A stretch of DNA of 64,000 nt from Candidatus Dojkabacteria bacterium (GTDB taxonomy: Bacteria; Patescibacteriota; Dojkabacteria; B142; OLB20), in contig CP129475.1 of the NCBI GenBank assembly GCA_030583785.1, positions 25,941 to 89,940 on the forward strand, in the 5' to 3' direction. The position numbers and the translations under genes were made by a program. The notes under the pieces are model-generated. The model searched no databases. It had not been told where the DNA came from and saw only the letters and a list, made by a program, of their open reading frames with translations. Shown here one piece after another: positions 1 to 64,000 of this stretch. Numbering within the stretch: position 1 is the stretch's first letter; the number at the start of each line of letters is the position of its first letter.

Positions 1-267
1 ACTTATGGACAACTAGCTAGTGCTTCGGGAATTAAATCGGCAAGGGCTGTTGGCAGAATACTACATAATAATCCCAATATAGAAACCAATCCCTGTCATC
101 GTGTCGTATTTGCAGACGGCTCTCTATCTGAGAGTTTTGCCTTTGGCGGTTTTGAAGCACAATACGAGTTGCTGAGATCAGAAGGGGTGTTTTTTTCTAA
201 AAATAAGGTAGATTTAAAAATTAGTGGTTATCATTTTCGTGAAGTAGACGGAAGCCCCTTGTCTTGA
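1..267 (+). CDS. ogt: Methylated-DNA-protein-cysteine methyltransferase (O6-alkylguanine transferase), 3' partial
   Basis: Frame-1 translation ...YGQLASASGIKSARAVGRILHNNPNIETNPCHRVVFADGSLSESFAFGG...EGV, with stop at 265-267. It carries the PCHRV active-site cysteine motif and matches the MGMT pattern YG.LA...ARAVG.A...NP..PCHRV...G.L.G(Y/F)GG. The gene enters from the left edge of the window. Confidence 0.6.
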   Translation, partial: TYGQLASASGIKSARAVGRILHNNPNIETNPCHRVVFADGSLSESFAFGGFEAQYELLRSEGVFFSKNKVDLKISGYHFREVDGSPLS

Positions 268-1528
268 TGGTTTCTAGTTTGCTACCGGGTTTTAAATTTT
301 GCATCTTCTTTCTAAGTCGAGAGACTAATCTGTCTATTGTCCAATCCGATACACCAAAATGCTCATATTCAGGCCAGACAAATCTTATCAACTCTTCTCT
401 AGTGCAAACTTGCTGGGACTTTCGTTCAAGGTATGTGTACAGTAAATTCTCTTTTTTCGTAAACATTTGTTGATTAGTTGGTTTGGAGTGTAAAAATATT
501 TTTTTTACATAGCCTTCAAAAAGTCTGGAAAATATTTTGTTGTGATTATCCAATATCCCCGTATCCCATAAATAAGTTGCTGTAGAGAATTCATTTTCTG
601 AAACTTGCTGATTCTTTATTAACTTTTTAATCACTTCTTTCTCGTTCGTATTTAAGTGCATTAATAGTTCTTCCGATTGCAATTGAATTCTTTCGTCTTT
701 GAGAATCATCTGAAAATCTCGGGATCTTTTTTCGCTACAATAAATATGCAGAAGTTGCAAATATGTGGAGTGCCCCGAACAAAGTTCGGTAATCATCTTT
801 TCATCAGACTTTGAAAGTCTTGTGGTAATCTTGTTTTGGAGGGCATTAAGCTGTATTTGTGTACTAACTGCATCTGCCGGCTTGATATAATGAACCTTCA
901 AGAAAGGTAAGAAGTCTGTTGCTGTGTATGTTTCTGGTGATAGAAGTGAAAGTCTTCGGTGTCCGGTTAATACAAAGTTTAATCTGCCTTGAGTGGCATC
1001 GATCAGTGCAGCAAGGTTGTTTTGGAAACTTAAATTGAACAGAGCAGAGATACGATCGAAGCGAATATAGATTAATGTTAAATAAATTCCTGTTTCAGTA
1101 ATTTTTCTTAATAGAGTTCTAACAGACTCGTAGGTCATGAACGACTCGTCGATTTGTATCGTTGAGGTAAACAAATTTTGTGCATATTCTTTTAGGCTCT
1201 TGTCTTCATGGTCTTCTAGACGATCTAGAATTCGTTTTAGAGTTAATCGCCAGAAGGCAAGCAATTCAAGCTCTACCAAATCATTAAGATCGATGCCAAC
1301 AATTATTCTTGTGTTTTTAAGTCTTGTTTGGATAGATTTTTTTTCGAGGAGAAATTTTAAAAGTGAGGCAATGCCAACCCTCTTCATACCAACAAGCTCA
1401 AATGATTCGTTGTTTGTGATCAAATCAGCAATAATCGATATGTCTCTTTCTCTGTAAAAATCCGGAAAGTCACTTTCGTGTTGATATTTCTTTGCCATAT
1501 CGAAAGATTTTACACTATCGAGATGCAA
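221..1528 (-). CDS. Regulator with an N-terminal ATPase-like domain and a C-terminal OmpR/PhoB-type winged-helix DNA-binding domain
   Basis: The C-terminus CTREELIRFVWPE...DWTIDRLVSRLRKKM...IKTRGFRLL matches the trans_reg_C pattern (ISRLRRK...T.RG.GY.F). The N-terminal ~330 aa has a degenerate P-loop-like segment LVGMKRVGIASLL and no receiver domain. Its 3' end overlaps the ogt stop by ~47 nt on the opposite strand. Confidence 0.45.
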   Translation of the reverse strand: MHLDSVKSFDMAKKYQHESDFPDFYRERDISIIADLITNNESFELVGMKRVGIASLLKFLLEKKSIQTRLKNTRIIVGIDLNDLVELELLAFWRLTLKRILDRLEDHEDKSLKEYAQNLFTSTIQIDESFMTYESVRTLLRKITETGIYLTLIYIRFDRISALFNLSFQNNLAALIDATQGRLNFVLTGHRRLSLLSPETYTATDFLPFLKVHYIKPADAVSTQIQLNALQNKITTRLSKSDEKMITELCSGHSTYLQLLHIYCSEKRSRDFQMILKDERIQLQSEELLMHLNTNEKEVIKKLIKNQQVSENEFSTATYLWDTGILDNHNKIFSRLFEGYVKKIFLHSKPTNQQMFTKKENLLYTYLERKSQQVCTREELIRFVWPEYEHFGVSDWTIDRLVSRLRKKMQNLKPGSKLETIKTRGFRLLHENDNH

Positions 1529-1623
1529 GTTGAGTACTATGTCAGGATTATGTCAGATTTTTGTTATCAATAAGTCAAGCGGATTAGTCTATCGCTGTTT
1601 ATATTGATGTGGTTTATTAATGC

Positions 1624-2250
1624 TTGTTTATGGAAGTAGGAAATTCATTTTTAGCTATTGTTGGTCCTGCCGGTGTAGGAAAAAGCACATCTTTCAATGC
1701 AATCTTGGATCATTTTGAGTCAAGGATTCGTGTTGTTCCAAAAGTTACAACAAGACCACCCAGAGAGAATGAAAAAGATACGAAGGCAGGTTTATCTCTA
1801 ACAGAGTTCCAAGCAGGGGTTGAATCTGGAGAAATAATACTGGCGCACCAACCATTCGGACCCGATGGTCACTGGTATGGTTATAGCCTTAATGAATTAT
1901 CTGGACAGTCTGGGCAGTTGAATATAATTGAACCTAATGTTGAACATCAGTTACCAGAATTCAAGAAAATATTTGGTGCTTCTGCATTTGTATTAGCCCT
2001 TCGCGCAGATAGAGAATACCTACGACATAATCTTTCGGAGCGAAATAGCGAAAGTCCAGAAAAAATTGAAGAAAGGTTAAGTGCAGCTTGCAGTATTAAC
2101 GATTTTATTGATAAATATTCTAACTCAGGATTAATAGATCAAGTTATTGAACTCAACTGGCACAATAGACCTAGAATGTTAGAAATTGTGTTAGGTTTGA
2201 CTGCTAGGGTGCTGAACAAAATGTCTGTCCTTCAGGGCAGATTTTGCTAG
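1624..2250 (+). CDS. gmk: Guanylate kinase-like P-loop NMP kinase
   Basis: Walker A motif GPAGVGKST, followed by VTTRPPRENE (Gmk has TTR.PR.GE), then YGYS (Gmk YGTS) and a C-terminal E.RL... motif. Confidence 0.5.
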   Translation: MFMEVGNSFLAIVGPAGVGKSTSFNAILDHFESRIRVVPKVTTRPPRENEKDTKAGLSLTEFQAGVESGEIILAHQPFGPDGHWYGYSLNELSGQSGQLNIIEPNVEHQLPEFKKIFGASAFVLALRADREYLRHNLSERNSESPEKIEERLSAACSINDFIDKYSNSGLIDQVIELNWHNRPRMLEIVLGLTARVLNKMSVLQGRFC

Positions 2251-2757
2251 ATACTGCAGTACAACAGGTAGTTGATTCCAGACCCATTGTGTGCAGAGTA
2301 ATTGCCTGTAGTGGATTCCGTTAATGATCTCTTTTAAATCGTACCAGCGGACTTCTTCGACCTCTTCTTCTTGAAGGTAAAAGTCCTGATCTGGGTTATC
2401 TATGTAGATAAGGTACAGGTAAATGTATTCGGACTGACTTTCTTGTCTGACTATATAGGTGTCGATTAAGTAGGCTTCGTAACTGACAATATAAAGTTCT
2501 TCGCGAAGTTCTCGTTCTAGGCCGTCTTTTGGATTGTCACCTTTGACTAGGTGTCCGCCAACAGAAATGTCCCACAAACCGGCACCAAGTTTTTTTGTTT
2601 TCGCTCTCTTTTGAAGAAGAACCTGACCTTTGTGGTTGAAAATCCAAGCATGGACTACGGGATGCAATAAATTTGGATTTTGGTGAGCTTCTTCTCTGGT
2701 TGCTTCAGAGATAATCAGCCCGTCTTCGTCAACAATATCAAATATTTCGTCTTGCAT
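2191..2757 (-). CDS. NUDIX hydrolase
   Basis: Nudix box GGHLVKGDNPKDGLERELREELYIV (GX5EX7REUXEEXGU). Confidence 0.7.
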   Translation of the reverse strand: MQDEIFDIVDEDGLIISEATREEAHQNPNLLHPVVHAWIFNHKGQVLLQKRAKTKKLGAGLWDISVGGHLVKGDNPKDGLERELREELYIVSYEAYLIDTYIVRQESQSEYIYLYLIYIDNPDQDFYLQEEEVEEVRWYDLKEIINGIHYRQLLCTQWVWNQLPVVLQYLAKSALKDRHFVQHPSSQT

Positions 2758-2826
2758 ATTAGTATTTCTAACTAGCAGTTATGATAGCAGATAATTCTTA
2801 ACTTTTTCTTAACTGGGTATGTCTTC

Positions 2827-3810
2827 TTGACTAAAAAAGTCCAAATAACTTATGCTGAATTTATCTACCCAATTATTGAATTTATGAATAAAATCCCTGG
2901 ATTTGTATTAATAATGTTTGCTGCATCATTGTGGGCGCTTGATGCCCTTCTAAGAACACATCTGACTTTTGCGATTCCTTCGATTTGGATTGTCTTTTTT
3001 GAGCATCTGGCAGGAGTTCTTCTTTTCCTGCCTGTTTTATATAACAGTCGATCAGTCTTTAATAAACTGAAAAAGAGAGATTGGATGATACTGCTTCTGA
3101 TGACAATTGTGAGTAGTGTCTTGGGCACCCTCTTGTTTACCGAAGCTTTAAATAAAAGCTTTGCTGTTGGCGATTTTGCTTCTCCTGTATTGTTGCAGAA
3201 ACTGCAACCCATGTTTGTAATTATGCTGTCTACGATCTTTTTAAAAGAAGTATTATCATATAGATTTCTTCTTCTGGCTGTTGTGGCCTTAATCGGCAGC
3301 TATATGATCAGTTTCGGCACAGATAGTGTCTTTCTTGATTTCAGCTCAAAGCTAGAGGTGTCCCTATTGGCAGTCGGAGCAGCAGTTGCCTGGGGAGCCG
3401 GAACGGTAATGAGTAAACATCTGCTTACAAAGGTTGATGCTGCACCTGCTACTGCTTTACGAATGCTTCTCGCTGTTCCTATTAGTTTTGCTGTTGCGTT
3501 GCTTATTGGTCAGGATTTGCAATTATCCGCAATCGGAAGCGCAGAGATCCTCAGAATTATATTGATAGCTTTATCAACTGGGGCAGTCGCAATTCTTATC
3601 TATTACAAAGGTTTGATCAAAACCAAAGCCTCTGTATCTGCTTTTGCAGAACTGGCGTTCCCAGTTGCCTCAATTTTTATAGCCATATCAGTTCTAAATC
3701 CTTACGGACAACCGCAAACTTTGACACTTGCAAATTCATTTGGAGTTATTATTCTCCTGATTTCAATTCTCTTAATAAGCACAGAAAATGAATCTAAAAA
3801 GAGCATTTAG
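2827..3810 (+). CDS. Polytopic membrane protein, EamA/DMT-type transporter-like
   Basis: About 10 predicted hydrophobic helices arranged as two repeated halves; there is no catalytic motif. Confidence 0.4.
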   Translation: MTKKVQITYAEFIYPIIEFMNKIPGFVLIMFAASLWALDALLRTHLTFAIPSIWIVFFEHLAGVLLFLPVLYNSRSVFNKLKKRDWMILLLMTIVSSVLGTLLFTEALNKSFAVGDFASPVLLQKLQPMFVIMLSTIFLKEVLSYRFLLLAVVALIGSYMISFGTDSVFLDFSSKLEVSLLAVGAAVAWGAGTVMSKHLLTKVDAAPATALRMLLAVPISFAVALLIGQDLQLSAIGSAEILRIILIALSTGAVAILIYYKGLIKTKASVSAFAELAFPVASIFIAISVLNPYGQPQTLTLANSFGVIILLISILLISTENESKKSI

Positions 3811-4543
3811 CGGGTATGTAATTGCAGGAGAAAGATTAGGTAGCAAGATTGGCTATCCAACAATCAATTTTGACCCAGAAATAATCAGTCAAAGCACAAG
3901 ACAAGGTGTTTGGGCAGCAAGTGTTGTTGTTGACGGAGATATTTACCTAGCCGCACTCTACTTTGGTCCCAAATATGTAGGTAATAAAAGTGAGCTGGTT
4001 TTAGAAATTAATATCTTAGAATATAGCGGTAGTATATATAAAAAGAGAGTCAGGGTAGAGTTGCTTAAATTTGTGCGCGAGCCGATAAAATATGACGATA
4101 TATCACTACTTAGAGAGCAAATAGGTAAGGATATTAAGCATATCGAGTTAATAACAGGATTGTTATCTAGAGAGAATATATATGCGGTCGTCGGAGTTTC
4201 TTTAGATACTGCAAAGTATGGTTATCGGGTATATAAGAGTATGTCAGATGCAGGCATAAATGTATCTGCAGTAAACCCAAAGTATAGTCAAGAACAAGGA
4301 ATTAAATTTTACAATTCGGTAGCCGACCTTAATGATAATGCCGAGGTAATCGTTTTCGTAGTTCCACCTGCTGTTGCAGAGAACATTATTCATGATAATA
4401 TCGAAGTTTTACGAAACAAACTTGTCTGGTTTCAGCCAGGATCAGAATCCGAAAATGCCTCTAAACTATGCGAAGTCAACCATATTGATTATGTACTAAA
4501 CAAATGCGTGGTGGTAGACGGATTGAGCCTGCAGTTAAGGTAG
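3788..4543 (+). CDS. Fusion of a riboflavin kinase domain with a CoA-binding (YccU-like) domain
   Basis: The N-terminus GYVIAGERLGSKIGYPTINF matches the riboflavin kinase G.V..G...G..LG(F/Y)PT(A/I)N motif. The C-terminal half IYAVVGVS...YGYRVYKSMSDAGINVSAVNPKY...VVPPAVAENI resembles the CoA_binding_2 Rossmann domain. The FAD-synthetase domain of a full RibF is absent. Confidence 0.5.
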   Translation: MNLKRAFSGYVIAGERLGSKIGYPTINFDPEIISQSTRQGVWAASVVVDGDIYLAALYFGPKYVGNKSELVLEINILEYSGSIYKKRVRVELLKFVREPIKYDDISLLREQIGKDIKHIELITGLLSRENIYAVVGVSLDTAKYGYRVYKSMSDAGINVSAVNPKYSQEQGIKFYNSVADLNDNAEVIVFVVPPAVAENIIHDNIEVLRNKLVWFQPGSESENASKLCEVNHIDYVLNKCVVVDGLSLQLR

Positions 4544-4894
4544 GTTCGAGTTGATAATCAATTATGATTGAAATTGGTCTAGACTAACTGGATTGTCTGT
4601 ATAGTCTTGTTGTATTGACTCTTCAATATCTAACCTTAAGGTTCTCGGTTAACAACACTAACATTACCTAGTAGTGGTTTTTCTATTCTTGGAGCTGCGG
4701 ATCGATGATTTTCGTATAGACCATGAGTGCTGTTTAATCCTAAGACATCAACAACCTTAGCTCTGAGTGTATCTAACAGTGTATCGTTTACAGGTCCATT
4801 ATTGCCTTCAACAAATAAAGGATTATCAAGCGTACATTGTAAGTTATTAATCATAACTTTATGTTAAGAATAATTGTTATCTAATTATAATAGA

Positions 4895-4924
4895 TAATGC
4901 ATTTTTTTACAAATATGGTAGAAT
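4895..4924 (+). promoter_or_regulatory. Candidate sigma-70 promoter with extended -10 (TGgTAGAAT) upstream of the 4948 operon
   Basis: TG at 4916-4917 and TAGAAT at 4919-4924 lie 24 nt upstream of the ATG. A weak -35 TTTTAC sits 18 nt upstream. The context is a 400-bp AT-rich intergenic region. Confidence 0.25.
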
Positions 4925-4947
4925 CTTACGATAAATAATAGATATAT

Positions 4948-6228
4948 ATGGACGAGTTCGACAGAAGAAACAATAGCGAAGCACCAGATCGATTCAGGAT
5001 AAGTGAAAAATATTCAGATGAAGAGATCTCATATCTTTCCATAGGAAATCCCGGAACTTTTCGATTTGTTCTATCTGGGCTTAGTGATCCATCTCAACTT
5101 AGAGTCCAACTAACCTTCGTAGATCCAAGATTTAGAGATAGAATGGGACCACTAGGTTACATTGGTTCTGTAATAGCAACAGAAACACAAGAAGTTGTAA
5201 ATCCAAGAATCTTTCAAGAGCTTTTCAAATCAAGGGGTGTTCCACCAATAACCTTTAAAGGAACATATTCAGAGGTGCAGTCAATTCAGGGATTAATTAC
5301 AGATGCAAATCAGGCCGGTTATGATGGCAATCGGGGAAGCGTATTCGCCTATACCGCAGATGGAGATGCACAAGATTATCAAGTTGCCGCAATGGCTCGA
5401 TTACTATTTAGGTCAGTAATTGGAGTTGCCAATAACTATCAAACACATATTCTAACTGCCTTTAATCGATCTTATGCATTGGCTAGACGGAGAAGAGAAC
5501 ATTATCGACTATTAGAAAATCAAACTGATACATTCGCTGCCTTGCCAGAAGAGGTATTGCAATCAATCTTCGCTGGTCCAATGATTGTTATGTTGAAGCG
5601 GGCCGAAGCTAAGGCAGATGTTAATCAAGCCCCTGCTGATAATAGAATTCAACCAATATTTAATCTGCATCTAGATGATTATTTCCAATTTTATTCCGAA
5701 GGCTACGAAGAAAGAAGACAAATCAATCAAAAAACATCGTTAGCAGATATTTTAAATGTAGCAATTAGTCAAGAGTTGGCCGTAGCTGGTGAAAGATACC
5801 TTCAATACACTACAACTGCAAATCGTTTATTGGAAGGCAGCGGTCCTTTAACAGAATGGGCTCGTTCTTTCCACGGCATAAGATTTGAAAAGGATATGCC
5901 TTTAGTAGTTATAGATCCTAGAGACCCGATTCTACTTACTTCGTTAATGGTTGCCTTGAAAAGAAAAGTAGATAGTGGAGATCCAATATATAGTCACCTT
6001 AGATCACCAGGTAGTATTTGGAGGGCTGTAGCAAACATAAGAAGCGAAATAATTTACTTACTTAACTCAGTATTATCGTTGAGCGGATCAAATACTATAC
6101 CCATGCTCGATGACCATGGTCTAATGCCAGGTGAGTTAGAGCACTTAGTCCATACTCAAAGTCTGACGGACGCAACTGATACTGAGCAATTACTTCTTCA
6201 GGAATACAATAGTCAATATGGAAAATGA
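4948..6228 (+). CDS. Hypothetical soluble protein (426 aa), no recognisable motif
   Basis: Long ORF with no TM segments. It is the first gene of a two-gene operon and overlaps the next gene by 11 nt. Confidence 0.5.
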   Translation: MDEFDRRNNSEAPDRFRISEKYSDEEISYLSIGNPGTFRFVLSGLSDPSQLRVQLTFVDPRFRDRMGPLGYIGSVIATETQEVVNPRIFQELFKSRGVPPITFKGTYSEVQSIQGLITDANQAGYDGNRGSVFAYTADGDAQDYQVAAMARLLFRSVIGVANNYQTHILTAFNRSYALARRRREHYRLLENQTDTFAALPEEVLQSIFAGPMIVMLKRAEAKADVNQAPADNRIQPIFNLHLDDYFQFYSEGYEERRQINQKTSLADILNVAISQELAVAGERYLQYTTTANRLLEGSGPLTEWARSFHGIRFEKDMPLVVIDPRDPILLTSLMVALKRKVDSGDPIYSHLRSPGSIWRAVANIRSEIIYLLNSVLSLSGSNTIPMLDDHGLMPGELEHLVHTQSLTDATDTEQLLLQEYNSQYGK

Positions 6229-7687
6229 ACCAAGACAACAGTATATCGATAAGCAACCTGAAGGCATGTATAGAGGAATCATAGCCAGATCTTCGAGTTT
6301 TGAAGAAGTAAAAAGAGTAATAACAGAACAGCCAAGATTTGCTAGAAGGGAGCAGGTTTCCGATGTGCAGTTAGTAGAGCGTTGGGGTGTAAGCACTAGC
6401 AGCTTAGCTCAATTCTTTGCCGAAAGAGATTATCGCGACAATAGATCAGAATTAACTGGAGTTCTTGATGGAGGACTTGAGATTCTATTCGAGACCAGAA
6501 GTTCGGTTAATGATCCTAGACAGAACAATGCATTAGTTACTTTGCAGCTAACACAAGGAGATCGGACATATTCAGTTAGTGTCAATACAGCAGAAAAACC
6601 TTATCGAGATATTGAATTTTCGCAGGTAGTGGCTCAAGCACTACAAGACAGAGTCAGTCAAAGATTCATAGTTTCTGAAGGTCGAGACGAAGAAAGTCAG
6701 GCTGAAGGGTTTGTTCCTCAGAATTCTGGTGGGATACTTGGAAATATCTCTTTACCGAGTAAGGTTGAATACTATAAGAGAGATAACCCGATAGATCATA
6801 GTAACCAAGAAAAAAAGAGGCAAGCATTTTACGATTTGTTCATGTTGGCTTTTACCAAGTTAACAATTGAATTGTACAAAGGCTTAGAACCTTCAAGGGA
6901 GGATATCATACTTCACTATCTCAGGTATTTCGATCAAATGACAGTCAGAAATATTCTGGCAAATATTGGTTTTAATGCACTAGGGGCTGCAATTATGGGA
7001 GAGTTCCCAGATGCCCGAAAGAATTTTCTAGACAGTCTTAACAGTCGAAGCGAAGAATACGAGCAAACAGAATCAAGAGAGGAAGATTACCGCTTAGATT
7101 TACCATTATTTGTAGATGAATCTTATATAGAAGACGAGGATAACTCTGTTGACGAAGTTGCTTTCCAGTTAACTTCAGATAGTGTAGTAAGAAAAGAACC
7201 CGAGGTTGGCTTCACCGATTTTGCTAGAACAAGGTTAGAGAGAATGAATATTGAAACCTTGAATATCATCAGAGAAACCGAGATGCTGCAAGACATTGCA
7301 CTACTTAATATGGAAGGAATTCAAGAATGGAGTATTAAACTTCATCGACAGTTATATGGTTCAGATAATGCCTTGCGAGAGCTTAATCCGGACGATTTGA
7401 TTATCAGACTATGTCTCTTCAAACTACTATCTGAACAGAATAGAATTCATATATTTAAAGATGCTATTGCTGCTTTAGCAATATTTATCAATAGTAGTGC
7501 ATTTCGAGGTGAGACAACACCTTATAGGAGTATTCTGCATAAGACCATAGTCTCTGGAAGCGCTGATTATCCAGACGGACACGATATCTTAACTAACCTG
7601 GATATTAAGATTGGTGTATCAGATCAACAGCGTCAGGAGTTGATAAATTTCCTTATCGAATTAACTAATAAATACCAGCAATCTTAA
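6218..7687 (+). CDS. Hypothetical soluble protein (489 aa), acidic, no recognisable motif
   Basis: Long ORF translationally coupled to the upstream gene. It contains Glu/Asp-rich segments. Confidence 0.5.
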   Translation: MENEPRQQYIDKQPEGMYRGIIARSSSFEEVKRVITEQPRFARREQVSDVQLVERWGVSTSSLAQFFAERDYRDNRSELTGVLDGGLEILFETRSSVNDPRQNNALVTLQLTQGDRTYSVSVNTAEKPYRDIEFSQVVAQALQDRVSQRFIVSEGRDEESQAEGFVPQNSGGILGNISLPSKVEYYKRDNPIDHSNQEKKRQAFYDLFMLAFTKLTIELYKGLEPSREDIILHYLRYFDQMTVRNILANIGFNALGAAIMGEFPDARKNFLDSLNSRSEEYEQTESREEDYRLDLPLFVDESYIEDEDNSVDEVAFQLTSDSVVRKEPEVGFTDFARTRLERMNIETLNIIRETEMLQDIALLNMEGIQEWSIKLHRQLYGSDNALRELNPDDLIIRLCLFKLLSEQNRIHIFKDAIAALAIFINSSAFRGETTPYRSILHKTIVSGSADYPDGHDILTNLDIKIGVSDQQRQELINFLIELTNKYQQS

Positions 7688-8129
7688 AGGTTGAGTTGTG
7701 CATAAGAACTGTATCCCCAAGTTGCTTGCCAAGTAGTTCTGCGTAATTGGTTGCGTCTACCCAGATTGTTGCCCCGATTTTAGTGGAAACAAGCTTTACC
7801 TGAGAGCCTGCCTGAACTATTGCTCGTTTAACAAGCGATCTCTTACTAAATTTTTTGAGATGTGTTTTGTAGGTAGATATATTGTTGTTGTGCAAAGAAG
7901 CCTGTGAAAGAAGTTTTAAGAATATTGGATCTGAAAATGATGGGTTAGCTTTTTTTAATTTTGATTCGATAGTGTTGAGTTTTGTTTGTTCGTTTTTTAT
8001 GAGGTTAATCAAAGTAGATCTGACCTTATATGCATTCATCGGGCATTGTTTAATAACTAATTCATCAATTAAAACGATTAAACAAAAAATCCTTACCCGA
8101 AATAAAACCAAAATTTGAGATTTGCGCAT
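7665..8129 (-). CDS. Small secreted or membrane-anchored hypothetical protein
   Basis: N-terminal hydrophobic signal-like segment MRKSQILVLFRVRIFCLIVLI. It converges on, and overlaps, the end of the 6218 gene. Confidence 0.3.
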   Translation of the reverse strand: MRKSQILVLFRVRIFCLIVLIDELVIKQCPMNAYKVRSTLINLIKNEQTKLNTIESKLKKANPSFSDPIFLKLLSQASLHNNNISTYKTHLKKFSKRSLVKRAIVQAGSQVKLVSTKIGATIWVDATNYAELLGKQLGDTVLMHNSTFKIAGIY

Positions 8130-8173
8130 TTTTACTCAGCTTTACCCTACTCAGATTGTGACGTATAATTGTT

Positions 8174-8599
8174 TTGCTGAATTACGATAATACTATGTTG
8201 CTTCTATATACAGACGGAGGATCAAGAGGAAACCCAGGACCAGCAGCAATTGGTGCCGTTCTTTACTCCGAAACCCAACAATTACTAGATTTTACTGCCG
8301 AGTATAAAGGCGTACTTACCAACAATCAGGCAGAGTATCTTGGTTTGTTGGCAGGATTAGGTTTGGCAAATAAGCATGCTAACGAAAGTTTAACGGTATA
8401 TATGGACAGTGAGCTTGTAGTCAAACAGATGAAAGGTGAATATAAGGTTAAGCATCCAGATATTATTCCGCTTAAAGCAAAGGTCGATAGTCTTCTGGTC
8501 AACTTTTCGCAAGTTAATTTCGTTCATATCGAAAGAGCAAAGAATAAATTTGCAGATAAACTTGTCAATATTGCTTTAGATTCTGCTGCCAATGCGTAA
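8174..8599 (+). CDS. rnhA: Ribonuclease HI
   Basis: LYTDGGSRGNPGPAAIGAVL...NNQAEYLGLLAGL matches the RNase H catalytic core (DEDD). Confidence 0.75.
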   Translation: MLNYDNTMLLLYTDGGSRGNPGPAAIGAVLYSETQQLLDFTAEYKGVLTNNQAEYLGLLAGLGLANKHANESLTVYMDSELVVKQMKGEYKVKHPDIIPLKAKVDSLLVNFSQVNFVHIERAKNKFADKLVNIALDSAANA

Positions 8600-10094
8600 A
8601 CTCAATATAGGTACATATTCAACAAAAGTTCAAAAGCTTCAGTCTGAAAAGGCCGTTCCATCAAAAAAAGAACCAAGCAGGGCAGATAGAAAAGCAAGAA
8701 AAGGATTTCCTATTAAAAGATTGGCTTCAGTACTTGTAGTTGTGCTCATCGCCGGTGGAGCAGTTTTTGGATATATGCGTTTACAGGCACTAAATTCACG
8801 GGTAGAAAAGTTTGATGAACAAGGCAATAAGCTAGAATGTACTAACATTCTCAATCCTGAATGTTGGACAACTGCCTTTAGACCTCAGCTTAAACAGACT
8901 AACGGATTTACTAATGGGCTTGTTTTAGGGATGGATAGCAGAACCGGCAAAGGAGATTCTCTAAAAAATACCGACACCATAATGTTTTTCTCGTTTAACC
9001 ACGAGACGCAAAAGACAATGCTGGTTTCAATTCCTAGAGACTTTTATATCCCAGTATATGCTGCAAAGATTAATGCAATTTATGCATTCACCGGCAATAG
9101 AAATCCCGATGATCCTTTCTTTTACATTAAAGAAACGGTCTCACAAATACTAGGTCAACCAATTCATTATTTTGCTACTGTAAGATTTGAAGGAGTAGTT
9201 GAAGCCATTGATAAAATTGGTGGGATTGAGGTTTGTGTTGAAGATACGCTTACAGCTCAGTATCCAAACGATAATGCCAAACCTAGCGACGCACAGCAAT
9301 GGTTCTTTATTGATTTTCCAGAAGGATGTCAGCAGATGGATGGAGAGAAGGCTCTTGTCTGGTCAAGGTTCCGCTATGTTGCCAAAGGTCCAAGTTCTTA
9401 TGCTAGCGACTTTTCACGAGCCAGAAGGCAACAACAGGTAACCGAAGCAGTTAAAGACAAGCTACTCGCAGAAGACATTAGCGTTGGCGAAAGGGCAGAA
9501 AGGTACTGGTCCTTAATGCAAACCTTTAATGAATCTGTAGATTTCTATGGTGTTTCTTTCGAAGATATTCTTGCAGGGTTGGCATTTATTGAAACTGCTG
9601 ACAGAAGTCCGATAAATGTGGTACTCGATCCGGCTTTGGGTGGAATAAATAAGCTAATCTTCGCAACGAGTCATCCCAATGCTGGGTATATTATTCAGGC
9701 AAGAGATTCCAGTTTTAAGACGATTCAATCATTTATTGGCAGAATCTGGGATAATGCAGATTTCTATAAAGAGCAGCCAAAGATAGTTGTTTTGAATCTG
9801 TCTGAAGAAAAGATATTAGCCAAAGACCATCCTGCCGTAGTCTTGAAAGATAAAATTGAGTTTTATGAACAGTTCCAATACTTAAATGAAGCTACAACCG
9901 AAGCGTTCACAGGAATTAAAGTGTTTGATTTCACTGCTGGAAAAGTCAATGGCAGCCTGAACTACATACTCGATTATTTTGGAATTGAAGAAGCTGAAGA
10001 GTTTCCAGAATTATATGACCTTAAACGCAAAAATAACGAGGATATTCTTATTGTGGTTGGCCCTGAGAAGTTAGAAGTTACGGCAACTCCTTAA
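8592..10094 (+). CDS. LytR-CpsA-Psr (LCP) family cell-envelope phosphotransferase
   Basis: N-terminal TM anchor, then GMDSRTGKGDSLKNTDTIMFFSFNHETQKTMLVSIPRDFYIP, which is the LCP signature (DSR...DT.M......V.IPRD). Confidence 0.7.
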   Translation: MRKLNIGTYSTKVQKLQSEKAVPSKKEPSRADRKARKGFPIKRLASVLVVVLIAGGAVFGYMRLQALNSRVEKFDEQGNKLECTNILNPECWTTAFRPQLKQTNGFTNGLVLGMDSRTGKGDSLKNTDTIMFFSFNHETQKTMLVSIPRDFYIPVYAAKINAIYAFTGNRNPDDPFFYIKETVSQILGQPIHYFATVRFEGVVEAIDKIGGIEVCVEDTLTAQYPNDNAKPSDAQQWFFIDFPEGCQQMDGEKALVWSRFRYVAKGPSSYASDFSRARRQQQVTEAVKDKLLAEDISVGERAERYWSLMQTFNESVDFYGVSFEDILAGLAFIETADRSPINVVLDPALGGINKLIFATSHPNAGYIIQARDSSFKTIQSFIGRIWDNADFYKEQPKIVVLNLSEEKILAKDHPAVVLKDKIEFYEQFQYLNEATTEAFTGIKVFDFTAGKVNGSLNYILDYFGIEEAEEFPELYDLKRKNNEDILIVVGPEKLEVTATP

Positions 10095-10895
10095 TTACTC
10101 ACCTTTTTGTCTAGAGAATCTACTAATTCCGTATAGTATTGCTATTGAACCTGCGGCAATTAGTGCTGATTCAAGAGCCAGTCGATGTCCGTTTTCCAGA
10201 TTAATATTGTGGTATTCAATTTTGGTAGAAGGATAATCGCTGGCTACGACTTGGACTGTGGGCAACATGTCGTGTCGCTCATCTAGTATCAGGACTGGTT
10301 GTTCTGTTGCAAAAATGTGAGAAAGCACTCTTTGCAGTCCATCATACTGTATGTCAATCTCTCTCCCACCAATGCGTCTTAGTATAGGCGATATTGCTTT
10401 CATGGCAACCATCTCGTATGGTTTCTTGCCGGCACCGGTAAAGATAACCCTTGACTTTGGTTCACCAGAAATATATTCATCAATATCGCCTTTATGATGC
10501 ATACCCACTATTTGTGCAGTTGCACCTTTTTGAGATATTGTATTACTTAGAAGTGCCAACCAATCGGTAAATGTTCGTAATTCAGAAGGCCTTGTGGTGA
10601 TTATGTTTATCGAGTTCAAAGGGTTAGTAGCAAGGCTCTTTAGAAATTCTAGACGAGAAGGATTTAAGGCTAATCGTGCTAATTGAGTTGGGCGCATGTC
10701 GTTGAACACTCCATCCAGGTCAAATACCAGCTGCGGGTTCTCTAAGGATAGGGAACGACCAACAACAGAAGTAATTGCACTTTGAAAGTTTGGGTGTTCA
10801 AAGACACTTAGATTTTTTGGTAGCTCTATTAATCTGTGAGTTTCTTGACTCAAAGCACAATAACTAAAGAAACGAATTATAGCAAACAACTCCAA
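10095..10895 (-). CDS. HAD-superfamily hydrolase-like protein
   Basis: LVFDLDGVFND (motif I, DxDG), ITTRPSE (motif II) and a HHKGD region (motif III-like). The call is weak. Confidence 0.35.
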   Translation of the reverse strand: MELFAIIRFFSYCALSQETHRLIELPKNLSVFEHPNFQSAITSVVGRSLSLENPQLVFDLDGVFNDMRPTQLARLALNPSRLEFLKSLATNPLNSINIITTRPSELRTFTDWLALLSNTISQKGATAQIVGMHHKGDIDEYISGEPKSRVIFTGAGKKPYEMVAMKAISPILRRIGGREIDIQYDGLQRVLSHIFATEQPVLILDERHDMLPTVQVVASDYPSTKIEYHNINLENGHRLALESALIAAGSIAILYGISRFSRQKGE

Positions 10896-10932
10896 TGGCG
10901 CATAGGCGCAATAGTGATATAATAGGTATATT

Positions 10933-11457
10933 ATGTTGGAGTCTGATTCAAATATACCAAATCCGCTATTTGCCGAAATGTGCCAGATAAAAGGTGATGT
11001 CCTCCGAGCTCTAGGTCCTTTAAAGTATCCATTGATTACAGCTGTGCCATCTTATCTTGAAGGGAAAGAAATGTTTGCACGGGCGCTTGAGAATGCTTTT
11101 CGAATTACTAGGCAGCTAGCTGCAGGTAATCCACCAACTCATCTGCCAAAAATGCACATTCCAGCAGTTCTTCATTTTTTTGAAGATCGTCAAGGTGACC
11201 TAGTTCTAGCGAAGCTTGTAAAGACTCATAATGGCAACATGGGGGATTATGCCATTGGAGCTGATGGTCAGAGATTACCAGCTTGGCTGTCGTGGCAAAT
11301 GCATGGCCAGCCATGTGAGCAACAAAGCCTTAAATTAGGAGGCGACCCATATCCTTTACTATATAATTCCGATCTTCTAAGAATTTGCCTTGACTCTGGA
11401 TTGCCGTATCCGACATTAAGCTCAAGGCGCAGAGAATACTGGCAACTTGTCGACTAG
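10933..11457 (+). CDS. Hypothetical protein
   Basis: ORF only. Confidence 0.35.
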   Translation: MLESDSNIPNPLFAEMCQIKGDVLRALGPLKYPLITAVPSYLEGKEMFARALENAFRITRQLAAGNPPTHLPKMHIPAVLHFFEDRQGDLVLAKLVKTHNGNMGDYAIGADGQRLPAWLSWQMHGQPCEQQSLKLGGDPYPLLYNSDLLRICLDSGLPYPTLSSRRREYWQLVD

Positions 11458-11504
11458 GCCTTGACGGTGTATATTGCAGTTATCTTATTGTTACATCTCT
11501 ACAA

Positions 11505-12290
11505 ATGACTAAACCAGTTATTGTTGTTTTGGTGGTGGGTCTTGTTGTGCTTTGTTGCTGTGTTGTATCAGTGCTTCTTCTTGCTGTGGGTGGTGTCAGT
11601 GTATATCTTCCGTTTTCTTCGTCAGATAGTATCACTTACTTAGATACAAAAACTGATAAAGTAACAATCTCACAGGCATATGTCTCAAGTCTAGTTACCG
11701 GAGAGAGCAGTAATAATGACTACAATAACGATGTTGTTCATTATTATCATAAGGTAGCTCTTAATCTTATGACCGTTGACGAGATCGACGAGGTTAAAGT
11801 TTATCAAATAGAATTGCAACGAAATTCAAATCAGGGTGAAGTGAAGATTATTCATCCAAAGCATACGCCGCAATTTGAAAGTACAAATCACTATTTCGGA
11901 CCTTATGGCGAAGATCCTGCCTTTACCGAAGTTAATAACGACGGTGACAGGTTTACACTTAAAAGTGTAGATAAAGACTTTATGAGTCTATATTATGACG
12001 AGGTCGGAACAAACATGGCCTTAATTAACTTTTCAATCTTTGTTCACGATTTTTGCAGATTCGACTATGAAAAGATTTTTGATGAGACAGGAATGATTGA
12101 TAGCACACAATATCTGGAATATTGTAATACAAATGCTAGTGCGTTAGACGAAGAGCTTGATTTCGTTGTTGAGGTCAAATTCAAAGATGGATCGATCGCT
12201 GTAAAAAATTTCTCCTTTGACATAGATGGAGATGCATTACTTGCTGGATATGCAAGTGTTTCGTCTGAATTAGTTGGAACTCAATTCTAG
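11505..12290 (+). CDS. Membrane-anchored hypothetical protein
   Basis: N-terminal TM segment VIVVLVVGLVVLCCCVVSVLLLAVGG followed by a soluble domain. Confidence 0.4.
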   Translation: MTKPVIVVLVVGLVVLCCCVVSVLLLAVGGVSVYLPFSSSDSITYLDTKTDKVTISQAYVSSLVTGESSNNDYNNDVVHYYHKVALNLMTVDEIDEVKVYQIELQRNSNQGEVKIIHPKHTPQFESTNHYFGPYGEDPAFTEVNNDGDRFTLKSVDKDFMSLYYDEVGTNMALINFSIFVHDFCRFDYEKIFDETGMIDSTQYLEYCNTNASALDEELDFVVEVKFKDGSIAVKNFSFDIDGDALLAGYASVSSELVGTQF

Positions 12291-12816
12291 GATCAATATG
12301 CACATAACCTTATTGATGGCGCAGAGCGCTAACGGATTAATTTGCGATAAAAACGGAAAAGAAGATTTCTTGTCTGAAGAGAACTGGCAGATCTTTGTTG
12401 ATAAAGCGAAAGAGATTGGTTGCTTAATCTGGGGGAGATCAACATATGAAGCTGTCAGTTCATGGGGATCGGGTTATCTCAAGCAGTTGATCGGAGTTCG
12501 CAAAATTATTTTGTCCAGATCGAAAAAACTTTTCTTGCCCATGGGATTTGAACAGGCTATGTCGGTTTCAGAGGCGGTTTATAATCTTGAAAGCGCCGGA
12601 ATAGACAAGGCACTTGTTTCGGGTGGCTCACAGACAAATTCGGCATTTACTCAGGCAGGACTGGTTGATGAGCTTATCCTACTGGTTAATCCGGTATTAA
12701 TCGGAGAGGGAAAAGGCATATTCTCTGGTCTCGATTTTGAAATCGGACTAAAGTTGGAGAAAATAACTACCGAAAAAAACGGAATAATTAAAATGGTTTA
12801 CAAGGTATTAAACTAG
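12274..12816 (+). CDS. Dihydrofolate reductase family protein (DHFR/RibD C-terminal-like)
   Basis: MHITLLMAQSANGLICDKNG...IWGRSTYEAV...RKIILSR follows the DHFR pattern (I.A...N..IG..G..PW......MGR.T.ES. ... VLSR). Confidence 0.5.
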   Translation: MELNSRINMHITLLMAQSANGLICDKNGKEDFLSEENWQIFVDKAKEIGCLIWGRSTYEAVSSWGSGYLKQLIGVRKIILSRSKKLFLPMGFEQAMSVSEAVYNLESAGIDKALVSGGSQTNSAFTQAGLVDELILLVNPVLIGEGKGIFSGLDFEIGLKLEKITTEKNGIIKMVYKVLN

Positions 12817-13304
12817 CAGTTTGTGCATGCCGGAAGTTTTGCCGAAATCCAGCTTTGTATTCCCCCATTTAACTCGACGACATTAGTAAATCCCAAATCT
12901 TGCATAATCTTTAGAGCGCCGCTGCTTCTGTTTCCAGAATTACAATAGAGTTTATAAGCCTGATTGCGATCAAGTTTTTCTAGCTGGTTTTTAAAGTCAG
13001 ATCTGTAGTAGTCGATATTAACTGCCCCTGCAATTCTACCGCTATTGTATTCTTGGAGTGTTCGAATATCCAGAATCACCGCACCCTCTTCTTGAACTTC
13101 AGAACTAAATTCGGATGCAGAAACAGAGGTGATGCCGGTTTTGTTATTTGAAGATCCATTAGCCATGATAATTGCTATAAGAAGAAAGAAAACAGTTAAG
13201 GCAAGAATGATTGGTTTTTTCATCAGTAAAGAAATTAGAAAGATAAATACAGAATAGCACAAACTTCTATAAATTATAGAGGGACATTTTAATATATAAA
13301 ACAT
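12813..13304 (-). CDS. Secreted or membrane-anchored rhodanese-domain sulfurtransferase
   Basis: Signal/TM N-terminus, then ILDIRTLQEYNSGRIAGAVNIDY...YKLYCNSGNRSSGA...GGIQSW, which matches the rhodanese fold with an active-site Cys in CNSGNRS. Confidence 0.65.
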   Translation of the reverse strand: MFYILKCPSIIYRSLCYSVFIFLISLLMKKPIILALTVFFLLIAIIMANGSSNNKTGITSVSASEFSSEVQEEGAVILDIRTLQEYNSGRIAGAVNIDYYRSDFKNQLEKLDRNQAYKLYCNSGNRSSGALKIMQDLGFTNVVELNGGIQSWISAKLPACTNC

Positions 13305-13366
13305 ATGGAGAAACTAGACAAAGAGGTGCAAATGTTATATAATTCATATATAGTTAAGATGCTAGA

Positions 13367-13972
13367 ATGTATATAGTATGTCCATTGCCCGATAAAAGCC
13401 TGGATGCAGCACATAATTTAATGTCTTCAAATGGCCCATTCTCGAGTCGAAGAACCTATGTCAGTCATACTTTCTATGACAAGGCAAATTTTAGAGAAGG
13501 ACCAGGTGGCTTCGTTTATGTCTGCAAATCGCCTGTTTTGCTTGGTGTTAATATTCATCTACCTGGTTCCAACATAGTTGAATCAATTATTCGTCCTTTT
13601 CAGAACGAAAGAGGCGCTCGATTTTTTTCACTGCCAGAAGATCCAGAGATAGTTGCTTCATTGGAACAGAATGGTGCAGAGTTTACAGTTGCAGATCGTT
13701 CTTTGCTATTAACTAGTGATGTGATGAATAGCTTCCATCTTTCTCTCAGAACAGGTGTTCAGGAAGATAAATTAAGAGATCCATCACTACTGATTTTCGA
13801 ACAGAATAACCGACCTAGTTTTGAGGTTCTTCTTTGGATGACACCTGAAGGAGAAGTTAGAGACACGAACAGATTGTCTGAGAAAGAGATTGATTATCTC
13901 AATTATAGGTACGATCTTTACATACAAGGTTTACGAGAGGAACAGATAAGACAAGGTTTTCTAAATAGATAG
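13367..13972 (+). CDS. Hypothetical protein
   Basis: ORF only. The start codon is uncertain. Confidence 0.3.
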   Translation: MYIVCPLPDKSLDAAHNLMSSNGPFSSRRTYVSHTFYDKANFREGPGGFVYVCKSPVLLGVNIHLPGSNIVESIIRPFQNERGARFFSLPEDPEIVASLEQNGAEFTVADRSLLLTSDVMNSFHLSLRTGVQEDKLRDPSLLIFEQNNRPSFEVLLWMTPEGEVRDTNRLSEKEIDYLNYRYDLYIQGLREEQIRQGFLNR

Positions 13973-13995
13973 AGAAAAACTCCTTTACCTTAAAA

Positions 13996-14757
13996 TTGAA
14001 AATAATGGATGATCAATACTACTTGATAAGCAGAGAAATAATATTTCCGCAGTTCCCAGGCTCACATCGTGAGACATTTGAAGACCTGAGAGAATTAAGC
14101 ACATCCGGTATCGGAGCATTTGGGAGTAATTTCAATCGAAATCTTGTGATGCCTGAAGGTTCTTATGATGACCCGGAAGTAAGTGCATTCCTCGATGATT
14201 ATTTTCGGGATCCATTTTTTCATGCAACCCTTTTTCGCTTAGATAGTTATCGTCCTGAGGAATGGGATATGGAATTCTCAGGTTTATACTGTGAACCTAA
14301 ATATAAAGCCTCTGGAGGCATTAATACAGAATGGAGTGCAGTAAGGTATCAAGTGATTACGAATTCTTTGGATGGAATATTCAAATACCCCAGGGGTCAC
14401 TATTCATATGATTCTCTCAAACATACTCGAGAGATATATGGACAACCTTTCAATCTATCAGATACTAATGACTCCGACACTCAACCCGTAATCATCCTTC
14501 CTAAATTGTTACAATGTAAGAAGGAATTAGTGACTTTAAGATTGCCGGTTATAAATCCATTAGTTTTAAAAGTTGATCCTAGGAGAGACCTTCGAGATCT
14601 AACAAGTTTAATAATTTCTATGAGAGAAGGTGAACCAAATATTGACGATATGTACGCACAATTAATTAGTACTGAGTATACAATACCAACATTTTTTGAG
14701 GGTCCACCAAGACCACCTTTCAGAGAATATCCTGTTACTCCTGGATTCTGGAATTGA
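13996..14757 (+). CDS. Hypothetical protein
   Basis: ORF 24 nt downstream of the previous gene. No recognisable motif. Confidence 0.4.
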   Translation: MKIMDDQYYLISREIIFPQFPGSHRETFEDLRELSTSGIGAFGSNFNRNLVMPEGSYDDPEVSAFLDDYFRDPFFHATLFRLDSYRPEEWDMEFSGLYCEPKYKASGGINTEWSAVRYQVITNSLDGIFKYPRGHYSYDSLKHTREIYGQPFNLSDTNDSDTQPVIILPKLLQCKKELVTLRLPVINPLVLKVDPRRDLRDLTSLIISMREGEPNIDDMYAQLISTEYTIPTFFEGPPRPPFREYPVTPGFWN

Positions 14758-14763
14758 CTTGAA

Positions 14764-16008
14764 TTAAAACAGCACGCTGATAAGCGGAATGTACATCTCC
14801 TTTGAGCTTAGTCCTCCATGTAATGATTTCTTGGTAATTTTGTGCTGTGCAGAGTTTATGTATGCACAGTGTCCTTCTTTGCCAATGATTGCTACATGTC
14901 CAAATCTTCGTTTAAAGATTTCGCTTTCTTTAAACAGTCCAAGGTTCTGCATATCTTGGTAGCTTAAGACATGATATTGTTCACCAAGTTTGTCTTTAAG
15001 TCTGTCGATAATCGCCTTAGTATCGTCTTTTGCATCAAGCCTTAAAAAGAAGTCTCTCGGAGTGCCAAGTGGATTATTTTGTCCAGGATATCTTGCAATT
15101 TGATTGATTTTTATGTCTGGAAAAAGATCATCGAGATAGACTGTTTGCGTATCATAAACTGCAGTCTGGCCATGATCTGCACAAACCAGCACCAAGGTGT
15201 TGGGATTATTCTTTATTCTACTAAGAAAGTTTTGCAGATGCCAAAGTGTAGATTTTAATTCTGCGTAAGTATATTCGCTATCGATTCTGTATTTGTGGGA
15301 AATTGTATCGATGCCTTCGTAGTAGAAGTATGTAAAACCCTTGGTTGAGTTTACTACTACCTCTTTGAGTTTTGTAAAGCCTTCGCTAAGCGTTGCATAA
15401 CCGATCGGATCATTAGATCCTTTGTAATAATGATTGAAGGCAGAAGGGGCGAGAATATTCGGTACTATCGCCTGAGTTGATAGTCCGTAAGCCTCAATTT
15501 TTTCAAACACATTTGATTGAGGAAGAATTTGGTCAATAGCGTAATCATCGAGCAGAGTTTCTGGCCTCGTATCTGTAGGTCTGTTCAGCAAAAAAGGAGA
15601 GATTATTTCGTCGATTTCGTCATGGTACATGTGCCATTCATAAATACCGTGCTCATAAACTGGTAGGCCGGTATAAACACTTGTTGCATGAGCAGAAGTA
15701 GTAGCCGGAAACTGTGATGTTAGTTTGCTGATTTGGTGATTGTAATCATCGAGAAAGGCATATTCATCGATGTATTTTTCTAAGAAATACCAGGCGAAAT
15801 TATCTAAGAATATTAGGATTACATTATCGATTTGTGGACTACTTAGATATTCAGATTCAGGAAGTGTCTCGTGAGCATCTTCAACTCCAAGAATCTTGTT
15901 GACAGTCGGCATGATATTAGCAAACGAAAGTTTTTCTTCGTATGCTGGCCTTATAATATCATCTGCACATTCTGTATTGACCAGTAATTTATTAGTATGA
16001 ATGTTCAT
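14764..16008 (-). CDS. Alkaline-phosphatase-superfamily enzyme (type I phosphodiesterase / nucleotide pyrophosphatase-like)
   Basis: N-terminal LIFLDNFAWYF (metal-binding D, G/N) and VLVCADHGQT (the DHG motif of the AP/NPP core). At 414 aa it is too short for a PglZ protein. Confidence 0.5.
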   Translation of the reverse strand: MNIHTNKLLVNTECADDIIRPAYEEKLSFANIMPTVNKILGVEDAHETLPESEYLSSPQIDNVILIFLDNFAWYFLEKYIDEYAFLDDYNHQISKLTSQFPATTSAHATSVYTGLPVYEHGIYEWHMYHDEIDEIISPFLLNRPTDTRPETLLDDYAIDQILPQSNVFEKIEAYGLSTQAIVPNILAPSAFNHYYKGSNDPIGYATLSEGFTKLKEVVVNSTKGFTYFYYEGIDTISHKYRIDSEYTYAELKSTLWHLQNFLSRIKNNPNTLVLVCADHGQTAVYDTQTVYLDDLFPDIKINQIARYPGQNNPLGTPRDFFLRLDAKDDTKAIIDRLKDKLGEQYHVLSYQDMQNLGLFKESEIFKRRFGHVAIIGKEGHCAYINSAQHKITKKSLHGGLSSKEMYIPLISVLF

Positions 16009-16023
16009 GGATTGAATCGAGGA

Positions 16024-16254
16024 TTATGTTTTTAGTCGAAATAACCCTTTTTCGGGTTTGTACACTTTGTCGGGATACTTTTCGACTAGTTTCCAGATAC
16101 AGCCATTAATTGTTTTTGGGTGGAGTTCGGGGGCAATCATTTGAATATCTTCGAGTAGTTTGTGCCAGCGAAGACCGGTTGGGTTTTGCTGTAAAAGTTC
16201 AAAAAGAAGTCTATATACTTTATCCGTTTTAGTTTCTACTTCCATAGAGATCAA
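16024..16254 (-). CDS. Small (76 aa) putative winged-helix protein
   Basis: YRLLFELLQQNPTGLRWHKLLEDI has an HTH-like heptad pattern. It is the last gene of the minus-strand cluster and abuts the GNAT gene with 0 nt spacing. Confidence 0.3.
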   Translation of the reverse strand: MISMEVETKTDKVYRLLFELLQQNPTGLRWHKLLEDIQMIAPELHPKTINGCIWKLVEKYPDKVYKPEKGLFRLKT

Positions 16255-16839
16255 TTATGGATTAATTTTATAAATCATGTCAAGACAAGCGATTCCATCA
16301 CTATTAACGAATTCGCAGACTTCTTGAAAGCCTAAACTTAGGTAATGTTTGATTGCTTTAGCGTTATCTTTATGTACTCCACCAAAAAGTATTATTGTAT
16401 CTTTTCCTAAATAAGATATTAATGGAATGATTTTTTTAAATACTACTAAGGCTATTCCTTTCCCCTGATATGCTTCAGCAAGCACAGGACCATATCTAGA
16501 AGTTCTTGCGACTTCTAAATTAACACCATGGTTTCGAAATCTTGTTATGTCTTCTTCAACTAGATCCATGCTGAATTCAAAGATACCAATCAGTTCGCTG
16601 TTTTTGCTGTTTTCAAGAACGAATCGTATCTTGTCGTATTTATCAATATCTTGACATAGACTAGCCGCCATAGCCTGATCAAAGGAGGGGTAGGTAAAGA
16701 ATCTTTTTGTGTCTTCGCTTAACGAAAGTAGCAATTTCGCAAGTGCTTGTTCATCTTTGCTTCTGAGTGGTCTGAGATTGAGTTTTAAGTTATTATTTTG
16801 AGTAAATTCGACTTGTAGCTTGGGGTCTTTGCTGTTCAT
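16255..16839 (-). CDS. GNAT family N-acetyltransferase
   Basis: YQGKGIALVVFKKII matches the acetyl-CoA binding motif (Q/R-x-x-G-x-G/A). Confidence 0.6.
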   Translation of the reverse strand: MNSKDPKLQVEFTQNNNLKLNLRPLRSKDEQALAKLLLSLSEDTKRFFTYPSFDQAMAASLCQDIDKYDKIRFVLENSKNSELIGIFEFSMDLVEEDITRFRNHGVNLEVARTSRYGPVLAEAYQGKGIALVVFKKIIPLISYLGKDTIILFGGVHKDNAKAIKHYLSLGFQEVCEFVNSDGIACLDMIYKINP

Positions 16840-16844
16840 ATATC

Positions 16845-17681
16845 TTAGTAGTTACCTATCAATCCATTATAAGCGAGATCAATTGTATTTTGTTGTGACA
16901 TGATATCCCTAAACTCGTCTGCCATGGCTAATAGTGTATCTATATTTGTTGGTAAACTCAAACCCTTCTCTCTGGCACCTTTTGTGTATTTGTACCACAT
17001 CTCAGAGATGGCGTTATCGTTGGCTTTTCTTTGATATATTATTTTGTTGGTCATATCGTAGTTGATCACAGCAACTCCAGTTCTTCTCACCATTAATAAT
17101 ACATTCCCAGGATTTGGATCTCCATGTAGAACATGTAAGTTCTGACCATTGATTATTGATGCTTTTCTAGCTAAAATGATGGCTTGAACAGCTGATAAAG
17201 CATAAGCTGCTGACGCGATTCCTATAACCTCTGGGGTGTTTGTTCTCTTAAGTATTGCTTCTATGCTTCGTCCGTAATGAGTCGATAATGTACCAAGGTA
17301 AGGTCTATCTTCTATTTCAACTTCCACAAATCGATGCATTTCTGAAGCCTCAATGTGCGAAAAGCCAGATGCTATTAGATGCATCTGTTGCGCTGGTACG
17401 CTTTTTCTTATAGTATCATTAAAGTCCGGATTTAGTGCTATTTTTAGCCACCTAGGGGTTATATAGTTAGTATCATAGATATCTTTAATGGTATTAACAA
17501 GGATACCGTACGGTCGAATATACTCAAGCTTAATTGGGTCAAATCTATTGCGATTTAATACCGCCCAAGTAGTGTCGCACAATTCTCCCTCTAAAGTGAC
17601 GCGAAAAGGAAAGGGCAGTATCTGGTTTCCTGCTTGTTCAATAATTTGTTGATTAATTATATCAAAATGATCTGGTCCCAT
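16845..17681 (-). CDS. Protein-kinase-fold phosphotransferase (APH / Kdo-kinase-like)
   Basis: Catalytic-loop motif HGDPNPGNVLL (compare HGDLHPGN of APH and choline kinases). Confidence 0.55.
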   Translation of the reverse strand: MGPDHFDIINQQIIEQAGNQILPFPFRVTLEGELCDTTWAVLNRNRFDPIKLEYIRPYGILVNTIKDIYDTNYITPRWLKIALNPDFNDTIRKSVPAQQMHLIASGFSHIEASEMHRFVEVEIEDRPYLGTLSTHYGRSIEAILKRTNTPEVIGIASAAYALSAVQAIILARKASIINGQNLHVLHGDPNPGNVLLMVRRTGVAVINYDMTNKIIYQRKANDNAISEMWYKYTKGAREKGLSLPTNIDTLLAMADEFRDIMSQQNTIDLAYNGLIGNY

Positions 17682-17782
17682 ATCTGATTCTAATCTATTG
17701 TTATTATATAACAGATCGACAAGAAATCTGTAGAGTATAGATTCACAATTACTAAGAAGATATCTCGTGTGAGGGAATAGTT

Positions 17783-18340
17783 TTAAGCTTCTATAAGCTT
17801 AACTACAGCTTCAAGACACTGTGGCAATGTATTCCAACCAGCCGAGCTGTTTAGGTGACCACCATCTTTGACAATTGTCAGCTCGCCATTTAGTTCTTTA
17901 GCAAGGAATTCTGCATTATCTAGCGGTACGAGCGGGTCGTTATCGCCATGAATAATTGAGAACTTATGACATTTTATCAGGATTGCTTTGAAGTCAAAGT
18001 CGCGGTCAAGAAAACTGAGTAATCTTTTGTTTTCAATTCTTTCTGAAGGTCCGGATACTAGAATGGCTCCTGCAATATTTTCTGCTTTGCTCGTTTCAAG
18101 ATATCTAAGGATCGCAGGGACTCCAAGTGAATGACCGATAAGATAGATTTCGTCTTGTGAGTTATTCTCGACATGTCTCGAAATTTCGTTAGTCCATTCG
18201 TCACACTTTGGATAATCTGGGGTGGGCATAGAAAGCGAGCAGGCGTAAATATCTAGCTTGTCAAGTTCACCCATCAGCCAAGGTCTCCAGCCTCCGTTAG
18301 GCCTGCCTTCAAAACCGTGGATGATGAATACCTTTGTCAT
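17783..18340 (-). CDS. Alpha/beta hydrolase, YdeN/RBBP9-like serine hydrolase
   Basis: The start IIHGFEGRPNGGW and the nucleophile elbow IGHSLG match the Ser_hydrolase (PF06821) pattern. Confidence 0.55.
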   Translation of the reverse strand: MTKVFIIHGFEGRPNGGWRPWLMGELDKLDIYACSLSMPTPDYPKCDEWTNEISRHVENNSQDEIYLIGHSLGVPAILRYLETSKAENIAGAILVSGPSERIENKRLLSFLDRDFDFKAILIKCHKFSIIHGDNDPLVPLDNAEFLAKELNGELTIVKDGGHLNSSAGWNTLPQCLEAVVKLIEA

Positions 18341-18342
18341 AG

Positions 18343-18990
18343 TTAGTTATACTTCAACCAATTACCTTCTGAAATTACTTCAACTTGATTATCTTTTACC
18401 ATAATCGCCGAGTTGTCGTCTAATGCGTAAACCTGTTCGCCGATTTCTTTTGATGCAACATCTAGGTTTGCTTCTTTGATTCTATCAAAGTGTGGGGAAT
18501 TGAGGTGTGGGATTGTTTGAAAATTAACAAGACCAAGACCTTGTTTGATTTCTAGATCATATTTCTCGCCAAACAGATTTTGAACAGAGTTGTAAATGGT
18601 TGAACCGGTAATACAGCTTCCGGCACTAATTCCAACATATATACGTGCTTGCAATAGATCCGGAAGAAGATCATGCAACCCAGATTTCATAAACCAGTGC
18701 ATTAAATGGAAGGTGTTGCCGCCACCAAACAATAGGACATCTGCAGATTCAAGTCTAGGTACCCAATGCTTCTGGGGTAATGCCGAGATATCTACGATGT
18801 CTAGCTCGAATCCTGCACTCACACAATTTTGCATATCTTCTATGAGCCAGCTTTTGTCTCCCTGTTCGATATTGGCAGCTGTTGGAATAAATGCAAGCTT
18901 TGATTTGTTTGCCGATTTTTCCATTAGATTCTCCAGGGCCAATATAATTGATTTGTTCGTTAAGCCCGCAGATGTTAGAAGAAGCTTCAT
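18343..18990 (-). CDS. Peptidase S51 (dipeptidase E-like) / class-I glutamine-amidotransferase-like
   Basis: ADVLLFGGGNTFHLMHW...IYVGISAGSCI contains the nucleophile Ser motif of PepE. Confidence 0.6.
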   Translation of the reverse strand: MKLLLTSAGLTNKSIILALENLMEKSANKSKLAFIPTAANIEQGDKSWLIEDMQNCVSAGFELDIVDISALPQKHWVPRLESADVLLFGGGNTFHLMHWFMKSGLHDLLPDLLQARIYVGISAGSCITGSTIYNSVQNLFGEKYDLEIKQGLGLVNFQTIPHLNSPHFDRIKEANLDVASKEIGEQVYALDDNSAIMVKDNQVEVISEGNWLKYN

Positions 18991-19137
18991 AAAGGATTTA
19001 AGATCACAGTTAAGTATAATAGTCTTTTAATCTTTGATGAAACAAACAATCACTCAAAGATTATATCGCAAATTGTCAGTCATTGAGAATCCCGATAGAA
19101 TTGATTAATAAGTAATCAAATTATTATTGAAATTATC

Positions 19138-19611
19138 ATGAACTATCTTCAGCAAATACTACCCAAAACGGTATCGAACAAATATTCCGGTCCACTAATC
19201 CCCCTGTATGTTTTTTATCTTATAACTAGTATTTCTATTGCTAGGAGCCTGATCCACATATTCTCACAAGATGGAGGAGCTGGGAGTATTGCTACTATCC
19301 CCATCAATGATTATGTAAATGGGGGAAAAGAGGCGGTAGTATTCATGTTTGCTATGTGGGGTTTAGGACAGCTTTTAATGGGAATCTTTTATGCTATTGT
19401 TTCCATTAAATATAAAAGTTTACTGCCTTTAATGTATATCTTCATATTCTTAGAGTATTTCGGTGCTTTTCTGATAGGACAATACAAAGGATTGGCAACA
19501 GAAGGTACACCTCCTGGAGCAATTGGTGCTCAAATTCTTATGCCTCTAAGTATTATGATGCTTATCTGGATTCTGAATGGCTCTCACGAATCTAGAAGAA
19601 TTCGCAATTAA
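19138..19611 (+). CDS. Small polytopic membrane protein (4 TM), unknown
   Basis: Four hydrophobic helices. It sits immediately upstream of the heliorhodopsin gene. Confidence 0.4.
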   Translation: MNYLQQILPKTVSNKYSGPLIPLYVFYLITSISIARSLIHIFSQDGGAGSIATIPINDYVNGGKEAVVFMFAMWGLGQLLMGIFYAIVSIKYKSLLPLMYIFIFLEYFGAFLIGQYKGLATEGTPPGAIGAQILMPLSIMMLIWILNGSHESRRIRN

Positions 19612-19711
19612 TTGCTTGCTTCACCGACAAATCTTGCCTAGATAGAAAATTGGTGCATTTTCTTGAGATTAGTTCTAATATAAAAGTATTAATAATTTAT
19701 ATTTTTTCAAT

Positions 19712-20485
19712 ATGAATACAGAAAATAGCTACAAAAAGTTACGGAAGTGGAATGCAATTATGGCTGTCCTCCACTTTGTCCAAGGAATTGCAATGCTTGC
19801 TATTAGCAGAGATTTTAGCATCCCTCTAACAACTACTTACTTAGACTTCAACTTGCAAGCTAACACGATATTGCCTGTGACAAATGAGGCAATGCAACTG
19901 AATCTGGGCCAGTTTATTTCTGTATTTCTATTCTTATCAGCTTTTTTTCACTTCCTACTTATCTTACCTGGAATATATGAATGGTATGTTAAGAATCTGA
20001 AGAATAAGATTAACTATCTAAGGTGGATTGAATACGCATTTAGCTCTTCGGTTATGATTGTAGCTATCGCAATTCTTTGCGGAATGTTTGATCTTCCGAG
20101 TTTGATTCTCATCTTTGGGCTAAACGCCATGATGAACCTGTTTGGCTTGATGATGGAGCTACATAACCAAACAACGAAAAAGACTAACTGGACTGCGTTC
20201 ATCTTCGGTACAATCGCAGGAATCCTACCTTGGATTGTAATAGCCATGTACTTCTTTGGAGCAGTGTCGTCCGTAGGTACCAACATCCCAACCTTTGTAT
20301 ATGCAATTCTTGTATCGATCTTTCTGTTCTTCAATTGTTTTGCAATCAATATGTTTTTGCAGTACAAACAAGTCGGTCCGTGGAAGGATTATCTTTTTGG
20401 GGAAAGGGTTTATATTCTGTTAAGTCTGATAGCAAAATCAGCATTGGCTTGGCAAATATTCTCAGGTACTTTGAGGCCGATGTAA
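19712..20485 (+). CDS. Heliorhodopsin
   Basis: 257 aa with 7 TM. The sequence is near-collinear with the heliorhodopsin family, with blocks RKWNAIMAVLHFVQGIAMLAIS, LIFGLNAMMNLFGLMMELHNQTT and GERVYILLSLIAKSALAWQIFSGTLRP. It carries H80, the E107 counterion (RWIEY) and the TM7 Lys242 (LIAKS), matching the H80/E107/K241 triad reported for HeR 48C12. Confidence 0.75.
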   Translation: MNTENSYKKLRKWNAIMAVLHFVQGIAMLAISRDFSIPLTTTYLDFNLQANTILPVTNEAMQLNLGQFISVFLFLSAFFHFLLILPGIYEWYVKNLKNKINYLRWIEYAFSSSVMIVAIAILCGMFDLPSLILIFGLNAMMNLFGLMMELHNQTTKKTNWTAFIFGTIAGILPWIVIAMYFFGAVSSVGTNIPTFVYAILVSIFLFFNCFAINMFLQYKQVGPWKDYLFGERVYILLSLIAKSALAWQIFSGTLRPM

Positions 20486-20517
20486 GAGTTGTCAGAAATA
20501 TTTGACCCTGCACTTCA

Positions 20518-21144
20518 ATGGGTAAGCAATTGGAATTATACGAGAAATACTTTGTTAAGAACAACTTCGAAAGGTTGGGATTATTCAAGTTGCTAAGAGA
20601 TGAATTCGACATTCGATCAGCATTATACCTTGGAAGTTTTCTACATATCACTCCTGCATTTGTATTTCCCAAGACAGTCTTTGTTGATAGCGATAGACGA
20701 GTACAAAAGTTCTATGCAGATCCTGAGATAAGAAAAATGGTTAAAAGCAAAAAGCAATATAAATCAGAAGCTGACTTTATAGGTATCCAGCAAAATTACG
20801 AAAAAACCAACTTACTAGATGAGGATTCTTTTGACCTACTAATTTCTCAATATGCAGGTTTTGTCTCACAGGCTGGCAAACGCTATCTAAAGAACAATGG
20901 CATTTTAATCGTAAATAACTCTCATGGTGATGCAAGCATGGCTTTTCTTGATCAGGATTATCAATTAGTTGGAGTAATCAACCATTCTAACGGTAACTGG
21001 AGATACAGTTCCAAAAACTTAGGTGACTACTTTGTTCCAAAGAAGCCACCACATCCATCAGTTGAGCAAATTAAATCAGTGATGAGGGGGGTAGTATATA
21101 CCAAATCTGCAGGTATTTATGTTTTCAAGCTTAGCAAGGATTAG
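20518..21144 (+). CDS. Hypothetical protein
   Basis: ORF only. It lies directly downstream of the heliorhodopsin gene. Confidence 0.4.
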   Translation: MGKQLELYEKYFVKNNFERLGLFKLLRDEFDIRSALYLGSFLHITPAFVFPKTVFVDSDRRVQKFYADPEIRKMVKSKKQYKSEADFIGIQQNYEKTNLLDEDSFDLLISQYAGFVSQAGKRYLKNNGILIVNNSHGDASMAFLDQDYQLVGVINHSNGNWRYSSKNLGDYFVPKKPPHPSVEQIKSVMRGVVYTKSAGIYVFKLSKD

Positions 21145-21239
21145 GATTTGCAGTAACTCTCAGGAATAGAAATCCAATCTTCTATTCCTTTGAACCTATA
21201 AAGTACGCAATTTGATCCAGATGAGCTAAGTGATAAAAC

Positions 21240-21324
21240 CGGAGAGGACAGGATTCGAACCTGCGGTTCCTTGCGGAACACAGTCTTTCCAGGACTGCCA
21301 TTTAAACCACTCATGCACCTCTCC
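21240..21324 (-). tRNA. tRNA-Ser (anticodon GGA)
   Basis: The reverse complement GGAGAGG-TG-CAT...ATG-G-CAGTC-CTGGAAA-GACTG-(long variable arm TGTTCCGCAAGGAACC)-GCAGG-TTCGAAT-CCTGT-CCTCTCC-G folds as a class II tRNA with a 7-bp acceptor stem and G73 discriminator. CCA is not encoded. Confidence 0.8.
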
Positions 21325-21457
21325 AAATTGTAGGTAATTATAGCTTATTCGTTCTCGCTTTAGAAATAGTTAATAAAGACCTGCAATAATTTCTTTAGAA
21401 AACAGCTCTTTAGTTTTTAAGGGAACTATTCTAAAATCAGGCATATATTATTCATTT

Positions 21458-22534
21458 TTGATGGACAATAAAAAGAAAGCCCTGCTTGCAGGCGGCGGTT
21501 TGCTTGGAGGTCTACTAGTTGCAGACAAATCGGGCGCAATCGTAAAAGGTATCGCTATCGGAATAGTCTGCATTCTGCTAGCAATGCTTCTTACTTTTAA
21601 TAGTGTGGGTGGAGTTCAAGAAGTATCCAACGATGTGGCAGCAATTCCGTTGGTCAGTGTTAATGATCTTGATGGTCAACGAGGAATGGTTAAGGCTTTT
21701 GGCACTATCAGCACAGAATCGTCATTGTCATTTGAACTAGTTAAATGTGCAGAGGTAGTATGCCTTTCTCCAGAGCTATTGTTGTCAGAAGAAAATCTTG
21801 CTTACTATAAAACTACTTTGCAAAGATTCGAAGTGATTCGCAAAGTTGAAGAGCAAGAAAGTAGTGGCAGTAGAGTTAGCGAAAAAGTGACATACAAAAA
21901 TGAGTGGGTCACAAAATCAGAAAAAGAGCAGTGGGCGGATTTGAAAATTGGAAGTGTTAAGATCAACCCGGTCAAAGCAAGAACGCTTATAGATACAGAA
22001 AGAGAAGAACTTACTGGTGTTTATATCGAGGGTTTAACTCAGTTAGAGACTTACGGCAGACAACCCGCAGAAGACGAACCAGCCTTTGGAACTACTCGCG
22101 CTGTGGTTACTTATTTGCCTTTAGACGATCGTGAATATACTGTTGTTGGCGAACTCAGAAGTGATGGCTTTAGTGCCGGAGACCCGTTCATTTTCACTGA
22201 TCTATCTGACAGCCAGCTCGTCTCTCGATTAGGAGGAGAAGAGTCTACAAGCCGCTGGCTAATGCGATTTGTTGCATTTGTTCTGTTAACATTTGGCTTT
22301 ACAAGCATATTAAGTCCGATACTTGTATTTACTGACATGATTCCTCTTGCTGGTAAAGCTGCACGCAGCGCAGCAACACTTGTCAGCGCAATTGCAGCAG
22401 GTATTATTGTGTTGGCTACAGTATTCTTGCTTAATTACTGGTGGGCAATAGCATTTATAATCATTTTGGGTTTATTTGGATTTGCATTTATTGCATCTAG
22501 AAAGACCAATACTAATACAGAGCAGAAAAGTTAA
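21458..22534 (+). CDS. Membrane protein, hypothetical
   Basis: One N-terminal TM and two or three C-terminal TM segments, with a central soluble domain. Confidence 0.45.
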   Translation: MMDNKKKALLAGGGLLGGLLVADKSGAIVKGIAIGIVCILLAMLLTFNSVGGVQEVSNDVAAIPLVSVNDLDGQRGMVKAFGTISTESSLSFELVKCAEVVCLSPELLLSEENLAYYKTTLQRFEVIRKVEEQESSGSRVSEKVTYKNEWVTKSEKEQWADLKIGSVKINPVKARTLIDTEREELTGVYIEGLTQLETYGRQPAEDEPAFGTTRAVVTYLPLDDREYTVVGELRSDGFSAGDPFIFTDLSDSQLVSRLGGEESTSRWLMRFVAFVLLTFGFTSILSPILVFTDMIPLAGKAARSAATLVSAIAAGIIVLATVFLLNYWWAIAFIIILGLFGFAFIASRKTNTNTEQKS

Positions 22535-22554
22535 GATGATTTTGAATTAATGAA

Positions 22555-22578
22555 ATGCGCCGGCTTTCGCCGGCGCAT
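22555..22578. terminator. GC-rich hairpin between convergent genes, a candidate bidirectional terminator
   Basis: AATGCGCCGGC-TTTC-GCCGGCGCATT-like perfect 10-bp stem with a 4-nt loop. It sits between the stops of 21458..22534 (+) and 22597..23010 (-). The flanks are A/T-rich but lack a clean U-tract. Confidence 0.35.
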
Positions 22579-22596
22579 CAATTACAAAAGCTTAAT

Positions 22597-23010
22597 TTAT
22601 TTCATCATCTCTGCCAGATAGAGCAAAGGAACATATGCTGATAGGAAATAGAAAGCAAATCCAACAAGCGATAATACTGTTATTGTTAAAACAGAAGCTA
22701 TCCACCTAGATGCAGTTGCATTGCTGGCTGTATTATTCATGTATCTGTAAGCAGCTAGAAATCCAATCACAACATAGGTTGCTGCAAGCACTAGCATTAC
22801 CTGCATTGGTGTAGTAGGGGGTTCAACACCAAACTTTACATACAATCCTGCGGTTTTATTACCTACAGTGTAGAGGTGCAGTAATACTAAGGTTAAAACA
22901 TAGCTGAGTGAATAAAACATCAGAAACACTTGCAGAGTCTTGATTATTGGATCAAGCTGCTTAACCTGTTTTACAGCTGGTTTGGCTTTTGCCTTCTTTT
23001 TTGTGGGCAT
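22597..23010 (-). CDS. Small membrane protein (4 TM), Lys-rich N-terminus
   Basis: MPTKKKAKAKPAVKQVKQ... followed by four hydrophobic helices. Confidence 0.4.
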   Translation of the reverse strand: MPTKKKAKAKPAVKQVKQLDPIIKTLQVFLMFYSLSYVLTLVLLHLYTVGNKTAGLYVKFGVEPPTTPMQVMLVLAATYVVIGFLAAYRYMNNTASNATASRWIASVLTITVLSLVGFAFYFLSAYVPLLYLAEMMK

Positions 23011-23073
23011 GTTTTAAAGAAAATAAATTATTAATAAACTTTAAACGAAAGTATTTGAGAGTGCAATACTGCT

Positions 23074-23481
23074 CTAGTCTCTGTCTGTCTCCCCAATTTC
23101 GGGGTAGCCTTCTACAGAGAAAGTGGGGGTTAAAACAGTTGGTCTTATTTGAAATGTTTTCCCATCTTTGGCAATACAGATTGTCCCTTCTGCGGTTCGG
23201 ACCAGTTTCCCATCATTCCTGCAACTTTCAATATCAGGGGTCGTTTGCTCAGTGGCTTGTGTCGGTTGTCTATCTGCAGTAATAAACTGTGTTGCTGTAA
23301 ATATACTGACTGCAATTAATAGCATAACAACCGAAATGGCAACAACTAGAAGGTAGGCAGCCTTTTGTCTTTGAAATAATTCTTTTTCTGGAATAAAGGT
23401 GTTGATCGCTGATCGAATCGCTTTCGATACATTATTGCGTCTGTTCGGAGAAGCTTTGATTACCATAATAAAGCATAGCAA
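23074..23481 (-). CDS. Membrane-anchored hypothetical protein
   Basis: One TM (YLLVVAISVVMLLIAVSIF) and a C-terminal extracytoplasmic domain containing two Cys residues. Confidence 0.35.
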   Translation of the reverse strand: MLCFIMVIKASPNRRNNVSKAIRSAINTFIPEKELFQRQKAAYLLVVAISVVMLLIAVSIFTATQFITADRQPTQATEQTTPDIESCRNDGKLVRTAEGTICIAKDGKTFQIRPTVLTPTFSVEGYPEIGETDRD

Positions 23482-23566
23482 TTACTATCCCTTCTGTAAA
23501 ATAGAAAGTTAAGGAATAATCAGACATAATCGTGTTATACTTTCTGCTGTCTTAAAAAAGAATATA

Positions 23567-26251
23567 ATGAAAAACGATTCAATCTTTGCGAAAATTAGTA
23601 CAGCTTTTGTTGGCAGATATCGACTCACAATACTTGCCTTTATTGGAATATTTGTACTTGGTGTGGTCTCATATGCAGTTCTCCTTAAAAGAGAAGGATT
23701 CCCAGCAATAGCCATTCCAGCAGCATTCGTTCAAGTTAATTATTTCGTTAACGATGCTACACTTGTAGATCAAGAAATTACAATTCCAATTGAATCGGTA
23801 TTAGTAAATATTGAGGGTGTAGAAAAAGTTAACTCATTCACAACAGATAATTTCGCCAGATTTACCGTAAGGTTTGCAGATGGCTTTACATCTGAAACCG
23901 GATCTGAAAAGCTAAAGAATGTTATTGCCAGAGATGCTAGTCTTCCAGACTCTGCTGCTGTAATATACCAAGTAATAAATGCCGCAGCTATTGATGGCAG
24001 AAACGATCTACTACTTTCTGTCGGTGGCGATTTCAATTTAGACGAGCTCACTAGCAAGGCAGAACTAATCCGTGATGCACTCGCAAATAATCCTCTACTT
24101 ACCAAGGCAGAGGTTCAGTACCTTACTGCCAAAAACATTAATCCATTCAATGGCGAAGAGGTAGAAATTGTCACAGGTTTTAACCGTATTGGCTCTCAAG
24201 TTGATGGCGAACTTGTGTTTTATCCAGCTATTAGTATAGGTGTTAATAAAAAATTCAATGACACAGGTACACTTGAACTATCAAATGCCGTTAGGTCAGA
24301 GGTAGAAAAGCTCATCGAAGATGACAAATTGGAAGGAGTCATTATTTCCTACGGAGGTGACTTCGCAGACGGCCTTCTTAAACAAATTGGATCACTTGAA
24401 TCTAATGTTATTACAGGGCTATTGGCTGTTATTGTTGTTCTTGTTCTTTTCATTAACTGGAGAGCGGCAATTGTCACTGCGATTTTTATTCCCACAGTAT
24501 TAGCTGCAACATTCGTAGGTCTTTATGTTATTGGTTACAGTTTAAATGTCTTATCACTCTTCGCTTTAATTCTGGTACTAGGTCTTTTTGTCGATGATGG
24601 TATTGTTATTGTAGAGGCGATCGATGCAGAAAAAAAGAAAGGTGTAAAGGGAGTAAAGGCCGTCTCCAACGCTTTAAATTCTGTTGGTCTAGCGGATGTT
24701 TCAGGAACAGTAACTACATTGTTAGTTTTTCTGCCAATGGCAGCGATATCTGGAATCCTGGGCGAATTTATTAGGCTAATTCCAATTACAGTTATATTAG
24801 CTCTTTCACTTTCGTTAATTATTGCTTTAACAATTGTTCCTTTGCTTTCTCAGATTATGCTGGTCGGAAAAACCAAGTCAAAAAGTGCACTCAGTAAAAC
24901 AGCTCACCTAATATTTTATGGGTTCAGTGATCTTATTCTTAAACTTGGTAAATTAACGGGTAGCTTTGTTCGCTTCTATTTGGCAACTCCGGTCTTAACG
25001 ATAATTGTTATGGTTATTGCCTTACTGTCCGTGGCTTTAGGCATTAACTATGCAGGTATGCTTAAATTCTCTATCTTTCCCACTCCTAAAGATACAGATA
25101 GTATGCTGATAACTATTTCTTATCCAGAGCAAACATCTATCGACGCTGCAGAAACAATTGCAATAGATGCCGAAGCACAAATCAAACAAGTTGCTTCTGC
25201 AGATATCGAAAAGATAACTTACCTTAGGTCAAATGCATCTTCAGCAATAATGATTGTCGATCTAACACCAGTTGGAACTAGAGACACCGCAGAAGTAATT
25301 GCAGAAAGACTTGACGACTTATTCTCTCAGCTTGACGGTGCTGATTTCAAAGTAGAGCTTTCTAGTGCCGGACCACCAAGTAGTGACTATCCATTCGCTA
25401 TGCAAATCTTTTCCGATGATCAAGAAGTTCTTACTCTTGCATCAGCTAAATTGGCAGATTTCATCAAAGAATATGATCTCGAAACAAATTCTGTTACAGA
25501 TGTAAAAGTCGACAATCTATCTTTGCTTGCAAAAATCGATGGCAGAAGGTTTGTAGAAGTTAAAGCCAGACTATCTGATTCTGAAAATTCAGCCTCACTT
25601 GTAGAACTACAAGATGCAGTTGTTGCAGAATATAACGAAAACAATCTTTCCGATCTTGGTCTTACTGCCAATTCATTAGAATTTGATTTTGGGCAGGAAT
25701 CGGAAAACCTATCCTCATTCGGATCGGCTTTACTGGCTATGTTACTCGCCCTCCTAATTATGTATGGATTATTAGTTCTTCAGTTTAATTCTTTCCTGCA
25801 GCCGTTTCTTGTCTTTCTTGCTATTCCTTTCAGTTTCGCAGGACTATTCTTTGGCCTTTACACAACCAACAACCCACTCAGTTTCTTTGTAGTTATTGGC
25901 ATGACCGGTCTTATAGGTATTGTTGTTAATAACACAATCATGCTGTTGGATTATGCTAACCAAATGATTAAAAGCGGGGCGTCAGCGAAAGAAGCAATAT
26001 CCGAAGCTGTGGCTGTTAGATTCCGCCCTCTGCTTGCCACTTCTGTTACTACTTTGGCAGGACTTCTTCCACTTGCACTCAGTGATCCTTTCTGGGAGCC
26101 ATTATCCTTAACAATTATATTTGGATTGATGTCCAGCACAGCTCTTGTAATTACAACTTTCCCAGCATTTTTTGCTGCCGCAGAATGGTTAAGAGCTCTC
26201 AAGCGAAGTCTCTTCAAGCGAACCGGCGTGTCGTCACTTTTACAAAATTAA
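23567..26251 (+). CDS. RND-superfamily transporter permease (AcrB/MMPL-like)
   Basis: 894 aa. The N-terminus is AcrB-like: one TM, then a periplasmic/extracytoplasmic loop (FPAIAIPAAFVQVNYFVNDATLVDQEITIPIESVL). It shows the internal 12-TM duplicated architecture, and the conserved TM4/TM10-like segments are present. Confidence 0.6.
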   Translation: MKNDSIFAKISTAFVGRYRLTILAFIGIFVLGVVSYAVLLKREGFPAIAIPAAFVQVNYFVNDATLVDQEITIPIESVLVNIEGVEKVNSFTTDNFARFTVRFADGFTSETGSEKLKNVIARDASLPDSAAVIYQVINAAAIDGRNDLLLSVGGDFNLDELTSKAELIRDALANNPLLTKAEVQYLTAKNINPFNGEEVEIVTGFNRIGSQVDGELVFYPAISIGVNKKFNDTGTLELSNAVRSEVEKLIEDDKLEGVIISYGGDFADGLLKQIGSLESNVITGLLAVIVVLVLFINWRAAIVTAIFIPTVLAATFVGLYVIGYSLNVLSLFALILVLGLFVDDGIVIVEAIDAEKKKGVKGVKAVSNALNSVGLADVSGTVTTLLVFLPMAAISGILGEFIRLIPITVILALSLSLIIALTIVPLLSQIMLVGKTKSKSALSKTAHLIFYGFSDLILKLGKLTGSFVRFYLATPVLTIIVMVIALLSVALGINYAGMLKFSIFPTPKDTDSMLITISYPEQTSIDAAETIAIDAEAQIKQVASADIEKITYLRSNASSAIMIVDLTPVGTRDTAEVIAERLDDLFSQLDGADFKVELSSAGPPSSDYPFAMQIFSDDQEVLTLASAKLADFIKEYDLETNSVTDVKVDNLSLLAKIDGRRFVEVKARLSDSENSASLVELQDAVVAEYNENNLSDLGLTANSLEFDFGQESENLSSFGSALLAMLLALLIMYGLLVLQFNSFLQPFLVFLAIPFSFAGLFFGLYTTNNPLSFFVVIGMTGLIGIVVNNTIMLLDYANQMIKSGASAKEAISEAVAVRFRPLLATSVTTLAGLLPLALSDPFWEPLSLTIIFGLMSSTALVITTFPAFFAAAEWLRALKRSLFKRTGVSSLLQN

Positions 26252-26266
26252 TAGGTATAGTAACCA

Positions 26267-26295
26267 TTGACAATTAGGTATACAGGGTATACACT
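26267..26295 (+). promoter_or_regulatory. lexA promoter (TTGACA-N17-TACACT) with an overlapping GTATAC-N3-GTATAC palindrome, a candidate SOS operator
   Basis: TTGACA at 26267-26272 and TACACT at 26290-26295. The perfect inverted repeat GTATAC agg GTATAC at 26278-26292 spans the spacer and -10, about 25 nt upstream of the lexA ATG. Confidence 0.35.
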
Positions 26296-26319
26296 AGTTA
26301 AAACTATTACATACTAATT

Positions 26320-26955
26320 ATGGCTCCACACCTGACACCGGCGCAGTCTACTGTGCTTAAGTATATTAAAAACCATATTCTGGCCAGAGGTTATGCGCCA
26401 ACTTTGTCTGAACTGCAAATCTCGCTTGGGGGTATTACTAAAAGAGCTGTGGTTAAACATCTCGAGGCACTAGAACGAAAAGGCCATATTCTCAGATCCA
26501 GCAAACCCAGGGGTATAACTTTAGTAGAAGATACCGGCAGTCCAGTAATGAGCATGAATATTCTCGGTTATGCCAATGCTGGTGCACCTTTAGTTTATGC
26601 AGAAGAACAAAAAATTGGCGTACTGCGTATAGATAAAAGTCTGCTTCCTGTAACAAAAAATGTATTTGCGCTAATCATTAAAGGTGACTCTATGAATAGG
26701 CGCAAGCTTAACGGTATACCATTATCCAACGGCAATTATGCCATTGTTGCCAACAATCAAGAAGTTCGCAATGGTGATGTTGTTTTAGCAATTATAGATG
26801 GTTGTGCCACCATAAAATCTTACCGTCACGATGGCCGAATGGTGGTTCTTTATCCAGAATCCACCAATTCTTTACACAGACCTATATACCTAAGCAGTGA
26901 TAACGAAGCGAGCATTTATGGCAAAGTAATCTCGGTTTTGCGTAATCCGGTTTAA
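26320..26955 (+). CDS. lexA: LexA repressor
   Basis: N-terminal wHTH (TPAQSTVLKYIKNHILARGYAPTLSELQ...HLEALERKG). The C-terminal S24 domain has the catalytic Ser in IKGDSMN and the catalytic Lys in TIKSY. Confidence 0.8.
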   Translation: MAPHLTPAQSTVLKYIKNHILARGYAPTLSELQISLGGITKRAVVKHLEALERKGHILRSSKPRGITLVEDTGSPVMSMNILGYANAGAPLVYAEEQKIGVLRIDKSLLPVTKNVFALIIKGDSMNRRKLNGIPLSNGNYAIVANNQEVRNGDVVLAIIDGCATIKSYRHDGRMVVLYPESTNSLHRPIYLSSDNEASIYGKVISVLRNPV

Positions 26956-26973
26956 TAGCGTATACATCAAATT

Positions 26974-27294
26974 ATGTCCGTAACAACATCTCCGGTTGGG
27001 TTTGCTTCACCGGCAGAAGATGTAATGGAGCGCAGTCTCGATTTACACGAACTGCTGGTAAAGCACCCTGCTGCCACTTTCTTTGTGCGTGTTAGTGGCA
27101 ATCAATTAGCAGTAAAGGGAATCTTCACAGACGATATTCTTATCGTAGATAGATCCCTAAAACCTACGATTAATTCTTTGATAGTAGCTATTATCGAGGG
27201 TGACTTTGTACTTGGCTATTTTAATTCATTTTCTAAAAAAGATAATCTCGAAGTGTGGGGAGTTGTGGTTTCGCTTATCAGGGAGAATCTATAA
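26974..27294 (+). CDS. umuD: UmuD'-like protein (S24-fold, catalytically inactive, N-terminally truncated)
   Basis: GFASPAEDVMERSLDLHELLVKHPAATFFVRVSGNQLAVKGIFTDDILIVDRS aligns residue-for-residue with E. coli UmuD 25-85 ([53 protein letters not shown]). GDSM is GNQL here, and the KK of UmuD 97-98 is absent. Confidence 0.65.
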   Translation: MSVTTSPVGFASPAEDVMERSLDLHELLVKHPAATFFVRVSGNQLAVKGIFTDDILIVDRSLKPTINSLIVAIIEGDFVLGYFNSFSKKDNLEVWGVVVSLIRENL

Positions 27295-27296
27295 AA

Positions 27297-28574
27297 ATGA
27301 TTGCCGTAGTTGATTGCAACAATTTTTTTGTCTCCTGTGAGTTAGTTTTTCACCCAGAGCTTAAAGGGCATCCCGTTATGGTTGCATCAAACAATGACGG
27401 ATGCATTGTTGCCCGTTCGCCCGAAGTTAAGGCCTTGGGGATCCCAATGGGAGCACCTGCATATCAATGGAAGGATTTGATCAGGCAGCATGACATCAAA
27501 ATATTTTCAGGCAATTTTGCTCTTTACGGAGATCTATCCAAGCGAGTAATGCAGATTCTTCTGCAAGCTGCTCCTACAGTAGAGATATATTCGATAGATG
27601 AAGCCTTCTTAGAATTTCCATCTTTGACAAACGAAATGATCATCTCTATTTGTAAAAACCTAAGAAGTCGGTTATTACAGAGTACAGGCATCCCTGTAAG
27701 TATTGGTATCGGAAAAACAAAAACATTGGCCAAGATTGCCGTCGAGATAGCAAAAAAGAATTCTGAATTTCAGGGCGTGTTTTCTGCCGAAAGCGACAAA
27801 TTTGATTCATTTCTTGCTCATATGCCAACCTCTGACATCTGGGGCATCGGTCGCAAATTGAGCGAACGCCTAAAGTGTTTTGGTATCTATACGGCTAAAG
27901 ATCTCAAACAAGCTCAGGACATAATTATCAGAAAATGCACGCATCTCCCCGGAATTCGTACCACATATGAATTACGAGGTATTAAATGCATAGAACTGCA
28001 AACTGCCCATTCTTCGCGTAAAGGCATAACAGCTTCTCGTTCATTTGGTCATCCTGTATCTACTTATACCGAAATGGCTGAAGCGATTGCTCTTTATACA
28101 ACCAGAGCCGCCGAAAGACTGCGTTCTGATAAATCAATTGCATCTTGGATACAAATCTGCATCGTTACCAATTATTTTCGTAAAGATCAAAAACAATATG
28201 TCGGATTTGACTCGGGACTTCTGCTTCAGCCAACAGCAGTTACTTCAGAAATAATTAAAACAGCTCATATATTATTAAAGCGTATCTTTAAAGAAGGATT
28301 CATATATAAAAAGGCTATTGTCAACTTGGGCGGAATCACTCCGGCATCTCAGCAACAAATAAGTATGCTCGCAGACATAAAAACCTCCCAGCGTCTTTCA
28401 AGACTAATGACGGCAGTAGATAAAATCAACAGGAAGGCAGGACGAAACAAAATCCATTATGCGTCTTGCGGTATATTAAAAAAGAAAAGTTGGCATCCAA
28501 AATCAGAAATGCTTTCGCGAAGGTATACAACAAGTTGGCAAGAACTGCCGGTCGTAAAAGCAATCTATAGCTAA
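27297..28574 (+). CDS. umuC: Y-family DNA polymerase (UmuC/DinB, Pol V catalytic subunit-like)
   Basis: MIAVVDCNNFFVSCE... matches the UmuC/DinB N-terminus (ALxDCNxFYxSCE). The likely start is the ATG 2 nt after the umuD stop. The listed ORF starts earlier, at 27255. Confidence 0.75.
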   Translation: MIAVVDCNNFFVSCELVFHPELKGHPVMVASNNDGCIVARSPEVKALGIPMGAPAYQWKDLIRQHDIKIFSGNFALYGDLSKRVMQILLQAAPTVEIYSIDEAFLEFPSLTNEMIISICKNLRSRLLQSTGIPVSIGIGKTKTLAKIAVEIAKKNSEFQGVFSAESDKFDSFLAHMPTSDIWGIGRKLSERLKCFGIYTAKDLKQAQDIIIRKCTHLPGIRTTYELRGIKCIELQTAHSSRKGITASRSFGHPVSTYTEMAEAIALYTTRAAERLRSDKSIASWIQICIVTNYFRKDQKQYVGFDSGLLLQPTAVTSEIIKTAHILLKRIFKEGFIYKKAIVNLGGITPASQQQISMLADIKTSQRLSRLMTAVDKINRKAGRNKIHYASCGILKKKSWHPKSEMLSRRYTTSWQELPVVKAIYS

Positions 28575-30094
28575 TCAGTTTGCAAAGATAAATAAGCTTT
28601 GCCTAAATAATCGATCAAGACAGAAGCGCTAAGTGCCTGAACACCAATTTCTTTAGCAGCAATGTCGGCAGCTCTTCCATGAAGATACACTCCAAGTATA
28701 GCTGCCTCAGCGGTGGGCAAGCCCTGTGCAATTAAACTGGCAATGATTCCGGTTAAAACATCTCCAGTCCCAGCAGTAGCCAAGCCGCTGTTTCCAGATG
28801 AATTGAAATGTATGCTGCCGTCAGGTGTGGCGACAGCAGTGTACTTGCCTTTTAGGACAACAGTAATCCCGTGTGAGATGACAAATCCCTGCAATGTTTC
28901 GAGCATCTCAATACTATCTTCCCAGTCACCTGTGAGTCTTTTGAACTCCCCGTGATGCGGTGTAATGACAGTATTCGGCGGAAGCATATCCAGCATACTT
29001 TCGTTTTCGGAAAGAATGTTGAGTGCATCTGCGTCCAGTACAAGATTTGTTTTGAGATTGCACTGTCCAAGAAATGAATCTAAGGCCTGAACCACATCGT
29101 CATGGGTGCTAATCCCGGGGCCAATTGCAAAGGCATCGAATTTTTTATCAAAAGGTATGTTAGAAAGGTGGTCTTGTTTACGATCGGCTATATACATTGA
29201 TTCAGGAATATATACTTGCAGGGCTGTGACAATACCTTCGGGTATGTTTGCAGTGACGAGTCCGCATCCTGCAACAAGAGCAGATTTTGTTGCCAGCAAA
29301 GCTGCCCCTGAATAACCGCGACTTCCGGCCGCAATCAGTACATGTCCCAGTTTATGCTTATAGGTAAAATCGTCTCGTTTGATCTTTCGTAATAACTTAT
29401 TCGCAATTTCTTCGGTTGTATAATGAAAAGGTGATTCAAGAGATTCTATGTATTTGTAATCTAGACCGATTGAATCAATGTTCCAGTCACCGAGGTAGTC
29501 CGCAGATTCCTTAAGTAGAAAACTAACCCTTGGTCTTTCGAGAACTACAGTTTCATCTGCTTTAATACAGGCATCTTCAACCAGCATCTCGCCCGGCAGT
29601 CCACTTGGAACATCTATGGCCAGAACAAATGCCTCAGATTTGTTAATTTTGTTAACTACTTTTCCAAGTAGGGACTTATTATCTATAGCCCTACTTAAGC
29701 CACTTCCAATTAATGCATCGACAATCAGATCATCCTTTTTCAGGGTTGGGAATGTTTTAATGTCACTGACTTCGTAAATCGGAATAGTTTGCAGTTTTCT
29801 TAGGTCGCTTGTAAGTTGATTTCGAAGCTCGCTAGAGCTGTTTCCTGTCTTTACTAAATAGACCCTGGGATCATATCCCTTTTTGCTTAACAGTAAAGCA
29901 GTTGCTAACCCGTCGGCGCCATTATCTCCGTTTCCGCAAAAAACATATATCCTGCTATCTTTCTTTAGCTTCTTAATTAGTCTTTTGAATGTCGCCTGAG
30001 CTGCGTTGGCTACGAGATGAGCTTTACTTAGAACTCCAGACTCGATTGTTGCCTGCTCGGCATCTTTTAGTTGCTGGCTGCTGATAATTTTCAT
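28571..30094 (-). CDS. nnr: Bifunctional NAD(P)H-hydrate repair enzyme Nnr (YjeF-N epimerase plus C-terminal ADP-dependent dehydratase)
   Basis: YVFCGNGDNGADGLATA (YjeF_N) and HKLGHVLIAAGSRGYSGAALLATKSALVAGCGLVT (carbohydrate-kinase-like domain). The start is taken as MKIISSQQL at 30094. The ORF can extend to 30145. Confidence 0.7.
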   Translation of the reverse strand: MKIISSQQLKDAEQATIESGVLSKAHLVANAAQATFKRLIKKLKKDSRIYVFCGNGDNGADGLATALLLSKKGYDPRVYLVKTGNSSSELRNQLTSDLRKLQTIPIYEVSDIKTFPTLKKDDLIVDALIGSGLSRAIDNKSLLGKVVNKINKSEAFVLAIDVPSGLPGEMLVEDACIKADETVVLERPRVSFLLKESADYLGDWNIDSIGLDYKYIESLESPFHYTTEEIANKLLRKIKRDDFTYKHKLGHVLIAAGSRGYSGAALLATKSALVAGCGLVTANIPEGIVTALQVYIPESMYIADRKQDHLSNIPFDKKFDAFAIGPGISTHDDVVQALDSFLGQCNLKTNLVLDADALNILSENESMLDMLPPNTVITPHHGEFKRLTGDWEDSIEMLETLQGFVISHGITVVLKGKYTAVATPDGSIHFNSSGNSGLATAGTGDVLTGIIASLIAQGLPTAEAAILGVYLHGRAADIAAKEIGVQALSASVLIDYLGKAYLSLQTD

Positions 30095-30147
30095 AGCTAC
30101 ATTGTATGTTAAGCGAAAGCAAAGCACAAAAGTTGTATAATGCATTC

Positions 30148-31413
30148 ATGAATAATCAGAAAACAATAGTTATAGTTGGAGGCGGAGCTGCAGGTATTAT
30201 GGCAGCGCTTAGTGTTCGCAAACATCATCCTCAAGATAAAATAATAATTCTGGATAGGACCTTTGCTTTGGGGCGAAAGATATTAGTTTGTGGAGCTGGT
30301 CGTTGCAATATAACAAACATCAATTTAGAACACGACCCTGCAAAGCATTACTACGGAGCGAGTCCTGATTTTATAAATTCGGTATTTGAACAATTCGCTT
30401 ATGCAGATATTTCAAATTTCTTCCACGAACTTGGCATTAATCTATATGTCGAACAAAAAAAAAGGATAGGCAAATTGTTCCCCACCACAAATCGAGCAGA
30501 TACTGTTACTGAGATTCTTTATGATGAACTTGAACATCAGCGGGTTGAAGTACGAACAAACTGTGAAGTAAAACAAATAACTAAAGTTAATACAATTTTT
30601 AACTTGCTTGCTTACTATGAAGGAAAGCTATTAGAAATCAAAGCCGATTATGTCATTCTTGCCGCCGGGGGTAGAACATATCCTGCTCTAGGAGCTGATG
30701 GAAGTGGATATAATCTGGCAAGATCTCTTGGGCATAATATTATTGAGCCTGTACCTTCAGCTCTACCGTTAGAAGCCAAGAATAACCTTTCACAACATCT
30801 TCAAGGCATTAGAATGGAATTAAATGTATCTGCCGAAATCAATGGAGAAATCAAAAAGAGCAGCACAGACGAGGTTATGTTTACTAATTATGGTTTAAGC
30901 GGACCAGCGGTACTAAATGTTAGTAGAGAGATTTCGATTCATCTTAATCGCAATAAACAAATCGAAGCTTATGTTTATTTAAATGCCTTCCCAATGCTAA
31001 CAGTTAAGCAGGTTAACGATCTATTAACGGCTAGGTGGAATAAGAAACCGAATCAGTCTGTAGTAAAAAGTCTATACGGACTGTTTCCAAACAAAGTTGC
31101 ACTGGCATATGTTAAAGAGTCGGGTATATCAGAGACTGCTTCTTCAAAAGATATTTCTACTGAACAGAAAGAAAAATTAATCAAAATCCTAACAAATTAC
31201 AAAATAAAAGTGCAAGCAACACGAGGCTGGAACGAAGCAGAGTTTACTGCAGGAGGAGTAGATACTTCAGAAGTTATGTCAACCAGTCTGCAATCAAAGC
31301 TTGTTTCGGGTTTGTATTTCTGTGGAGAAATACTCAATGTAGATGGTGATGTCGGTGGCTTTAATCTTTCTTGGGCATGGTCGTCTGGTCATGTCGCCGG
31401 TAAACTGCAATGA
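30148..31413 (+). CDS. HI0933/BaiN-family FAD-dependent oxidoreductase
   Basis: IVIVGGGAAGIMAAL (dinucleotide fold) and ILVCGAGRCNITN (HI0933 signature). The start is chosen at MNNQKT. The ORF can extend to 30106. Confidence 0.65.
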   Translation: MNNQKTIVIVGGGAAGIMAALSVRKHHPQDKIIILDRTFALGRKILVCGAGRCNITNINLEHDPAKHYYGASPDFINSVFEQFAYADISNFFHELGINLYVEQKKRIGKLFPTTNRADTVTEILYDELEHQRVEVRTNCEVKQITKVNTIFNLLAYYEGKLLEIKADYVILAAGGRTYPALGADGSGYNLARSLGHNIIEPVPSALPLEAKNNLSQHLQGIRMELNVSAEINGEIKKSSTDEVMFTNYGLSGPAVLNVSREISIHLNRNKQIEAYVYLNAFPMLTVKQVNDLLTARWNKKPNQSVVKSLYGLFPNKVALAYVKESGISETASSKDISTEQKEKLIKILTNYKIKVQATRGWNEAEFTAGGVDTSEVMSTSLQSKLVSGLYFCGEILNVDGDVGGFNLSWAWSSGHVAGKLQ

Positions 31414-31471
31414 ACTTCTTGACAATGCAAATATCATAAATATATCCTGTTGGCGGTTAGTTCACTTTTTT

Positions 31472-32452
31472 ATGCTAATAGATGATACAGACTTAACAAA
31501 TAGTCCGTTACAGCCAGAAGCTTTAAATAAAGCACAAACTGAGAGGTTGATACGCGAAAGATCTCGTTATGCAACCGAACTTGTAACGACAGGTATTCTC
31601 GACGGTACTTTGCATCTAACAACTCTGTATGGAGTTATGGGCGGGAGAAAGACCGGAACCTTAGCTGATATTGTTTCAGGGCTTCGTTCAAATAGTCGAT
31701 CTGTGCATATTTACCAGCCTAAAGGGATCAATAGAGGTGGTCTTAATGATGATCAAGTCTGGAGAAGAGATGGGGAAGCAATCACAGGCAATGTTGCTGG
31801 TGCAGATAGCCTTTTGCCAATAATTAGTAATATTAAATCAAGGGTTATCGAGCCCGGTGCAGTTATATCACTTGTGGAGGCACAATTTATTGATTCTGAC
31901 CCAGATAATATCGCTGCCTTTTTGGATATTGCTAAACAAATGCAGCATCCTGTTATCGTAGATGCTTTGGGCTCCTGGTTTGATGGTTTACCTGTTGGAG
32001 TGTGCGGTGATTATATCCAACGATCAAATTTAGCCATTCCGTTTCAAGGCTGGGACGATCTTGACCATAGTCGATTCGCTGATTGTACATTGCGTCTTGT
32101 AGGAATTACTCCAAACGGTGATGTTATCGACCCGCACACAGAAGATACTTATTATCGCGGACTAACACAACCAGAACGAATAGACCTAGTGAACAAGGTT
32201 AGAGAAGTTTACCAAGATAGGTTACTACTAAATAATCCCGATGGATATCAAGGTGTGTGTTATGGACTACCTTCTTATACCAGAGATGCAAGGTTTGCCC
32301 CTGGTGCAGGTAGATATCGCAGTGCTTCTATAGATAACTGGCGTCAACTATACGATTTCACTGGGACTCCAATTACAACAAATGTGCAACCAATAAAAGA
32401 AGTCTTCTCCGGAGAGAATATTCTCAATTGGCAGACCGTAGGTTTTGATTGA
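31472..32452 (+). CDS. Thymidine-kinase-like P-loop protein with a C-terminal extension (tentative)
   Basis: TTLYGVMGGRKTGT (degenerate Walker A), ISLVEAQFI (TK has VDEAQFF/ECQFL) and HPVIVDALGSWFDG (TK has VIVAGLD.DF). A ~150-aa C-terminal extension has no known match. The start is uncertain; the ORF track begins at 31343. Confidence 0.3.
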   Translation: MLIDDTDLTNSPLQPEALNKAQTERLIRERSRYATELVTTGILDGTLHLTTLYGVMGGRKTGTLADIVSGLRSNSRSVHIYQPKGINRGGLNDDQVWRRDGEAITGNVAGADSLLPIISNIKSRVIEPGAVISLVEAQFIDSDPDNIAAFLDIAKQMQHPVIVDALGSWFDGLPVGVCGDYIQRSNLAIPFQGWDDLDHSRFADCTLRLVGITPNGDVIDPHTEDTYYRGLTQPERIDLVNKVREVYQDRLLLNNPDGYQGVCYGLPSYTRDARFAPGAGRYRSASIDNWRQLYDFTGTPITTNVQPIKEVFSGENILNWQTVGFD

Positions 32453-32503
32453 CACGCAAAGTTTAGGTAACTATTATCAAGTTAATAGTTATAACAACTT
32501 CCC

Positions 32504-35500
32504 TTGAAAACCATAAAAAAAATATTTGCAGTTATCGGAATCTTGCTAATAGCAGGGGTTTCAGTTTTAGTTATTGCAAACCTTTCACAAGACCTTTCAC
32601 CAGAACAGAGTAGTGCAAATTTTGAATATGGCTTGATTGCAAAACAGAAGTCTGAATCCAGTCAAATTAAATTAACAACTGGTGATAGGGTGGATGTAGA
32701 AGTCCTCATGCTTGCTCCACAATCTGATCAGGGCAATCCAGAATCTGCTGAGGTAGTCATAGAATATAATCCTTCTCAATTGGAATTTGTAGAGATTTCT
32801 GAAGCAAGCGATGTATTAATGATTGGTCCAGAGAGCGATCCGACTAGAGGTCGCATCATCGTTGATTTTGTCAAACAAGGTCAGGGTGGATTTGTTGGGG
32901 ATAGTCTAAACCTAAAACTATTAGCAACGGCTTCTTTCACTCTTCGCTCCTCGGAACTTGATAATGTAAAAATCTCCTTTTCATCTGACTCAAAAGTAGG
33001 GGATAAAATGATTTCGCAATTAAATGCTGACGAAGAATTTAGTGTTGTTGTCTCAGGTAGTCTCCCTGTTTGTGGTAATAGCAATTGTGAATCAGGAGAA
33101 ACACTAATATGCCCACAGGACTGCAAAACAGTACCTACCCCATTAGCCAATAATATAAATACTCCTGAAGTAGATCCTAAATGCTCAGAGCTTGGCATTA
33201 ACTATGCTTCAGTTGTTCCGGTTGGAGACAATTGGCACGAGAAGGCTCAAAGCCTTGGTATGGGTTATACCCTAGAGATTGTAGGCAATTCTGAACAAAA
33301 ACTGGGTGTATTGCAGTCATTTCGTGCAGCAATGGCTAGAGGATTAACGCCAATTCTTCGTATATGTTATGGAAGTTATTGTTCATTTTCAAATGTTAAT
33401 ACATACATCAACTTTGTTAATGATCTAGCAGATGAACTAGCAAATGATGGAACTTTCTATATAATAGCAGGGCCGAATGAACCGTTGTCTGAGAATTGGT
33501 TGGGGAATATTGTTGGTGATCCAATATCTACGGCACAAAAAATAACACCATACATGAATGCTGTAATCGATGGTGTAAGTAAACCTAATGTTAAAATCCT
33601 CTCACCGGTTTTTAATACTACTAACGATAATTTTCCTTTTCTGGTTAGTGAGATGAAAATGCGAGGAGCTAAATTCAATCAACTAGATGGTATTGCTGGC
33701 AATGCATATAATCTTAAAGGCTATTCACTGGGTGAAACCCTTTCAGATTTCGTTACCAGAATGCGTGCCCAAGGCTTTTCTGCAAATGATATATATTTAA
33801 CTGAAGTAGGAGCATTTGAATCAGATAAAAATAATGGATGGACAGGTACAAAAGTCCCTCATCAAGAAGCCTTGCAGAATCTTCGTAACGAAATAGTAAA
33901 GCTTAGAAATGATAATAAAGTGAAAGCATATCTGTTGTTTAACTCTTTTGGGACAAATTCCGATTCCAATTTTGACTATAATGTCTTCTCTGATGATGAG
34001 TTAAATTATCTGGTTGGACCAGAATGTGTTAATGAAGATAATTCTCCATCCTCGACTCCCACAGCCACACCGTCGCCAACTATATCTAGCGTTCCTTTAT
34101 GTCGATATCTTTCAACTCAAGCAAGAGTCCAACGCTCGGTTACTGAACCTTGGGTTGATAATCTAGAGATAAGTTGTGAGGAAAGCTTTTCTGTCGGGTC
34201 GTTTCATGATAATAACGGTCAGTTTGCAAATGATACAATCATTAATGTCATCGATCCTCAAAACAGGACAAGTAATCTTAAGAACGGAGATAGCTTCAGG
34301 ACATCTGTCCCAGGCGACTATCGAGTTGTTGTAACTACAAACGGACAAGAAGGTGTAAATTGCCGAGATGAAGCAAAAGTAAGCTGCTCAAGCACCACAA
34401 CTCCGACACCCTGCCCAATAGAGCCAGTATGTTCAGCAGGTTATGATTTAGTAACGATACCACCATTTGATGGAGTCGGCTGTACAGTTTATGAATGTGT
34501 ACCTAGTTCAACAACTTTGACCTGTCAATCAGACAGATTTGTCGATAGCTTTTCTGCCCAGGGGATTAATAATTTTATCTGGAAAACAAGCGAAAAAGGT
34601 GGCGTAAGAACCGCGAATGGACATCTGTTAATCTCTGTTCCTTCTGGATCTTTTCAAAATAACTATGTAGAGACTAGATCTTTCATGCAAGGGAATTTTC
34701 AAATAACTGCTGATATCGTTGGACTTTCCACAGATTATAAAAATAGTGGAACTGCAGAATTAGGAGTAGGAAGTCCACTTGGACATGCGCACCTAGGCTT
34801 GAATCAAGGACACGATGGAAAACAATATCTCGAAGCGAATATTAGAATTGGTGAAAATTGGCTGGGTTCTAAGACATTAGATTTGGGTAATGTAAAACCA
34901 CCTGTGAAACTAATAATCTCTAGGTTCGGATCAACAGTATCTATGAGTGCAGAATATGGGGGAACTACCAAGCAAGTTGCAATTTTCAATAATGTTTACC
35001 TAGGGAATGTAAATGCTCAGCTTTACTCGTTTACAAAAGATGACAATCCAGCTATTAATGCAGCGTTTGATAATTACACTTATGGATGTTCTTCTGATCC
35101 CGGCTCGGTTACGGGTGTTCCAACTCCGGTTCCACCAACGCCACGACCAACTTGCCCAGTTGATCTAAAGGTCTGTCCTAGTGGATTTACAGTTAGTAGA
35201 GATCCATTTAATAACTGCGAATTCCGAACCTGTCCAATTGTGAGTTCAGTTTGCGGTAACAATATTTGCGAGACTGATGAAGAAATTAACAAATCTTGTT
35301 CTATTGATTGTGCACCAACAGTTACCCCGACTCCGACTCAGGCTCCAAAATGTACCTCGCATGAATATACACAGTGGTCTGAATGTATTAATGGATACAG
35401 AACTCGTAAATTGATATCTTCTTTACCAGAAGGATGTAAGCAGGGAGTTAGTCCAATTTTCGGCGAGGTCTGTGGTTCTGGATCATTAATATGCACCACA

Positions 35501-35983
35501 GATACAAAAGCATGTGATGACGGGACATGGGTTAGCAGGGATCCTTCAAACAATTGTGAATTTATGCAATGTCCAGGTCAAACAGAGTGTGTACAGCCAC
35601 CAGCTTGTGCAAATCCTGGGCCTGGTGAAGCAAGATGTTATCTCTCTCCAGAAACAAATTGGTGTAGCTTGGAATGTGAACCTATTCCTGCTTGTGCATT
35701 GGATTCGGCAGAACAGAGATGTTCTTTAGCTCCAGGTGTCAATTATTGTCAAGCTTTAGACCAAAATAGCGTAGACGAAAAGACAGCTAATGCCTGTAAG
35801 GCGGATTATGATGGCAATGGAACTATAGATATTAATGATTTTGCAGTATTTGCAAAAAATTACAAAAAAGAGAATATCGATTGTTCGCTGGACATTGTTA
35901 ATAATGACTGCAAACTGGATATCTCTGATTTTAGATTATTAGGATACATTTATGGTCAAGAAAATGCTTGTAAGAACAATTAG
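32504..35983 (+). CDS. Large secreted multi-domain protein: N-terminal anchor/signal, GH clan-A (GH5-like) domain, S/T/P linkers, beta-sandwich (ConA/LamG-like) domain, three Cys-rich repeats, C-terminal dockerin
   Basis: N-terminal TM KIFAVIGILLIAGVSVLVIA. IIAGPNEPLSENW (GH5 acid/base NEP) and ~110 aa later IYLTEVGAF (GH5 nucleophile TE.G). Linkers NSPSSTPTATPSPT, SSTTTPTPCP and TPVPPTPRPT. Dockerin duplicated Ca-binding loop DYDGNGTIDINDFAVF ... DIVNNDCKLDISDFRLL. Confidence 0.6.
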   Translation: MKTIKKIFAVIGILLIAGVSVLVIANLSQDLSPEQSSANFEYGLIAKQKSESSQIKLTTGDRVDVEVLMLAPQSDQGNPESAEVVIEYNPSQLEFVEISEASDVLMIGPESDPTRGRIIVDFVKQGQGGFVGDSLNLKLLATASFTLRSSELDNVKISFSSDSKVGDKMISQLNADEEFSVVVSGSLPVCGNSNCESGETLICPQDCKTVPTPLANNINTPEVDPKCSELGINYASVVPVGDNWHEKAQSLGMGYTLEIVGNSEQKLGVLQSFRAAMARGLTPILRICYGSYCSFSNVNTYINFVNDLADELANDGTFYIIAGPNEPLSENWLGNIVGDPISTAQKITPYMNAVIDGVSKPNVKILSPVFNTTNDNFPFLVSEMKMRGAKFNQLDGIAGNAYNLKGYSLGETLSDFVTRMRAQGFSANDIYLTEVGAFESDKNNGWTGTKVPHQEALQNLRNEIVKLRNDNKVKAYLLFNSFGTNSDSNFDYNVFSDDELNYLVGPECVNEDNSPSSTPTATPSPTISSVPLCRYLSTQARVQRSVTEPWVDNLEISCEESFSVGSFHDNNGQFANDTIINVIDPQNRTSNLKNGDSFRTSVPGDYRVVVTTNGQEGVNCRDEAKVSCSSTTTPTPCPIEPVCSAGYDLVTIPPFDGVGCTVYECVPSSTTLTCQSDRFVDSFSAQGINNFIWKTSEKGGVRTANGHLLISVPSGSFQNNYVETRSFMQGNFQITADIVGLSTDYKNSGTAELGVGSPLGHAHLGLNQGHDGKQYLEANIRIGENWLGSKTLDLGNVKPPVKLIISRFGSTVSMSAEYGGTTKQVAIFNNVYLGNVNAQLYSFTKDDNPAINAAFDNYTYGCSSDPGSVTGVPTPVPPTPRPTCPVDLKVCPSGFTVSRDPFNNCEFRTCPIVSSVCGNNICETDEEINKSCSIDCAPTVTPTPTQAPKCTSHEYTQWSECINGYRTRKLISSLPEGCKQGVSPIFGEVCGSGSLICTTDTKACDDGTWVSRDPSNNCEFMQCPGQTECVQPPACANPGPGEARCYLSPETNWCSLECEPIPACALDSAEQRCSLAPGVNYCQALDQNSVDEKTANACKADYDGNGTIDINDFAVFAKNYKKENIDCSLDIVNNDCKLDISDFRLLGYIYGQENACKNN

Positions 35984-36599
35984 TTTGATACTGTTACCAC
36001 TGGCCTTTGTTTGTCTGTTTGCATCTAATGTTAATGCACAAGATAATTCAGCAAAGATAACATTTGAAACAGAGGATGTCACGGTTGATATTGGCCAAGA
36101 TGTCCAGGTCAAAGTGGTCTACTCTGGGAGCTTTGACTCCAATGGAGTTTCGCTTCAATTGTCATATAATCCTGAACAGCTTACAGTTGTAAGTATAAAG
36201 GGAGAAACTGATACCCTCTCTGTTGGAACAACGATAGAAAACGGTCTTGCAGGAATAGATTTAGCCAAGGCTGAATCATTCCAAGACGGAGATGTATTGG
36301 CAGTAATTACTGTTCGACTTCTCACAGAAAAAGATACTACTTTGAAGTTATTAAGTACATCAAGAATTGTTGGCATAGAAGAGCAAACCCCTGAGCAAGA
36401 ATTGGGTGTTAAGTTTGCCTATCCTGAATTATTTCTCGCTACTAACGAAACTACAGAGAATGACAATAACTATGAGGAGTTTCAACCTGCCATAGCTATA
36501 ATACTAATGGTTGTTGGATCAATAATTCTTTCGGTTGCACTGATCGCATTATTCATTGTTTCTCTGAAAAGTAAACCAAATGTCAGTACAAAGATGTAA
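35952..36599 (+). CDS. Membrane-anchored cohesin-like domain protein
   Basis: Signal peptide, then ITFETEDVTVDIGQDVQVKVVYSGSFDSNGVSLQLSYNPEQLTVVSIKGE...GLAGIDLAKAES...GDVLAVITVRLL, which matches the cohesin beta-sandwich pattern (V.V......V.F.G......C.F...YDP..LE...I). It ends in a C-terminal TM plus a KSKPN tail. Confidence 0.5.
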   Translation: MVKKMLVRTISLILLPLAFVCLFASNVNAQDNSAKITFETEDVTVDIGQDVQVKVVYSGSFDSNGVSLQLSYNPEQLTVVSIKGETDTLSVGTTIENGLAGIDLAKAESFQDGDVLAVITVRLLTEKDTTLKLLSTSRIVGIEEQTPEQELGVKFAYPELFLATNETTENDNNYEEFQPAIAIILMVVGSIILSVALIALFIVSLKSKPNVSTKM

Positions 36600-37143
36600 T
36601 TGGGCAACTAGCGATGATCTCTTAGTTAGGTATCACGACCAAGAGTGGGGTAAACCGAACCACGATGACCGCAGACATTTCGAGCATCTGTGCTTAGAAA
36701 TAATGCAATCAGGATTAAGCTGGTTAACAGTTCTTAGAAAGCGGCAATCTTTTGCTAACGCATTTATGCAATATGATTTGCAAAAGATTGCCGCAATGAC
36801 CGAACTCGATGTCGAAAGACTAATGCTTGATGAATCGATCATAAGAAACAAAAGAAAGATCGAAGCCATCATTCATAACGCAAGAGTTGTTAGGGATATG
36901 CAAGAAAAGGGATTTCGCCTAAGTGTCTTCTTCTGGAGTTATGTAAACGGAGTCCCATTAAAGAATAAGTGGTTAAATCAAGAACAACTGCCTGCAAAGT
37001 CAGATTTATCAGAGCAAATAGCTAAAGACATGCGGAAGAATGGCTTTAAATTTGTGGGTCCAACAAATATTTATGCTCATTTGCAATCAATGGGAATAAT
37101 TAATGACCACTTACAAAGCTGTTTTAGGTATAATCAGGTGTAG
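36580..37143 (+). CDS. tag: DNA-3-methyladenine glycosylase I
   Basis: RCNWATSDDLLVRYHDQEWGKP...HLCLEIMQSGLSWLTVLRKRQSF is a near-canonical Tag N-terminus. Confidence 0.75.
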   Translation: MSVQRCNWATSDDLLVRYHDQEWGKPNHDDRRHFEHLCLEIMQSGLSWLTVLRKRQSFANAFMQYDLQKIAAMTELDVERLMLDESIIRNKRKIEAIIHNARVVRDMQEKGFRLSVFFWSYVNGVPLKNKWLNQEQLPAKSDLSEQIAKDMRKNGFKFVGPTNIYAHLQSMGIINDHLQSCFRYNQV

Positions 37144-37152
37144 AAATAAAAG

Positions 37153-37617
37153 ATGAAAATTCTAATCTCACTAATAATAATTGTCTCCCCATTTATTTTG
37201 GCGGTACTACTGTCTGGGATTCTTATCGAGACGCCAGACACTACCCCGCAAGATACTACGGCTGTTGTTCCTAGTGTTACAACAGTATTTGAGATCTTGC
37301 CTGTAGAGATAGCAGTAGAAGCAACACCTACATTCGAAATACTTCCTGTTGAAGATACTCAGATACCAACAATTACTAACTCGCCAATCCGAGTTAATCA
37401 AGTTCAGCAGATTGAACCAACTAGTCTCGAAGAGAATAATATCGTTAATCCCACCGAGACAGAATTGATAATTGAGGCAACAATTCCTCCGGATGTTACT
37501 ACAGCTGATATTGGTATGGATTCTACATCAATTCTTTTAACCACTTTGTTTATTACCTTAACAAGTGGATTCTTATTGTACTTGGGCTCTATTCTTAGAA
37601 AACACAAGGGTAAATGA
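37153..37617 (+). CDS. Small surface protein with a tandem TxFEILPVE repeat and a C-terminal hydrophobic plus basic tail
   Basis: N-terminal signal/TM. Repeat TVFEILPVEIAVEA / TPTFEILPVEDTQI. C-terminal LLTTLFITLTSGFLLYLGSILRKHKGK resembles a cell-wall sorting signal but has no LPXTG. Confidence 0.4.
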   Translation: MKILISLIIIVSPFILAVLLSGILIETPDTTPQDTTAVVPSVTTVFEILPVEIAVEATPTFEILPVEDTQIPTITNSPIRVNQVQQIEPTSLEENNIVNPTETELIIEATIPPDVTTADIGMDSTSILLTTLFITLTSGFLLYLGSILRKHKGK

Positions 37618-38264
37618 AAACTTTAGTTATTGCCGATTTACATCTCCGCAATGCTTTCGACCAAAGATTGTTTGATTTTTTGAAGAATCTTATCTCTGAC
37701 GCTCAGCAAGTAATCATAAATGGAGATTTGATCGAAGGTGACCTCGCATACTGGCAGGATATATTCTCCGGAAAGTGGTCAAAATTATGGGAATTGTTCA
37801 GCAAAAAAAAGTCCATTTATATTCTTGGAAATCATGATTCAGACATTGAAATTGATGAATTGAAGAAACTGAATATCTTCAGCGAAATAGGCACAAGTTA
37901 CAATTTTATTCATCAGGATATGAAGGTGCATGTGGAGCATGGACATCGCTTTACAAATGAATCGCCCCTTAGGTCGTTGCCTAGATCTTTGCTAAAGCCT
38001 GTCGCTTATGTAAATAGGATTAAGGACTCAATCCTAGATCAAATTTGGCCATATAAGGGGAAGAATAAAATCGACTACAAGCAGTTGAAAAATGCAGAAA
38101 TAGAAACTAACCCCGAAGCGGATATCTTCATTTTGTCCCACACTCATCAACCATATGCAGATGAAGATGAAAAGATATACAATACAGGAAGTATAAGATT
38201 TGGCTTCGCCTCTTGGATAACAATCGAAGATGGCAAAGTCAAAATTCATAAAGCTAAATACTGA
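37614..38264 (+). CDS. Calcineurin-like metallophosphoesterase
   Basis: MKTLVIADLHL (motif DxH), INGDLIE (GD), ILGNHD (GNHD/E) and HTH near the C-terminus. Confidence 0.6.
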   Translation: MKTLVIADLHLRNAFDQRLFDFLKNLISDAQQVIINGDLIEGDLAYWQDIFSGKWSKLWELFSKKKSIYILGNHDSDIEIDELKKLNIFSEIGTSYNFIHQDMKVHVEHGHRFTNESPLRSLPRSLLKPVAYVNRIKDSILDQIWPYKGKNKIDYKQLKNAEIETNPEADIFILSHTHQPYADEDEKIYNTGSIRFGFASWITIEDGKVKIHKAKY

Positions 38265-39579
38265 AATGGATGAATACCTAAAACTACTACGCGAGATAAT
38301 TGCGATTAGAAGTGTATCAACTGATGCTTCGTATCAGACAGAAATTCATAAGGCAGTTAAATGGTACAAAGAATTACTCAGTAGGGCAGGAGCCGAGGTA
38401 GAAATAATTTCTGGTTACGATAATCCTTTTGTAATAGCAAAGTTCTTAGTAGACAAAAGTCTTTCTACTTGCTTAGTTTACGGACATTATGATGTGCAAC
38501 CTGCAAATATTGATGAAGGCTGGACTTCTGAGCCATTCTCTCTTCGGATAGACGACCAACGCGTTTATGCCAGAGGTGTTGTCGACAACAAAGGGCAAGC
38601 ATTAATACATATATATTCTGTTATTAGAGCATTTCGAGAAAACAAATTATCTAAGAATGTGGTATTTCTGCTTGAAGGCAACGAAGAAACTGGCTCTCCT
38701 GCATTGCCAAGATTCATTAAGGATAAGTCGAAGCTATTGAAAGCAGATCTAGCCCTGATCTCCGACGGTGAGATTGTAGGCTCTACTCCTGTAATTGAGG
38801 CGGGTTTTCGAGGAGGATTCAATTCAACATTACAAGTAAAAACTGCCGATCTTGATCTTCACTCTGGCATCTATGGGGGCACTGCACCGAATGCTGCTCA
38901 CGAATTAATCACTATCCTCACAAAACTTATAGATGCAAAAACATATAAGGTAAACATACCAGGCTTTTATGAAGATGTAGATACGATCACTGATGATCAG
39001 CTAAAGAACAACAAATCAATTCCATTTAACTCTAAGGATTACAAGGATATCTCTGGAATCAAGGTTATCCTCAATGAAGAATATGATGTATATACACAAA
39101 CAGGGCTTCTTCCTAGCGTTCAAATTACAGGTATAAGCAGTGGCTATAATGGTCAAGGCTATCGAAACGGCATTCCTGCCGTTGCTAGTGCAAAGATCAA
39201 TTTTCGACTTGTAAAATCACAATCGGCGCAAAAAATTACAAAACAGTTCAGAGAATTTATTGATAAGATTAAACCAAGTTATGCTGAGATCGATTTACAA
39301 ATCAACGATCCTTATGAAGGAGTAAAACTAGATTTGGATAATGATCATATAAGACTTGCGGCAAAAATCATTAATAAGACTTTTGGAGTAGATCCGGTTT
39401 ATAAGTATTCAGGCGGAGGTCTTCCGATAGTGACTTATTTACAAGACTACTTAAGAATAACACCTGTACTTGTTCCTTTAGGAAACGAAGATTGCAACAT
39501 GCACGCAATAAACGAAAATTATAATCTAAAAGTACTAAAATCAGCACTAGATTTTAGTATGCTATATTTTACTAGTTAG
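38230..39579 (+). CDS. M20-family metallopeptidase (dipeptidase / ArgE-DapE-CPG2-like)
   Basis: LVYGHYDVQPA, GVVDNKGQ and LLEGNEETGS are the M20 metal-binding and catalytic motifs. Confidence 0.7.
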   Translation: MAKSKFIKLNTEMDEYLKLLREIIAIRSVSTDASYQTEIHKAVKWYKELLSRAGAEVEIISGYDNPFVIAKFLVDKSLSTCLVYGHYDVQPANIDEGWTSEPFSLRIDDQRVYARGVVDNKGQALIHIYSVIRAFRENKLSKNVVFLLEGNEETGSPALPRFIKDKSKLLKADLALISDGEIVGSTPVIEAGFRGGFNSTLQVKTADLDLHSGIYGGTAPNAAHELITILTKLIDAKTYKVNIPGFYEDVDTITDDQLKNNKSIPFNSKDYKDISGIKVILNEEYDVYTQTGLLPSVQITGISSGYNGQGYRNGIPAVASAKINFRLVKSQSAQKITKQFREFIDKIKPSYAEIDLQINDPYEGVKLDLDNDHIRLAAKIINKTFGVDPVYKYSGGGLPIVTYLQDYLRITPVLVPLGNEDCNMHAINENYNLKVLKSALDFSMLYFTS

Positions 39580-39589
39580 CAAAATAATT

Positions 39590-40462
39590 ATGAGGATTCT
39601 CAAAGGAGCAATTCGTTTATCAAGATATAAAGAAGTTCTGGGCACAGTGTTTGTGCTTTCCTTTTTCGGGGTTTTATTGGCACAGCATAATACAGAAGTG
39701 CTTAATTATCAGCTAATTCCAATCATTATTCTTGCTAACTTGGGTGCAACAACATTCGCTTTCATGATTAACGATGTAGAAGATGCAGAAGATGATGCCA
39801 GAGATCCCAAAAAAGCTAAAAGAAACCCTATCTCTGCCGGTTTATTAAGTCATTTTGAAGGAACTACTATCTCAATGCTTATGTTCATAGTCTCCTTAAT
39901 TTTGTTTGCACTACTTGGGGAGCTTGTGTTCTTGGTGGGGGCTTCTATGTTGATTATTGGCTTTCTTTACTCTTGGAGAAGAATTAGACTTAAAGGTTTG
40001 CCATTTATCGATATGATCTCTCACGGGTATTTCTTAGGTGGAGCTGCACTTCTTGTCTCATATCTTGCTTTCGCTCAGCTTTCTATAGAAATATTACTTG
40101 CTTTCTTGGGTGTGTTTCTTGTATCGCTTGGTGGAGACATGTTTAACGAGATCAGAGATTACGAATCAGATAAGAAAGCTAAACTCAAAAACACAGTTTC
40201 GGTTTTAGGATTGAAACCAAGCATCTTTCTAAGATACTTTTTTACCGTGGTTGGCTTAGGTCTGCTCGGGTTTACTATTCTTAGTATTTTCTCTTTATTA
40301 AATATCCCTGCAGTTATCGTGGGTATTGTTCTTACTGTTCTTCTAAGCTTATATACGATATTTATTAGTAAAGAATCGATCTTAGACTACGATAATATAA
40401 TGTTTTATAATCCGCTACTTGCTATAGTATGCGTAGTGTTAATAATCTCAATATTTTATTAA
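39590..40462 (+). CDS. UbiA-family prenyltransferase
   Basis: Polytopic, with NDVEDAEDDARDP (the NDxxDxxxD Asp-rich motif) and a second DxxxD-like motif in GGDMFNEIRDYESD. Confidence 0.65.
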   Translation: MRILKGAIRLSRYKEVLGTVFVLSFFGVLLAQHNTEVLNYQLIPIIILANLGATTFAFMINDVEDAEDDARDPKKAKRNPISAGLLSHFEGTTISMLMFIVSLILFALLGELVFLVGASMLIIGFLYSWRRIRLKGLPFIDMISHGYFLGGAALLVSYLAFAQLSIEILLAFLGVFLVSLGGDMFNEIRDYESDKKAKLKNTVSVLGLKPSIFLRYFFTVVGLGLLGFTILSIFSLLNIPAVIVGIVLTVLLSLYTIFISKESILDYDNIMFYNPLLAIVCVVLIISIFY

Positions 40463-40468
40463 TATCCG

Positions 40469-40819
40469 ATGTCACAATCACAAACGAAAAGCGAACAAGC
40501 AACTGGAGGAATATTTTCTTTTGGGTTTGGAATTATTAAAAGCTTTGTCTTCTTTTTCTGGCAACCTATAGTGCTTGCGATTCTAGGATATGTACTGTAT
40601 TCAGAACTTCGACAGTCTTTTCTGTTTGCTCTCTTTGTGTTAAGTGCTTTTTATCTAGTTCTGTTTGCATTCCGTTTTCTTAAACTGGCACTATCAGCAA
40701 TGACATTCAACATAATAGGCATATTCAGAAACTTGAAGAATATCCTTTTCAGCCTGTTTTTTTTACTCCTATTATGGACTGCGTATGTCTACTTTTACGG
40801 AACAGATTTCGTACTTTAG
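40469..40819 (+). CDS. Small membrane protein, unknown
   Basis: Three or four hydrophobic helices. Confidence 0.35.
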   Translation: MSQSQTKSEQATGGIFSFGFGIIKSFVFFFWQPIVLAILGYVLYSELRQSFLFALFVLSAFYLVLFAFRFLKLALSAMTFNIIGIFRNLKNILFSLFFLLLLWTAYVYFYGTDFVL

Positions 40820-40899
40820 TATGTCTTTGTGGTGTAAGACTTGACAAATACACCTGATCGTAAATATAGTGAACTAATAATTTTGATGGAAATATTGGT

Positions 40900-41283
40900 A
40901 TGGATGAATTAAAGAAAGTTTTGGTAGTTGAAGATGAACCAGATGCCAGACAAATATTCCTAGATGTACTTTCAGAAGCAGGTTTTGACACAAAAGTTGC
41001 TGCAGATGGAGTAGAAGCTCTTGAGCTTATGCAACAAAATAAGTTTGACTTGGTACTACTCGACATAATTATGCCAAATATGGATGGAGTAATGACTTTG
41101 GCAGAAGCAAAAAAGTATCCCGGCAAATATGGTGATATGAAAATTGTAATGCTCAGTAACATTGGCGGAGATGTAGCTATTGATAAAGCGCTTAAACTCG
41201 GTGCAGATGGATATATGCTTAAATCCGAAACCGAGCCTGATGATCTAATCGCCCTCGTTAAAAACTATTTGGGGGTAGCATAA
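40900..41283 (+). CDS. Stand-alone response-regulator receiver (CheY-like)
   Basis: KVLVVEDEPDARQIF...DLVLLDIIMPNMDG...KIVMLS...ALKLGADGYMLK carries D10/D11, phospho-acceptor D54 (LLDIIMP), T/S82 and K104. There is no output domain, and no histidine kinase in the window. Confidence 0.7.
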   Translation: MDELKKVLVVEDEPDARQIFLDVLSEAGFDTKVAADGVEALELMQQNKFDLVLLDIIMPNMDGVMTLAEAKKYPGKYGDMKIVMLSNIGGDVAIDKALKLGADGYMLKSETEPDDLIALVKNYLGVA

Positions 41284-41310
41284 TTAATTACCCGTTAATT
41301 CAAATTCAAC

Positions 41311-42567
41311 ATGAAGATTGATTCAGTATTTGCCCGCGAAATTCTTGACTCCAGAGGAAATCCAACTGTAGAGGCCGAAGTTAAACTTGCAAATGGCATT
41401 ACAGCCAGAGCAGCTGTCCCCAGCGGAGCTTCCACTGGTGAACACGAAGCTGTCGAACTTAGAGACGGAGGCAGCAGATATCTTGGCAAGGGCGTATCAA
41501 AAGCAGTTAACAATGTGAATGGGACAATTGCTAAAGAAATAGTAGGATTTGACTCAGAAAAACAGGCAGAGATTGACGAGCTAATGATCAAGTTAGACGG
41601 TAGCGAAAATAAATCCGTACTTGGAGCGAACGCAATATTGTCTGTATCGTTAGCTGTAGCAAGGGCTCATGCACTTTCTGTCAATGAACCACTATACAAA
41701 TATTTAAGCACTTTTTCTGAAACAAATCACAAGCTGACTCTACCTACACCTATGATGAATGTTCTAAATGGCGGTCAGCATGCTCCTGATGGTGTTGATA
41801 TGCAAGAGTTCATGGTCATGCCTTTAGGTATCGAAGATTTTTCTGAAAAGGTCAGAGCTGGTGCAGAGATATTCCATAAACTAAAAGAGCTTCTTAAAAA
41901 GTCAGGATATGTAACCTTGGTCGGAGACGAAGGCGGTTTTGCCCCTGCACTAAAAAAGAATGAAGATGCAATTGCCATAATACTTGAAGCAGTCGATGCT
42001 GCAGGTTATAAAGCTGGTGAGCAGGTTAAAATTGCTATGGATCCTGCTATGTCAGAACTCTGGGACGAAAAACAGGGTGTTTATGACTTAAAGAAAGAGG
42101 GAATAAAACTTACTCCAAACGAAATGAAAAAGTATTGGCAAGATATTACAAATAAGTATCCTGTATTTTCGATAGAAGATATCCTTGACGAAGATGCCTG
42201 GACTGATTGGGCTGATTTTATGAGTAGTTATAACTCAAAGAATATTCAAATAGTCGGAGATGATTTCTTGGTCACAAATATTGAAAGACTCAACAAGGCT
42301 ATAGAAACCAAGGCTTGTAATTCTATTCTGATTAAACTAAATCAAATAGGAACTTTGTCAGAAACAATAGCGGCCATTAATCTTGCACACAAAAATAACA
42401 TGACAGCAGTTGTGTCTCATAGGTCCGGAGAAACGGAAGATACTTTTATCGCAGATCTCGTTGTAGGAATGGGTACCGGTCAAATAAAAACTGGCTCCAT
42501 GTCCAGATCAGATAGAGTGGCAAAGTATAATCAACTTCTCCGCATTTCAGAACAAATTACAAATTAG
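41311..42567 (+). CDS. eno: Enolase
   Basis: MKIDSVFAREILDSRGNPTVEAEV..., SGETED and the full-length enolase signature. Confidence 0.9.
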   Translation: MKIDSVFAREILDSRGNPTVEAEVKLANGITARAAVPSGASTGEHEAVELRDGGSRYLGKGVSKAVNNVNGTIAKEIVGFDSEKQAEIDELMIKLDGSENKSVLGANAILSVSLAVARAHALSVNEPLYKYLSTFSETNHKLTLPTPMMNVLNGGQHAPDGVDMQEFMVMPLGIEDFSEKVRAGAEIFHKLKELLKKSGYVTLVGDEGGFAPALKKNEDAIAIILEAVDAAGYKAGEQVKIAMDPAMSELWDEKQGVYDLKKEGIKLTPNEMKKYWQDITNKYPVFSIEDILDEDAWTDWADFMSSYNSKNIQIVGDDFLVTNIERLNKAIETKACNSILIKLNQIGTLSETIAAINLAHKNNMTAVVSHRSGETEDTFIADLVVGMGTGQIKTGSMSRSDRVAKYNQLLRISEQITN

Positions 42568-42576
42568 TTATCGATA

Positions 42577-43590
42577 ATGAAGCAATTCTATGTGACCGAT
42601 TTAAAGCATGGTCTGCAGTTAAACAATGAAACATTTGCTATAAAAGATGCGACCAGACAAACTACTAAAGCAGGTAAACCGTTTTTTAGATTAACCCTGC
42701 AAGACAAGACTGGTTCAATTGGTGCCCAAATATGGTCAGACAGCTTTGCTTCTGTAGACACAAAAACGATCTCCTCTGGAAGAGTCGTTATGATAGATGC
42801 CATGGTAGAAGACTATAAAGGCACTCTGCAATTGAATATCTCAAAATTATCAGCTGTAGATGAAACTGCCTTAGAAGAATTTGTCGAGGCTAGTGACTTT
42901 GATCTAGATGATCTTTGGAAGCAACTTCGAGAACATATTGATTCAATCCAAAAACCAAACATCAAAAAGTTTTTAGAAAAGTTCTTTGGTGACCAAGACT
43001 TTTGTGTCAGGTTTAAAACAGCTCCTGCTGCAGAAGAGATTCATCATTCATTTCGGGGCGGTTTACTAGAACATGTTCTTGAGATGCTTGCCATAATTGA
43101 TTCATTTAAAAAGTTCTATCCTGAAGCTGATTACGATATTGCTAAGGCTGGTGCAATTTTGCACGATGTCGGAAAACTCGAGGAAATGAAAGTAGAAGGA
43201 ACTGTTGTTCAAAGAACCAAGGCCGGAAGTCTGCTTGGCCATATTCCACTAGGCTTTGAGATGGTCTCAAGATATGCAGATAATGTTCTCAGTCTAGAAG
43301 AAGCGTTAAATATCAAACACATAATACTTTCTCATCATGGTCAGTTAGAGTATGGAAGTCCGGTTAAGCCTGCAACAATAGAAGCAATAATGGTTAGCGA
43401 GGCAGACGATACATCATCAAAGGTGCGCATCTTTCAAAAGGTACTTAGAAGAGCAAGCAGTGCTGACGGTGAATTTACTGAATATGATCGTATTCTTGGG
43501 ACAAAAGTCTATAAAAATACAACATTAAAGTCAGAAGCAACTAGTTTAGATGACTCAGAATTAGCGCATGAACAATCTTCCTTTGCATAA
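42577..43590 (+). CDS. yhaM: YhaM-like 3'-5' exoribonuclease (OB-fold plus HD domain)
   Basis: N-terminal OB-fold (FAIKDATRQTTKAGKPFFRLTLQDKTG). HD domain HHSFRGGLLEHVLEM...ILHDVGK...LSHHG. Confidence 0.6.
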   Translation: MKQFYVTDLKHGLQLNNETFAIKDATRQTTKAGKPFFRLTLQDKTGSIGAQIWSDSFASVDTKTISSGRVVMIDAMVEDYKGTLQLNISKLSAVDETALEEFVEASDFDLDDLWKQLREHIDSIQKPNIKKFLEKFFGDQDFCVRFKTAPAAEEIHHSFRGGLLEHVLEMLAIIDSFKKFYPEADYDIAKAGAILHDVGKLEEMKVEGTVVQRTKAGSLLGHIPLGFEMVSRYADNVLSLEEALNIKHIILSHHGQLEYGSPVKPATIEAIMVSEADDTSSKVRIFQKVLRRASSADGEFTEYDRILGTKVYKNTTLKSEATSLDDSELAHEQSSFA

Positions 43591-44218
43591 ACTCTCACTT
43601 ATCGAGCTAGAAGAATTATTCTCAGAAGTTTTTGATAACTACCTTGATTACGAGATTGTTAAGAAGGCTTATGATTTTGCTAAAAAGGCTCACGCTGGTC
43701 AGTTGAGAGACGAAGGCAGGGAATACATAGTTCATCCCTTAAGAATGATAATCACTATGTTTCGTGATTACCAAGTTGATGATAGAAATATGCTGGTTGC
43801 AGCTCTATTGCATGATGTGATAGAAGATACGAGCATTAGTGCCGAGCAAATCAGAGAGGAATTTGGCGAGAAAGCGTGTGATTATGTCTTAGCACTAACC
43901 AGACCAAGAGATGCAAACGAGAATCCCAACGATAAATTTGCTGCAAAAAAAAGAAAGTTTGAATATTATATGCAAGCTCCGTTCAAAGTAAAGCAGATTA
44001 AACTGTTTGATCTAATCGACAATATGTTGGATTGGCAGTACTTCCCCAAGAACCATCCAACAACTGAAAAGTTCCCCAGGTGGCTGTTTGAATATAAACA
44101 CTTTGTTGTCCCACTGGCAGAATCAGTAGGACCAAGGTATCTTGAGCCGATAAGCGAAGTTCTCAGCAAGATGAAGAAGATGGGATACGAGCCTAAAAAC
44201 GGAAGCTACAAGGCTTAG
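43568..44218 (+). CDS. HD-domain (p)ppGpp hydrolase-like protein (Rel/SpoT hydrolase domain only, SAH/Mesh1-like)
   Basis: AKKAHAGQLRDEGREYIVHPLRMIITMF...VAALLHDVIEDT matches the SpoT HD hydrolase N-terminus (A...H.GQ.R..G.PYI.HPL.VA..L....D...I.AALLHDV.EDT). No synthetase domain is present. Confidence 0.55.
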   Translation: MNNLPLHKLSLIELEELFSEVFDNYLDYEIVKKAYDFAKKAHAGQLRDEGREYIVHPLRMIITMFRDYQVDDRNMLVAALLHDVIEDTSISAEQIREEFGEKACDYVLALTRPRDANENPNDKFAAKKRKFEYYMQAPFKVKQIKLFDLIDNMLDWQYFPKNHPTTEKFPRWLFEYKHFVVPLAESVGPRYLEPISEVLSKMKKMGYEPKNGSYKA

Positions 44219-44228
44219 TTTATTAATC

Positions 44229-45890
44229 TTATGAATAGCTGATTATAGGTAGTATCATCGGCTCTCTTTCTGTTTCATCATAAAGGAGCTTTCTGACAGT
44301 GCGCGAAATTCGCTCGCGAATTTCGCGATCATTCTTATAATCCTTTATCTCGTTTTCCATGATGCCCTGAACAAGGGATTTTGCTCTGTTGATAAGTTCT
44401 CCGTGAGTTTTGACGAACACAAATCCTCTGGATACAATTTGCAGGTCTTTTACTCTATGTTTATCTGCATCTAGAGATAGGGCAATAACCACAACTCCAT
44501 AATTTGCCAATTGTTCTCTGTCGCTAAGGATTATATCGCCGATATCACCAACCCCTGAGCCAGATATCAAGATAGGGTTAGATTTAACTTGTGTTGTCAT
44601 CTTCCAGCCTGATTCGTCTAGTTCGATAATAAATCCTCTCCTTGGGATTATCGTATTCTTTTTCTCCATCCCTACACTCATGGCTGTTAGAGCATGTTTA
44701 TGAAGAAATGATGGATATCCATGAATAGGTATAAAGAACTTAGGTTTAACCAGATTGATCATCAGTTTTTGATCCTCTTGATAGCCATGTCCGCTTGAAT
44801 GAAGATCCATTATTTCGGCTTTATGAAGGACATTCGCGCCTTTCTGCGAAAGATCGTCAATCAATCCTTGAACAGTCATGTCGTTGCCAGGAATAATTGA
44901 GGCTGACAAGATTACGGTATCTCCTTGTTTAATCGAAAAATCTTTATGCTCGCCTCTGGCCATTCTAGCTAAGGCTGCAAAGTGTTCGCCCTGAGCTCCC
45001 GTAGCGAGGATCATTACTTTTTCGTCGGGAATTGACTTAAGGTTCTTGGGTGATATAAACAAGTCGTCTTTAACATTGATATAACCTAGCTTTCTAGCTA
45101 TTGTAATTATGTTTTCCATGCTGCGTCCGGCAATCGCCACTTTTCTGCCTTCGTCGTTTGCAATCTTAATTAACTGATAGATTCTGGTCAGCAAAGATGA
45201 AAATGTCGCGACAATAACTCTGCCGTCTGCGTTTTCGACTATTCCTTTAAGAGTATCGTAGATCACCTTTTCTGATTTTGAATGCCCTGATTTAAAAGCA
45301 TTGGTAGAATCTGATAGCAGTGCAAGTACACCTTCTGATCCGGTTCTGGCAATTTTGTCATACTCAGTAACAGGTTCGTTCATAGGTGAATTATCGAATT
45401 TGAAGTCTCCTGAATGGACTATTGTTCCGGCAGGTGTCTTGATTACTACCCCCATAGATTCTGGGATCGAATGTGTTACACCAAAGAACGAGATTTCAAA
45501 GCTTCCAGAGGCGAGTTTTGATTCTTTGGTTACTACTCTGATTTTAACTTTATCCATCAATTTGTGCTCTTCTAGTTTTTGCCTTATCACTTCTAAAGAA
45601 AAGCGTGATGCAAATATTTCTGGAAAGCCCAGATCTTTAATAACATATGGTAATCCTCCAATATGATCTAGATGTGCATGTGTGATGATAATTCCTTGTA
45701 TCTTTTTTTTGTTCCTTTTTAGATAGTCAATATTTGGAATGACATAATCTACTCCGTATTGATCAGACAGGGGGAAGCCAAGTCCGATATCAATAACTGT
45801 GATCTCGTCGTTGTACTCAATTGCTGTACAGTTTATTCCGATTTCTTCAACTCCTCCTAAAGGTATGATCTTAATTTTTGATTTCGACAT
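44229..45890 (-). CDS. rnj: Ribonuclease J
   Basis: MSKSKIKIIPLGGVEEIGINC, ITHAHLDHIGGLPY (metallo-beta-lactamase HxHxDH) and a beta-CASP region. The start is chosen at the conserved MSKSKIKII. The ORF can extend to 45950. Confidence 0.8.
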   Translation of the reverse strand: MSKSKIKIIPLGGVEEIGINCTAIEYNDEITVIDIGLGFPLSDQYGVDYVIPNIDYLKRNKKKIQGIIITHAHLDHIGGLPYVIKDLGFPEIFASRFSLEVIRQKLEEHKLMDKVKIRVVTKESKLASGSFEISFFGVTHSIPESMGVVIKTPAGTIVHSGDFKFDNSPMNEPVTEYDKIARTGSEGVLALLSDSTNAFKSGHSKSEKVIYDTLKGIVENADGRVIVATFSSLLTRIYQLIKIANDEGRKVAIAGRSMENIITIARKLGYINVKDDLFISPKNLKSIPDEKVMILATGAQGEHFAALARMARGEHKDFSIKQGDTVILSASIIPGNDMTVQGLIDDLSQKGANVLHKAEIMDLHSSGHGYQEDQKLMINLVKPKFFIPIHGYPSFLHKHALTAMSVGMEKKNTIIPRRGFIIELDESGWKMTTQVKSNPILISGSGVGDIGDIILSDREQLANYGVVVIALSLDADKHRVKDLQIVSRGFVFVKTHGELINRAKSLVQGIMENEIKDYKNDREIRERISRTVRKLLYDETEREPMILPIISYS

Positions 45891-45963
45891 ATATGTTTGT
45901 TGACTGAATATTGTGTTAAATTGTCGACTTATTATAATACATTTAAGCAATTAAACTAAGGGA

Positions 45964-46620
45964 GTGGCACTTCTGCAATCCATACTTCAAAATAAACGAG
46001 TTTTAATATCTTTAGGCTTATTGCTTGCGGTCTATTTGCTTCTGTTATTCATCTTCCGTGAGTATGGAATTTCGCGAGAACAAATTAATTCCTTTCTTGC
46101 GCCATTAGGTTATTGGGGTTTGCTGGCTGCGTTTCTCATACAGATATTAACTTCGATGACTCCTTTGCCCGACGCACCTCTAGCTTTTGCGACTATGATT
46201 CTTTACGGACCTTATATCGGATCTATCACAATCTTTGTTGCAATGTTAATTGCGACCGCAATCAATTATATGATCGCGCATAAGCTAGGAAAAAAGTATA
46301 TCCTTAGACGATTTCCACAGACAGCAGGTTATCTAAACAACTATGGACAAAACGCATCAGTAGAATCACTTGTTTTGCTTCGCTTTTTCTCGTTTCTGAC
46401 ATTTGATATTGTCTCCTATATTGCCGCTCTTTCTGGGGTGAGCTTCTCGAAATTCATGTTTAGCTCCGTTATTGGTCTGATCCCGTTAGTTATTTCTCAC
46501 GCTCTAGTTTCACAGGGGCTTTTTGCAAGTAGCCCCTTGGAGCTTCTTGTACTTTGGAGCATTCCAGCCTTGATTTTACTCAGTGCATCTGTGGCCAGAA
46601 GAATTCTGCAAGGCAGATAG
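45964..46620 (+). CDS. DedA/TVP38-family membrane protein
   Basis: YWGLLAAFLIQILTSMTPLPDAPLAFATMILYG...IAHKLGKKY matches the DedA core (re-entrant loops with the conserved G..P and F/Y..R/K). Confidence 0.5.
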   Translation: MALLQSILQNKRVLISLGLLLAVYLLLLFIFREYGISREQINSFLAPLGYWGLLAAFLIQILTSMTPLPDAPLAFATMILYGPYIGSITIFVAMLIATAINYMIAHKLGKKYILRRFPQTAGYLNNYGQNASVESLVLLRFFSFLTFDIVSYIAALSGVSFSKFMFSSVIGLIPLVISHALVSQGLFASSPLELLVLWSIPALILLSASVARRILQGR

Positions 46621-46696
46621 AACTAGACAATAGTTTTCCCATATGACTATAATAGAGTTACTGTTCCAGTAATAGATTTTTTTTTAATATTCGCTC

Positions 46697-47158
46697 ATGT
46701 TCGGAGATTTAAATCGTGCAGAAATAATTGGAAACATTACCAATGATTTACAGGTAAAATACACTGGTAACGGCAATGCAGTCTGTTCCTTTAGCGTGGC
46801 GACAAATCGTAGTTATAGAGTCGATGATACCTGGAAAGACGAAACGACCTTCCATAACCTAGTAGTTTGGGGTAATCAGGCAGAACAACTTGCACAGAGA
46901 GCTCGCAAAGGAACACGCATATTTGCCAGCGGACGCCTGCAAACCAGAAACTGGGAAGATGCTGAAGGCAAAAAAAATTATCGGACAGAAATTGTTACGG
47001 ATAATGTCATATTGCTAGATCGATACGAAAGAGGCAAGTCAGAAACCCTGTCTTCAAGCTCATCCCATGAATCAGGTGAAAGTCCAAAAGCTTCACCTAT
47101 CAAAAAGAAGGATTCTAAACCCGAAGCAGTTATTGATCCGGACGATTTGCCATTTTAG
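46697..47158 (+). CDS. ssb: Single-stranded DNA-binding protein
   Basis: OB-fold NRAEIIGNITNDLQVKYTGNG...FHNLVVWGNQAEQLAQRARKGTRIFASGRLQTRNWED, a Gly/Ser/Glu-rich linker, and the acidic C-terminal tip DPDDLPF. Confidence 0.8.
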   Translation: MFGDLNRAEIIGNITNDLQVKYTGNGNAVCSFSVATNRSYRVDDTWKDETTFHNLVVWGNQAEQLAQRARKGTRIFASGRLQTRNWEDAEGKKNYRTEIVTDNVILLDRYERGKSETLSSSSSHESGESPKASPIKKKDSKPEAVIDPDDLPF

Positions 47159-47176
47159 TTACCGAGTAAAATCGCT

Positions 47177-48889
47177 ATGAAGTATTCCCAACTATTCGGA
47201 AAACCGAAAAAAGACGCTAAAGCTTACGATACAAAGAACGCCACTTATCTAATCAAAGGCGGATTCGTCGATCAAACCATGTCTGGGGTGTATAAATATC
47301 TCCCGCTAGGCTTAAAGGTGCTCAATAAGATTGAACAAATTGTTCGCCAAGAAATGGATAAGATCTCACAAGAAATGCTTCTCAGTGCCTTATCTCCTCG
47401 TGAACTATGGGAAACAACAAATCGAGCCGAAATTGATGTGCTTTTTAAAGTCAGAGGTGCCAATGAAGCGTCGCGAATGCAAAATGACAGTACATATATT
47501 CTTAATCCAACTCACGAAGATAATATTACTCCGCTTGTGCAAAGGTTTGCCAAGAGTTATAAAGAATTCCCAATTGCCTTGTATCAAATTCAGAACAAAT
47601 TCAGAAACGAAGCAAGGGCAAAATCAGGGGTGCTTAGAGGTAGAGAATTCCGCATGAAGGATTTATATAGCTTTCATACAAACCTTGAAGACCTAATGGA
47701 CTATTACGAAATAGCCAAGCAAGCCTATGTTAGAGTATTTGAAAGACTAGGAATAGGTGACTCTACAGTTATTGCTCTTGCTAGTGGAGGCGATTTCACT
47801 GAAAACTATTCTCACGAATTTCAAACCTTCTGTGATGCCGGCGAAGACACAATCTTTTTTGATGAGACAGAAAACATCTGGTACAACAGAGAGGTCACAC
47901 CTGCAAAAGCACCAGCTTATAAATACGATACAGAAATGAAGCCTCGTAAGGATGTATTTGGCGAAAACATCGTAAGTGTAGAAAAGTTAGTTGAGTTTCT
48001 AAAAATCCCCATTGAAACAACTATTAAAACCCTGATCTACACATCTAAAGATCAAATCTATGCAGTAGCAGTTCGCGGTGATTACGAGGTAGATGAAGGA
48101 AAACTTAAAAAGGTGACAGGTAAGAAAGATCTGCAACTTGCAGATGCCAAAACAATAAAACAGATTACTGGCGCAGAAGTGGGCTATGCGGGTATTCTTG
48201 ATTTACCAGAATCTGTAGAAGTGATCTGCGACGAAGCTCTATCTGACATGGTCAACTTCGAAGTTGGTGCCAACAAAACAAACTATCACACGGTTAACGC
48301 CAATTGGGGAAGGGATATCACAAAACCAAGTCAATTCTTCGATATCAAAGTTGCCAAGGATACAGATCTCAATCCAAAAACAGGTAAACCTTACCAAATC
48401 AAGAAGGCAGCTGAGGTGGGGAATATCTTTCCTCTCGAAACAAAATTCTCAAAAGCCTTCAATTTTAAATATGTCACAGATAAAGGTAAAGAAGAATTTG
48501 TCTATATGGGAAGCTATGGCATAGGTACAACCAGACTTGTAGGAGTTATTGCAGAAATTATGAGTGACGATAAGGGTCTTGTCTGGCCTAAACAGGTAGC
48601 ACCGTATCAGGTGCATTTAATTTCACTTGGTAAGAAATCAGAAGAATCTTATCTGAAAGCAGAGGAACTATATCAAAACCTTAAAAGCAAGGGTATAGAT
48701 ATCCTTTGGGACGATAGAGAGGACGCCAGCGCTGGTGAAAAGTTTGCAGATGCAGATCTAATTGGTGTTCCGACTCGACTTGTCTTAAGTAAAAAAACTC
48801 TAGCAGCAGAAAGCGTTGAGCTTAAACAAAGAACTGATAACGATTCAAAAATGGTTAAGTTAGATCAGATTCTCGAATTTGATTTTTAA
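47177..48889 (+). CDS. proS: Prolyl-tRNA synthetase (bacterial type)
   Basis: The N-terminus MKYSQLFGKPKKDAKAYDTKNATYLIKGGFVDQTMSGVYKYLPLGLKVLNKIE is canonical ProRS. Class II motifs 2 and 3 and the anticodon-binding domain are present, and the 570-aa length fits. Confidence 0.85.
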   Translation: MKYSQLFGKPKKDAKAYDTKNATYLIKGGFVDQTMSGVYKYLPLGLKVLNKIEQIVRQEMDKISQEMLLSALSPRELWETTNRAEIDVLFKVRGANEASRMQNDSTYILNPTHEDNITPLVQRFAKSYKEFPIALYQIQNKFRNEARAKSGVLRGREFRMKDLYSFHTNLEDLMDYYEIAKQAYVRVFERLGIGDSTVIALASGGDFTENYSHEFQTFCDAGEDTIFFDETENIWYNREVTPAKAPAYKYDTEMKPRKDVFGENIVSVEKLVEFLKIPIETTIKTLIYTSKDQIYAVAVRGDYEVDEGKLKKVTGKKDLQLADAKTIKQITGAEVGYAGILDLPESVEVICDEALSDMVNFEVGANKTNYHTVNANWGRDITKPSQFFDIKVAKDTDLNPKTGKPYQIKKAAEVGNIFPLETKFSKAFNFKYVTDKGKEEFVYMGSYGIGTTRLVGVIAEIMSDDKGLVWPKQVAPYQVHLISLGKKSEESYLKAEELYQNLKSKGIDILWDDREDASAGEKFADADLIGVPTRLVLSKKTLAAESVELKQRTDNDSKMVKLDQILEFDF

Positions 48890-49368
48890 TCTTCTTCCTG
48901 ACCGTCACCTTCGTATCTTGAAGGATCACTGTCATCAGCTTGATTTGGTGTGGACGGTTCATTTGTTCCGCCTTCGGGAACTGTTTGTTGTCTAACCCTA
49001 GACTCATAGAGTTCTTGTTCAGCTCTTTTTAATTCTTCTGCATCTTCAATGTTTTTTTCCAGCTCAGGAGAGCCTACATCGAGCATGGTTCCAAAGAAGG
49101 AAAATTGCACACGGGGATCGTTTTCCCAGTCTTCTCGACCTGTTAGGGTTCTAAAGTAATCATCAATATCTGCCAGATCCTCTTTAGTAGGAGTATTGTT
49201 AAATCTGACATCATAACTATTTGTCTGTTGCGAGAGCGTAATTTTGTAACTTTCTTTTTCGATGACGATAACTTCTCTGGTTGCCAGAAGGTAGACAACG
49301 ATAACAACAAACAATAGAAACACACCAATAATAAATATCCTTTTAAAGTTAATTGCGTTAATTTTCAT
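48886..49368 (-). CDS. Membrane-anchored protein with an acidic C-terminus, hypothetical
   Basis: N-terminal TM IFIIGVFLLFVVIVVYLLAT. The C-terminal 40 aa are rich in D/E/Q. It overlaps the proS stop by 4 nt on the opposite strand. Confidence 0.4.
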   Translation of the reverse strand: MKINAINFKRIFIIGVFLLFVVIVVYLLATREVIVIEKESYKITLSQQTNSYDVRFNNTPTKEDLADIDDYFRTLTGREDWENDPRVQFSFFGTMLDVGSPELEKNIEDAEELKRAEQELYESRVRQQTVPEGGTNEPSTPNQADDSDPSRYEGDGQEED

Positions 49369-49385
49369 AAAGAATCATTAATAAA

Positions 49386-52300
49386 CTATTGTCCCATCTC
49401 TGCGCAGGACGAACCGAACAATTGACATATTACTTCGTTAGGTACAGTCGGCTTCTTCGCTTTTCTGGAGAAATCGTTGTCGTTCAAAATACCACTTGCT
49501 CCGTAACAGTATCTTTTTCCATCGGCTGCAGTAGCTAGATTGCTCGATGCGTTCCAGCTATGGGCGAATGTACTAACATGAGATGATCCCGTTGCCGTAG
49601 ACGGAGGTGCAGCTGCATTGCAGCCAAGCAACTGTCCATATAGTAAATAAGGATCGACATCCATCTCAACACCATTGTGTGTGTAGTTGGCTAGTATATG
49701 AATATGAGCATTATTAACCGAGTAAACTCCGCCTTTAAAGTTACCATCTTTATCGGATTTATTGACAGTAACATATCCGATCAATTGCCCGACATTTACT
49801 TCTTTACCTTCAGCAGCCTCTGGTAATCTTCTGTTAACTGCTAAATGCTGAATGTGGTACTTGATTCCAGACCTTCCCTGCAAAATTATGATATCGCCGT
49901 AACCACCATCGTACCTGCGAAGAATTCTGCCGGCCTCTGGTGCAACAACTCGAAGTTTGGCATCAGATAAATCTGGGTTAGGATCACTATCTGAATTAAT
50001 TGGCCATGGATTTAAGTCTATCGGCAGTCCTCTGTTTTGGAAATGTGTAAACCATCCATAAGGACCCTGAAAACAAGAGTGTCCCGCTGGTGATGTCATA
50101 GGGCAGGTTGTGCCGGGTGCTCTTCCTGTAATAGGAGTTTCTATGTCAGTTCCCGGTCCTTCTTCAACTAAACATTCAATAACAGTAGCATCTGTCAAAT
50201 TGTCTCTAGCCCAAGTACCCAGTCTCGCTACATTTTCACAATAGGCCTTACCGTTGCAACTGGCTCGGTTATAGTACCAGGCACGGCCTGCGTAGACCAT
50301 GTCATTTGCAGTCCAAGATTCAGCTGGAATATAGTCAGGGTAGGCAACACCATCGTAAAAGTTGCGTTGAAATCTTGCTGCTTCTCCAAGATCTATTGCT
50401 GTGGCGCATATAACATCACCAATTCTGTGGCGACTAAAATTGTTTTTGTAGTAATCTCTAAGTGCAGGATCAGCTACATTGTCGTAGTATGTTCCGCCAA
50501 CTTGACCGGGTATTTCTTGCCCTCTACTTCTATCGACACCAAGAAAGTCCATACATGCTTCAAGAAGCTCTCTAGTGTTATCACGATCACCGGGACGACT
50601 CCATAATGGTCTGTTATCGACTATTCTTTTAAATCTTTCTGGCATATGCTGTCCGAGTCCTTTGCCATATGTATCTACGGGATGAGCATCTGCCCAAAGT
50701 GTTAATTGATTCGGATCGCCACCACAGGTATCAGCAAATATTGTATAGTCAGGCGCATCACTTTTAATAGTTTGCACAGTTACTCTGCCTCGATACCATT
50801 CTGCATAGGTGTCAACACATCTATGTCTTGTCTCAAAATTAAATATGGTCCAAGGAATATACCAAGGTATTCTAGAGCCTCCTCCTTGTGAATTGATAAA
50901 ATTAACTGCTTTTTGAACTAAGCTGGTGAAGTCATCACCTGATCCAGGGATTAGAGAACAACATTCGTCTGCAGGGCTAACCGGATCGATAGGTGAAGTT
51001 GATCCTGTTGCCGATAAGAGTATGGTAGCCGGATCGATGTAGTCCCTTCCACCTGCTGCGGTCTCTTTATACAGAGTGAAATGAAGGTGTCGACCTGTTG
51101 AGTTACCGGATGTACCCATAATTCCGAGTTTTGTACCTTTTGTTATTGTTGAGTTTAGTTTTACACCGCTTTCTACGGTTGCCAAATGAGCATAAAGGCT
51201 ATATACAGAGCTTCCATCGGTGAGTACATGTTTGATTTTTATATAGTTGCCATACCCTGAGCCACATGTGCTTCCTACAGATCCCTGAGCAGGGCAATTA
51301 TCAACTTTGTCTACTACTGTGCCGTCTGCAACTGCAACAATAGAAGGATCGCTATTATTAATTGTTACAAGATCTACACCGTTATGGTATTTACCAAGTT
51401 CTGGGTAATTATAATTTGTTGGACCAGTATATCCCCCAGAAATCTGATAACCGCCATTTCTAAACTGATTCACACAGGTGTTATATACAGTCTGACTATC
51501 TGTCGCTCCATAACAGTGAGACATAATAATCGAACCTTTTGCTGCTACCAATGGGCTACCAAAATCTTCAAGATTAACCTGCGGAGCTGGTTTTCCACCT
51601 GTTGCAGGATTAATGCATTGGTTTATTCCAGGTACAAAATTACTTGTTCTTGGTTGTTTAAATCCTCCACCAGAAGTTAACGGATCGGTTGTCCTATCCG
51701 CAAAAAGCCATTCCTCTAGTGGATCTACTTCACTTTGATCTCTAGCAATACAATCACATTGACCTTTGGGACTTCCGTCTGGACAATCACAATCACAAAA
51801 ATCGATAATAATCTTACCAGTCTCGGTATTTCTAAGATTTAGAGATCCGCACTGTGCTTCGCGAACATTCTTGAATGATTTTCCTGTGTCGTAAGTGTCG
51901 ACATTTGTGAGAAAAACACTTATTCTTTCAAGCATTCTAGGGATTTGTCCAAGCCAAGGATAATAGTAATACAGATCTACTGCGGATACATCTTTTTCTT
52001 CACCCAGAGGATCAATAAACTTTGCCAAACGATAATCTCCTTCGTAGACAGGAAGATATTTTTCTGGCTCAGAAAGATTGCTAATATATTCTCTAAGAAA
52101 ATGATCGGGTATGTTTTCGATATCAAAATCTGAATCTGGGTTTTCAAATAGCTTTAAGTTATATTTAAGAACCTCAGCCAATAGGTCACCCTCAAGTCTT
52201 TTAGCTGGATCGTATGAAGATCGGTTATTTTTGGTGTAGTCAGATTTGCTCTGAGTCATTTGCAGGTCATAGACTCTAAGCCCCCATTCAGTTGTTAATC

Positions 52301-54956
52301 CAGAGTTAACATTATGAATGATTTTGTATGGACTGTTGATTCTTTCCAGTTGGTATACTAGGTATAGGTATCTTGACAGTCCTATTAAATCGGTTGCCTG
52401 ATAACCATTTCTTACCCAGCGCATATGTGGGTCACCACCTACCGAATCGACTTGCTTGTTGAGTCCTCTGCAAGCTCGATAAATGCTGTCAATACTTGTT
52501 GAACAAGTTGTTTGAACTCCGCAAATGTCTACAAAAGGAATGACTTCACCGCTCCAAGGAACTGTATCTCCGGGACAGAATGAGACAGAATACGAGCTTC
52601 CCGGAGCTTGTCTGGAAACTCTGGACACGAAGCCGGCCGTAATTGCATCTGGATAGGATTCTCCGCCGGGGAGATCATAGTATTCGCGAAGTCTGTCATT
52701 TTGATCTGGTAATTGACATCTAGCTCCAGTAGTTTTTATCTGAACTTGTCTATCGTTCTCTTGAACTTGGACAGCAATTCCAAATTGAGCATCGCAAAGT
52801 TGGTTTTCGGTAATTTCGTAATTCCAATCATCTTCGATCAAGTATTCATATGGACCAGAGGTGTCGTCGTTGACAAACTTCATCGATTTTCCGTCTAGCT
52901 GTCTAAAGCTATTAATTCCCTTACCTGGAATTCTGGAGCAGTATATTTCGTCGGGGATTGTCTCTCCTTCGACATTTGCTCCTTGAGAAAAGAAACTAAA
53001 CAGTTTTTTAAGAAAACTAACCAGCACATTGTCGTTAATGTTTTCTGGGGCAAGTGTAGCTCCACCTGCATTTTTTAAGTTCTGTGTTGATAAAGGATGT
53101 ATGCGCATATCGAAAGTATCTATGGGATCAGATACTACTTCGTTCCAGCTAAGGATTCCGCAAGCCGAAGCGCCACCAAGAAGAGGTGTTTTAATATTTA
53201 CAGCACTTGATTCATTAGTACGAATAAATCTTGCCAGACCAGGAAACTCACTGGTAAAGAAGAGCTCAAAGGGAGATTGGGTCCCGTTCGTTTTTTGATA
53301 TAGATAATATGGATGAGTAATGTTTCTAAAACTTAAGGTTTTACAATAAGGAGTGTAGGGATTAGCATCAGTTTTCTCTGATGTTGCTAGAAATGAGATG
53401 AGAGGGAATTCACGCATTCCTCCGGTATATGCAAATCCTGCAGTCCAGTTTTTTTCATCTGCACAAATTTGCTGATAAGGTTTACTGTCAGCGCTGTTAG
53501 TCTGGAATCCAGTTGGGTGATTCGGATCACATGAGTTAAGATCAAGCCAAACTTGAAGTTTACCATTAGGCGATAAAGATTCTCGTTCGGTATCTGAGCT
53601 TTGTAAGAGTAAACCATTTATTGTTTTTGGTTGTACTTCACAACTTCGCATTGTCCAATGTGTAGGCAGTTCGAGATGTTCTGCTGTTTGCGGGTCAACC
53701 TGTGCAGCAATGCTCAGATCTTTTGGTTGAGGTAGTTCACGGATATTACACGCCCCAAGAGGACCAAAAATTTGAGCTATGGCATTATCGTCAAGTTCTA
53801 GATTTGACCAGGGGGTTCCATCTGGCAATGTACGATCTCCTCCTTGTCCGAATGCATTAAAGAATAAGGCGAAAACAATTCTTCCGTTTTCTGCTATTGC
53901 CCTCACTTCTTCTGCAAGCATAGAATAGTCTTTCAAAAAATTGCCCATCTCGTTGATTCCCCAAGGCTTACTGTCAGTAAAGACTCTGCCGGCAAGGTCT
54001 ATTGCGGCCATAACATTAGATTCTGGTTGTGTTGGGATTCCGGAATATACATTGAAGGTCCACATGTCTACATGATCATTACCACCGGCATCAACAAACT
54101 TTTGATGACCTTCTGTAAAGATTGCTCCACCATCGGCAAAAATATTGTATGTCGGACCAGAAATTACAATATTTGCAGCATGATCAGATCTCCTGACAAC
54201 TTCGGCAAAACAACGATGAAAATCTGCAGCTTTTGTGAAACGATCCATCATAGGTGTATTCACATTCCCTAGAAACCAGGATTCTGAATTGATCTCGTTT
54301 AGTGGTGCAGCAACAAACTTAATTCCTGGTGCTTGATCTGCAACTTCTAAAGTTGCATTACCTGCTGCTCGCCCTGCACTACAAGCATCTGTAATACCAG
54401 CCGTTCCAACTTTGATTTCGCAATCGGGCGGTAGGCCTCTTTCTCCGTCAACTCTGCCATCGCTTCCTTGATTTGTATCTCCATAACAATACCTATATAC
54501 GCCTGTCAGACCACTTGTTTTCAATGCTTCTGATGCAACCCCTGAGTGAACTGGTCCTTGTAGAGTATGAAGATAATACTTCATGCCCCATTCCAAGATT
54601 TTTCCGTAGTTATCGCTTTGTAGCGGTTCAGTTAGTAAGTTGACGCCAAATTTATCGCAAACAGCTACAGCTCCGTCATTGCTACTTGGAGTCCCTGTCG
54701 GAGATGTGGTTGGATTTGCCTGAGCAATATTTTGTTGCAGGATTCTGGCAATAATGCTTTCTTCACTACCAATAAGTCTTTCTGGTTCAATTTCATTTCC
54801 AGAAAAGGAATCATTGCCAATCGATATTGTTGTTCTAGTGATTGAGAATAATATTCCAAAAGCGGCAACAGAAACTACCACAACTAGCATTAAAGCCTGT
54901 GGTCGTTTATATAGTTCAATTAAAGCCGTTTTAATCTTCAGCAATGTCATCTGCAT
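49386..54956 (-). CDS. Giant (1856 aa) membrane-anchored surface protein with a GH clan-A-like region and two M23 (LytM-type) peptidase domains
   Basis: N-terminal TM LMLVVVVSVAAFGILFSI. AAPLNEINSES and ~110 aa later WGINEMGNF (a clan-A acid/base and nucleophile-like pair). First M23: YHNGVDL...YAHL...GRHLHFTLY (HxxxD...HxH) at nt ~51060-51420. Second M23-like: GYGDIIILQGRSGIKYHIQHL...NNAHIHILA at nt ~49680-50100. Cys-rich segments are present, including CDCDCPDGSPKGQCDC. Confidence 0.6.
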   Translation of the reverse strand: MQMTLLKIKTALIELYKRPQALMLVVVVSVAAFGILFSITRTTISIGNDSFSGNEIEPERLIGSEESIIARILQQNIAQANPTTSPTGTPSSNDGAVAVCDKFGVNLLTEPLQSDNYGKILEWGMKYYLHTLQGPVHSGVASEALKTSGLTGVYRYCYGDTNQGSDGRVDGERGLPPDCEIKVGTAGITDACSAGRAAGNATLEVADQAPGIKFVAAPLNEINSESWFLGNVNTPMMDRFTKAADFHRCFAEVVRRSDHAANIVISGPTYNIFADGGAIFTEGHQKFVDAGGNDHVDMWTFNVYSGIPTQPESNVMAAIDLAGRVFTDSKPWGINEMGNFLKDYSMLAEEVRAIAENGRIVFALFFNAFGQGGDRTLPDGTPWSNLELDDNAIAQIFGPLGACNIRELPQPKDLSIAAQVDPQTAEHLELPTHWTMRSCEVQPKTINGLLLQSSDTERESLSPNGKLQVWLDLNSCDPNHPTGFQTNSADSKPYQQICADEKNWTAGFAYTGGMREFPLISFLATSEKTDANPYTPYCKTLSFRNITHPYYLYQKTNGTQSPFELFFTSEFPGLARFIRTNESSAVNIKTPLLGGASACGILSWNEVVSDPIDTFDMRIHPLSTQNLKNAGGATLAPENINDNVLVSFLKKLFSFFSQGANVEGETIPDEIYCSRIPGKGINSFRQLDGKSMKFVNDDTSGPYEYLIEDDWNYEITENQLCDAQFGIAVQVQENDRQVQIKTTGARCQLPDQNDRLREYYDLPGGESYPDAITAGFVSRVSRQAPGSSYSVSFCPGDTVPWSGEVIPFVDICGVQTTCSTSIDSIYRACRGLNKQVDSVGGDPHMRWVRNGYQATDLIGLSRYLYLVYQLERINSPYKIIHNVNSGLTTEWGLRVYDLQMTQSKSDYTKNNRSSYDPAKRLEGDLLAEVLKYNLKLFENPDSDFDIENIPDHFLREYISNLSEPEKYLPVYEGDYRLAKFIDPLGEEKDVSAVDLYYYYPWLGQIPRMLERISVFLTNVDTYDTGKSFKNVREAQCGSLNLRNTETGKIIIDFCDCDCPDGSPKGQCDCIARDQSEVDPLEEWLFADRTTDPLTSGGGFKQPRTSNFVPGINQCINPATGGKPAPQVNLEDFGSPLVAAKGSIIMSHCYGATDSQTVYNTCVNQFRNGGYQISGGYTGPTNYNYPELGKYHNGVDLVTINNSDPSIVAVADGTVVDKVDNCPAQGSVGSTCGSGYGNYIKIKHVLTDGSSVYSLYAHLATVESGVKLNSTITKGTKLGIMGTSGNSTGRHLHFTLYKETAAGGRDYIDPATILLSATGSTSPIDPVSPADECCSLIPGSGDDFTSLVQKAVNFINSQGGGSRIPWYIPWTIFNFETRHRCVDTYAEWYRGRVTVQTIKSDAPDYTIFADTCGGDPNQLTLWADAHPVDTYGKGLGQHMPERFKRIVDNRPLWSRPGDRDNTRELLEACMDFLGVDRSRGQEIPGQVGGTYYDNVADPALRDYYKNNFSRHRIGDVICATAIDLGEAARFQRNFYDGVAYPDYIPAESWTANDMVYAGRAWYYNRASCNGKAYCENVARLGTWARDNLTDATVIECLVEEGPGTDIETPITGRAPGTTCPMTSPAGHSCFQGPYGWFTHFQNRGLPIDLNPWPINSDSDPNPDLSDAKLRVVAPEAGRILRRYDGGYGDIIILQGRSGIKYHIQHLAVNRRLPEAAEGKEVNVGQLIGYVTVNKSDKDGNFKGGVYSVNNAHIHILANYTHNGVEMDVDPYLLYGQLLGCNAAAPPSTATGSSHVSTFAHSWNASSNLATAADGKRYCYGASGILNDNDFSRKAKKPTVPNEVICQLFGSSCAEMGQ

Positions 54957-55031
54957 TGTTTTATTCTAAAAGAAAAAGAAGCATATTGAAAGAAATTAAC
55001 ACTTTATAAATGCTCATATTTGCGTTAAACT

Positions 55032-55733
55032 TTGCCATATAGAATGATTAAGATGCCAGCAATAAATCTTGACGATTACGGAGGAGCAAATGCATTTTCA
55101 TGGACACATGAATACCTTCAAAACTATCTTACAAACGGCAAGCACCGAATAATAAAACGACCTCTTCTAAAAAATGCCTTTTCCCAGATTCATAGATCAG
55201 ATTTTGTCCTAAAAGAATTTGAGGCGTTTAGTAATGAAGATCGCGAACTCGATATCGGTTATGGCGAAGTCATTAATAAACCGACTGTCATTGCAGAAAT
55301 ACTAGAACTTTTATCGATTAAACTTGGCGGTAAATATCTTGACATCGGAACAGGTTCGGGCTATGTGGCTGCACTGCTTGGAATGTCTGTCGGTGACGAC
55401 GGCATAGTTTACTCATTAGAAAGAATACAATTCTTAGCAGATATTGCCCGTATTAACTTGAGCAAGTATCCAGATCTTCAAAATGTAAAAATTCTATTTA
55501 GAGATGGAAGCAACGGCTTCTCTGATTACGCACCCTATGATGGAATACATATTGCAACCGCTTTCGACGAAGTACCTAAAAGCATACTTGTTCAACTAAA
55601 GATCGGCGGAAAGCTTGTTATGCCGACTACCTTTAATGACATCAGGCTTTATGAAAGGATCGGTGAAGACGATTTTGAAGAAACAGTTATTGAAGGTTAT
55701 AAATTTGACCCAATGCAGAAGGGTGTTGAATAG
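55032..55733 (+). CDS. pcm: Protein-L-isoaspartate O-methyltransferase
   Basis: SAM motif I YLDIGTGSGYVAALL. The post-I and motif II/III spacing and GKLVMP match PIMT. Confidence 0.7.
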   Translation: MPYRMIKMPAINLDDYGGANAFSWTHEYLQNYLTNGKHRIIKRPLLKNAFSQIHRSDFVLKEFEAFSNEDRELDIGYGEVINKPTVIAEILELLSIKLGGKYLDIGTGSGYVAALLGMSVGDDGIVYSLERIQFLADIARINLSKYPDLQNVKILFRDGSNGFSDYAPYDGIHIATAFDEVPKSILVQLKIGGKLVMPTTFNDIRLYERIGEDDFEETVIEGYKFDPMQKGVE

Positions 55734-55805
55734 TTAGCAGTCTAGTCTCAAGATTGACAATTATGATATATTTATCTCGATCAATAGTTATTATTTCCAA
55801 GCAGT

Positions 55806-58376
55806 ATGACAGGTAACAATCCATTTGATCCTTTTGGCGACAATGACGATCCATATAATGGATTTTCTAGTTATAGGGGGCCATCTGAACGAACAGATAT
55901 TACCCAACTTTTTTCGGAAAGGACAAAAGAAGCTTTGCAAAAAGCAGCAGAAATAGCTGTAGAGTTTGGACAAAGAAATATTGATAGCGAACATATGCTT
56001 CTTGCCTTGCTTCGTGACGGAGAACTTATGACTAGAATCTTTAAAGAACTAGATATTGATGTTCCCGAACTTAGTAATTATGTAACAGAGCAGTTAGCTA
56101 AGGGAACATACCAAGGATCGTCTGTAGGTATCACTCCGAGAGCAAAGCAAATCCTGCAACTGGCTTTTCAAGAGGCTATGGAGCTTGCTCATAACTATAT
56201 TGGTACAGAACATATTTTGCTCGCGATTCTGCGCGAGAACGAAGGACTCGGTGCACAAATACTTCGTAAACATGCCATATCTCTACCAAAGCTTAGACAA
56301 GCAGTAATTAAAATAGTAGGTAAAGGCGATAAAGAGGGTGAGGCATTCAAGAGTAAATCGCAAACACCAGAACTCGACAAATTCTCCAAAGATTTAACTG
56401 ACTTAGCCAGGAAAGGTAAAATTGACCCAGTTGTCGGGCGCGCTGACGAGATAACCAGAATAGTAGAAATTCTCGCCCGAAGGAAAAAAAACAATCCCGT
56501 TTTAATCGGAGAACCAGGTGTTGGTAAAACAGCAATAGTAGAAGGGTTGGCACAAAGGATTATTACTGGAAATGTACCAGATGTATTGCAAAATAAACAG
56601 GTCAAAGCACTCGATCTCGGGTTGCTTCTGGGTGGATCAAAGTTTAGAGGAGAGTTTGAAGAACGAGCCAGCAAACTTATAAAAGAGTTAGAAGATTCCG
56701 AACGAGATATCATTCTATTTATTGACGAGCTTCATACAATTGTTGGATCCGGAGCCAGAGAAGGTGAGCTAGATCTGGCAAATATGCTCAAACCGGCTCT
56801 TGCAAGAGGCGAAATGCAGGTGATCGGAGCAACAACATTAAACGAATATAAAAAGTACATCGAAAAAGACGCAGCACTTGAAAGAAGATTCCAGCCAATC
56901 CTTGTAGAAGAGCCAACGGTAGAACAAACTATTGAAGTACTCAGAGGAATTAGAGATAAATACGAAGCTCACCACAGAATCAAAATTACTGATGAATCTC
57001 TTGTTGCTGCTGCAGAATTATCTGATCGCTACATTAAAGATAGATTCTTGCCAGATAAGGCAATAGACGCAGTTGATGAAGCTGCAAGTAAAGTCAGGCT
57101 AAGAGTAACAGCCGAGCCAGAAGAACTAAGGCAACTGCGCACAAAAATAAAACTACTCGAAACAGAAAGAGAATCTCTAAGTAGAGTGAATAAACACAAA
57201 GAGGCTGCAGAACTTAAAGTCGAGATAGAAAAGATCAAGGAGCAGATTAAACCAATTGAAGAAAGCTGGCAAAGAGAAATCGGAACAGGTACACCCGAAG
57301 TAAGCGTATCCGATGTCGCCGAAGTTATTTCAAATATAAGTGGTGTTCCTGTAAAAGAACTTAAAATTGACGAGAAGGCAAAGCTTCTTAACCTTGAAGA
57401 CAAACTGCATGAAAGAGTTATTGGACAAGATGAAGCAATCCAACTTGTGGCAGAATCAGTCAGAAGGGCAAGAGTTGGATTAAAAAACCCAAACAGGCCT
57501 ATTTCAACCTTTATCTTTCTTGGTCCAACGGGAGTTGGTAAAACAGAACTTGCGAAAGCCCTTGCAGAGGTAGTTTTTGGCGATGAAGAAGCAATGATCA
57601 GGCTTGATATGAGCGAATATATGGAAAGACATTCGGTAGCTAGATTAATCGGTTCTCCTCCCGGCTATATTGGATACGAAGAAGGCGGTCAGCTTACAGA
57701 AAAGGTAAGAAGACATCCATATGCAGTCATTTTGCTAGATGAGATAGAAAAAGCTCATGCCGATGTTTACAACATTCTTCTTCAGGTATTTGATGACGGT
57801 AGGCTTACCGACGGCAAAGGTAGAACTGTCGATTTTCGAAATACAATAATCATTGCTACAAGCAATGTTGGGTCGCCACTCATTCTTGAAGCAATAGAGC
57901 ATGATAAACAACAAAAAACAGTCGAAGCACCTAAACAACCCGAAAGCAAGGGCTTGATCAAAATGAAGCAAGTAAGTAAAGATGCAGACAAAAGCGAATT
58001 CACATGGGAAAGAACGAAAGAAAAAATAATGGATGTATTAAAATCCACTTTTAGGCCCGAATTTCTAAATAGAGTTGACGAAATAATAATTTTCAAACCT
58101 TTGGAGCAAGGTCAATTAAGAGATATTGTAAAGATCCTCCTCGAAAAAACCGCAAGATTATTAACTGCGCAAGGAATGAATCTTATTGTCACAGACGCAG
58201 CCATAGATGAAATTTCTAAAAGAGGATACGATCCGCAATTCGGTGCTAGACCTCTTCGCAGAATAATTCAGAGAGAAATTGAAAATCCAATCTCGAACAA
58301 AATACTTGCGGGTGAATTCTTGCCCGGAGAAAGTATTAGTGTTGATTTTAACAATGGTTTTATCTTTAGCAAATGA
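55806..58376 (+). CDS. clpC: ATP-dependent Clp protease ATP-binding subunit ClpC-like (class I AAA+ Clp/Hsp100)
   Basis: Two Clp_N repeats ([19 protein letters not shown]...HMLLALL and [15 protein letters not shown]...HILLAIL). D1 Walker [16 protein letters not shown]. Short coiled-coil middle domain. D2 Walker [16 protein letters not shown] and the sensor-2 region. It has a 35-aa N-terminal extension and a ~35-aa insertion in D2. Confidence 0.8.
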
Positions 58377-59515
58377 AGATAGCTCAAATTACAACCTTTT
58401 TTCACCCAGTTACAGGAGGCGTTGAAACGCATGTCCTAGAACTTTCCAGAGATTTGGTCGAAAAAGGACACGATGTTGAAGTTTTGACATCATCTTCGAA
58501 TAAAAATGGTCCTAAAATCACTGAGTTTAAAACGCAGTTCCTTGGGGTAAAGGTGCGCAGATTCCGAACATGGTTTGCTCTTTCTCCGTATCATCGGTTT
58601 TTTCCGGGACTATTTTTTTATCTACTTAAACAAGACTTTGATGTTCTTCATGTCCATGGCTTCCGAAAATTGGAGGTCTATGTAGCAATGCTCATTAAGT
58701 TTATTAAGAAAGGGAAACCAAAATTGATCGTTACTGGTCATAATCCTTTTCCGACGACAAGCAGGAGAGTTAGATTTAATGTTTTAGTTGCTTTGCACGA
58801 TAAAACAATAGGTCAATTATTTACTAAAAGCATTGATAAGATCGTCGCTCTTGTTAAATCAGAGGCGAAAAAATATGAGAAAGATTTTAATGTTCCTAAA
58901 GACAAGATTGTAGTCATACCAAACGGCTTTTCCGAGATATTTCTGGATCAACACGATCCAGACATCTTTTTTAAAGAATGGGAAATTGATAAATCAAAGT
59001 GGAATGCCGTAGTGGCATCTGCGGGTCGAATTAACAAGGCTAAAGGTTTTCAATATCTAAGAAAGGCTATCGAGAAGCATAAAAAAGTTCTATTTGTAAT
59101 TAGTGGCGGTGATGACGGCTATTTATCCAGACTAAAGTTTGAACTGGGCAATTATCGCAATGTCGTTTTGACGGAACATTTCTTGCCACCTGTTAAGTTG
59201 GCGCAGTTGTTTGCTGCTGCAGATATATTCGTTTTGCCAAGTCTGCACGAAGCCTTCGGTATTGTTCTTCTTGAAGCAATGGCTAGTGAACTCCCAATTA
59301 TTTCTACAAATGCAGGCGGTCCAGCGGAATTTGTCGTAGAGGACTTCGGAATTCTTGTCCAGCCAAAAGATGAAACAGCATTAAGCAATGCAATATTCGA
59401 ACTTGTTGAAGATCAGAAGAGAAGAGAAGAAATGGGAAAGAAGGCTAAAGAATTTGCAGAAAAGTATACTTGGGGTAAAATCACAGGCAAGATAGAAAAA
59501 TTATATATTAACTAA
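58373..59515 (+). CDS. GT4-family glycosyltransferase
   Basis: EAFGIVLLEAMASELPIISTNAGGPAEFV carries the E-x7-E motif of GT-B retaining GT4 enzymes. Its start overlaps the clpC stop (ATGA). Confidence 0.7.
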   Translation: MKIAQITTFFHPVTGGVETHVLELSRDLVEKGHDVEVLTSSSNKNGPKITEFKTQFLGVKVRRFRTWFALSPYHRFFPGLFFYLLKQDFDVLHVHGFRKLEVYVAMLIKFIKKGKPKLIVTGHNPFPTTSRRVRFNVLVALHDKTIGQLFTKSIDKIVALVKSEAKKYEKDFNVPKDKIVVIPNGFSEIFLDQHDPDIFFKEWEIDKSKWNAVVASAGRINKAKGFQYLRKAIEKHKKVLFVISGGDDGYLSRLKFELGNYRNVVLTEHFLPPVKLAQLFAAADIFVLPSLHEAFGIVLLEAMASELPIISTNAGGPAEFVVEDFGILVQPKDETALSNAIFELVEDQKRREEMGKKAKEFAEKYTWGKITGKIEKLYIN

Positions 59516-59518
59516 TGC

Positions 59519-60391
59519 TTGATGCTGATCCTAGGTCTATTTCAAAACGGTAATAAAACTGACTTTGCCATAGTTGCATACGGATGTAACCTTGTTTCCT
59601 CTGGCAGTATTGTTTCGATTTCAGAAACAGAGATTGTTGAGTTTGTTGAGCAAGAAAGCGGCCTCAAGCTTACTGATTTAGATCGAGTTGTTACTTCAGG
59701 TCTACACCCAATACTTATTGATAAGGTTGAAGCAGAGAAGGTTGATGAACGAATGGCTCTTAATCATAGTATCTGGGTTAACTACAAATCCGATAAGATA
59801 GCAACTGAGTCTCCTGAGTATCCATATATCCTATGCAATGACATCCACGGTACTATCACTTTTCACCTAGTTGAATCACTAGATAAAGCCAATAGTTTTG
59901 AATCATCTACAAACGGTTCATTATCAAATCTAGAGAAAGCATTTCAGGATAAGTATCAACAAGAATTCTTAAGCTCGGCCATACTTGGTAATCAGGACTA
60001 TACTCCAATCCAGACGGCTAATTATGACTTATCGGCAGAATCACTTCTAACAGAAATCCAATTGAAGGAGGATAAAGTAATTGACGGTGCGTCAGAGGAA
60101 GTAAAAGCTGAACTTATGAATTTCGCAGTTTTTGATCTAGCTGCCAATGTATTAGATTCTTATTGCCAAGCTATTGTCGGCAAATTGTTATCTTTTGCTC
60201 AGGAATTCGCAGTTAAATCAATTGGCTACGACGGCAAGCTAATCTATAATGAGCGTTTCAGAGAGATTATCAGCAACACTTCAGAATCAATGAATATGCA
60301 GTTAAGACTACCACCTGTTGCAAGTTCAGATAATATGGCTTTCGCCCTTGCAGCTTATGCAAATTTCCTTTTTGAATCCAAAAAGTTATAA
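59519..60391 (+). CDS. Hypothetical protein
   Basis: ORF only. It has a weak resemblance to the ASKHA fold (DFAIVAYG...). Confidence 0.35.
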   Translation: MMLILGLFQNGNKTDFAIVAYGCNLVSSGSIVSISETEIVEFVEQESGLKLTDLDRVVTSGLHPILIDKVEAEKVDERMALNHSIWVNYKSDKIATESPEYPYILCNDIHGTITFHLVESLDKANSFESSTNGSLSNLEKAFQDKYQQEFLSSAILGNQDYTPIQTANYDLSAESLLTEIQLKEDKVIDGASEEVKAELMNFAVFDLAANVLDSYCQAIVGKLLSFAQEFAVKSIGYDGKLIYNERFREIISNTSESMNMQLRLPPVASSDNMAFALAAYANFLFESKKL

Positions 60392-60397
60392 TAGCTT

Positions 60398-60616
60398 ATG
60401 ACAGATAAACGCTATGCCTTCGTGGCTTCAAAACATTTAAGCAAGCACATCGATGAACTGCGGGTTAAGCTTGGTCTAGAAACCAACGCAGAAGTTATAT
60501 CTATGGCTTTATCAATGCTTGAACTATCGCTCGGAAGGAATGTTGAAGTTAAAGATAGAAAAGGCAATATGCAGGTAAATAAATTTGCAGATTATCAACC
60601 TACGGTAGAACTCTAA
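60398..60616 (+). CDS. Small hypothetical protein (72 aa)
   Basis: ORF only, tightly spaced in the operon. Confidence 0.3.
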   Translation: MTDKRYAFVASKHLSKHIDELRVKLGLETNAEVISMALSMLELSLGRNVEVKDRKGNMQVNKFADYQPTVEL

Positions 60617-60617
60617 A

Positions 60618-60929
60618 ATGGCAGATCAAGAAGAAAACTTTTCGGTAGAAGATTTAGATATAGACGAATACGAGCTGATTCCTGACCCACAACCGATCAA
60701 AGATCTGGATGTCATCAAGGTCAAGCGGGAAGATGTTCGTGGACTGCTGGCTGTCGTATTCTTAATCGGCTTTTTCTTCATTCTTCTTGCAGGAATTTTT
60801 ATTGCTGCAATAAACGAAGGTAATAAAGTTGAATCTTTGACTGCTGTTTTACTTTCGATTTCCGGTATTTTATCCGGACCACTTGGTTTTGTTATTGGTT
60901 ACTACTTTAGAAGTAAGGATCAGAAGTAG
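60618..60929 (+). CDS. Small membrane protein (2 TM) with an acidic N-terminus
   Basis: MADQEENFSVEDLDIDEYELIPD followed by two hydrophobic helices. Confidence 0.35.
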   Translation: MADQEENFSVEDLDIDEYELIPDPQPIKDLDVIKVKREDVRGLLAVVFLIGFFFILLAGIFIAAINEGNKVESLTAVLLSISGILSGPLGFVIGYYFRSKDQK

Positions 60930-61604
60930 CTACATTCCTTTCAATTTTGAGATTAATCTGTTTAGAAGGCCTCTTCTTGTGTCCTTTTCGATTCGAAGTC
61001 GTTCCATAGTATTGAGTTCCTCTCGTTTTGCGCGAAGCATTTGTTCATAGTATGGTATTGCTTGATCTACAGATGGAACGCTCAATTCGACGATAATATC
61101 AAAGCGAAAGTCTATAGTTGGTGTGGTTTTTTGAACAAAACTTAGAATCATATATATTTTATCTAAAAAACTGTAGTCACTTTCTGAATAATTTGTGATT
61201 ACAGCTAACCTGTTAATCGGCTTCTCGAAGCCCGGAATGTGTAAACCGTTATCGTCGACAGTAATACTTCGAACATTCTCAATCATTAGATCAAGTAGAC
61301 CTGCTATTGGGATTCCATTGTTGGTTCTTTGTAGAAGAGGGTACTTTGATCGTTCTTCATAGGGTAGTTCGGATGAGAAGCCATACTTATAAAAAACTTC
61401 GTTTAGCCTTTCTGATCTTTCAATACCACCAGGGCATGCAAAGACAGTTGTGGGGAATTTCGCAGCAGGGGTTTGATAGTCATGGTTGAAATAATTTCTG
61501 ATACCGGCAATTAGTTCGCCAGTTATGCCTATCTCTGATAGTATATCTTGATGTTGATTAAAGTCCTTGCGATTTAAGTTTTGTTCCATAATACAGTATA
61601 TCAC
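60930..61604 (-). CDS. Hypothetical protein
   Basis: ORF only. Confidence 0.4.
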   Translation of the reverse strand: MIYCIMEQNLNRKDFNQHQDILSEIGITGELIAGIRNYFNHDYQTPAAKFPTTVFACPGGIERSERLNEVFYKYGFSSELPYEERSKYPLLQRTNNGIPIAGLLDLMIENVRSITVDDNGLHIPGFEKPINRLAVITNYSESDYSFLDKIYMILSFVQKTTPTIDFRFDIIVELSVPSVDQAIPYYEQMLRAKREELNTMERLRIEKDTRRGLLNRLISKLKGM

Positions 61605-61680
61605 AGATATATATTGCGAAGAAAAAAACTATACAATTCTGTGAATATATCTGCTATAATTGGCGTGCTCTTTACAATTT

Positions 61681-61752
61681 GGCCCTGTAGTATAACGGTT
61701 AGTACACCGGGTTTTCATCCCGGCAATCGGGGTTCGATTCCCCGCAGGGTCA
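61681..61752 (+). tRNA. tRNA-Glu (anticodon TTC)
   Basis: GGCCCTG-TA-GTAT-AACGGTTA-GTAC-A-CCGGG-TTTTCAT-CCCGG-CAAT-CGGGG-TTCGATT-CCCCG-CAGGGTC-A forms a clean cloverleaf with a G2-U71 wobble. CCA is not encoded. Confidence 0.8.
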
Positions 61753-61856
61753 TAACTACTAGTCTAGAACGAGTTTTTTGCCTATTTCAAAGACATTTAC
61801 AGTAACCTTACTTTCGCGTTCTGCTATAATACCTTCAATTCTTAACCCCTCACTCC

Positions 61857-62909
61857 ATGAAAGCAAAATCATTTGCAGTTGCCTCTAAAGATTCGCCACT
61901 CAAGTATTACGAATTCGACAGGCGCGAACCTACGGATTCCGATGTAGTAGTCAAAATCAAGTATTCTGGCATTTGCCACAGCGATATTCATACAGCCCGT
62001 GGAGACTGGGGTGATATTGAATATCCTTGTGTACCAGGGCACGAGATAATTGGCGAGGTGGTGCGCATAGGCAATAAGGTAACTCAGTTTAAGCCAGGCG
62101 ACATTGTTGGTATTGGAGTAATGGTTAACAGCTGCAATAAATGTGCGGCCTGCAAGTCTGATTTTGAGCAGTACTGCGAAAACGAACCTACTTATACATA
62201 CAGCTCAACCGATCCGATTGACGGCACAGATACGAAGGGTGGATATTCTAATCTAATTGTTACGCAAGAAAAGTTTGTGGTTCATATTCCTAAAGACCTG
62301 GATATATCTAAAGCAGCACCACTTTTGTGTGCTGGTATTACTATGTACTCTCCACTCAGGCACTGGGGTGCAAGTACGGGCAAAAAAGTTGGAATTATTG
62401 GCCTAGGTGGACTTGGGCATATGGGTGTTAAGTTTGCGAAAGCCATGGGGGCAGAGGTATATGTAATTACATCATCTCTAGCAAAAGTTGCAGATGCAAA
62501 AAAATTTGGTACGGATGGCGTAATAGTTTCATCTGACCCAGAAGATATGGATAAACATGAACGCTACTTTGACCTATTAATTGATACAATTCCAGTTGAG
62601 CATAATCTGGAACCCTACATAAAATTGCTTAACATTAACAGTACTATTGTACTTGTTGGTCCTATCAACCCAATGCCTGGTTATCATGGTGGAGATTTAA
62701 TTGGCGGTCGCAAGGCAATTGCTGGATCAGGTATCGGTAGTATGAAGGAACTAAAGGAGATGCTGGAATTCAGTGGCAAGCACAACATATTGCCTGAGGT
62801 CGAGCTAATAAAGTTTGCAGATGCTAATATGGCCTGGGAAAGCATGCAGAACAAAGCTATGTCACACAGGTATGTGATTGATGTGGAAAGATCTTTTGCT
62901 GAAAATTAG
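61857..62909 (+). CDS. Zn-dependent alcohol dehydrogenase (cinnamyl-alcohol / NADP-dependent ADH family)
   Basis: GICHSDIHTARGDWG (catalytic Zn Cys-His), VPGHEIIGEV, the structural-Zn cysteines CNKCAACKSD, and the Rossmann motif GIIGLGGLGHMG. Confidence 0.75.
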   Translation: MKAKSFAVASKDSPLKYYEFDRREPTDSDVVVKIKYSGICHSDIHTARGDWGDIEYPCVPGHEIIGEVVRIGNKVTQFKPGDIVGIGVMVNSCNKCAACKSDFEQYCENEPTYTYSSTDPIDGTDTKGGYSNLIVTQEKFVVHIPKDLDISKAAPLLCAGITMYSPLRHWGASTGKKVGIIGLGGLGHMGVKFAKAMGAEVYVITSSLAKVADAKKFGTDGVIVSSDPEDMDKHERYFDLLIDTIPVEHNLEPYIKLLNINSTIVLVGPINPMPGYHGGDLIGGRKAIAGSGIGSMKELKEMLEFSGKHNILPEVELIKFADANMAWESMQNKAMSHRYVIDVERSFAEN

Positions 62910-63030
62910 TTTCAGAGTCAAATACTCCATACAATCAATATTAGTAAGTCTTTCCGAACTTAACGAATAGCAAAGAATTTTGTAGCATATTCACCATAAG
63001 TTTGATATCTCACAATGCCTTAGGTTATGA

Positions 63031-63852
63031 TTGCTTATGGCAAGAAGGTTTTCTGTAAAAATTCCCGTGAGTAGAAGGCGACCACTTAAGTCTCTTGCCA
63101 AAAAAGATTGGCGACCGATTTTGATTCAAATCAAAGCTAAAGTAGTGCTTATCGGTAAGAAACTTCGTGGCACAATTCTTGGTAAGTCGGCAAATATTCT
63201 TGAGCTTGTAAAAAATAATCCGAAAAAAGCCAAAATAGCAGGATTAACAATATTATCTGTCGTTATTATTCTGTTTGTTGCATATATCTTTTTCGATAGG
63301 AACACCGTTAAAGTTGTGATTGGTGAGCCCGAGATAATCACTTTCTCAACAGATGAACCAGAAGAAGCTATACCTTCAGGTAATTACACATGGATCGGGC
63401 GTGAAATTGATCCTAAGTATATTAACCTGCCAACAATATCAAGGTCTGGGTATATTCAGCATGTCGGAGTAGACCAGAATAATCAAATCGCTGTTCCCTC
63501 AAATGTTTTTATCGCCGGCTGGTTTGTAAATACAGTCAGACCAGGACAGAAAGGACTAAGCATTATAGACGGACATGTAGATGGTCCTACTCGAGAAGGG
63601 ATTTTTCATAGGTTAGAGGAACTTCAGATAGACGATACTTTCGAGATTATTCTAGGCAACGAAACTGTCTTAAATTATCGGGTTCTTGAGGTAAAAACTG
63701 TTCCTGTTTCGGAAGCTGAAAAACACCTGTTTGAACAGAAACTCGATGTCGTCAGCCAGTTAAACTTAATAACTTGTGGCGGCAATTACAACCGTGAATC
63801 CAGAACCTATGAAGGCAGAGTTATAGTTATGGCTCAACTGATGGGTAATTAG
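63031..63852 (+). CDS. Sortase (transpeptidase)
   Basis: N-terminal TM KIAGLTILSVVIILFVAYIFF, catalytic His region LSIIDGHVDGP, the TLXTC active-site motif in QLNLITCGGNY, and the conserved Arg in EGRVIVMAQL. Confidence 0.65.
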   Translation: MLMARRFSVKIPVSRRRPLKSLAKKDWRPILIQIKAKVVLIGKKLRGTILGKSANILELVKNNPKKAKIAGLTILSVVIILFVAYIFFDRNTVKVVIGEPEIITFSTDEPEEAIPSGNYTWIGREIDPKYINLPTISRSGYIQHVGVDQNNQIAVPSNVFIAGWFVNTVRPGQKGLSIIDGHVDGPTREGIFHRLEELQIDDTFEIILGNETVLNYRVLEVKTVPVSEAEKHLFEQKLDVVSQLNLITCGGNYNRESRTYEGRVIVMAQLMGN

Positions 63853-64000
63853 TATTACTACGACTCCCTGCATTATGTACATTAATCGCATACTTCATTT
63901 TGAATATACTGATGCGCCTTTTCAAGGCCTCATCTTTGATTGATTTTGACATCGACAATAATTCTTCTATAGCAGGCAGTCTTCCAATGTCTCTAAGTAT

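Follow-up and report, generated by a model that had tools for sequence, protein, structure and literature searches.

A Fast-Evolving Islet of Three Orphan Genes in a Variable Slot of Dojkabacteria

The Locus

The window considered here is a stretch of 64,000 nucleotides from a Candidatus Dojkabacteria bacterium (contig CP129475.1), and it matches QY330 / WS6 OLB21. It contains a block, referred to below as the islet, made up of a small gene, orf72, and two large genes, A and B. The features of this block, in window positions, are the following:

4544..7664, the whole islet, from the stop of the RibF/CoA-binding gene to the stop of orf154
4544..4635, 92 nt of intergenic DNA between the RibF/CoA-binding gene and orf72
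4636..4854, minus strand, orf72, 72 aa, divergent from A (QY330_00125 / WKZ28001.1 in GenBank)
4855..4947, the divergent promoter region between orf72 and A, 93 nt, 17% GC
4864..4891, plus strand, promoter-like TTAAGA-16-TATAAT, 10/12 matches, a consensus match only
4884..4912, minus strand, towards orf72, promoter-like TTGTAA-17-TATAAT, 10/12 matches, a consensus match only
4948..6228, plus strand, gene A, 426 aa, ATG start (QY330_00130 / WKZ28002.1)
6218..6228, plus strand, the A/B overlap ATGGAAAATGA, 11 nt, containing the stop of A and the start of B
6218..7687, plus strand, gene B, 489 aa (490 aa in OLB21), ATG start (QY330_00135 / WKZ28003.1)
7665..7687, the convergent overlap of B and orf154, 23 nt, in which the last 7 codons and the stop of B are antisense to orf154

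An earlier note on this DNA had described A and B as two open reading frames overlapping by 11 nt, with a riboflavin kinase gene upstream and rnhA downstream. Both frames are present as claimed in the ORF listing, the overlap is read in the sequence as ATGGAAAATGA, and the gene upstream encodes a flavokinase–CoA-binding (RibF) fusion; A and B together make up an overlapping unit that is set apart from the conserved genes on either side. An RNase H gene does lie downstream (an RVT_3 match at 8174..8599, in a protein of 141 aa), but it is not the immediate neighbour of B, from which it is separated by orf154, a conserved minus-strand gene (7665..8042/8129). Since the C-terminus of orf154 (…KIAGIY and stop) is conserved in the related OLB20 and L007, B reads into the end of a pre-existing gene. 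A resemblance of orf154 to the C-terminal domain of GreA was considered, but neither Pfam nor PDB searches supported it, and the idea was abandoned. The other genes of the neighbourhood, as identified by family scans, encode a NUDIX hydrolase, an EamA transporter, an LCP protein, RibD_C, and a rhodanese; the islet is thus surrounded by housekeeping genes, with no defence island or mobile-element genes among them. No integrase, flanking repeats, or tRNA was found beside the islet: the repeats that do occur are short and at chance level, and the nearest tRNA is at 21239.

The region upstream of A, 4544..4947, had been described as the longest non-coding stretch in the window and as free of other genes. 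It is not free of genes, since GenBank annotates orf72 within it; this gene is also predicted by gene callers in every related assembly, and none of the other five frames comes near it in coding potential. That the region is the longest of its kind is doubtful too, given the 538 nt at 60392..60929 without an ORF of at least 120 aa. The sequence reported as an extended -10 in this region, the -10-like TGGTAGAAT, was confirmed at 4916..4924 on the plus strand, 24 nt upstream of the start codon of A. It is not followed by a Shine-Dalgarno sequence, which only 3 of the 58 genes in the window possess. Between strains, 4855..4947 is identical at 92 of its 93 positions, although the adjoining orf72 is a hot spot of divergence: in the sister strain L001, orf72 encodes 73 aa and is identical in only 169 of 225 aligned columns (~75%), compared with ~97% in the surrounding region, and differs by in-frame indels of 3 and 6 nt. 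A structured RNA gene in 4544..4947 was considered and rejected, in view of a search of Rfam that gave nothing at E ≤ 1, fold stabilities close to those of shuffled sequences (z-scores of -0.67 and -1.36), and a covariation term of -0.65 kcal/mol.

A and B as Genuine Genes

The coding log-odds are 0.213 for A and 0.22 for B in frame, and negative in the remaining frames. A comparison with the window found both to be native in composition, with a GC content of 0.39 for A and 0.38 for B (the mean of the window is 0.389) and a codon-choice likelihood inside the range of the window. A is intact in 18 of 18 and B in 16 of 16 fully covered assemblies, which come from many samples. Neither a frameshift nor a stop codon interrupts these 2.75 kb in at least 16 assemblies with 3–5 alleles, and every indel is in-frame; B contains a single one, and has a variable patch at codons 437–441. 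The long open frames, the native codon use, and the conserved promoter region show that A and B are genuine genes.

Neither protein contains a transmembrane segment, as the earlier note had claimed, the maximum 19-residue Kyte-Doolittle mean being 1.48 for A and 1.33 for B, and no signal peptide was found at either N-terminus. Both are soluble and acidic (pI of 5.3 for A and 4.8 for B), and the acidic stretch previously noticed in the second protein, EEYEQTESREEDYRLDLPLFVDESYIEDEDNS, is present in the central part of B. The 11-nt overlap suggests that the translation of B is coupled to that of A; an AGGAA sequence lies 15–19 nt upstream of the start of B. The two genes are not paralogous, and the window contains no paralog of either.

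The Search for Relatives

The earlier finding that A and B have no recognisable domains was borne out by four collections of families. None of the three proteins (A, B, and orf72) matched any Pfam-A or NCBIfam family at E ≤ 0.1, and a PHROGs scan of the same three yielded nothing below E = 0.05. In PADLOC-DB 2.0, the only match of A, to ZorA, was at the level of noise (E = 0.027, 10.8 bits, 59 residues), whilst B and orf72 had no match. A word-indexed search with A and B in 5.8 billion clusters returned self matches only, and an exhaustive search of 1.84 billion representatives with phmmer (HMMER), in which the query was the concatenation of A and B, returned only A and B themselves. Sequence searches of the PDB gave nothing below E = 0.1 for A and B and no matches for orf72 or orf154; PDB matches of A/B to KRas and to a portal protein were dismissed as noise. 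On the viral side, tblastn against 50,697 phage records produced no match to A or B at E ≤ 1, and scans of the IMG/VR viral contigs with A and B were negative. Single-sequence AlphaFold2 models of the two proteins had a mean pLDDT of 33.6 and 33.3 and were unusable, because no alignment depth could be obtained; the Foldseek comparison of these models with the PDB (E ≥ 0.1, TM ≤ 0.12) was disregarded as meaningless. Among the titles and abstracts listed from the Dojkabacteria literature, none deals with A, B, or orf72.

As far as sequence searches reach, A and B are therefore taxonomically restricted orphans, for which only the species' own alleles were returned, and they came out with neither an assigned housekeeping role nor homology to known structural proteins. 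This status is partly an effect of sampling, since the adjacent RibF fusion also has no close relative among the 5.8 billion clusters and 17 of the 40 window ORFs scanned (~40%), including one of 1159 aa, lack a Pfam match. For the same reasons, the absence of domains is less striking than it first appears.

The Slot in Related Lineages

In the window, the slot between the RibF fusion and orf154 contains 3.1 kb with orf72, A, and B. The corresponding slot in WS6 OLB20, where the flanks are syntenic with those of the window and 36–68% identical, contains 2.1 kb with unrelated ORFs in a like layout. In L007 and L008, only 14 bp separate the CoA-binding gene from orf154 (stop-to-stop in L007), which corresponds to an empty slot. 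Every fully covered assembly of the species itself carries the islet intact. A presence/absence comparison of this sort had been proposed in order to decide whether the pair is accessory or core, and the answer depends on the level: the islet is accessory above the level of the species, as the empty L007 slot and the unrelated OLB20 ORFs attest, but fixed within it. On gain versus loss of the islet, the two flanking markers disagree, orf154 grouping the relatives in one way and the CoA-binding domain in another. Three CoA-binding homologs (P0004, P0007, and P0009) were discarded as synteny anchors on the grounds that they belong to unrelated organisms and lie in different contexts.

The proteins of the two occupied slots do not resemble one another significantly: BLASTP and local and global Smith-Waterman alignments with shuffles, in 21 comparisons of A, B, and orf72 with the OLB20 ORFs, gave z ≤ 3.3. 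The two blocks are nevertheless alike in the order and strands of their genes and in two of the protein sizes (72 versus 71 aa and 426 versus 419 aa). Moreover, when the equivalent OLB20 region is compared with the whole window, it is the promoter region itself, 4855..4947, that matches it best. This match beats 986 of 1000 dinucleotide shuffles and every one of the 112 AT-rich control tiles taken from the window, a similarity that is modest (shuffle p ~0.014) and concerns two extremely AT-rich regions. The OLB20 block and the islet probably descend from one ancestral module and have diverged too far to be recognised as such.

Evolutionary Rates within the Species

Polymorphic codons across four strains were used to calculate pN/pS. 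In A, 25 nonsynonymous and 5 synonymous codons give a ratio of 1.59; in B, 43 and 27 give 0.37; and in orf72, 34 and 2 give 2.3. The conserved neighbours have ratios of 0.06–0.10, and the LCP gene has 16 nonsynonymous to 60 synonymous codons. Fisher tests separate A from LCP (p = 4e-9) and B from the pooled core genes (p = 2e-7). Compared with neutral expectation, orf72 lies above it (binomial p = 0.006), whilst A is statistically compatible with it (binomial p = 0.31), so a relaxed constraint fits A as well as positive selection does. In A, nonsynonymous changes occur in adjacent pairs more often than expected (5 observed versus 1.4 expected, p = 0.009), and the changes are spread evenly over the three codon positions (10, 9, and 6). 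Polymorphism of any kind is almost absent from codons 257–426 of A and from the initial ~56 codons of B; this reflects a shared recent haplotype and is uninformative on constraint. The protein sequences of the islet are thus shown to be either weakly constrained or diversifying.

One rival explanation is that A and B are ordinary, lineage-specific cytoplasmic proteins with no part in conflict (acting, for example, in scaffolding, in regulation, or in some CPR-specific aspect of cell biology), which drift fast because all that counts is their overall fold or composition, and which look like orphans because the lineage has barely been sampled. The block is, after all, fixed and intact in all the assemblies of the species, native in composition, and surrounded by ORFs that are just as hard to annotate, several of the other neighbours without a Pfam match having a raised pN/pS of their own (0.22–0.41); the adjoining housekeeping proteins likewise lack close relatives, and the ratio for A does not significantly exceed the neutral one. 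However, a housekeeping role is hard to square with the empty slot in L007 and with OLB20 ORFs that are unrelated or unrecognisable between flanks that are 36–68% identical, and weak constraint does not account for orf72 changing faster than the local synonymous rate. We regard this explanation as unlikely but deserving of serious consideration.

Another explanation is that the islet is the decaying remnant of an old insertion, such as a mobile element, a prophage fragment, or selfish DNA, in which the ORFs remain open but are no longer selected. The high ratios in A (~1.6) and orf72, the even spread of the changes in A over codon positions, the location in a variable slot, and the way that B ends in the antisense of its neighbour's end, without a terminator region of its own, would all be as expected. 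This explanation has to contend, however, with the intact reading frames and exclusively in-frame indels described above, with the purifying selection on B, with the conservation of the promoter region, and with an insertion that would have left neither integrase, transposase, att-like repeats, nor adjacent tRNA, that has a fully ameliorated composition, and for which phage or viral homologs were not found. It is therefore very unlikely.

Comparison with Known Systems

A close parallel is with the orphan genes of CPR/Patescibacteria that occupy variable slots. The islet resembles these in having no homolog outside one species-level lineage, in lying between syntenic genes with a content that varies, in its raised pN/pS and native composition, and in the many window ORFs that are equally unannotatable. 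It differs from them in that the null result comes from an exhaustive search of 1.84 billion representatives, which is unusually complete evidence, in that the layout of a small minus-strand gene and large plus-strand genes recurs in OLB20 with a similar promoter region but without similarity between the proteins, and in that it includes a small gene that outpaces synonymous sites.

Anti-phage defence islets, of the sort catalogued by PADLOC and DefenseFinder, are also small multi-gene operons in variable slots between core genes, are absent from close relatives, evolve fast, and have no housekeeping annotation. Here, however, there is no meaningful PADLOC match, no typical defence enzyme domain in A, B, or orf72, and no defence or mobile neighbour, and the islet is fixed in all strains of the species. 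With type II toxin–antitoxin systems, the islet has in common a gene of ~70 aa beside larger genes and a compact regulatory region; in contrast to such systems, orf72 is divergent rather than co-operonic, proteins of 426 and 489 aa are far above the size of typical toxins, and no toxin or antitoxin family was matched.

Diversity-generating retroelements (DGRs) are common in CPR, and the localised hypervariability in orf72 and the N-terminal 60% of A is reminiscent of DGR targets. In the window, however, no template repeat of 4560..4860 or 4948..5720 was found beyond chance matches of 12–16 nt, and no reverse transcriptase is nearby, the RVT_3 match being in the RNase H protein of 141 aa. Furthermore, the substitutions are mixed, with transition-to-transversion counts, by these two classes, of 28:19 in orf72 and 11:14 in A.

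A Role in Genetic Conflict?

On balance, and with modest confidence, we read the locus as a fast-evolving, lineage-restricted orphan islet of three genes and ~3.1 kb in a variable Dojkabacteria slot, for which a role in conflict is the likeliest. A and B would be made from a single transcript, their translation being coupled by the 11-nt overlap, and would probably act together as cytoplasmic proteins; orf72 would be co-regulated with them from the shared 93-nt promoter region. The role itself may lie in defence against phages and mobile elements or in an addiction-like module. Such a conflict-related role is something that we only infer from the accessory location, the orphan status, and the pN/pS of 1 or above, which are typical of genes of this type, and no significant defence, toxin, nuclease, ATPase, or other motif was found in the islet proteins.

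The earlier proposal of a novel two-component system has to be modified accordingly: the overlapping pair without homologs stands, but the system consists of three genes, with orf72 as the third. The more specific suggestions of a defence, effector–chaperone, or phage-derived origin found no positive evidence, given the null results with PADLOC and PHROGs and the native composition. CPR bacteria generally depend on hosts, as this ultra-small one probably does, and the proteins could in principle be effector-like factors that diversify with the host during episymbiosis, as their lineage restriction, fast evolution, and clustered radical substitutions would allow, but this is highly improbable for proteins without a signal peptide or a transmembrane segment, with no secretion-system genes adjacent and no likeness to known effectors found in Pfam, PADLOC, PHROGs, NCBIfam, or the PDB.

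A bolder version of the conflict reading would be that the slot is a conserved Dojkabacteria "cassette site" with a novel conflict module, comprising a divergently transcribed gene for a hypervariable protein of ~70 aa and one or two large cytoplasmic proteins, in which the regulatory region persists whilst the proteins diversify beyond recognition between sister lineages. The module would then represent a new defence or addiction family peculiar to ultra-small CPR bacteria. This idea is speculative, and we think it rather improbable.

Implications

Large proteins that lack domains are nothing out of the ordinary in this genome, where roughly 40% of the ORFs are of this kind, and a combination of synteny with population comparison can separate the orphan genes that are maintained from annotation noise. 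If the islet is indeed a functional module for conflict or host interaction, A, B, and orf72 would define protein families without known relatives, in a phylum whose biology has been deduced almost wholly from genome sequences. The pair formed by the window and OLB20 would then show how quickly genes can turn unrecognisable between flanks that are still 36–68% identical.

The islet and its neighbours

Between the gene for a flavokinase (RibF)–CoA-binding fusion and orf154, a conserved minus-strand gene, lies a three-gene islet (4544..7664) that is real, fixed in the species and restricted to the lineage; related lineages carry different content in this slot. The genes concerned are:

4636..4854, minus strand: orf72, 72 aa, GenBank QY330_00125
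4948..6228, plus strand: A, 426 aa, ATG start
6218..7687, plus strand: B, 489 aa, ATG start
7665..8042 or 8129, minus strand: orf154, conserved, between B and rnhA

The earlier note had described A and B at these positions, and its account of the pair is borne out: the genes overlap by 11 nt (ATGGAAAATGA), neither protein has a TM-like hydrophobic segment, B contains the acidic stretch, and the proposed promoter element TGGTAGAAT lies at 4916..4924. Both proteins are acidic (pI 5.3 for A and 4.8 for B). The overlap suggests that A and B are co-expressed and translationally coupled, and orf72 may be co-regulated with them via the common promoter region. The 404 nt upstream of A, taken to be the longest non-coding stretch, are mostly a gene, orf72, and probably not the longest gene-free stretch of the window. 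orf72 is predicted by gene callers in all related assemblies, and its frame has by a wide margin the top coding potential of the six. An RNA gene in 4544..4947 was rejected (no Rfam match, unusually stable fold or covariation), and no tRNA was found near the islet.

The flanks were correctly given as riboflavin kinase upstream and RNase H downstream, with the amendments that the former is a flavokinase–CoA-binding fusion and that orf154 intervenes between B and rnhA; an LCP-family gene also lies downstream. The final seven codons of orf154 overlap in antisense the final seven of B. orf154 (7665..8129, minus strand) is a strongly conserved Dojkabacteria protein (pN/pS 0.06), yet it has no Pfam or PDB match; its start is probably Met30 (position 8042), which would make it 125 aa long, and the versions in two relatives, OLB20 and L007, both have 124. 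The fusion (3788..4543, plus strand) appears confined to the window's species: no full-length relative was found among 5.8 billion clusters, and its top non-self match has 43% identity over half its length. Its counterpart in OLB20 is two separate overlapping ORFs of 129 and 135 aa (L006 4406..5174), and in L007 a stand-alone CoA-binding gene (L007 1751..2146).

Evidence that the genes are real and native

In-frame coding log-odds are 0.213 for A and 0.222 for B, every other frame being negative. GC content is 0.39 for A and 0.38 for B (window mean 0.389 ± 0.020), and their synonymous-codon likelihood falls within the window's range. The lack of a Shine-Dalgarno sequence upstream of A is normal here, since only 3 of 58 window genes have such a core. 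A is 100% identical to WKZ28002.1 (Candidatus Dojkabacteria QY330, a closed 1.17-Mb genome) and to KXK09899.1 from candidate division WS6 bacterium OLB21; this is a CPR/Patescibacteria lineage. Contigs of numerous independent samples encode the exact RibF protein, and the trio of 72, 426 and 489–490 aa is present in each of the contexts listed. At fully covered loci A is intact in 18/18 and B in 16/16, the sole length change in B being one in-frame codon.

Searches for relatives

The islet has no detectable relative anywhere. Searches of A, B and orf72 against Pfam, NCBIfam, PHROGs and PADLOC gave no match at E ≤ 0.1 except a PADLOC match to ZorA, dismissed as meaningless at 10.8 bits; no other defence match was found. 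A word-indexed search of 5.8 billion clusters returned only alleles of the same species, and an exhaustive phmmer search of 1.84 billion representatives with A and B concatenated returned only A and B themselves. For the pair, nothing was found by searching PDB sequences, by tblastn against 50,697 phage records or by scanning IMG/VR. The two are not paralogous to one another, and the window holds no paralog of either. Their AlphaFold2 models are unusable (mean pLDDT 33.6 and 33.3) because there is no alignment depth, and Foldseek with these low-pLDDT models as query gave nothing (E ≥ 0.1, TM ≤ 0.12). There is no reverse transcriptase close by, the RVT_3 match being to a 141-aa RNase H protein.

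Content of the slot in relatives

With the LCP protein as query, a scan of GTDB species representatives yielded one relative, WS6 bacterium OLB20 (L006), with syntenic flanks (tblastn identity: regulator 45%, NUDIX 47%, EamA 58%, RibF 35–45%, orf154 63%, RNase H 60%, LCP 68%). Its slot, from RibF/CoA-binding to orf154, holds ORFs of 71 aa (minus strand), 419 aa (plus strand) and 139 aa, with an AT-rich gap between the first two. None of the three is significantly similar to any islet protein (orf72, A, B), whether compared by BLASTP or by shuffle-calibrated Smith-Waterman alignment, local and global. Scanning metagenomes with the alignment of the conserved orf154 yielded a third relative (L007/L008), where the CoA-binding gene and orf154 stand stop-to-stop, 14 nt apart, leaving the slot empty. 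Since the slot is empty or differently filled in relatives and the trio is kept within the species, the islet is accessory above the species level, yet fixed inside it. By orf154 the window groups with OLB20 (63% versus 53–54%); the CoA-binding domain instead pairs OLB20 with L007 (50% versus 36–44%).

Adjoining the slot is a further presence/absence difference: between orf154 and rnhA, OLB20 encodes a protein of 500 aa that has hydrophobic C-terminal segments (L006 7833..9335, plus strand); it has an L007 homolog at 54% identity (L007 1..1146, minus strand) and is missing from the window.

The blocks in the window and OLB20 share order, strands and approximate sizes (72 and 71 aa; 426 and 419 aa). 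The window's 93-nt divergent promoter region (17% GC) aligns collinearly with its 101-nt OLB20 equivalent, in blocks that include TAATTATA, TTTT-CAAAT-TG and ATAATAG-TATATAT. The local score of 31 was attained in 14/1000 dinucleotide shuffles and by 0/112 AT-rich control tiles from the window (maximum 25). This similarity is suggestive, not conclusive, of a common origin; a single ancestral module, with proteins that have since become unrecognisable through divergence, seems to us a somewhat better account than independent insertions.

Evolutionary rate among strains

Four strain haplotypes (the window, L001, L009, which is OLB21, and L012), 97–98% identical over 8.5 kb, were compared.

Polymorphic codons, nonsynonymous : synonymous, and pN/pS
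A, 25 : 5, 1.59
B, 43 : 27, 0.37
orf72, 34 : 2, 2.3
LCP, 16 : 60, 0.07
RNase H, 5 : 15, 0.10
orf154, 1 : 6, 0.06

The islet proteins are weakly constrained or diversifying in sequence. A differs from LCP (p = 4e-9) and B from the pooled core genes (p = 2e-7); A is not distinguishable from neutral (p = 0.31), and orf72 lies above what neutrality predicts (p = 0.006). Radical changes are frequent in A (K21E, V75E, T78K, L242R, Y253D), and adjacent pairs of changes are commoner than chance predicts (5 observed versus 1.4 expected, p = 0.009). Hardly any changes occur in codons 257–426 of A and the first ~56 of B; since synonymous changes are missing there too, this reflects a shared recent haplotype and is no sign of constraint. 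orf72 forms a sharp local peak of divergence: between the window and L001, 169/225 aligned columns are identical (~75%), against 92/93 in the promoter region beside it, and the indels, of 3 and 6 nt, keep the frame. Several independent assemblies (L012–L014) end exactly in this hypervariable segment (~4581 and 4844), as could happen if divergent alleles co-exist and mislead the assembler.

Elsewhere in the window, the 3′ end of a gene with no Pfam match (11505..12290) has a second sharp diversity peak (12076..12176; pi 0.128 per 100 nt). A second strain-variable islet (13271..14766) of ~1.5 kb, replaced by 16 nt in L001, has two ORFs, 13367..13972 (201 aa) and 13996..14757 (253 aa), with neither Pfam match nor L001 counterpart. 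A LexA-like repressor gene (26320..26955, plus strand), followed by one for a Y-family (ImpB/UmuC-type) polymerase (27255..28574, plus strand), looks like an SOS-mutagenesis-type pair.

What the islet may be

The earlier note's central observation, of a pair of large proteins with no recognisable domains, stands, with neither a core housekeeping role nor homology to structural proteins found; its suggestions of defence, effector–chaperone or phage-derived functions gained no positive support. Neither flanking nor template repeats, possible marks of a mobile element or a diversity-generating retroelement, were found. A role in genetic conflict is suggested by the islet's accessory location combined with its orphan status and high pN/pS. 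This reading competes with three others: that the proteins are ordinary, lineage-specific and only weakly constrained; that an old insertion is slowly decaying; or that the proteins are host-interaction factors. We consider it unlikely that the islet is a genuinely new conflict module.

Proteins without recognisable domains are common here: 17 of 40 scanned window ORFs lack a Pfam match, among them a very large one of 1159 aa (32504..35983, plus strand). Because the lineage is poorly sampled, apparent orphan status is inflated. A second very large ORF (49386..54956, minus strand) has 1856 aa. This ultra-small CPR genome also carries a heliorhodopsin gene (19712..20485, plus strand; Pfam PF18761, E = 3.7e-100). 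In a genome where ~40% of ORFs are unannotatable, the islet is a well-documented case of a common phenomenon and not a clear new system.

Follow-up and report, generated by a model that had tools for sequence, protein, structure and literature searches.

Two heliorhodopsins (HeRs) of solved structure are the closest described counterparts of the protein studied here: TaHeR, from the Thermoplasmatales archaeon SG8-52-1 (PDB 6is6, 7u55, 7clj), and 48C12, the founding member of the family, from a freshwater actinobacterium (PDB 6su3, 6su4, 6uh3, 9ljj). HeR photocycles last more than 1 s and include a long-lived O state, and many HeRs have been reported without ion transport (PMC9385722). The proton of the HeR Schiff base has been described as being passed on to the counterion and His cluster without release to the bulk solvent (PMC9726877). 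Within the same family, OcHeR controls the ABC transporter OmrDE through positively charged intracellular loops, and regulation of glutamine synthetase by AbHeR and of photolyase by TfHeR is also cited, with such loops proposed as the partner-binding surface (PMC11109279). The first-pass annotation of the DNA analysed here had described the physiological role of HeRs as still unsettled, which is partly outdated, since light-dependent regulation of a glutamine synthetase, a photolyase, and an ABC transporter has been reported for individual members.

Rhodopsins of CPR bacteria have also been described. Chiriac et al. (2022, Microbiome 10:84, PMC9166423) examined 1326 CPR genomes, of which 86 contained a total of 115 rhodopsins. 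Ninety-eight of these were HeRs, including 80 from Saccharimonadia, 7 from Dojkabacteria, and 3 from ABY1. These CPR HeRs form clades of their own, and the commonest motifs in their seventh transmembrane helix (TM7) are SLVAK, SLIAK, and SFVAK (PMC9166423); it has been suggested that they serve as sensors connected with the defence against oxidative stress (PMC9166423; PMC8612252). In addition, Saccharibacteria carry the SacRs (Jaffe et al. 2022, PMC9296517), type-1 rhodopsins that act as outward proton pumps, have a DTS motif, and show a membrane orientation opposite to that of HeRs. These rhodopsin-bearing Saccharibacteria lack blh, the SacRs bind external retinal fast, and their retinal is thought to be host-derived, with uptake from actinobacterial hosts proposed (PMC9296517).

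The window, by which we mean the whole 64-kb stretch of Candidatus Dojkabacteria DNA that was analysed, carries a + strand gene at positions 19712..20485 that begins with ATG, encodes 257 aa, and ends with TAA. Its product is almost certainly a full-length, intact HeR. An exact-sequence look-up identified this product as the GenBank protein WKZ28021.1, deposited as [quoted passage not shown]. Both family profiles were matched along their entire length, the Pfam model PF18761 (Heliorhodopsin) with 334.7 bits (E 3.7e-100; profile positions 1-242 of 242; curated cut-off, 26.7 bits) and the NCBIfam equivalog NF038020 ("heliorhodopsin HeR") with 351 bits (E 3.4e-105; positions 1-244 of 244; cut-off, 100 bits). 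The PDB sequences matched were six heliorhodopsins only, with E values from 4.5e-79 to 1e-45, headed by TaHeR (6is6, 4.5e-79) and followed by 48C12 (9ljj, 6su3, 6uh3; ~1e-64). Every testable defining feature of the family was found in the protein, and the identification as a HeR made in the first-pass annotation was thus borne out by the Pfam, NCBIfam, and PDB matches.

In a MAFFT alignment, the window HeR was 53% identical to TaHeR, over 250 aligned residues, and 47% identical to 48C12. As the former is a crystal structure, the HeR fold of the window protein is not in doubt. TaHeR and the window HeR are of equal length, have the stretches MMELHNQT and FFNCFAINM in common, and share the same set of His, Glu, Ser, and Lys residues, as well as a Met at the position of Q213 in 48C12 (M214 in the window HeR). 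However, the window HeR carries the residues of 48C12 at two positions, S112 and N138, that are Ala and Thr in TaHeR, and its loop between TM5 and TM6 is 5 residues longer. Moreover, TaHeR is archaeal and has been characterised experimentally, whereas the window HeR comes from a CPR bacterium and is known from its sequence. With respect to 48C12, the N-terminus of the window HeR is two residues shorter (H21 vs H23), numbering is the same along residues 76-149 (S76, H80, N101, E107, and E149 coincide), and a one-residue offset appears after TM4 (K242 vs K241), the TM7 motifs of both proteins being close (SLIAKSALAWQIFSGTL in the window HeR vs SLVAKSALAWQIFSGTL in 48C12). By contrast, the SacRs and the window HeR belong to different Pfam families (bac_rhodopsin vs Heliorhodopsin), with no homology at that level.

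The residues involved in chromophore binding and proton handling were located by alignment to 48C12 and TaHeR, with a codon check for K242, E107, and H80. The Schiff-base Lys in TM7 is K242 (K241 of 48C12), encoded at 20435..20437 of the + strand, and forms the end of an SxxxK motif (S238-L-I-A-K242) whose first residue, S238 (S237 of 48C12), is encoded at 20423-20425 (+). The single Glu counterion of the protonated Schiff base in TM3 is E107 (E107 of 48C12; codon at 20030..20032, +), and the two His residues paired in the Schiff-base cavity are H80 (H80 of 48C12; codon at 19949..19951, +) and H21 (H23 of 48C12; codon at 19772-19774, +). The first-pass annotation had claimed an intact triad of H80, E107, and a TM7 Lys from three short motifs, all of which were found at the expected places: FFHF from residue 78, which contains H80; RWIEY from residue 104 (R104-W105-I-E107-Y108), which contains E107; and SLIAKSALAW from residue 238, which contains K242. 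The H23/H80/E107/K241 set that it proposed to look for is therefore present as H21/H80/E107/K242.

Further equivalences with 48C12 in the MAFFT alignment (48C12 numbering in brackets) were N14 (N16), Q24 (Q26), R104 (R104), W105 (W105), Y108 (Y108), W174 (W173), W247 (W246), and Q248 (Q247), in addition to H21, S76, H80, N101, E107, E149, S238, and K242, already mentioned. When the comparison was extended to 83 HeRs (the window protein, 80 genome loci, TaHeR, and 48C12), S76, N101, R104, E107, Y108, E149, W174, S238, and K242 were invariant in 83/83 sequences, with H80 present in 82/83 and H21 in 81/83; N14, H21, Q24, H80, W105, W247, and Q248 were among the residues invariant or nearly so.

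Seven hydrophobic cores, with mean Kyte-Doolittle values of 0.94-1.87, line up with the TM helices of TaHeR and 48C12; their boundaries were placed manually, guided by hydropathy and by the alignment. Eleven Lys/Arg residues lie on the side of the N-terminus, which also comprises the TM2-3, TM4-5, and TM6-7 loops, vs 2 on the opposite side, formed by the remaining loops and the C-terminus, a distribution that, following the positive-inside rule, predicts a cytoplasmic N-terminus and an external C-terminus, which is the inverted orientation of HeRs. Among the loop lysines, K94, K97, and K99 are in the first intracellular loop (ICL1) and K219 and K224 in the third (ICL3); with these positive charges in its intracellular loops, the window HeR resembles the regulatory HeRs.

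Regarding the history of the gene, the HeRs of a six-member CPR clade, made up of the window HeR and its five closest relatives, showed pN values of 0.08-0.17 and saturated synonymous sites (pS 0.67-0.89), with dN/dS of 0.03-0.10 where it could be computed. Purifying selection on the window HeR gene is therefore strong. The GC content of the gene is 0.384, vs 0.389 for the window. Low dN/dS, saturated synonymous sites, and window-like GC together show an old and constrained gene, native to the host genome, and therefore neither a pseudogene nor a recent import. Recent horizontal acquisition, considered separately, was unsupported, as its GC equals that of the window and its synonymous sites are saturated with respect to the nearest relatives.

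The contig carrying WKZ28021.1 is 1,172,464 bp long and is assigned to Candidatus Dojkabacteria, the records flanking the HeR being WKZ28020.1 (locus tag QY330_00220) and WKZ28022.1 (QY330_00230). The window has 38.9% GC, is covered to ~94% by ORFs of at least 110 aa, and encodes housekeeping proteins recognised by Pfam, including RNase J, a ClpB/ClpC-type AAA+ chaperone, ProRS, enolase, and SSB. Two window proteins, the enolase and the 208-aa protein encoded next to the HeR gene, have identical counterparts in "candidate division WS6 bacterium OLB21", and the window and OLB21 ProRSs share one 90%-identity cluster. The Pfam matches of the 64-kb window also include a sortase (63031..63852) and a LytR-CpsA-Psr protein (8592..10094) and no outer-membrane family, which together would fit a monoderm-type envelope; with the Dojkabacteria label, this agrees with the monoderm host expected for a HeR in the first-pass annotation.

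A search of 185,579 reference genomes placed the nearest HeRs at 77-84% identity: five proteins, all from CPR MAGs labelled as Dojkabacteria or Saccharibacteria, one of them on a closed chromosome of 1.19 Mb. The next ones, at 65-66%, came from Dojkabacteria and Paceibacterota MAGs, and those at 55-63% from Chloroflexota, further CPR MAGs, Actinomycetota, and Thermoplasmata. The Dojkabacteria record and the CPR origin of the nearest relatives mean that the small-genome, CPR-like context described in the first-pass annotation is correct. In a neighbour-joining tree, a rough one drawn without support values, the window HeR fell in an all-CPR clade, with other CPR HeRs forming at least one further clade, in agreement with the CPR clades of Chiriac et al., whose set already included Dojkabacteria HeRs and the SLIAK motif found here. 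Several of the close HeR relatives come from MAGs labelled Afr_mines, NC_groundwater, and AnMBR, titles that point to low-light sources (mine water, groundwater, and an anaerobic bioreactor), which fit poorly with a purely light-sensing role.

Concerning the supply of retinal, no Blh/BCD, phytoene desaturase (CrtI), phytoene synthase (CrtB), or lycopene cyclase (CrtY) was found by Pfam among the window ORFs of at least 110 aa, an absence that covers 64 kb of a 1.17-Mb genome and that agrees, for all the ORFs scanned, with what had been stated in the first-pass annotation. The same scan of every ORF of at least 110 aa found no second rhodopsin in the window, and its sole prenyl-related match was a UbiA-family prenyltransferase (39590..40462). 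In this respect, the pathway-free window resembles the host of TaHeR, which lacks retinal synthesis; the fenestration that HeRs possess above the beta-ionone ring has been postulated, in the case of TaHeR, as the entry route of exogenous retinal, given the inability of its host to produce the chromophore (PMC9385722). With no retinal pathway in the window and none in the rhodopsin-bearing Saccharibacteria, the chromophore of the window HeR would most likely be scavenged from a host or from the environment through the lateral opening known in HeRs.

Taking these data together, we favour, with a probability of roughly 0.8, a canonical HeR acting as a slow-cycling regulatory photoreceptor with scavenged retinal. 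The mechanism is transferred from TaHeR, 48C12, and OcHeR, the first two with identities of 47-53% to the window protein. All-trans retinal would be bound covalently at K242 and green light absorbed, near 550 nm as in relatives. After isomerisation, the Schiff-base proton would pass to E107 and the His cluster with no ion movement across the membrane, and the late O state would be held for ~1 second. During this state, the Lys/Arg-rich cytoplasmic loops (K94, K97, K99; K219, K224) may alter the activity of a bound partner. By regulating a partner without transporting ions, the protein would therefore be a regulatory light switch and not an energy converter.

A variant of this reading gives the retinal supply itself a signalling role. 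The HeR would be photoactive only with retinal supplied by a host or neighbour and would thus report "light plus suitable host nearby", gating the physiology of the epibiont. Alternatively, in view of the many close relatives with low-light origins, it would sense a ligand independently of light; we consider either idea unlikely. Both start from the lack of a retinal pathway in the 64 kb and from the habitat labels of related MAGs.

The regulatory photoreceptor that we favour would act on a partner, and the two genes flanking the HeR gene had been put forward as candidates in the first-pass annotation. The upstream one, found in the ORF list at 19138..19611 (+), encodes a small membrane protein of 157 aa with four TM segments; the downstream one, at 20518..21144 (+), encodes the 208-aa protein. 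No curated family was assigned to either at E <=10 (Pfam) or <=1 (NCBIfam). The AlphaFold (AF2) model of the 208-aa protein had a pLDDT of 94.6, and its matches in the PDB by Foldseek were almost all class I SAM-dependent methyltransferases (TM-scores 0.33-0.56, ~9-19% identity), so the model indicates a class I methyltransferase-like fold. This protein belongs to a large uncharacterised family, with 914 detected members of ~207 aa without a Pfam domain, present in CPR, Chloroflexota, Bathyarchaeota, and Methanococcoides; a metagenome scan for its close relatives gave no matches. On the opposite strand to the HeR gene and 1.4 kb upstream of it, Pfam identified an alpha/beta hydrolase (17783..18340).

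The three same-strand genes are separated by gaps of 100 and 32 bp and no terminator-like site was found between them, so they may well be co-transcribed. The only + strand match upstream of the three in the promoter scan was a sigma-70-like site, TTGTCA-17-TAGAAT, at 19073..19101. It constitutes weak evidence, because the region contained 6 such sites vs 8.9 +/- 2.7 expected from shuffled sequence, that is, fewer than by chance. The layout is probably the same in the OLB21 and H3C67 assemblies, of the same lineage, as the accessions of the flanking proteins are two apart in both (18/20 and 67/69). This arrangement could be taken as a dedicated module in which the HeR is the sensor, the 4-TM protein the membrane transducer, and the methyltransferase-fold protein the effector. 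However, that interpretation is quite improbable in view of the neighbourhoods of other HeRs.

For the latter, 18 window proteins were compared by tblastn with 80 HeR loci, including as much as ~8 kb of flanking DNA to the left and right, contig ends permitting. The HeR alone was matched, except in two contigs that are identical to the window, and no homologue of either flanking gene was detected at any of the 80 loci, including the five with HeRs of 77-84% identity. Clustering of 1027 neighbour ORFs revealed no neighbour shared among CPR HeR loci, and in the 13 CPR loci that were mapped, the neighbourhood was different in each. Recurrent HeR neighbours were confined to Chloroflexota, among them one DegV-family-like gene, as judged by reading its sequence, at 7 loci. 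In the reverse direction, neighbour proteins from the seven closest HeR loci had no counterparts in the 64-kb window except for one weak glycosyltransferase match.

The relatives of the flanking proteins gave the same picture. Among the closest relatives of the 208-aa protein, four (57-61% identical) were inspected, and none had a HeR in the 5 kb to its left or right. The 157-aa protein had 457 relatives, the best ones ~50-60% identical and those with a named source from Bacteroidota; in the three contexts inspected, they adjoin RND pump, TetR, DJ-1, or beta-lactamase genes, and no rhodopsin was found near them. The proposal that the two flanking genes are functional partners of the HeR was consequently rejected, as neither recurs in the 80 HeR loci and their relatives elsewhere have no rhodopsin nearby. 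Nor does the window offer a partner of the types already described: the HeR gene is not adjoined by a gene for a histidine kinase, a glutamine synthetase, a photolyase, or an ABC transporter, the last three are absent from the Pfam matches of the window, and none of the ten recurrent partner genes of the HeR operon groups of Cho et al. was found among the same-strand neighbours of the window HeR gene. In this, the window HeR differs from OcHeR, AbHeR, and TfHeR, whose partner genes are in the HeR operon.

A light-independent role, in retinoid or lipid binding or as a structural membrane protein, or the retention of an idle opsin in a place where light and retinal are scarce, is also very improbable. 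The window belongs to the same species-level lineage as "WS6 bacterium OLB21", and the OLB genomes presumably derive from a wastewater bioreactor; this origin, the Afr_mines, NC_groundwater, and AnMBR MAGs with close HeR relatives, and the lack of a retinal pathway in the window would fit such a role. However, wastewater and systems connected to the surface do not lie in complete darkness, and all the residues of the chromophore pocket and the Schiff base have been kept under strong purifying selection, which is not expected for an idle gene or for a function without retinal. Finally, a light-driven proton transporter like V2HeR3 of giant viruses, powering a fermentative CPR cell, is highly improbable: the energy metabolism of CPR bacteria is limited and type-1 rhodopsins do serve as pumps in some Saccharibacteria (PMC9296517), but the window HeR groups with prokaryotic HeRs (TaHeR 53%, 48C12 47%), many HeRs have been reported without ion transport (PMC9385722), and proton transport by HeRs has so far been reported for viral ones only (PMC11109279, PMC9385722).

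In conclusion, the HeR of this Dojkabacteria genome was already known, since the protein had been deposited under its correct name and both CPR HeRs and the idea of retinal borrowing by CPR bacteria had been published. It thus has little weight as a discovery, and what value is left lies in experimental work on it. Among the literature compared here, there is no biochemically characterised CPR heliorhodopsin, and the compact and intact window HeR could be the first. Having been rejected as partners, the two flanking genes need no further effort, and with a genome of 1.17 Mb, the search for the HeR partner would be confined to a small number of candidates.

Two of the 80 HeR-bearing loci collected from reference genomes carry diderm labels, which bears on the statement in the first-pass annotation that heliorhodopsins are restricted to monoderms. 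One of them, L045 (CAZGDO010000004.1, 39% GC), is labelled as "uncultured Gammaproteobacteria", and the other, L080 (CAZZJW010000031.1, 67% GC), as "uncultured Pleurocapsa sp.". In the rough neighbour-joining tree of 83 HeRs, the L045 protein is flanked by two HeRs of Kerfeldbacteria, a CPR group, and that of L080 falls within an Anaerolineae/Aggregatilineales group. Rather than breaking the monoderm rule, both contigs have probably been mis-binned or mislabelled.

Analysis of the neighbourhoods of these loci revealed two recurrent genes in Chloroflexota, located within three genes of the HeR (loci L014, L020, L021, L032, L034, L037, and L042). A DegV-like gene, assigned by reading its sequence and not by a family scan, adjoins the HeR at a distance of up to three genes in seven Chloroflexota loci, and a gene for a membrane protein of around 260 aa (cluster 4) was also found near the HeR in seven loci. 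Earlier papers on HeRs also mention an association with DegV.

In the window, the HeR gene (19712..20485, + strand) is preceded by a gene encoding a 4-TM protein (19138..19611, + strand), whose nearest relatives beyond its own lineage are 50–60% identical. The named ones belong to Bacteroidota (Lutimonas, Schleiferiaceae, and Halosquirtibacter) and not to CPR, a distribution that is odd for a CPR gene and that may be the trace of a lateral transfer. Downstream of the HeR, the 208-aa protein (20518..21144, + strand) is confidently predicted to adopt a class I methyltransferase-like fold. Over 900 proteins of around 207 aa make up its family, for which neither Pfam nor NCBIfam has a model; members occur in CPR, Chloroflexota, Bathyarchaeota, and Methanococcoides, and residues H43, S110, Q111, N133, S135, H136, and D138 are invariant. 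Beyond this block and an intervening, oppositely oriented tRNA-Ser(GGA) gene (21239..21325, − strand) lies a gene for a membrane protein of 358 aa (21458..22534, + strand) matching the TMEM43 family (E = 8.8e-09).

Damage-repair genes are notably concentrated within these 64 kb of a 1.17-Mb genome, including those for LexA (26320..26955, + strand), followed by a Y-family polymerase (IMS plus DUF4113; 27255..28574, + strand), an NAD(P)HX repair fusion (28571..30145, − strand), a 3-methyladenine glycosylase (36580..37143, + strand), and a protein-isoaspartate methyltransferase (55032..55733). In addition, two very large ORFs were found, one of 1159 aa (32504..35983, + strand), with no Pfam match at E values up to 1e-5, and another of 1856 aa (49386..54956, − strand), with Peptidase_M23 as its sole Pfam match (best stretch, residues 1190–1299). 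CPR genomes typically encode such giant proteins, whose function is unknown.

Regarding habitats, several of the close relatives of the window HeR (L010, L013, L016, L033, L011, and L038) come from MAGs whose titles point to low-light sources, namely Afr_mines_BE2012 (deep-mine water), NC_groundwater (groundwater), and AnMBR (anaerobic membrane bioreactor); WS6 bacterium OLB21 is also a member of the window's own lineage. Such low-light sources contrast with the persistence of a conserved light sensor.

Follow-up and report, generated by a model that had tools for sequence, protein, structure and literature searches.

The lexA-umuD-umuC cassette of the Dojkabacteria genome analyzed here contains, between an intact lexA and an intact umuC, an ATG-initiated ORF for an uncleavable and shortened UmuD of 106 aa (26974..27294, forward strand; referred to below as mini-UmuD). 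Comparison with its homologs suggests that this protein is probably a ready-made, constitutive UmuD'-like accessory subunit of Pol V, which would not need the self-cleavage step. Mini-UmuD is a natural variant of a known system and not a new kind of system. All positions refer to the window, i.e. the whole stretch of 64,000 nucleotides that was analyzed.

Mini-UmuD and its replaced self-cleavage sites

The homology of the 106-aa protein to UmuD, for which the earlier note had argued, is beyond doubt. BLASTP aligned it with E. coli UmuD at 32% identity (E 7e-24), the matching PDB chains include 8gmt_B (E 2e-17) and 1umu_A (E 4.5e-17), and the PF00717 domain (Peptidase_S24; LexA/UmuD/CI) was detected with 39.5 bits (cut-off 23.3). 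In the AF2 model the core (residues 30–106, pLDDT 77–91) consists of five strands with a disordered arm ahead of them, and Foldseek identified UmuD' as the nearest fold (TM about 0.6), with LexA C-terminal domains also among the best matches. The best-scoring NCBIfam model was NF007621 (UmuD, "autoproteolytic subunit"), which gave 93.8 bits, below its cut-off of 110, and matched only over profile positions 2–74 of 115; the syntenic ortholog from WS6 OLB20 (P0003) reached 161 bits. The LexA model TIGR00498 gave 26 bits (cut-off 111), and no LexA_DNA_bind domain was found in mini-UmuD. The exact 106-aa protein is recorded in databases as coming from candidate division WS6 bacterium OLB21 / Candidatus Dojkabacteria, where it bears the name "LexA repressor" or "S24 family peptidase" (KXK09928.1, WKZ28028.1, UniRef100_A0A136KKU6). 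Both names mislead, since mini-UmuD has neither the DNA-binding domain nor the catalytic dyad, and "LexA repressor" is a misannotation.

The alignments pair V8-G9 of mini-UmuD with C24-G25 of E. coli UmuD, Q44 (27103–27105) with Ser60 (SGNQL vs SGDSM), and G81 (27214–27216) with Lys97, and so bear out the proposal that both self-cleavage residues have been replaced. The codons CAA for Q44 and GGC for G81 are each at least two substitutions away from Ser or Lys. Both hallmarks of an active S24 autopeptidase are absent, namely the Ser-Lys dyad and the Ala-Gly (Cys-Gly) scissile bond: P1 of the cleavage site is Val8, followed by Gly9; of 94 canonical UmuDs, 99% have Ala at P1, and E. coli UmuD has Cys. 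With its nucleophile, its general base and its P1 residue replaced, mini-UmuD cannot cleave itself.

Two further statements of the earlier note, that the protein starts exactly at the post-cleavage N-terminus and that it aligns residue for residue with E. coli UmuD throughout, did not hold. A leader of eight residues (M1–V8, MSVTTSPV) precedes G9, the first residue of the UmuC-binding arm (G9–D16, GFASPAED; 26998–27021), so the equivalent of Gly25 is not a free N-terminus, and the mini-UmuD sequence has no alternative start codon past the ATG and ahead of G9. The ATG lacks a visible Shine-Dalgarno sequence upstream. After about residue 85, a hairpin of approximately 17 aa (E. coli ~101–117), which includes the family-conserved L107 and N111, has been deleted ahead of the C-terminal strand EVWGVVVSLI. 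What stands of the idea of a pre-processed UmuD' is a protein that is uncleavable and N-terminally shortened, with conserved arm and dimer strand; an exact UmuD' it is not, on account of the 8-residue leader.

The ORF does not continue upstream. The lexA gene shares its frame with mini-UmuD and ends in TAA TAG (26953–26958), i.e. with its own stop and a second one in the next codon, after which five codons are left before the ATG. There is no room for a hidden N-terminus, because the C-terminus of LexA is conserved to the last residue in the OLB20 ortholog; rescue by an upstream extension or a frameshift, which the earlier note had named as the finding that would overturn its reading, was thus ruled out by the same-frame stops and the conserved 3' end of lexA. 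An artefact of assembly or sequencing was also ruled out, by the identical mini-UmuD in many independent assemblies: the index of the assembly collection lists the protein in 75 blocks, and each of the 23 contigs that were read has the ORF intact. The umuD DNA is identical in four same-species loci, a look-up by exact protein being biased in what it retrieves, and the sole variant of mini-UmuD that we found carries D53E.

The operon and its counterpart in WS6 OLB20

A sigma-70-like promoter (TTGACA-N17-TACACT, 26267..26295, forward strand; 10/12 matches in a promoter scan) precedes lexA. It is the sole strong forward-strand site upstream of the cassette, and its -35 element is conserved in WS6 OLB20, as is a TAGGTAT element ~20 nt further upstream. 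Its spacer and -10 element are overlapped by a candidate LexA operator, GGTATACAGGGTATAC (26277..26292, forward strand), composed of two GTATAC palindromes 3 nt apart. The same 16-mer is found unchanged in the lexA promoter of OLB20 (locus L007, about 2913–2928), where the flanks have diverged, and the exact pattern GTATAC-N3-GTATAC occurs only once in the window. From this we infer that LexA would bind here. A search of the window for a wider SOS regulon with the operator-like motif returned one extra hit, intragenic and with one mismatch (52353–52367), which is consistent with chance; the 1856-aa ORF that contains it (49386–54956, reverse strand) most likely does so by chance.

The lexA gene (26320..26955, forward strand) encodes a protein of 211 aa with intact autocleavage features: the A-G site in ANAGAP, the Ser in KGDSM and the Lys in TIKSY. 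It matches TIGR00498 with 131.9 bits (cut-off 111), contains the LexA_DNA_bind and Peptidase_S24 domains, and is 83% identical to OLB20 LexA. The mini-UmuD ORF begins 18 nt after lexA, and the ATG of umuC lies 2 nt past the umuD stop. UmuC (27297..28574, forward strand; 425 aa) is a Y-family polymerase with IMS (129 bits), IMS_C (60 bits) and DUF4113 (75 bits) domains; its translation includes VVDCNNFF and YSIDEAF, the motifs of the catalytic carboxylates. Its best NCBIfam match is NF002955 (372 bits, below the cut-off of 431), and it is 53% identical to OLB20 UmuC. Mini-UmuD shows two features of a Pol V accessory subunit in that it adjoins an intact, co-oriented umuC and has both the arm GFASPAED and the C-terminal dimer strand EVWGVV. 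Automatic gene calls start umuC at a GTG at 27255 (439 aa), with a 40-nt overlap with umuD; we place the start at the ATG at 27297, because of alignments with other UmuCs and a GGGAG ~10 nt upstream. In the draft assembly of OLB21 (L034), umuC contains a 1-nt indel and is called as a 398-aa product. Downstream of the W..EL motif, the tail of UmuC has 8 residues in OLB21, where the protein ends in PVVKAIYS, 5 in OLB20 and 4–6 elsewhere. Tail length shows no clear pattern with respect to dead UmuDs, with 4–6 residues accompanying canonical and dead partners alike; the longer tail of OLB21 hints at a remodelled contact, a pattern that is not common to other dead forms.

A scan of GTDB species-representative genomes for UmuC located the syntenic locus of WS6 OLB20, which comprises an RND transporter gene, lexA, umuD, umuC and, on the opposite strand, a gene for an NAD(P)HX epimerase/dehydratase. 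OLB20 UmuD is canonical (134 aa, with the A-G site, GHSM, TVKR and the hairpin) and 43% identical to mini-UmuD, so the orthologous locus does not share the truncation and the loss of Ser and Lys, and we conclude that the derived state arose in the OLB21 lineage. Only 16 residues precede the A-G site in OLB20 UmuD; compared with these, the 8-residue leader of mini-UmuD amounts to half of the ancestral pro-segment length. Among 5.8 billion clusters there are no proteins between 49% and 100% identity to mini-UmuD. Accordingly, we found no close ortholog that has the derived state (the best other match is at 49%), and in the GTDB scan no UmuC locus lies nearer than that of OLB20 at 53%.

Some peculiarities of the compared assemblies should be mentioned. 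The OLB20 lexA contains an extra G in a G-run (L007, about 3060–3072; ctggggggggatt vs cttgggggtatt in the window), which causes a frameshift after ~35 codons. This points either to an assembly error at the homopolymer or to a disrupted lexA; the OLB20 assembly also has a split RND transporter gene upstream. In two strains of the same species as the window (L032 and L035), the DNA of lexA and umuD is identical to that of the window and umuC has 45 differences (3.5%), which fall into 22 synonymous and 17 non-synonymous codons. The listed umuC differences are clustered in the first half of the gene (locus ~3470–3880; window ~27440–27850) in what looks like a recombination tract. In strain L033 the situation is reversed, with differences confined to the transporter gene and lexA.

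Selection, recurrence of dead UmuDs and alternative explanations

To describe what mini-UmuD has kept, we defined as conserved those columns that reach at least 85% in the 94 canonical UmuDs (n = 48), of which it retains 36. The 12 missed columns are P16 in the absent N-terminus, A24 and P27 in the region of the cleavage site, S60, M61 and A64 in the Ser motif, T95–R98 in the Lys motif, and L107 and N111 in the deleted hairpin, which includes residues conserved at 95–100% in canonical UmuDs. The codon comparison with OLB20 is equally uneven along the protein: residues 9–40 (arm and first strand) include 11 identical codons, 17 with synonymous and 4 with non-synonymous changes; residues 41–83 have 12 synonymous and 28 non-synonymous codons; in the leader all eight codons are non-synonymous. 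Relative to the OLB20 ortholog, the N-terminal arm is under strong purifying selection, and the C-terminal dimer strand EVWGVV is likewise conserved by purifying selection. In a relative-rate analysis the OLB21 UmuD branch has accumulated ~2–4 times as many unique changes as the OLB20 branch, nearly all of them in residues 41–106 (seven outgroups were informative, while an eighth, P0002, was too near to OLB20 UmuD). The same test for UmuC revealed neither asymmetry nor acceleration. Taken together, the loss in mini-UmuD looks targeted, unlike decay.

Uncleavable UmuDs are not confined to OLB21, and the view that the arrangement is unusual can be kept only in a relative sense: among the nearest 121 sequences, 114 have both Ser and Lys, seven lack at least one of them and five (~4%) lack both, and dead versions of ~100 aa lie beside umuC elsewhere. 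A profile built from three short forms and searched against 1.84 billion representatives recovered many UmuD-like proteins of 87–115 aa with leaders of 0–10 residues, replacement of Ser and/or Lys and the same hairpin deletion (e.g. P0088, P0143, P0147, P0171, P0182, P0184, P0199, P0216). P0088 (L001–L004) is a dead short UmuD encoded directly upstream of umuC. P0216 (L037) is also found upstream of umuC, its gene starting at the contig end, so that the N-terminus is possibly cut. For P0147 (L039/L040) the downstream gene is incomplete on the short contigs, the ORF in L039 matching UmuC, and for P0143 (L038), which begins exactly with M-GFPSPA, it is a fragment too short to identify. At the loci retrieved, short dead UmuDs beside umuC thus recur in unrelated metagenomic lineages. 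In the dead homologs P1 drifts to V, I or T alongside the loss of Ser and Lys, as expected of a cleavage site that is no longer used. The hairpin deletion is also present in P0145, P0217 and P0264 together with an intact dyad and a full N-terminus, and is therefore a separable structural variant. A scan of IMG/VR for a phage-encoded short dead form yielded only distant matches, with at most 56% identity over partial matches. In the literature searched, coverage of which is incomplete, we found no description of naturally dead, hairpin-deleted UmuDs.

The searches also brought up dead UmuDs of other architectures. Full-length proteins (about 140–165 aa) with a complete pro-segment and a dead dyad include P0011, P0142, P0175, P0183 and others; a combination of Ser to Ala with Lys to Arg recurs among them, in many cases along with a V-G site. 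One of them, P0029 from WWE3 (L006, 5001–5429; GCA_013335095.1), is encoded directly upstream of umuC. We also encountered tandem UmuD-UmuD fusions of 220–285 aa (P0122–P0130, P0139, P0141, P0144, P0169 and others), in which the first domain has the AGFPSPA arm, is often dead in the sequences inspected and lacks the hairpin in P0125 and P0128, and the second domain, which begins only around profile position 34–40, has no arm and usually retains Ser and Lys. Such fusions resemble an asymmetric UmuD' dimer whose two halves are covalently joined.

Three other explanations of mini-UmuD have to be weighed. We regard it as unlikely that the protein is permanently held in the uncleaved state, like S60A or K97A variants, and acts as a brake that restrains UmuC, possibly together with the replicase, to give a tamed polymerase. 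This would agree with the persistence of a leader and a V-G site in the absence of protease activity, and with the importance of the exact UmuD' N-terminus in E. coli; moreover, permanently unprocessed UmuD exists in nature, since full-length dead UmuDs (A/R for S/K, VG site) adjoin umuC, e.g. P0029 of WWE3. Of a regulatory arm one would expect constraint, yet half of the 16 ancestral pro-residues are gone and the remaining 8 have all changed non-synonymously. A counterpart of E. coli F18 is also missing; in E. coli UmuD the side chain of this residue, contributed by the partner protomer, completes the pocket for the RecA L2 loop (PMC9926225). The other short dead homologs, with their leaders of 0–10 residues and the exact M-GFPSPA start of P0143, point toward the UmuD' state instead. 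Cleavage of V8-G9 in trans by another S24 protease, most plausibly LexA on RecA*, under which processing would still depend on RecA, seems very improbable to us. In E. coli, cleavage of UmuD is intermolecular, one protomer cutting the other (PMC9926225), the co-encoded LexA retains A-G, Ser and Lys, and the RecA*-contact residues F36, V38, F78, E75 and D77 are kept in mini-UmuD; this scenario is however difficult to reconcile with Val at P1 in place of the nearly universal Ala, with the drift of P1 in other dead homologs, and with a leader that is unconstrained and has no partner-arm F18 for the RecA L2 pocket.

It is also quite unlikely that mini-UmuD is a decaying relic in a reduced genome, whose UmuC works alone or is dispensable. 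The ORF is intact in every assembly read, three quarters of the conserved columns (36/48) are kept and all misses fall within the protease apparatus, changes in the arm are mostly synonymous (17 versus 4 non-synonymous), UmuC is not relaxed, the AF2 core is confident, and the same architecture occurs beside umuC in unrelated lineages, all of which speaks against decay. The genomes of CPR bacteria are reductive, and this reduction would suit a relic, as would the faster evolution of the globular half of mini-UmuD, the loss of the active-site residues and of a conserved hairpin, and the restriction of the derived state to one species-level lineage.

Predicted function and comparison with known systems

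In the reading that we prefer, a constitutive UmuD'-like subunit, lexA, umuD and umuC would be co-transcribed from one promoter with the conserved candidate LexA operator, and mini-UmuD would be produced only upon cleavage of LexA. It would then dimerize and bind UmuC directly, its leader being tolerated, without RecA*-stimulated processing, and would act as the constitutive UmuD'-like subunit of a Pol V-like translesion polymerase. RecA would still be needed to activate the polymerase through the RecA-NT motif of UmuC. This motif lies in the N-terminal part of DUF4113, and it is through RecA-NT that RecA activates Pol V (PMC6511836). Mini-UmuD has also kept the RecA*-contact residues: F36, V38, F78, E75 and D77 correspond to E. 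coli Y52, V54, F94, D91 and E93. RecA-dependent activation is still to be expected because both the UmuC DUF4113 and these contact residues are retained, and the suggestion that LexA is the only remaining checkpoint was overstated.

According to published models of Pol V, one UmuD' arm occupies the cleft between the palm and the little finger of UmuC so that its N-terminus lies close to the active site, and armless UmuD' dimerizes but is inactive (PMC11791011; PMC12926913). This insertion next to the active site and the inactivity of the armless form explain why the arm is the most constrained part of mini-UmuD. In the published models the sheet of the UmuD' dimer is extended by a strand from the UmuC tail, and the WGVV strand is retained in mini-UmuD. 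In E. coli, removal or substitution of a single N-terminal residue of UmuD' alters mutagenesis (PMC11791011), and on account of this sensitivity the 8-residue leader counts against full equivalence with UmuD'. In the published AlphaFold model of Pol V, UmuC is anchored by its C-terminal carboxylate to the UmuD' residues S36, T71 and K73, which presumably are S60, T95 and K97 of the full-length protein, the sole numbering that fits the residue types. The corresponding residues of mini-UmuD are Q, V and G, hence this contact of the UmuC C-terminus cannot be the same.

In the textbook SOS response, mutagenic Pol V is delayed by a late checkpoint, the RecA*-stimulated self-cleavage of UmuD. The OLB21 operon is a natural experiment in that it has lost this step genetically and has kept both its polymerase and the arm that binds the polymerase under selection, and it suggests that some lineages run Pol V on transcriptional control and RecA activation only. 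Mini-UmuD, which belongs to a recurrent and unannotated group, is a natural separation-of-function allele: it separates the parts needed for polymerase function (arm, barrel and dimer strand) from those that may serve regulation only (pro-segment, dyad and perhaps the 101–117 hairpin), and it bears on the docking of the UmuC C-terminus onto S60, T95 and K97 that the AlphaFold Pol V model predicts. We tentatively put forward the possibility of a recurrent, undescribed "mini-UmuD" class, made up of an arm and a five-strand barrel without pro-segment, dyad and 101–117 hairpin, whose members would be constitutive subunits that converge on the YolD/YqjX design. If such a class exists, Pol V assembly would require neither autoproteolysis nor the modelled docking of the C-terminus of UmuC on Ser60, Thr95 and Lys97, and the RecA*-timed delay of mutagenesis would have been abandoned in several lineages, genome-reduced CPR bacteria among them. 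A modest practical consequence is that these proteins, being annotated as "LexA repressor" or "S24 peptidase" or left unnamed, will be misclassified in surveys of SOS regulators or of "autoproteolytic" UmuDs.

With E. coli UmuD/UmuD' (PDB 1UMU, 1AY9, 8GMT) mini-UmuD shares the fold and the family, the arm motif GF(P/A)SPAxD, the segments LDL..L..HPAATFFVRV, IVDR and WGVV, and the position of its gene immediately upstream of umuC; the adjacent lexA and the conserved operator-like motif suggest that SOS control may be shared as well. It differs in the absence of Ser60, Lys97, Cys/Ala24 and residues ~101–117, and in having a leader of 8 aa where E. coli UmuD has a removable pro-segment of 24 aa. 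Direct expression of UmuD' bypasses the RecA* cleavage step. Engineered non-cleavable UmuDs (S60A, K97A) are inactivated at the same residues as mini-UmuD, but such laboratory constructs, plasmid-expressed umuD' included, are of full length or start exactly at G25, whereas in the natural mini-UmuD allele a dead site occurs together with a short leader and a deletion. The K97A variant is the one in the cryo-EM structure 8GMT (PMC9926225).

HumD of phage P1 resembles mini-UmuD in being genome-encoded, roughly of the size of UmuD' and in no need of processing. It differs in that it starts exactly with M-GFPSPA, retains a Ser (in ADSH), the Lys (in IKR) and the hairpin, and lacks a cognate umuC alongside. 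The 1999 work of McLenigan on HumD reportedly established that a pre-truncated UmuD' can work, and HumD is a precedent for mini-UmuD in this respect; given HumD and decades of work with plasmid-borne umuD', a constitutive UmuD' would be mechanistically unsurprising. In its RefSeq record HumD is described as complementing UmuD' and as having a LexA site upstream. Membership of mini-UmuD in the HumD family (NF051876, cut-off 120) was rejected on its score of 54.1 bits, compared with 221.5 for P1 HumD as a control and 55–78 for other short dead UmuDs; mini-UmuD is therefore an analog of HumD and not a member of its family.

A parallel in design is provided by YolD/YqjX (PF08863) of Gram-positive bacteria, in which an unstructured arm is joined to a small SH3-like beta-barrel without protease activity, adjoining a UmuC-like polymerase (PMC6511836; PMC12926913). 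PF08863 has no match in mini-UmuD at E <= 0.1, PF00717 being the sole hit, and YqjX has been modelled as a monomer, whereas mini-UmuD keeps the dimer strand of UmuD'. Mini-UmuD thus converges on the YolD/YqjX design without any sequence relationship to it.

What the first reader, a model, noticed from the sequence alone, without database searches (positions are those of the whole stretch)
32504..36599. Cellulosome-like module: dockerin-bearing GH5-like giant protein followed by a membrane-anchored cohesin-like protein
The 1159-aa protein ends with a duplicated dockerin calcium-binding segment (DYDGNGTIDINDFAVF / DIVNNDCKLDISDFRLL). It carries a GH clan-A catalytic signature (NEP acid/base and TE.G nucleophile ~110 aa apart) and Ser/Thr/Pro linkers typical of secreted glycoside hydrolases. 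The next gene, overlapping by 32 nt, encodes a signal-peptide protein whose sequence fits a cohesin beta-sandwich and ends in a single TM anchor. A cognate cohesin-dockerin pair encoded back-to-back suggests a minimal surface-tethered glycanase complex. In an episymbiont this could act on host envelope polysaccharide rather than cellulose.
Basis: partly seen in the sequence, partly recalled or inferred. Interest (0 to 1): 0.6.

Follow-up and report, generated by a model that had tools for sequence, protein, structure and literature searches.

The report
Surface cohesin-dockerin glycanase pair
Two overlapping genes in a tiny-celled (WS6/Dojkabacteria-like) bacterium encode a large secreted sugar-cutting enzyme with a variant "dockerin" plug and a small membrane-anchored "cohesin" socket, a stripped-down relative of cellulosome parts whose binding has not been tested.

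Summary

- **Large protein (1159 aa):** it holds a high-confidence (beta/alpha)8 barrel with NEP after strand 4 and TEVG on strand 7. All top structural matches are clan GH-A glycosidases, but no single family stands out and Pfam GH5 does not hit. "GH5-like" should therefore read "unclassified clan GH-A".
- **C-terminal module:** its last ~60 aa form an internally duplicated Ca-loop/helix module. This belongs to a distinct four-cysteine dockerin-like family of at least 185 sequence clusters. Family members sit at the ends of modular carbohydrate-active enzymes and often share a protein with cohesins. The family profile hits solved dockerins first, yet Pfam Dockerin_1 misses it.
- **Small protein (215 aa):** signal peptide, cohesin fold (48 of 50 top PDB matches are cohesins) and a C-terminal membrane helix.
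the large protein has its own N-terminal cohesin.
- **Pair conservation:** the gene pair is conserved in WS6 OLB20. A similar anchored-cohesin plus dockerin-enzyme pair occurs independently in another candidate-phyla (CPR) contig.

I rate it a new variant of a known kind, of moderate interest.

The parts
32504..35983 (+). Gene for the 1159-aa secreted multi-domain protein (cohesin, clan GH-A barrel, accessory domains, Cys-dockerin)
   Evidence: ORF. A 99% identical protein (P0001) and a full-length WS6 OLB20 orthologue (P0002, 48% identity) appear.
32504..32584 (+). N-terminal signal peptide or signal anchor (aa 1-27, MKTIKKIFAVIGILLIAGVSVLVIANL)
   Evidence: It is the only hydrophobic segment of the protein (Kyte-Doolittle scan). 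Cleavage after VIA is inferred, not tested.
32633..33052 (+). N-terminal cohesin module of the large protein (aa ~44-183)
   Evidence: Pfam Cohesin gives E 0.005 here, and 27.1 bits (cutoff 24.1) for the OLB20 orthologous domain. BLASTP against the small protein gives E 0.004. The local cohesin profile gives E 4e-38, although that profile (A11) was built with this segment as one of its rows.
33065..33124 (+). Cys-rich mini-module PVCGNSNCESGETLICPQDC (repeated at aa 917-936)
   Evidence: Sequence repeat found; conserved in P0002. Function unknown.
33182..34027 (+). Clan GH-A (beta/alpha)8 catalytic domain (aa 227-508)
33479..33481 (+). Glu326 of NEP, the putative acid/base just after strand 4
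   Evidence: Invariant in 11 homologues. It is model residue 122, following strand E114-117.
33803..33805 (+). Glu434 of TEVG, the putative nucleophile at the end of strand 7
   Evidence: Invariant in 11 homologues. It is model residue 230, within strand E226-231.
34094..34393 (+). Beta-rich domain (aa 531-630), duplicated in the OLB20 orthologue
   Evidence: Alignment A2 shows a tandem extra copy in P0002. Pfam gives only weak Filamin and ZirS_C hits (E 0.01-0.04). Identity not established.
34517..35098 (+). Unassigned ~190-aa domain (aa 672-865), shared with P0002 and P0004
   Evidence: BLASTP against P0004 gives E 8e-10. No Pfam or PDB sequence hit. A carbohydrate-binding role is only a guess.
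35153..35773 (+). Cys-rich region with repeated C..D...C..G..V.RD...NC.F..C units (aa 884-910 and 997-1023)
   Evidence: Pattern search; the cysteines are conserved in P0002.
35795..35971 (+). C-terminal four-cysteine dockerin-like module (aa 1098-1156). Loop 1 is DYDGNGTIDIND; loop 2 is DIVNNDCKLDISD.
   Evidence: Exhaustive profile search finds 185 cluster representatives at E<=1e-3. Of 93 full-length matches, 68 are C-terminal and 17 N-terminal. The family profile against PDB puts dockerin 2y3n_B first at E 4.9e-6, with dockerins taking 7 of the first 7 ranks and 10 of the top 15. NCBIfam dockerin_GC gives E 1.6e-4, 22 bits against a cutoff of 29. The two halves are homologous to each other.
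35952..36599 (+). Gene for the 215-aa membrane-anchored cohesin protein
   Evidence: ORF. The OLB20 orthologue sits in the same position with the same 32-nt overlap. An AGGA motif 9 nt upstream of the ATG is conserved in OLB20.
35952..36038 (+). Signal peptide of the small protein (aa 1-29, ending NVNA)
   Evidence: Hydrophobic segment. The sequence is conserved as V.AQ in OLB20. Cleavage is inferred.
36048..36440 (+). Cohesin module of the small protein (aa ~33-163)
   Evidence: Pfam Cohesin gives E 0.0046, 17.6 bits. AF2 gives pLDDT 79 and pTM 0.73, with eight strands. Forty-eight of the 50 top Foldseek PDB hits are cohesins; the best is 2jh2 at E 1.4e-6, with TM up to 0.72.
36489..36560 (+). 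C-terminal transmembrane helix (aa 180-203) followed by a basic tail
   Evidence: Hydropathy scan. The OLB20 orthologue has the same feature.

Best explanation
**What the two proteins are**
- The large protein is exported and carries a retaining clan GH-A glycanase domain. Glu326 is the likely acid/base and Glu434 the likely nucleophile.
- That domain is flanked by an N-terminal cohesin, several accessory beta-rich and Cys-rich modules, and a C-terminal dockerin-like module. The dockerin-like module is a duplicated Ca-loop plus helix, probably stapled by two disulfides.
- The small protein is exported and held in the cytoplasmic membrane by a C-terminal helix. It exposes a single cohesin.

**How it most likely works (inferred)**
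- The dockerin of the enzyme plugs into a cohesin, most probably that of the co-encoded small protein. This would hold the enzyme on the cell surface.
- The enzyme's own cohesin would then stay free to recruit another dockerin-bearing protein or another copy of itself.

**Status of each step**
- Shown here: domain identities, fold, conservation of the catalytic residues, and recurrence of the gene pair.
- Inferred: the binding itself, Ca dependence, the disulfides, the partner choice and the substrate.
For: **Catalytic domain**
- Confident TIM barrel with the glutamates on strands 4 and 7.
- Only clan GH-A glycosidases top the structural searches.
- The motifs are invariant in homologues, including circularly permuted ones.

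**Dockerin-like module**
- The family profile finds solved dockerins first: 2y3n_B at E 4.9e-6, with dockerins taking the first seven ranks and 10 of the top 15.
- 33 of 50 family members hit NCBIfam dockerin_GC.
- It contains an internal 22-residue duplication.
- Family members sit at protein termini.
- Carrier proteins hold GH5, GH16, GH10, GH8, CBM6/35, pectate-lyase-like beta-helices and Cohesin.
- About 23 carrier proteins have cohesins of the same subfamily in the same polypeptide.

**Cohesin of the small protein**
- 48 of the 50 top Foldseek hits are cohesins.
- Membrane helix.

**The pair**
- It is conserved with the same overlap in WS6 OLB20, at 25-48% protein identity.
- An independent contig, L003, has a 215-aa signal-peptide, cohesin (Pfam 42 bits) and transmembrane gene overlapping a 504-aa Cys-dockerin protein that has no cohesin of its own.
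- Precedent: the adjacent single-cohesin and single-dockerin genes of Cellulosilyticum lentocellum form a complex experimentally (PMC13487519).
Against: - No binding or complex prediction could be obtained.
- Pfam Dockerin_1 does not recognise the module (E 0.2).
- The second loop departs from the Ca-binding consensus.
- The small protein is only 25% identical to its OLB20 orthologue, whereas the dockerin is ~60% conserved and the enzyme's own cohesin 39%. A tightly co-evolving interface is therefore not evident, and the enzyme's own cohesin is an alternative partner.
- Gene overlap and synteny are not specific evidence here. The small gene also overlaps Tag, and the whole block of ten or more genes is syntenic.
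- Most other Cys-dockerin loci fetched show no adjacent anchored cohesin.
Confidence: 0.55

Rival explanations
1. The dockerin binds the enzyme's own N-terminal cohesin, either in trans (giving head-to-tail chains or dimers) or in cis. The large protein is held by its own uncleaved N-terminal signal anchor. The small anchored cohesin would then serve a different dockerin protein encoded elsewhere in the genome.
For: - The large protein has both modules.
- The cohesin-plus-dockerin architecture recurs in about 23 family members, some with two cohesins.
- The enzyme's own cohesin is better conserved between orthologues (39%) than the small protein (25%).
- The N-terminal hydrophobic stretch is long (19 residues) and lacks a classical AxA site.
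Against: - In L003 the dockerin enzyme has no cohesin of its own, and the only local partner is the anchored cohesin.
- The small gene is retained next to the large one in both genomes.
Confidence: 0.22
2. The modules resemble cohesin and dockerin in fold only and do not bind each other. The C-terminal module would be a Ca- and disulfide-stabilised terminal domain or a glycan- or cell-binding module. The small protein would be an unrelated Ig-like surface protein, and the adjacency would be an accident of a compact genome.
For: - Single-sequence searches score EF-hand proteins as high as dockerins.
- Pfam thresholds are not reached for the dockerin or for the small protein's cohesin.
- Overlaps with unrelated genes are common in this locus.
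Against: - The family profile ranks dockerins above EF-hand proteins.
- Position 12 of the loops is Asp, as in dockerins, rather than the Glu of EF-hands. The loop residues are read; the rule itself is my own knowledge.
- Cohesins co-occur strongly in the same proteins and neighbourhoods.
- The carrier proteins form a typical dockerin-borne CAZyme set.
Confidence: 0.13
3. This rival concerns the substrate. The enzyme would attack cell-envelope glycans, of a host or neighbour or of the cell's own wall, rather than plant or environmental polysaccharides.
For: - A paralogous GH-A-like domain sits in a 1856-aa protein with a Peptidase_M23 domain in the same window.
- The homologue P0005 combines the domain with a NAGPA phosphodiester glycosidase.
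- P0004 lies between Mur ligase and MurB genes.
Against: - Other proteins with the same dockerin family carry plant- and algal-polysaccharide enzymes: GH5, GH10, GH16, pectate-lyase-like domains, alginate lyase and CBM6/35.
- The structural neighbours (GH53, GH26, GH39, GH5) give no specificity.
- Neighbourhood evidence is weak in compact genomes.
Confidence: 0.3

Closest known systems
Non-cellulosomal cohesin-dockerin modules of Clostridium perfringens glycoside hydrolases (GH84 NagH/NagJ, GH33; PDB 2jh2, 2w1n, 2vo8, 2ozn)
   Same: Single cohesins and dockerins sit on large secreted glycosidases that do not act on cellulose. These cohesins are the best structural matches to the small protein, and the 2jnk/2ozn dockerin appears among the sequence hits.
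   Different: Those modules pass the standard family models. They lack the four-cysteine pattern and are not tethered by a separate transmembrane-anchored cohesin protein. Their role in toxin complex formation is from my own knowledge.
Minimal cellulosome-like pair ClcC/ClcD of Cellulosilyticum lentocellum (PMC13487519)
   Same: One cohesin gene and one dockerin gene lie side by side. The pair was shown to form a heterodimer that enhances glycanase activity. This is the same logic as the pair proposed here.
   Different: That organism is a Firmicute with canonical domains. Here the dockerin is a divergent Cys-containing variant, the enzyme carries its own extra cohesin, the cohesin partner is membrane-anchored, and binding is untested.
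Classical cellulosome type I/II cohesin-dockerin with anchoring scaffoldins (e.g. 1ohz, 2ccl, 2b59, 2y3n)
   Same: Duplicated Ca-loop/helix dockerin at the C-terminus of a glycoside hydrolase, a cohesin beta-sandwich, and surface attachment through an anchoring protein.
   Different: The window has no multi-cohesin scaffoldin and no CBM3, SLH or sortase signal, and only one dockerin. Anchoring is by a transmembrane helix. The dockerin's second loop is longer and contains cysteine.
Archaeoglobus fulgidus non-cellulosomal protein carrying both a cohesin and a dockerin (cohesin structure 2xdh)
   Same: Cohesin and dockerin sit on one polypeptide outside any cellulolytic context. 2xdh is among the Foldseek hits (rank 29).
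   Different: An archaeal protein without a catalytic glycosidase domain. The architecture detail is from my own knowledge and was not tested here.
Clan GH-A glycoside hydrolase families (GH53, GH39, GH26, GH5, GH30, GH128)
   Same: (beta/alpha)8 barrel with Asn-Glu after strand 4 and Glu on strand 7.
NCBIfam NF041540 'GC-type dockerin domain'
   Same: It is the best curated model for the module. Thirty-three of 50 family members hit it at E<=0.01, and the match covers both repeats.
   Different: The window's module scores 22 bits against a cutoff of 29, so it is related but is not called a member.

Membership tests
Dockerin (Pfam PF00404 Dockerin_1 / type I) | Scores above the curated family threshold | tested here: not met
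   Dockerin_1 gives E 0.2, 12.3 bits against 22.9, on the isolated C-terminus. It is not among the top 25 Pfam families listed for the 81 carrier proteins.
Dockerin (Pfam PF00404 Dockerin_1 / type I) | Two tandem ~22-residue segments, each a 12-residue Ca-binding loop followed by a helix | tested here: met
   The two halves align to each other with hhalign probability 97.4%, E 1.5e-11, over 22 columns. Loop 1 (DYDGNGTIDIND) fits positions 1, 3, 5, 9 and 12. Loop 2 keeps Asp at positions 1, 5, 9 and 12 but has one extra residue and Cys at position 6. The helices were not modelled.
Dockerin (Pfam PF00404 Dockerin_1 / type I) | Sequence relationship to solved dockerins rather than to EF-hand proteins | tested here: met
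   The family profile finds 2y3n_B at E 4.9e-6. Ranks 2-7 are also dockerins and 10 of the top 15 are dockerins. Single-sequence searches were ambiguous.
Dockerin (Pfam PF00404 Dockerin_1 / type I) | Ca-dependent binding to a cohesin | not testable with these tools
NCBIfam NF041540 GC-type dockerin | Scores above the curated cutoff | tested here: not met
   22 bits against a cutoff of 29, E 1.6e-4. Thirty-three of 50 relatives hit at E<=0.01.
Cohesin (Pfam PF00963), small protein | Scores above the curated family threshold | tested here: not met
   17.6 bits against 24.1, E 0.0046. Relatives pass: the L003 anchored cohesin scores 42.2 bits and the OLB20 N-terminal cohesin 27.1 bits.
Cohesin (Pfam PF00963), small protein | Cohesin-type beta-sandwich fold | tested here: met
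   AF2 gives pLDDT 79 and pTM 0.73, with eight strands called. Forty-eight of the 50 best PDB matches are cohesins, E 1.4e-6 to 3e-4, TM up to 0.72.
Cohesin (Pfam PF00963), N-terminal module of the large protein | Family-model match | tested here: inconclusive
   The window's own sequence gives 17.4 bits, E 0.005. The orthologous domain in OLB20 gives 27.1 bits, above the cutoff. Its structure was not predicted.
Glycoside hydrolase family 5 (Pfam PF00150 Cellulase) | Family-model match or a clear preference for GH5 structures | tested here: not met
Clan GH-A (4/7 superfamily) | (beta/alpha)8 barrel with the acid/base Glu after strand 4 (preceded by Asn) and the nucleophile Glu on strand 7 | tested here: met
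   N325-E326 and E434 are invariant in the homologues.
Clan GH-A (4/7 superfamily) | Retaining glycosidase activity | not testable with these tools
   Requires an enzyme assay.
Cellulosome | Scaffoldin with several cohesins that collects many dockerin-bearing enzymes, usually with a cellulose-binding module | tested here: not met
   The window holds one dockerin and two single cohesins and no multi-cohesin protein. The rest of the genome is not available.

The most novel reading that the evidence does not exclude
CPR bacteria such as Dojkabacteria possess their own disulfide-stapled dockerin/cohesin surface-assembly system, distinct from the Firmicute one. In it, proteins carrying both a cohesin and a dockerin daisy-chain onto a membrane-anchored cohesin. 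The system displays, among other enzymes, a previously unclassified and circularly permutable clan GH-A family. That family's association with M23 and NAGPA domains points to attack on the cell walls of hosts or neighbours.
Probability: 0.15. Interest if true: 0.75.

Novelty: new variant of a known kind. Interest (0 to 1): 0.5.

Why it matters
Cohesin-dockerin pairs are the standard connector of cellulosomes and a widely used tool in protein engineering. Their roles outside cellulolytic Firmicutes are poorly understood.

This locus gives a compact, testable example in an uncultivated small-genome lineage: one anchored socket and one enzyme carrying both a plug and a socket. The plug belongs to a sizeable family (at least 185 sequence clusters) that standard domain models miss.

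If binding is confirmed, three things follow.
- It would explain how such cells hold large hydrolases on their surface.
- It would add a disulfide-containing dockerin type with possibly different Ca dependence.
- It would define an unclassified clan GH-A family whose substrate may bear on how these organisms feed on polymers or on other cells.

Tried and rejected
- **Co-folding the small protein's cohesin with the dockerin.** I built a linker fusion with paired rows. A first MAFFT alignment of that construct was also misaligned.
- **Deepening the cohesin alignment.** A word-indexed search with a 14-row profile returned only the near-identical P0015. Cohesin segments from the exhaustive-search hits were used instead.
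- **Genome-collection scans.** The scan with the 50-row dockerin alignment failed for lack of a conserved stretch. The 7-row version found only OLB20 and one other contig. The metagenome scan gave 25 loci, of which about ten are true family members.
- **Single-sequence and two-sequence PDB searches.** They could not separate dockerins from calmodulin-type EF-hands. The 50-row profile did.
- **GH5 membership.** Considered and rejected.
- **Identity of the aa 531-630 and aa 672-865 domains.** Only sub-threshold Pfam hits for the first and none for the second, and no meaningful PDB sequence hit.
- **Names or taxonomy for ten family members.** None were on record.
- **Literature.** No paper was found describing cohesin-dockerin pairs in CPR. 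There are only annotation-level mentions of dockerin-like proteins in SR1 (PMC3812714) and of an essential dockerin-domain protein in Saccharibacteria (PMC10633639).

Full report
**Observation.** The large one runs 32504..35983 (+, TTG start, 1159 aa) and the small one 35952..36599 (+, 215 aa), sharing 32 nt. The quoted motifs are present: DYDGNGTIDINDFAVF at aa 1101-1116, DIVNNDCKLDISDFRLL at aa 1130-1146, NEP at 325-327 and TEVG at 433-436. Ser/Thr/Pro linkers separate the domains.

**Organism and conservation.** A 99% identical protein exists in public assemblies (P0001). The only full-length relative is a hypothetical protein of candidate division WS6 (Dojkabacteria) bacterium OLB20 (P0002, 48% identity). 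The OLB20 contig has the same gene order over more than ten genes. That block includes a 208-aa orthologue of the small protein with the same 32-nt overlap. The window therefore comes from a WS6/Dojkabacteria-like CPR bacterium.

**Catalytic domain.**
- Standard libraries are silent on aa ~227-508. Fourteen homologues share this region.
- In an 11-sequence alignment, GIN.A, I.R, IAGPNEP..E.W, LSP.FN, A.N.Y, TE.G and L.F are invariant.
- The profile's best solved relative is the GH5 endoglucanase 3pzt, at only E = 0.008, with NEP and TE.G aligned to the enzyme's own motifs.
- An AlphaFold2 model of aa 205-515 is confident (pLDDT 89, pTM 0.88). It shows eight beta/alpha units, with Glu326 just after strand 4 and Glu434 at the end of strand 7.
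- Foldseek against the PDB returns mostly clan GH-A glycosidases: GH53 at 6.6e-8, then GH26, GH30, GH5_18, GH113, GH10, GH1 and GH128. TM is about 0.55-0.58 and identity 10-15%.
- The domain is therefore a clan GH-A retaining-type glycosidase fold with both catalytic glutamates conserved. It is not assignable to GH5 or any other solved family.

**C-terminal module.**
- On its own, the last 80 aa hit EF-hand_1 (E 1e-4), Dockerin_1 (E 0.2) and NCBIfam dockerin_GC (E 1.6e-4), all below threshold.
- PDB sequence searches with one or two sequences mix calmodulins with dockerins.
- An exhaustive profile search of 1.84 billion cluster representatives found 185 proteins at E<=1e-3 and 61 at E<=1e-10.
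- Ninety-three hold one full-length copy: 68 at the extreme C-terminus and 17 just after an N-terminal signal.
- The consensus is C.aDYN..GtvDi.DF..FA.NYKk..I.CsLDI.G.DC.LDi.DF..FA..YK....C. It has four nearly invariant cysteines, and a second loop that is one residue longer than a canonical Ca loop, with Cys where Gly normally sits.
- The two halves are homologous to each other (hhalign 97.4%, E 1.5e-11 over 22 columns). That is the defining duplication of dockerins.
- A 50-sequence profile of the module ranks solved dockerins first: 2y3n_B at 4.9e-6, then 5nrm, 4fl4, 2ccl, 5nrk, 2vn5 and 1ohz. EF-hand proteins fall lower.
- 33 of the 50 members hit NCBIfam's GC-type dockerin model.
- The 81 carrier proteins scanned hold what dockerin-bearing proteins usually hold: right-handed beta-helix (12), Cohesin (12), CBM6/CBM35 (about 10), GH5 (7), GH16, GH10, GH8, alginate lyase and apiosidase.
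- I conclude that this is a dockerin-like module of a distinct, Cys-containing subfamily that Pfam's model misses.

**Cohesins.**
- The small protein hits Pfam Cohesin below threshold (E 0.0046).
- An AF2 model of its ectodomain, built with 28 rows of related cohesin segments, is a beta-sandwich (pLDDT 79, pTM 0.73).
- Forty-eight of its 50 best PDB matches are cohesins. The list is led by the non-cellulosomal cohesins of Clostridium perfringens glycosidases (2jh2, 2w1n, 2vo8; E 1e-6 to 1e-5, TM up to 0.72) and includes the Archaeoglobus cohesin 2xdh.
- It begins with a signal peptide and ends with a membrane helix (aa 180-203) and a basic tail.
That segment aligns with the small protein (BLASTP E 0.004; hhalign E 0.003). 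It hits Pfam Cohesin at E 0.005, and the orthologous OLB20 domain passes the Pfam threshold (27.1 bits).
- A local profile finds exactly two cohesins and one dockerin in the window.
- It also finds cohesins of this subfamily in about 23 of the roughly 150 dockerin-family representatives, four of them with two tandem copies.

**The pair.**
- Overlap and synteny are weak arguments here. The small gene also overlaps the unrelated Tag gene by 20 nt, and the whole block is syntenic.
- An AGGA motif 9 nt upstream of the small gene's ATG, inside the dockerin's conserved LLG codons, is conserved in OLB20.
- A contig labelled Saccharibacteria (L003) gives stronger support. It carries a 215-aa signal-peptide, cohesin (Pfam 42 bits) and transmembrane gene overlapping by 4 nt a 504-aa protein that ends in the same Cys-dockerin and has no cohesin of its own.
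- That anchored cohesin is not the closest relative of the window's small protein. The arrangement therefore seems to have arisen more than once.
- Another locus (L009) has a secreted cohesin protein 1.9 kb from a dockerin protein. Several other loci show none within 6 kb or are too short to tell.
- Experimentally, adjacent single-cohesin and single-dockerin genes in Cellulosilyticum lentocellum do form a functional complex (PMC13487519).

**Mechanism.**
- Most likely (0.55): the enzyme is exported and its dockerin plugs into the membrane-anchored cohesin. This holds a clan GH-A glycanase at the cell surface, and its own cohesin can recruit a further dockerin protein.
- Main rival (0.22): the dockerin binds the enzyme's own cohesin, in trans or in cis, and the small protein serves another partner. 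The better conservation of the enzyme's cohesin (39%) than of the small protein (25%) between orthologues fits this.
- Sceptical rival (0.13): fold resemblance without binding.

**Substrate.** It is unknown.
- Hints towards cell-envelope glycans:
  - a paralogous domain (hhalign 97.6%, E 4e-12, N-E and E conserved) in the window's 1856-aa M23-peptidase protein;
  - a homologue fused to NAGPA;
  - Mur genes next to P0004.
- Hints towards environmental polysaccharides: the CAZyme set carried by the same dockerin family, and published suggestions that Dojkabacteria degrade carbohydrates (PMC7038595).

**Novelty.**
- Non-cellulosomal cohesin-dockerin modules are known in all domains of life (my own knowledge).
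- Dockerin-like proteins have been noted in SR1 and Saccharibacteria at annotation level.
- I found no description of a CPR cohesin-dockerin pair, of this four-cysteine dockerin subfamily, or of this GH-A-like family.
- I rate it a new variant of a known kind, of moderate interest. Binding and activity are the obvious experiments.

Noticed in passing
Homologues P0006-P0014 of window 33182-34027: The clan GH-A-like domain is circularly permuted in 9 of 14 homologues. The part after the NEP..W motif (strands 5-8) comes first and strands 1-4 follow, joined by a short Cys/Gly linker.
   Followed up: partly
window 49386-54956 (- strand): A 1856-aa protein carries a Peptidase_M23 domain (aa 1190-1299, E 1e-22) and, at aa ~98-400, a paralogue of the same GH-A-like domain. 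hhalign gives 97.6% probability and E 4e-12, with the N-E and INEMG motifs conserved. It may be a giant cell-wall-degrading protein.
   Followed up: partly
P0005 (Candidatus Dojkabacteria, 1731 aa): The same GH-A-like domain (aa 70-343) is combined with a C-terminal NAGPA phosphodiester glycosidase domain (aa 1578-1703).
   Followed up: no
L003 1589-3747 (CAYXSB010000046.1): An independent gene pair in reversed order. A 215-aa signal-peptide, cohesin and transmembrane protein overlaps by 4 nt a 504-aa Cys-dockerin protein whose central domain has no Pfam hit.
   Followed up: partly
window 33065-33124 and 35252-35311; 35153-35233 and 35492-35572: Two kinds of short Cys-rich repeats lie inside the large protein: CGN..CE..E....C..DC twice and C..D...C..G..V.RD...NC.F..C twice. 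Both are conserved in OLB20 and their function is unknown.
   Followed up: no
window 36580-36599: The small gene's 3' end overlaps the start of a DNA-3-methyladenine glycosylase I (Tag) gene by 20 nt. Gene overlaps are common in this locus, so they are not evidence of functional coupling on their own.
   Followed up: yes
L009 8039-9148 (- strand): A 370-aa secreted protein has an N-terminal cohesin followed by three RFWS...HFYT.SE.EK repeats. It lies 1.9 kb from a Cys-dockerin protein.
   Followed up: no
window 31343-32452: The gene just upstream encodes a 369-aa protein with only a borderline thymidine-kinase-like Pfam hit (E 5e-4). It is conserved in the same position in OLB20, without annotation.
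   Followed up: no
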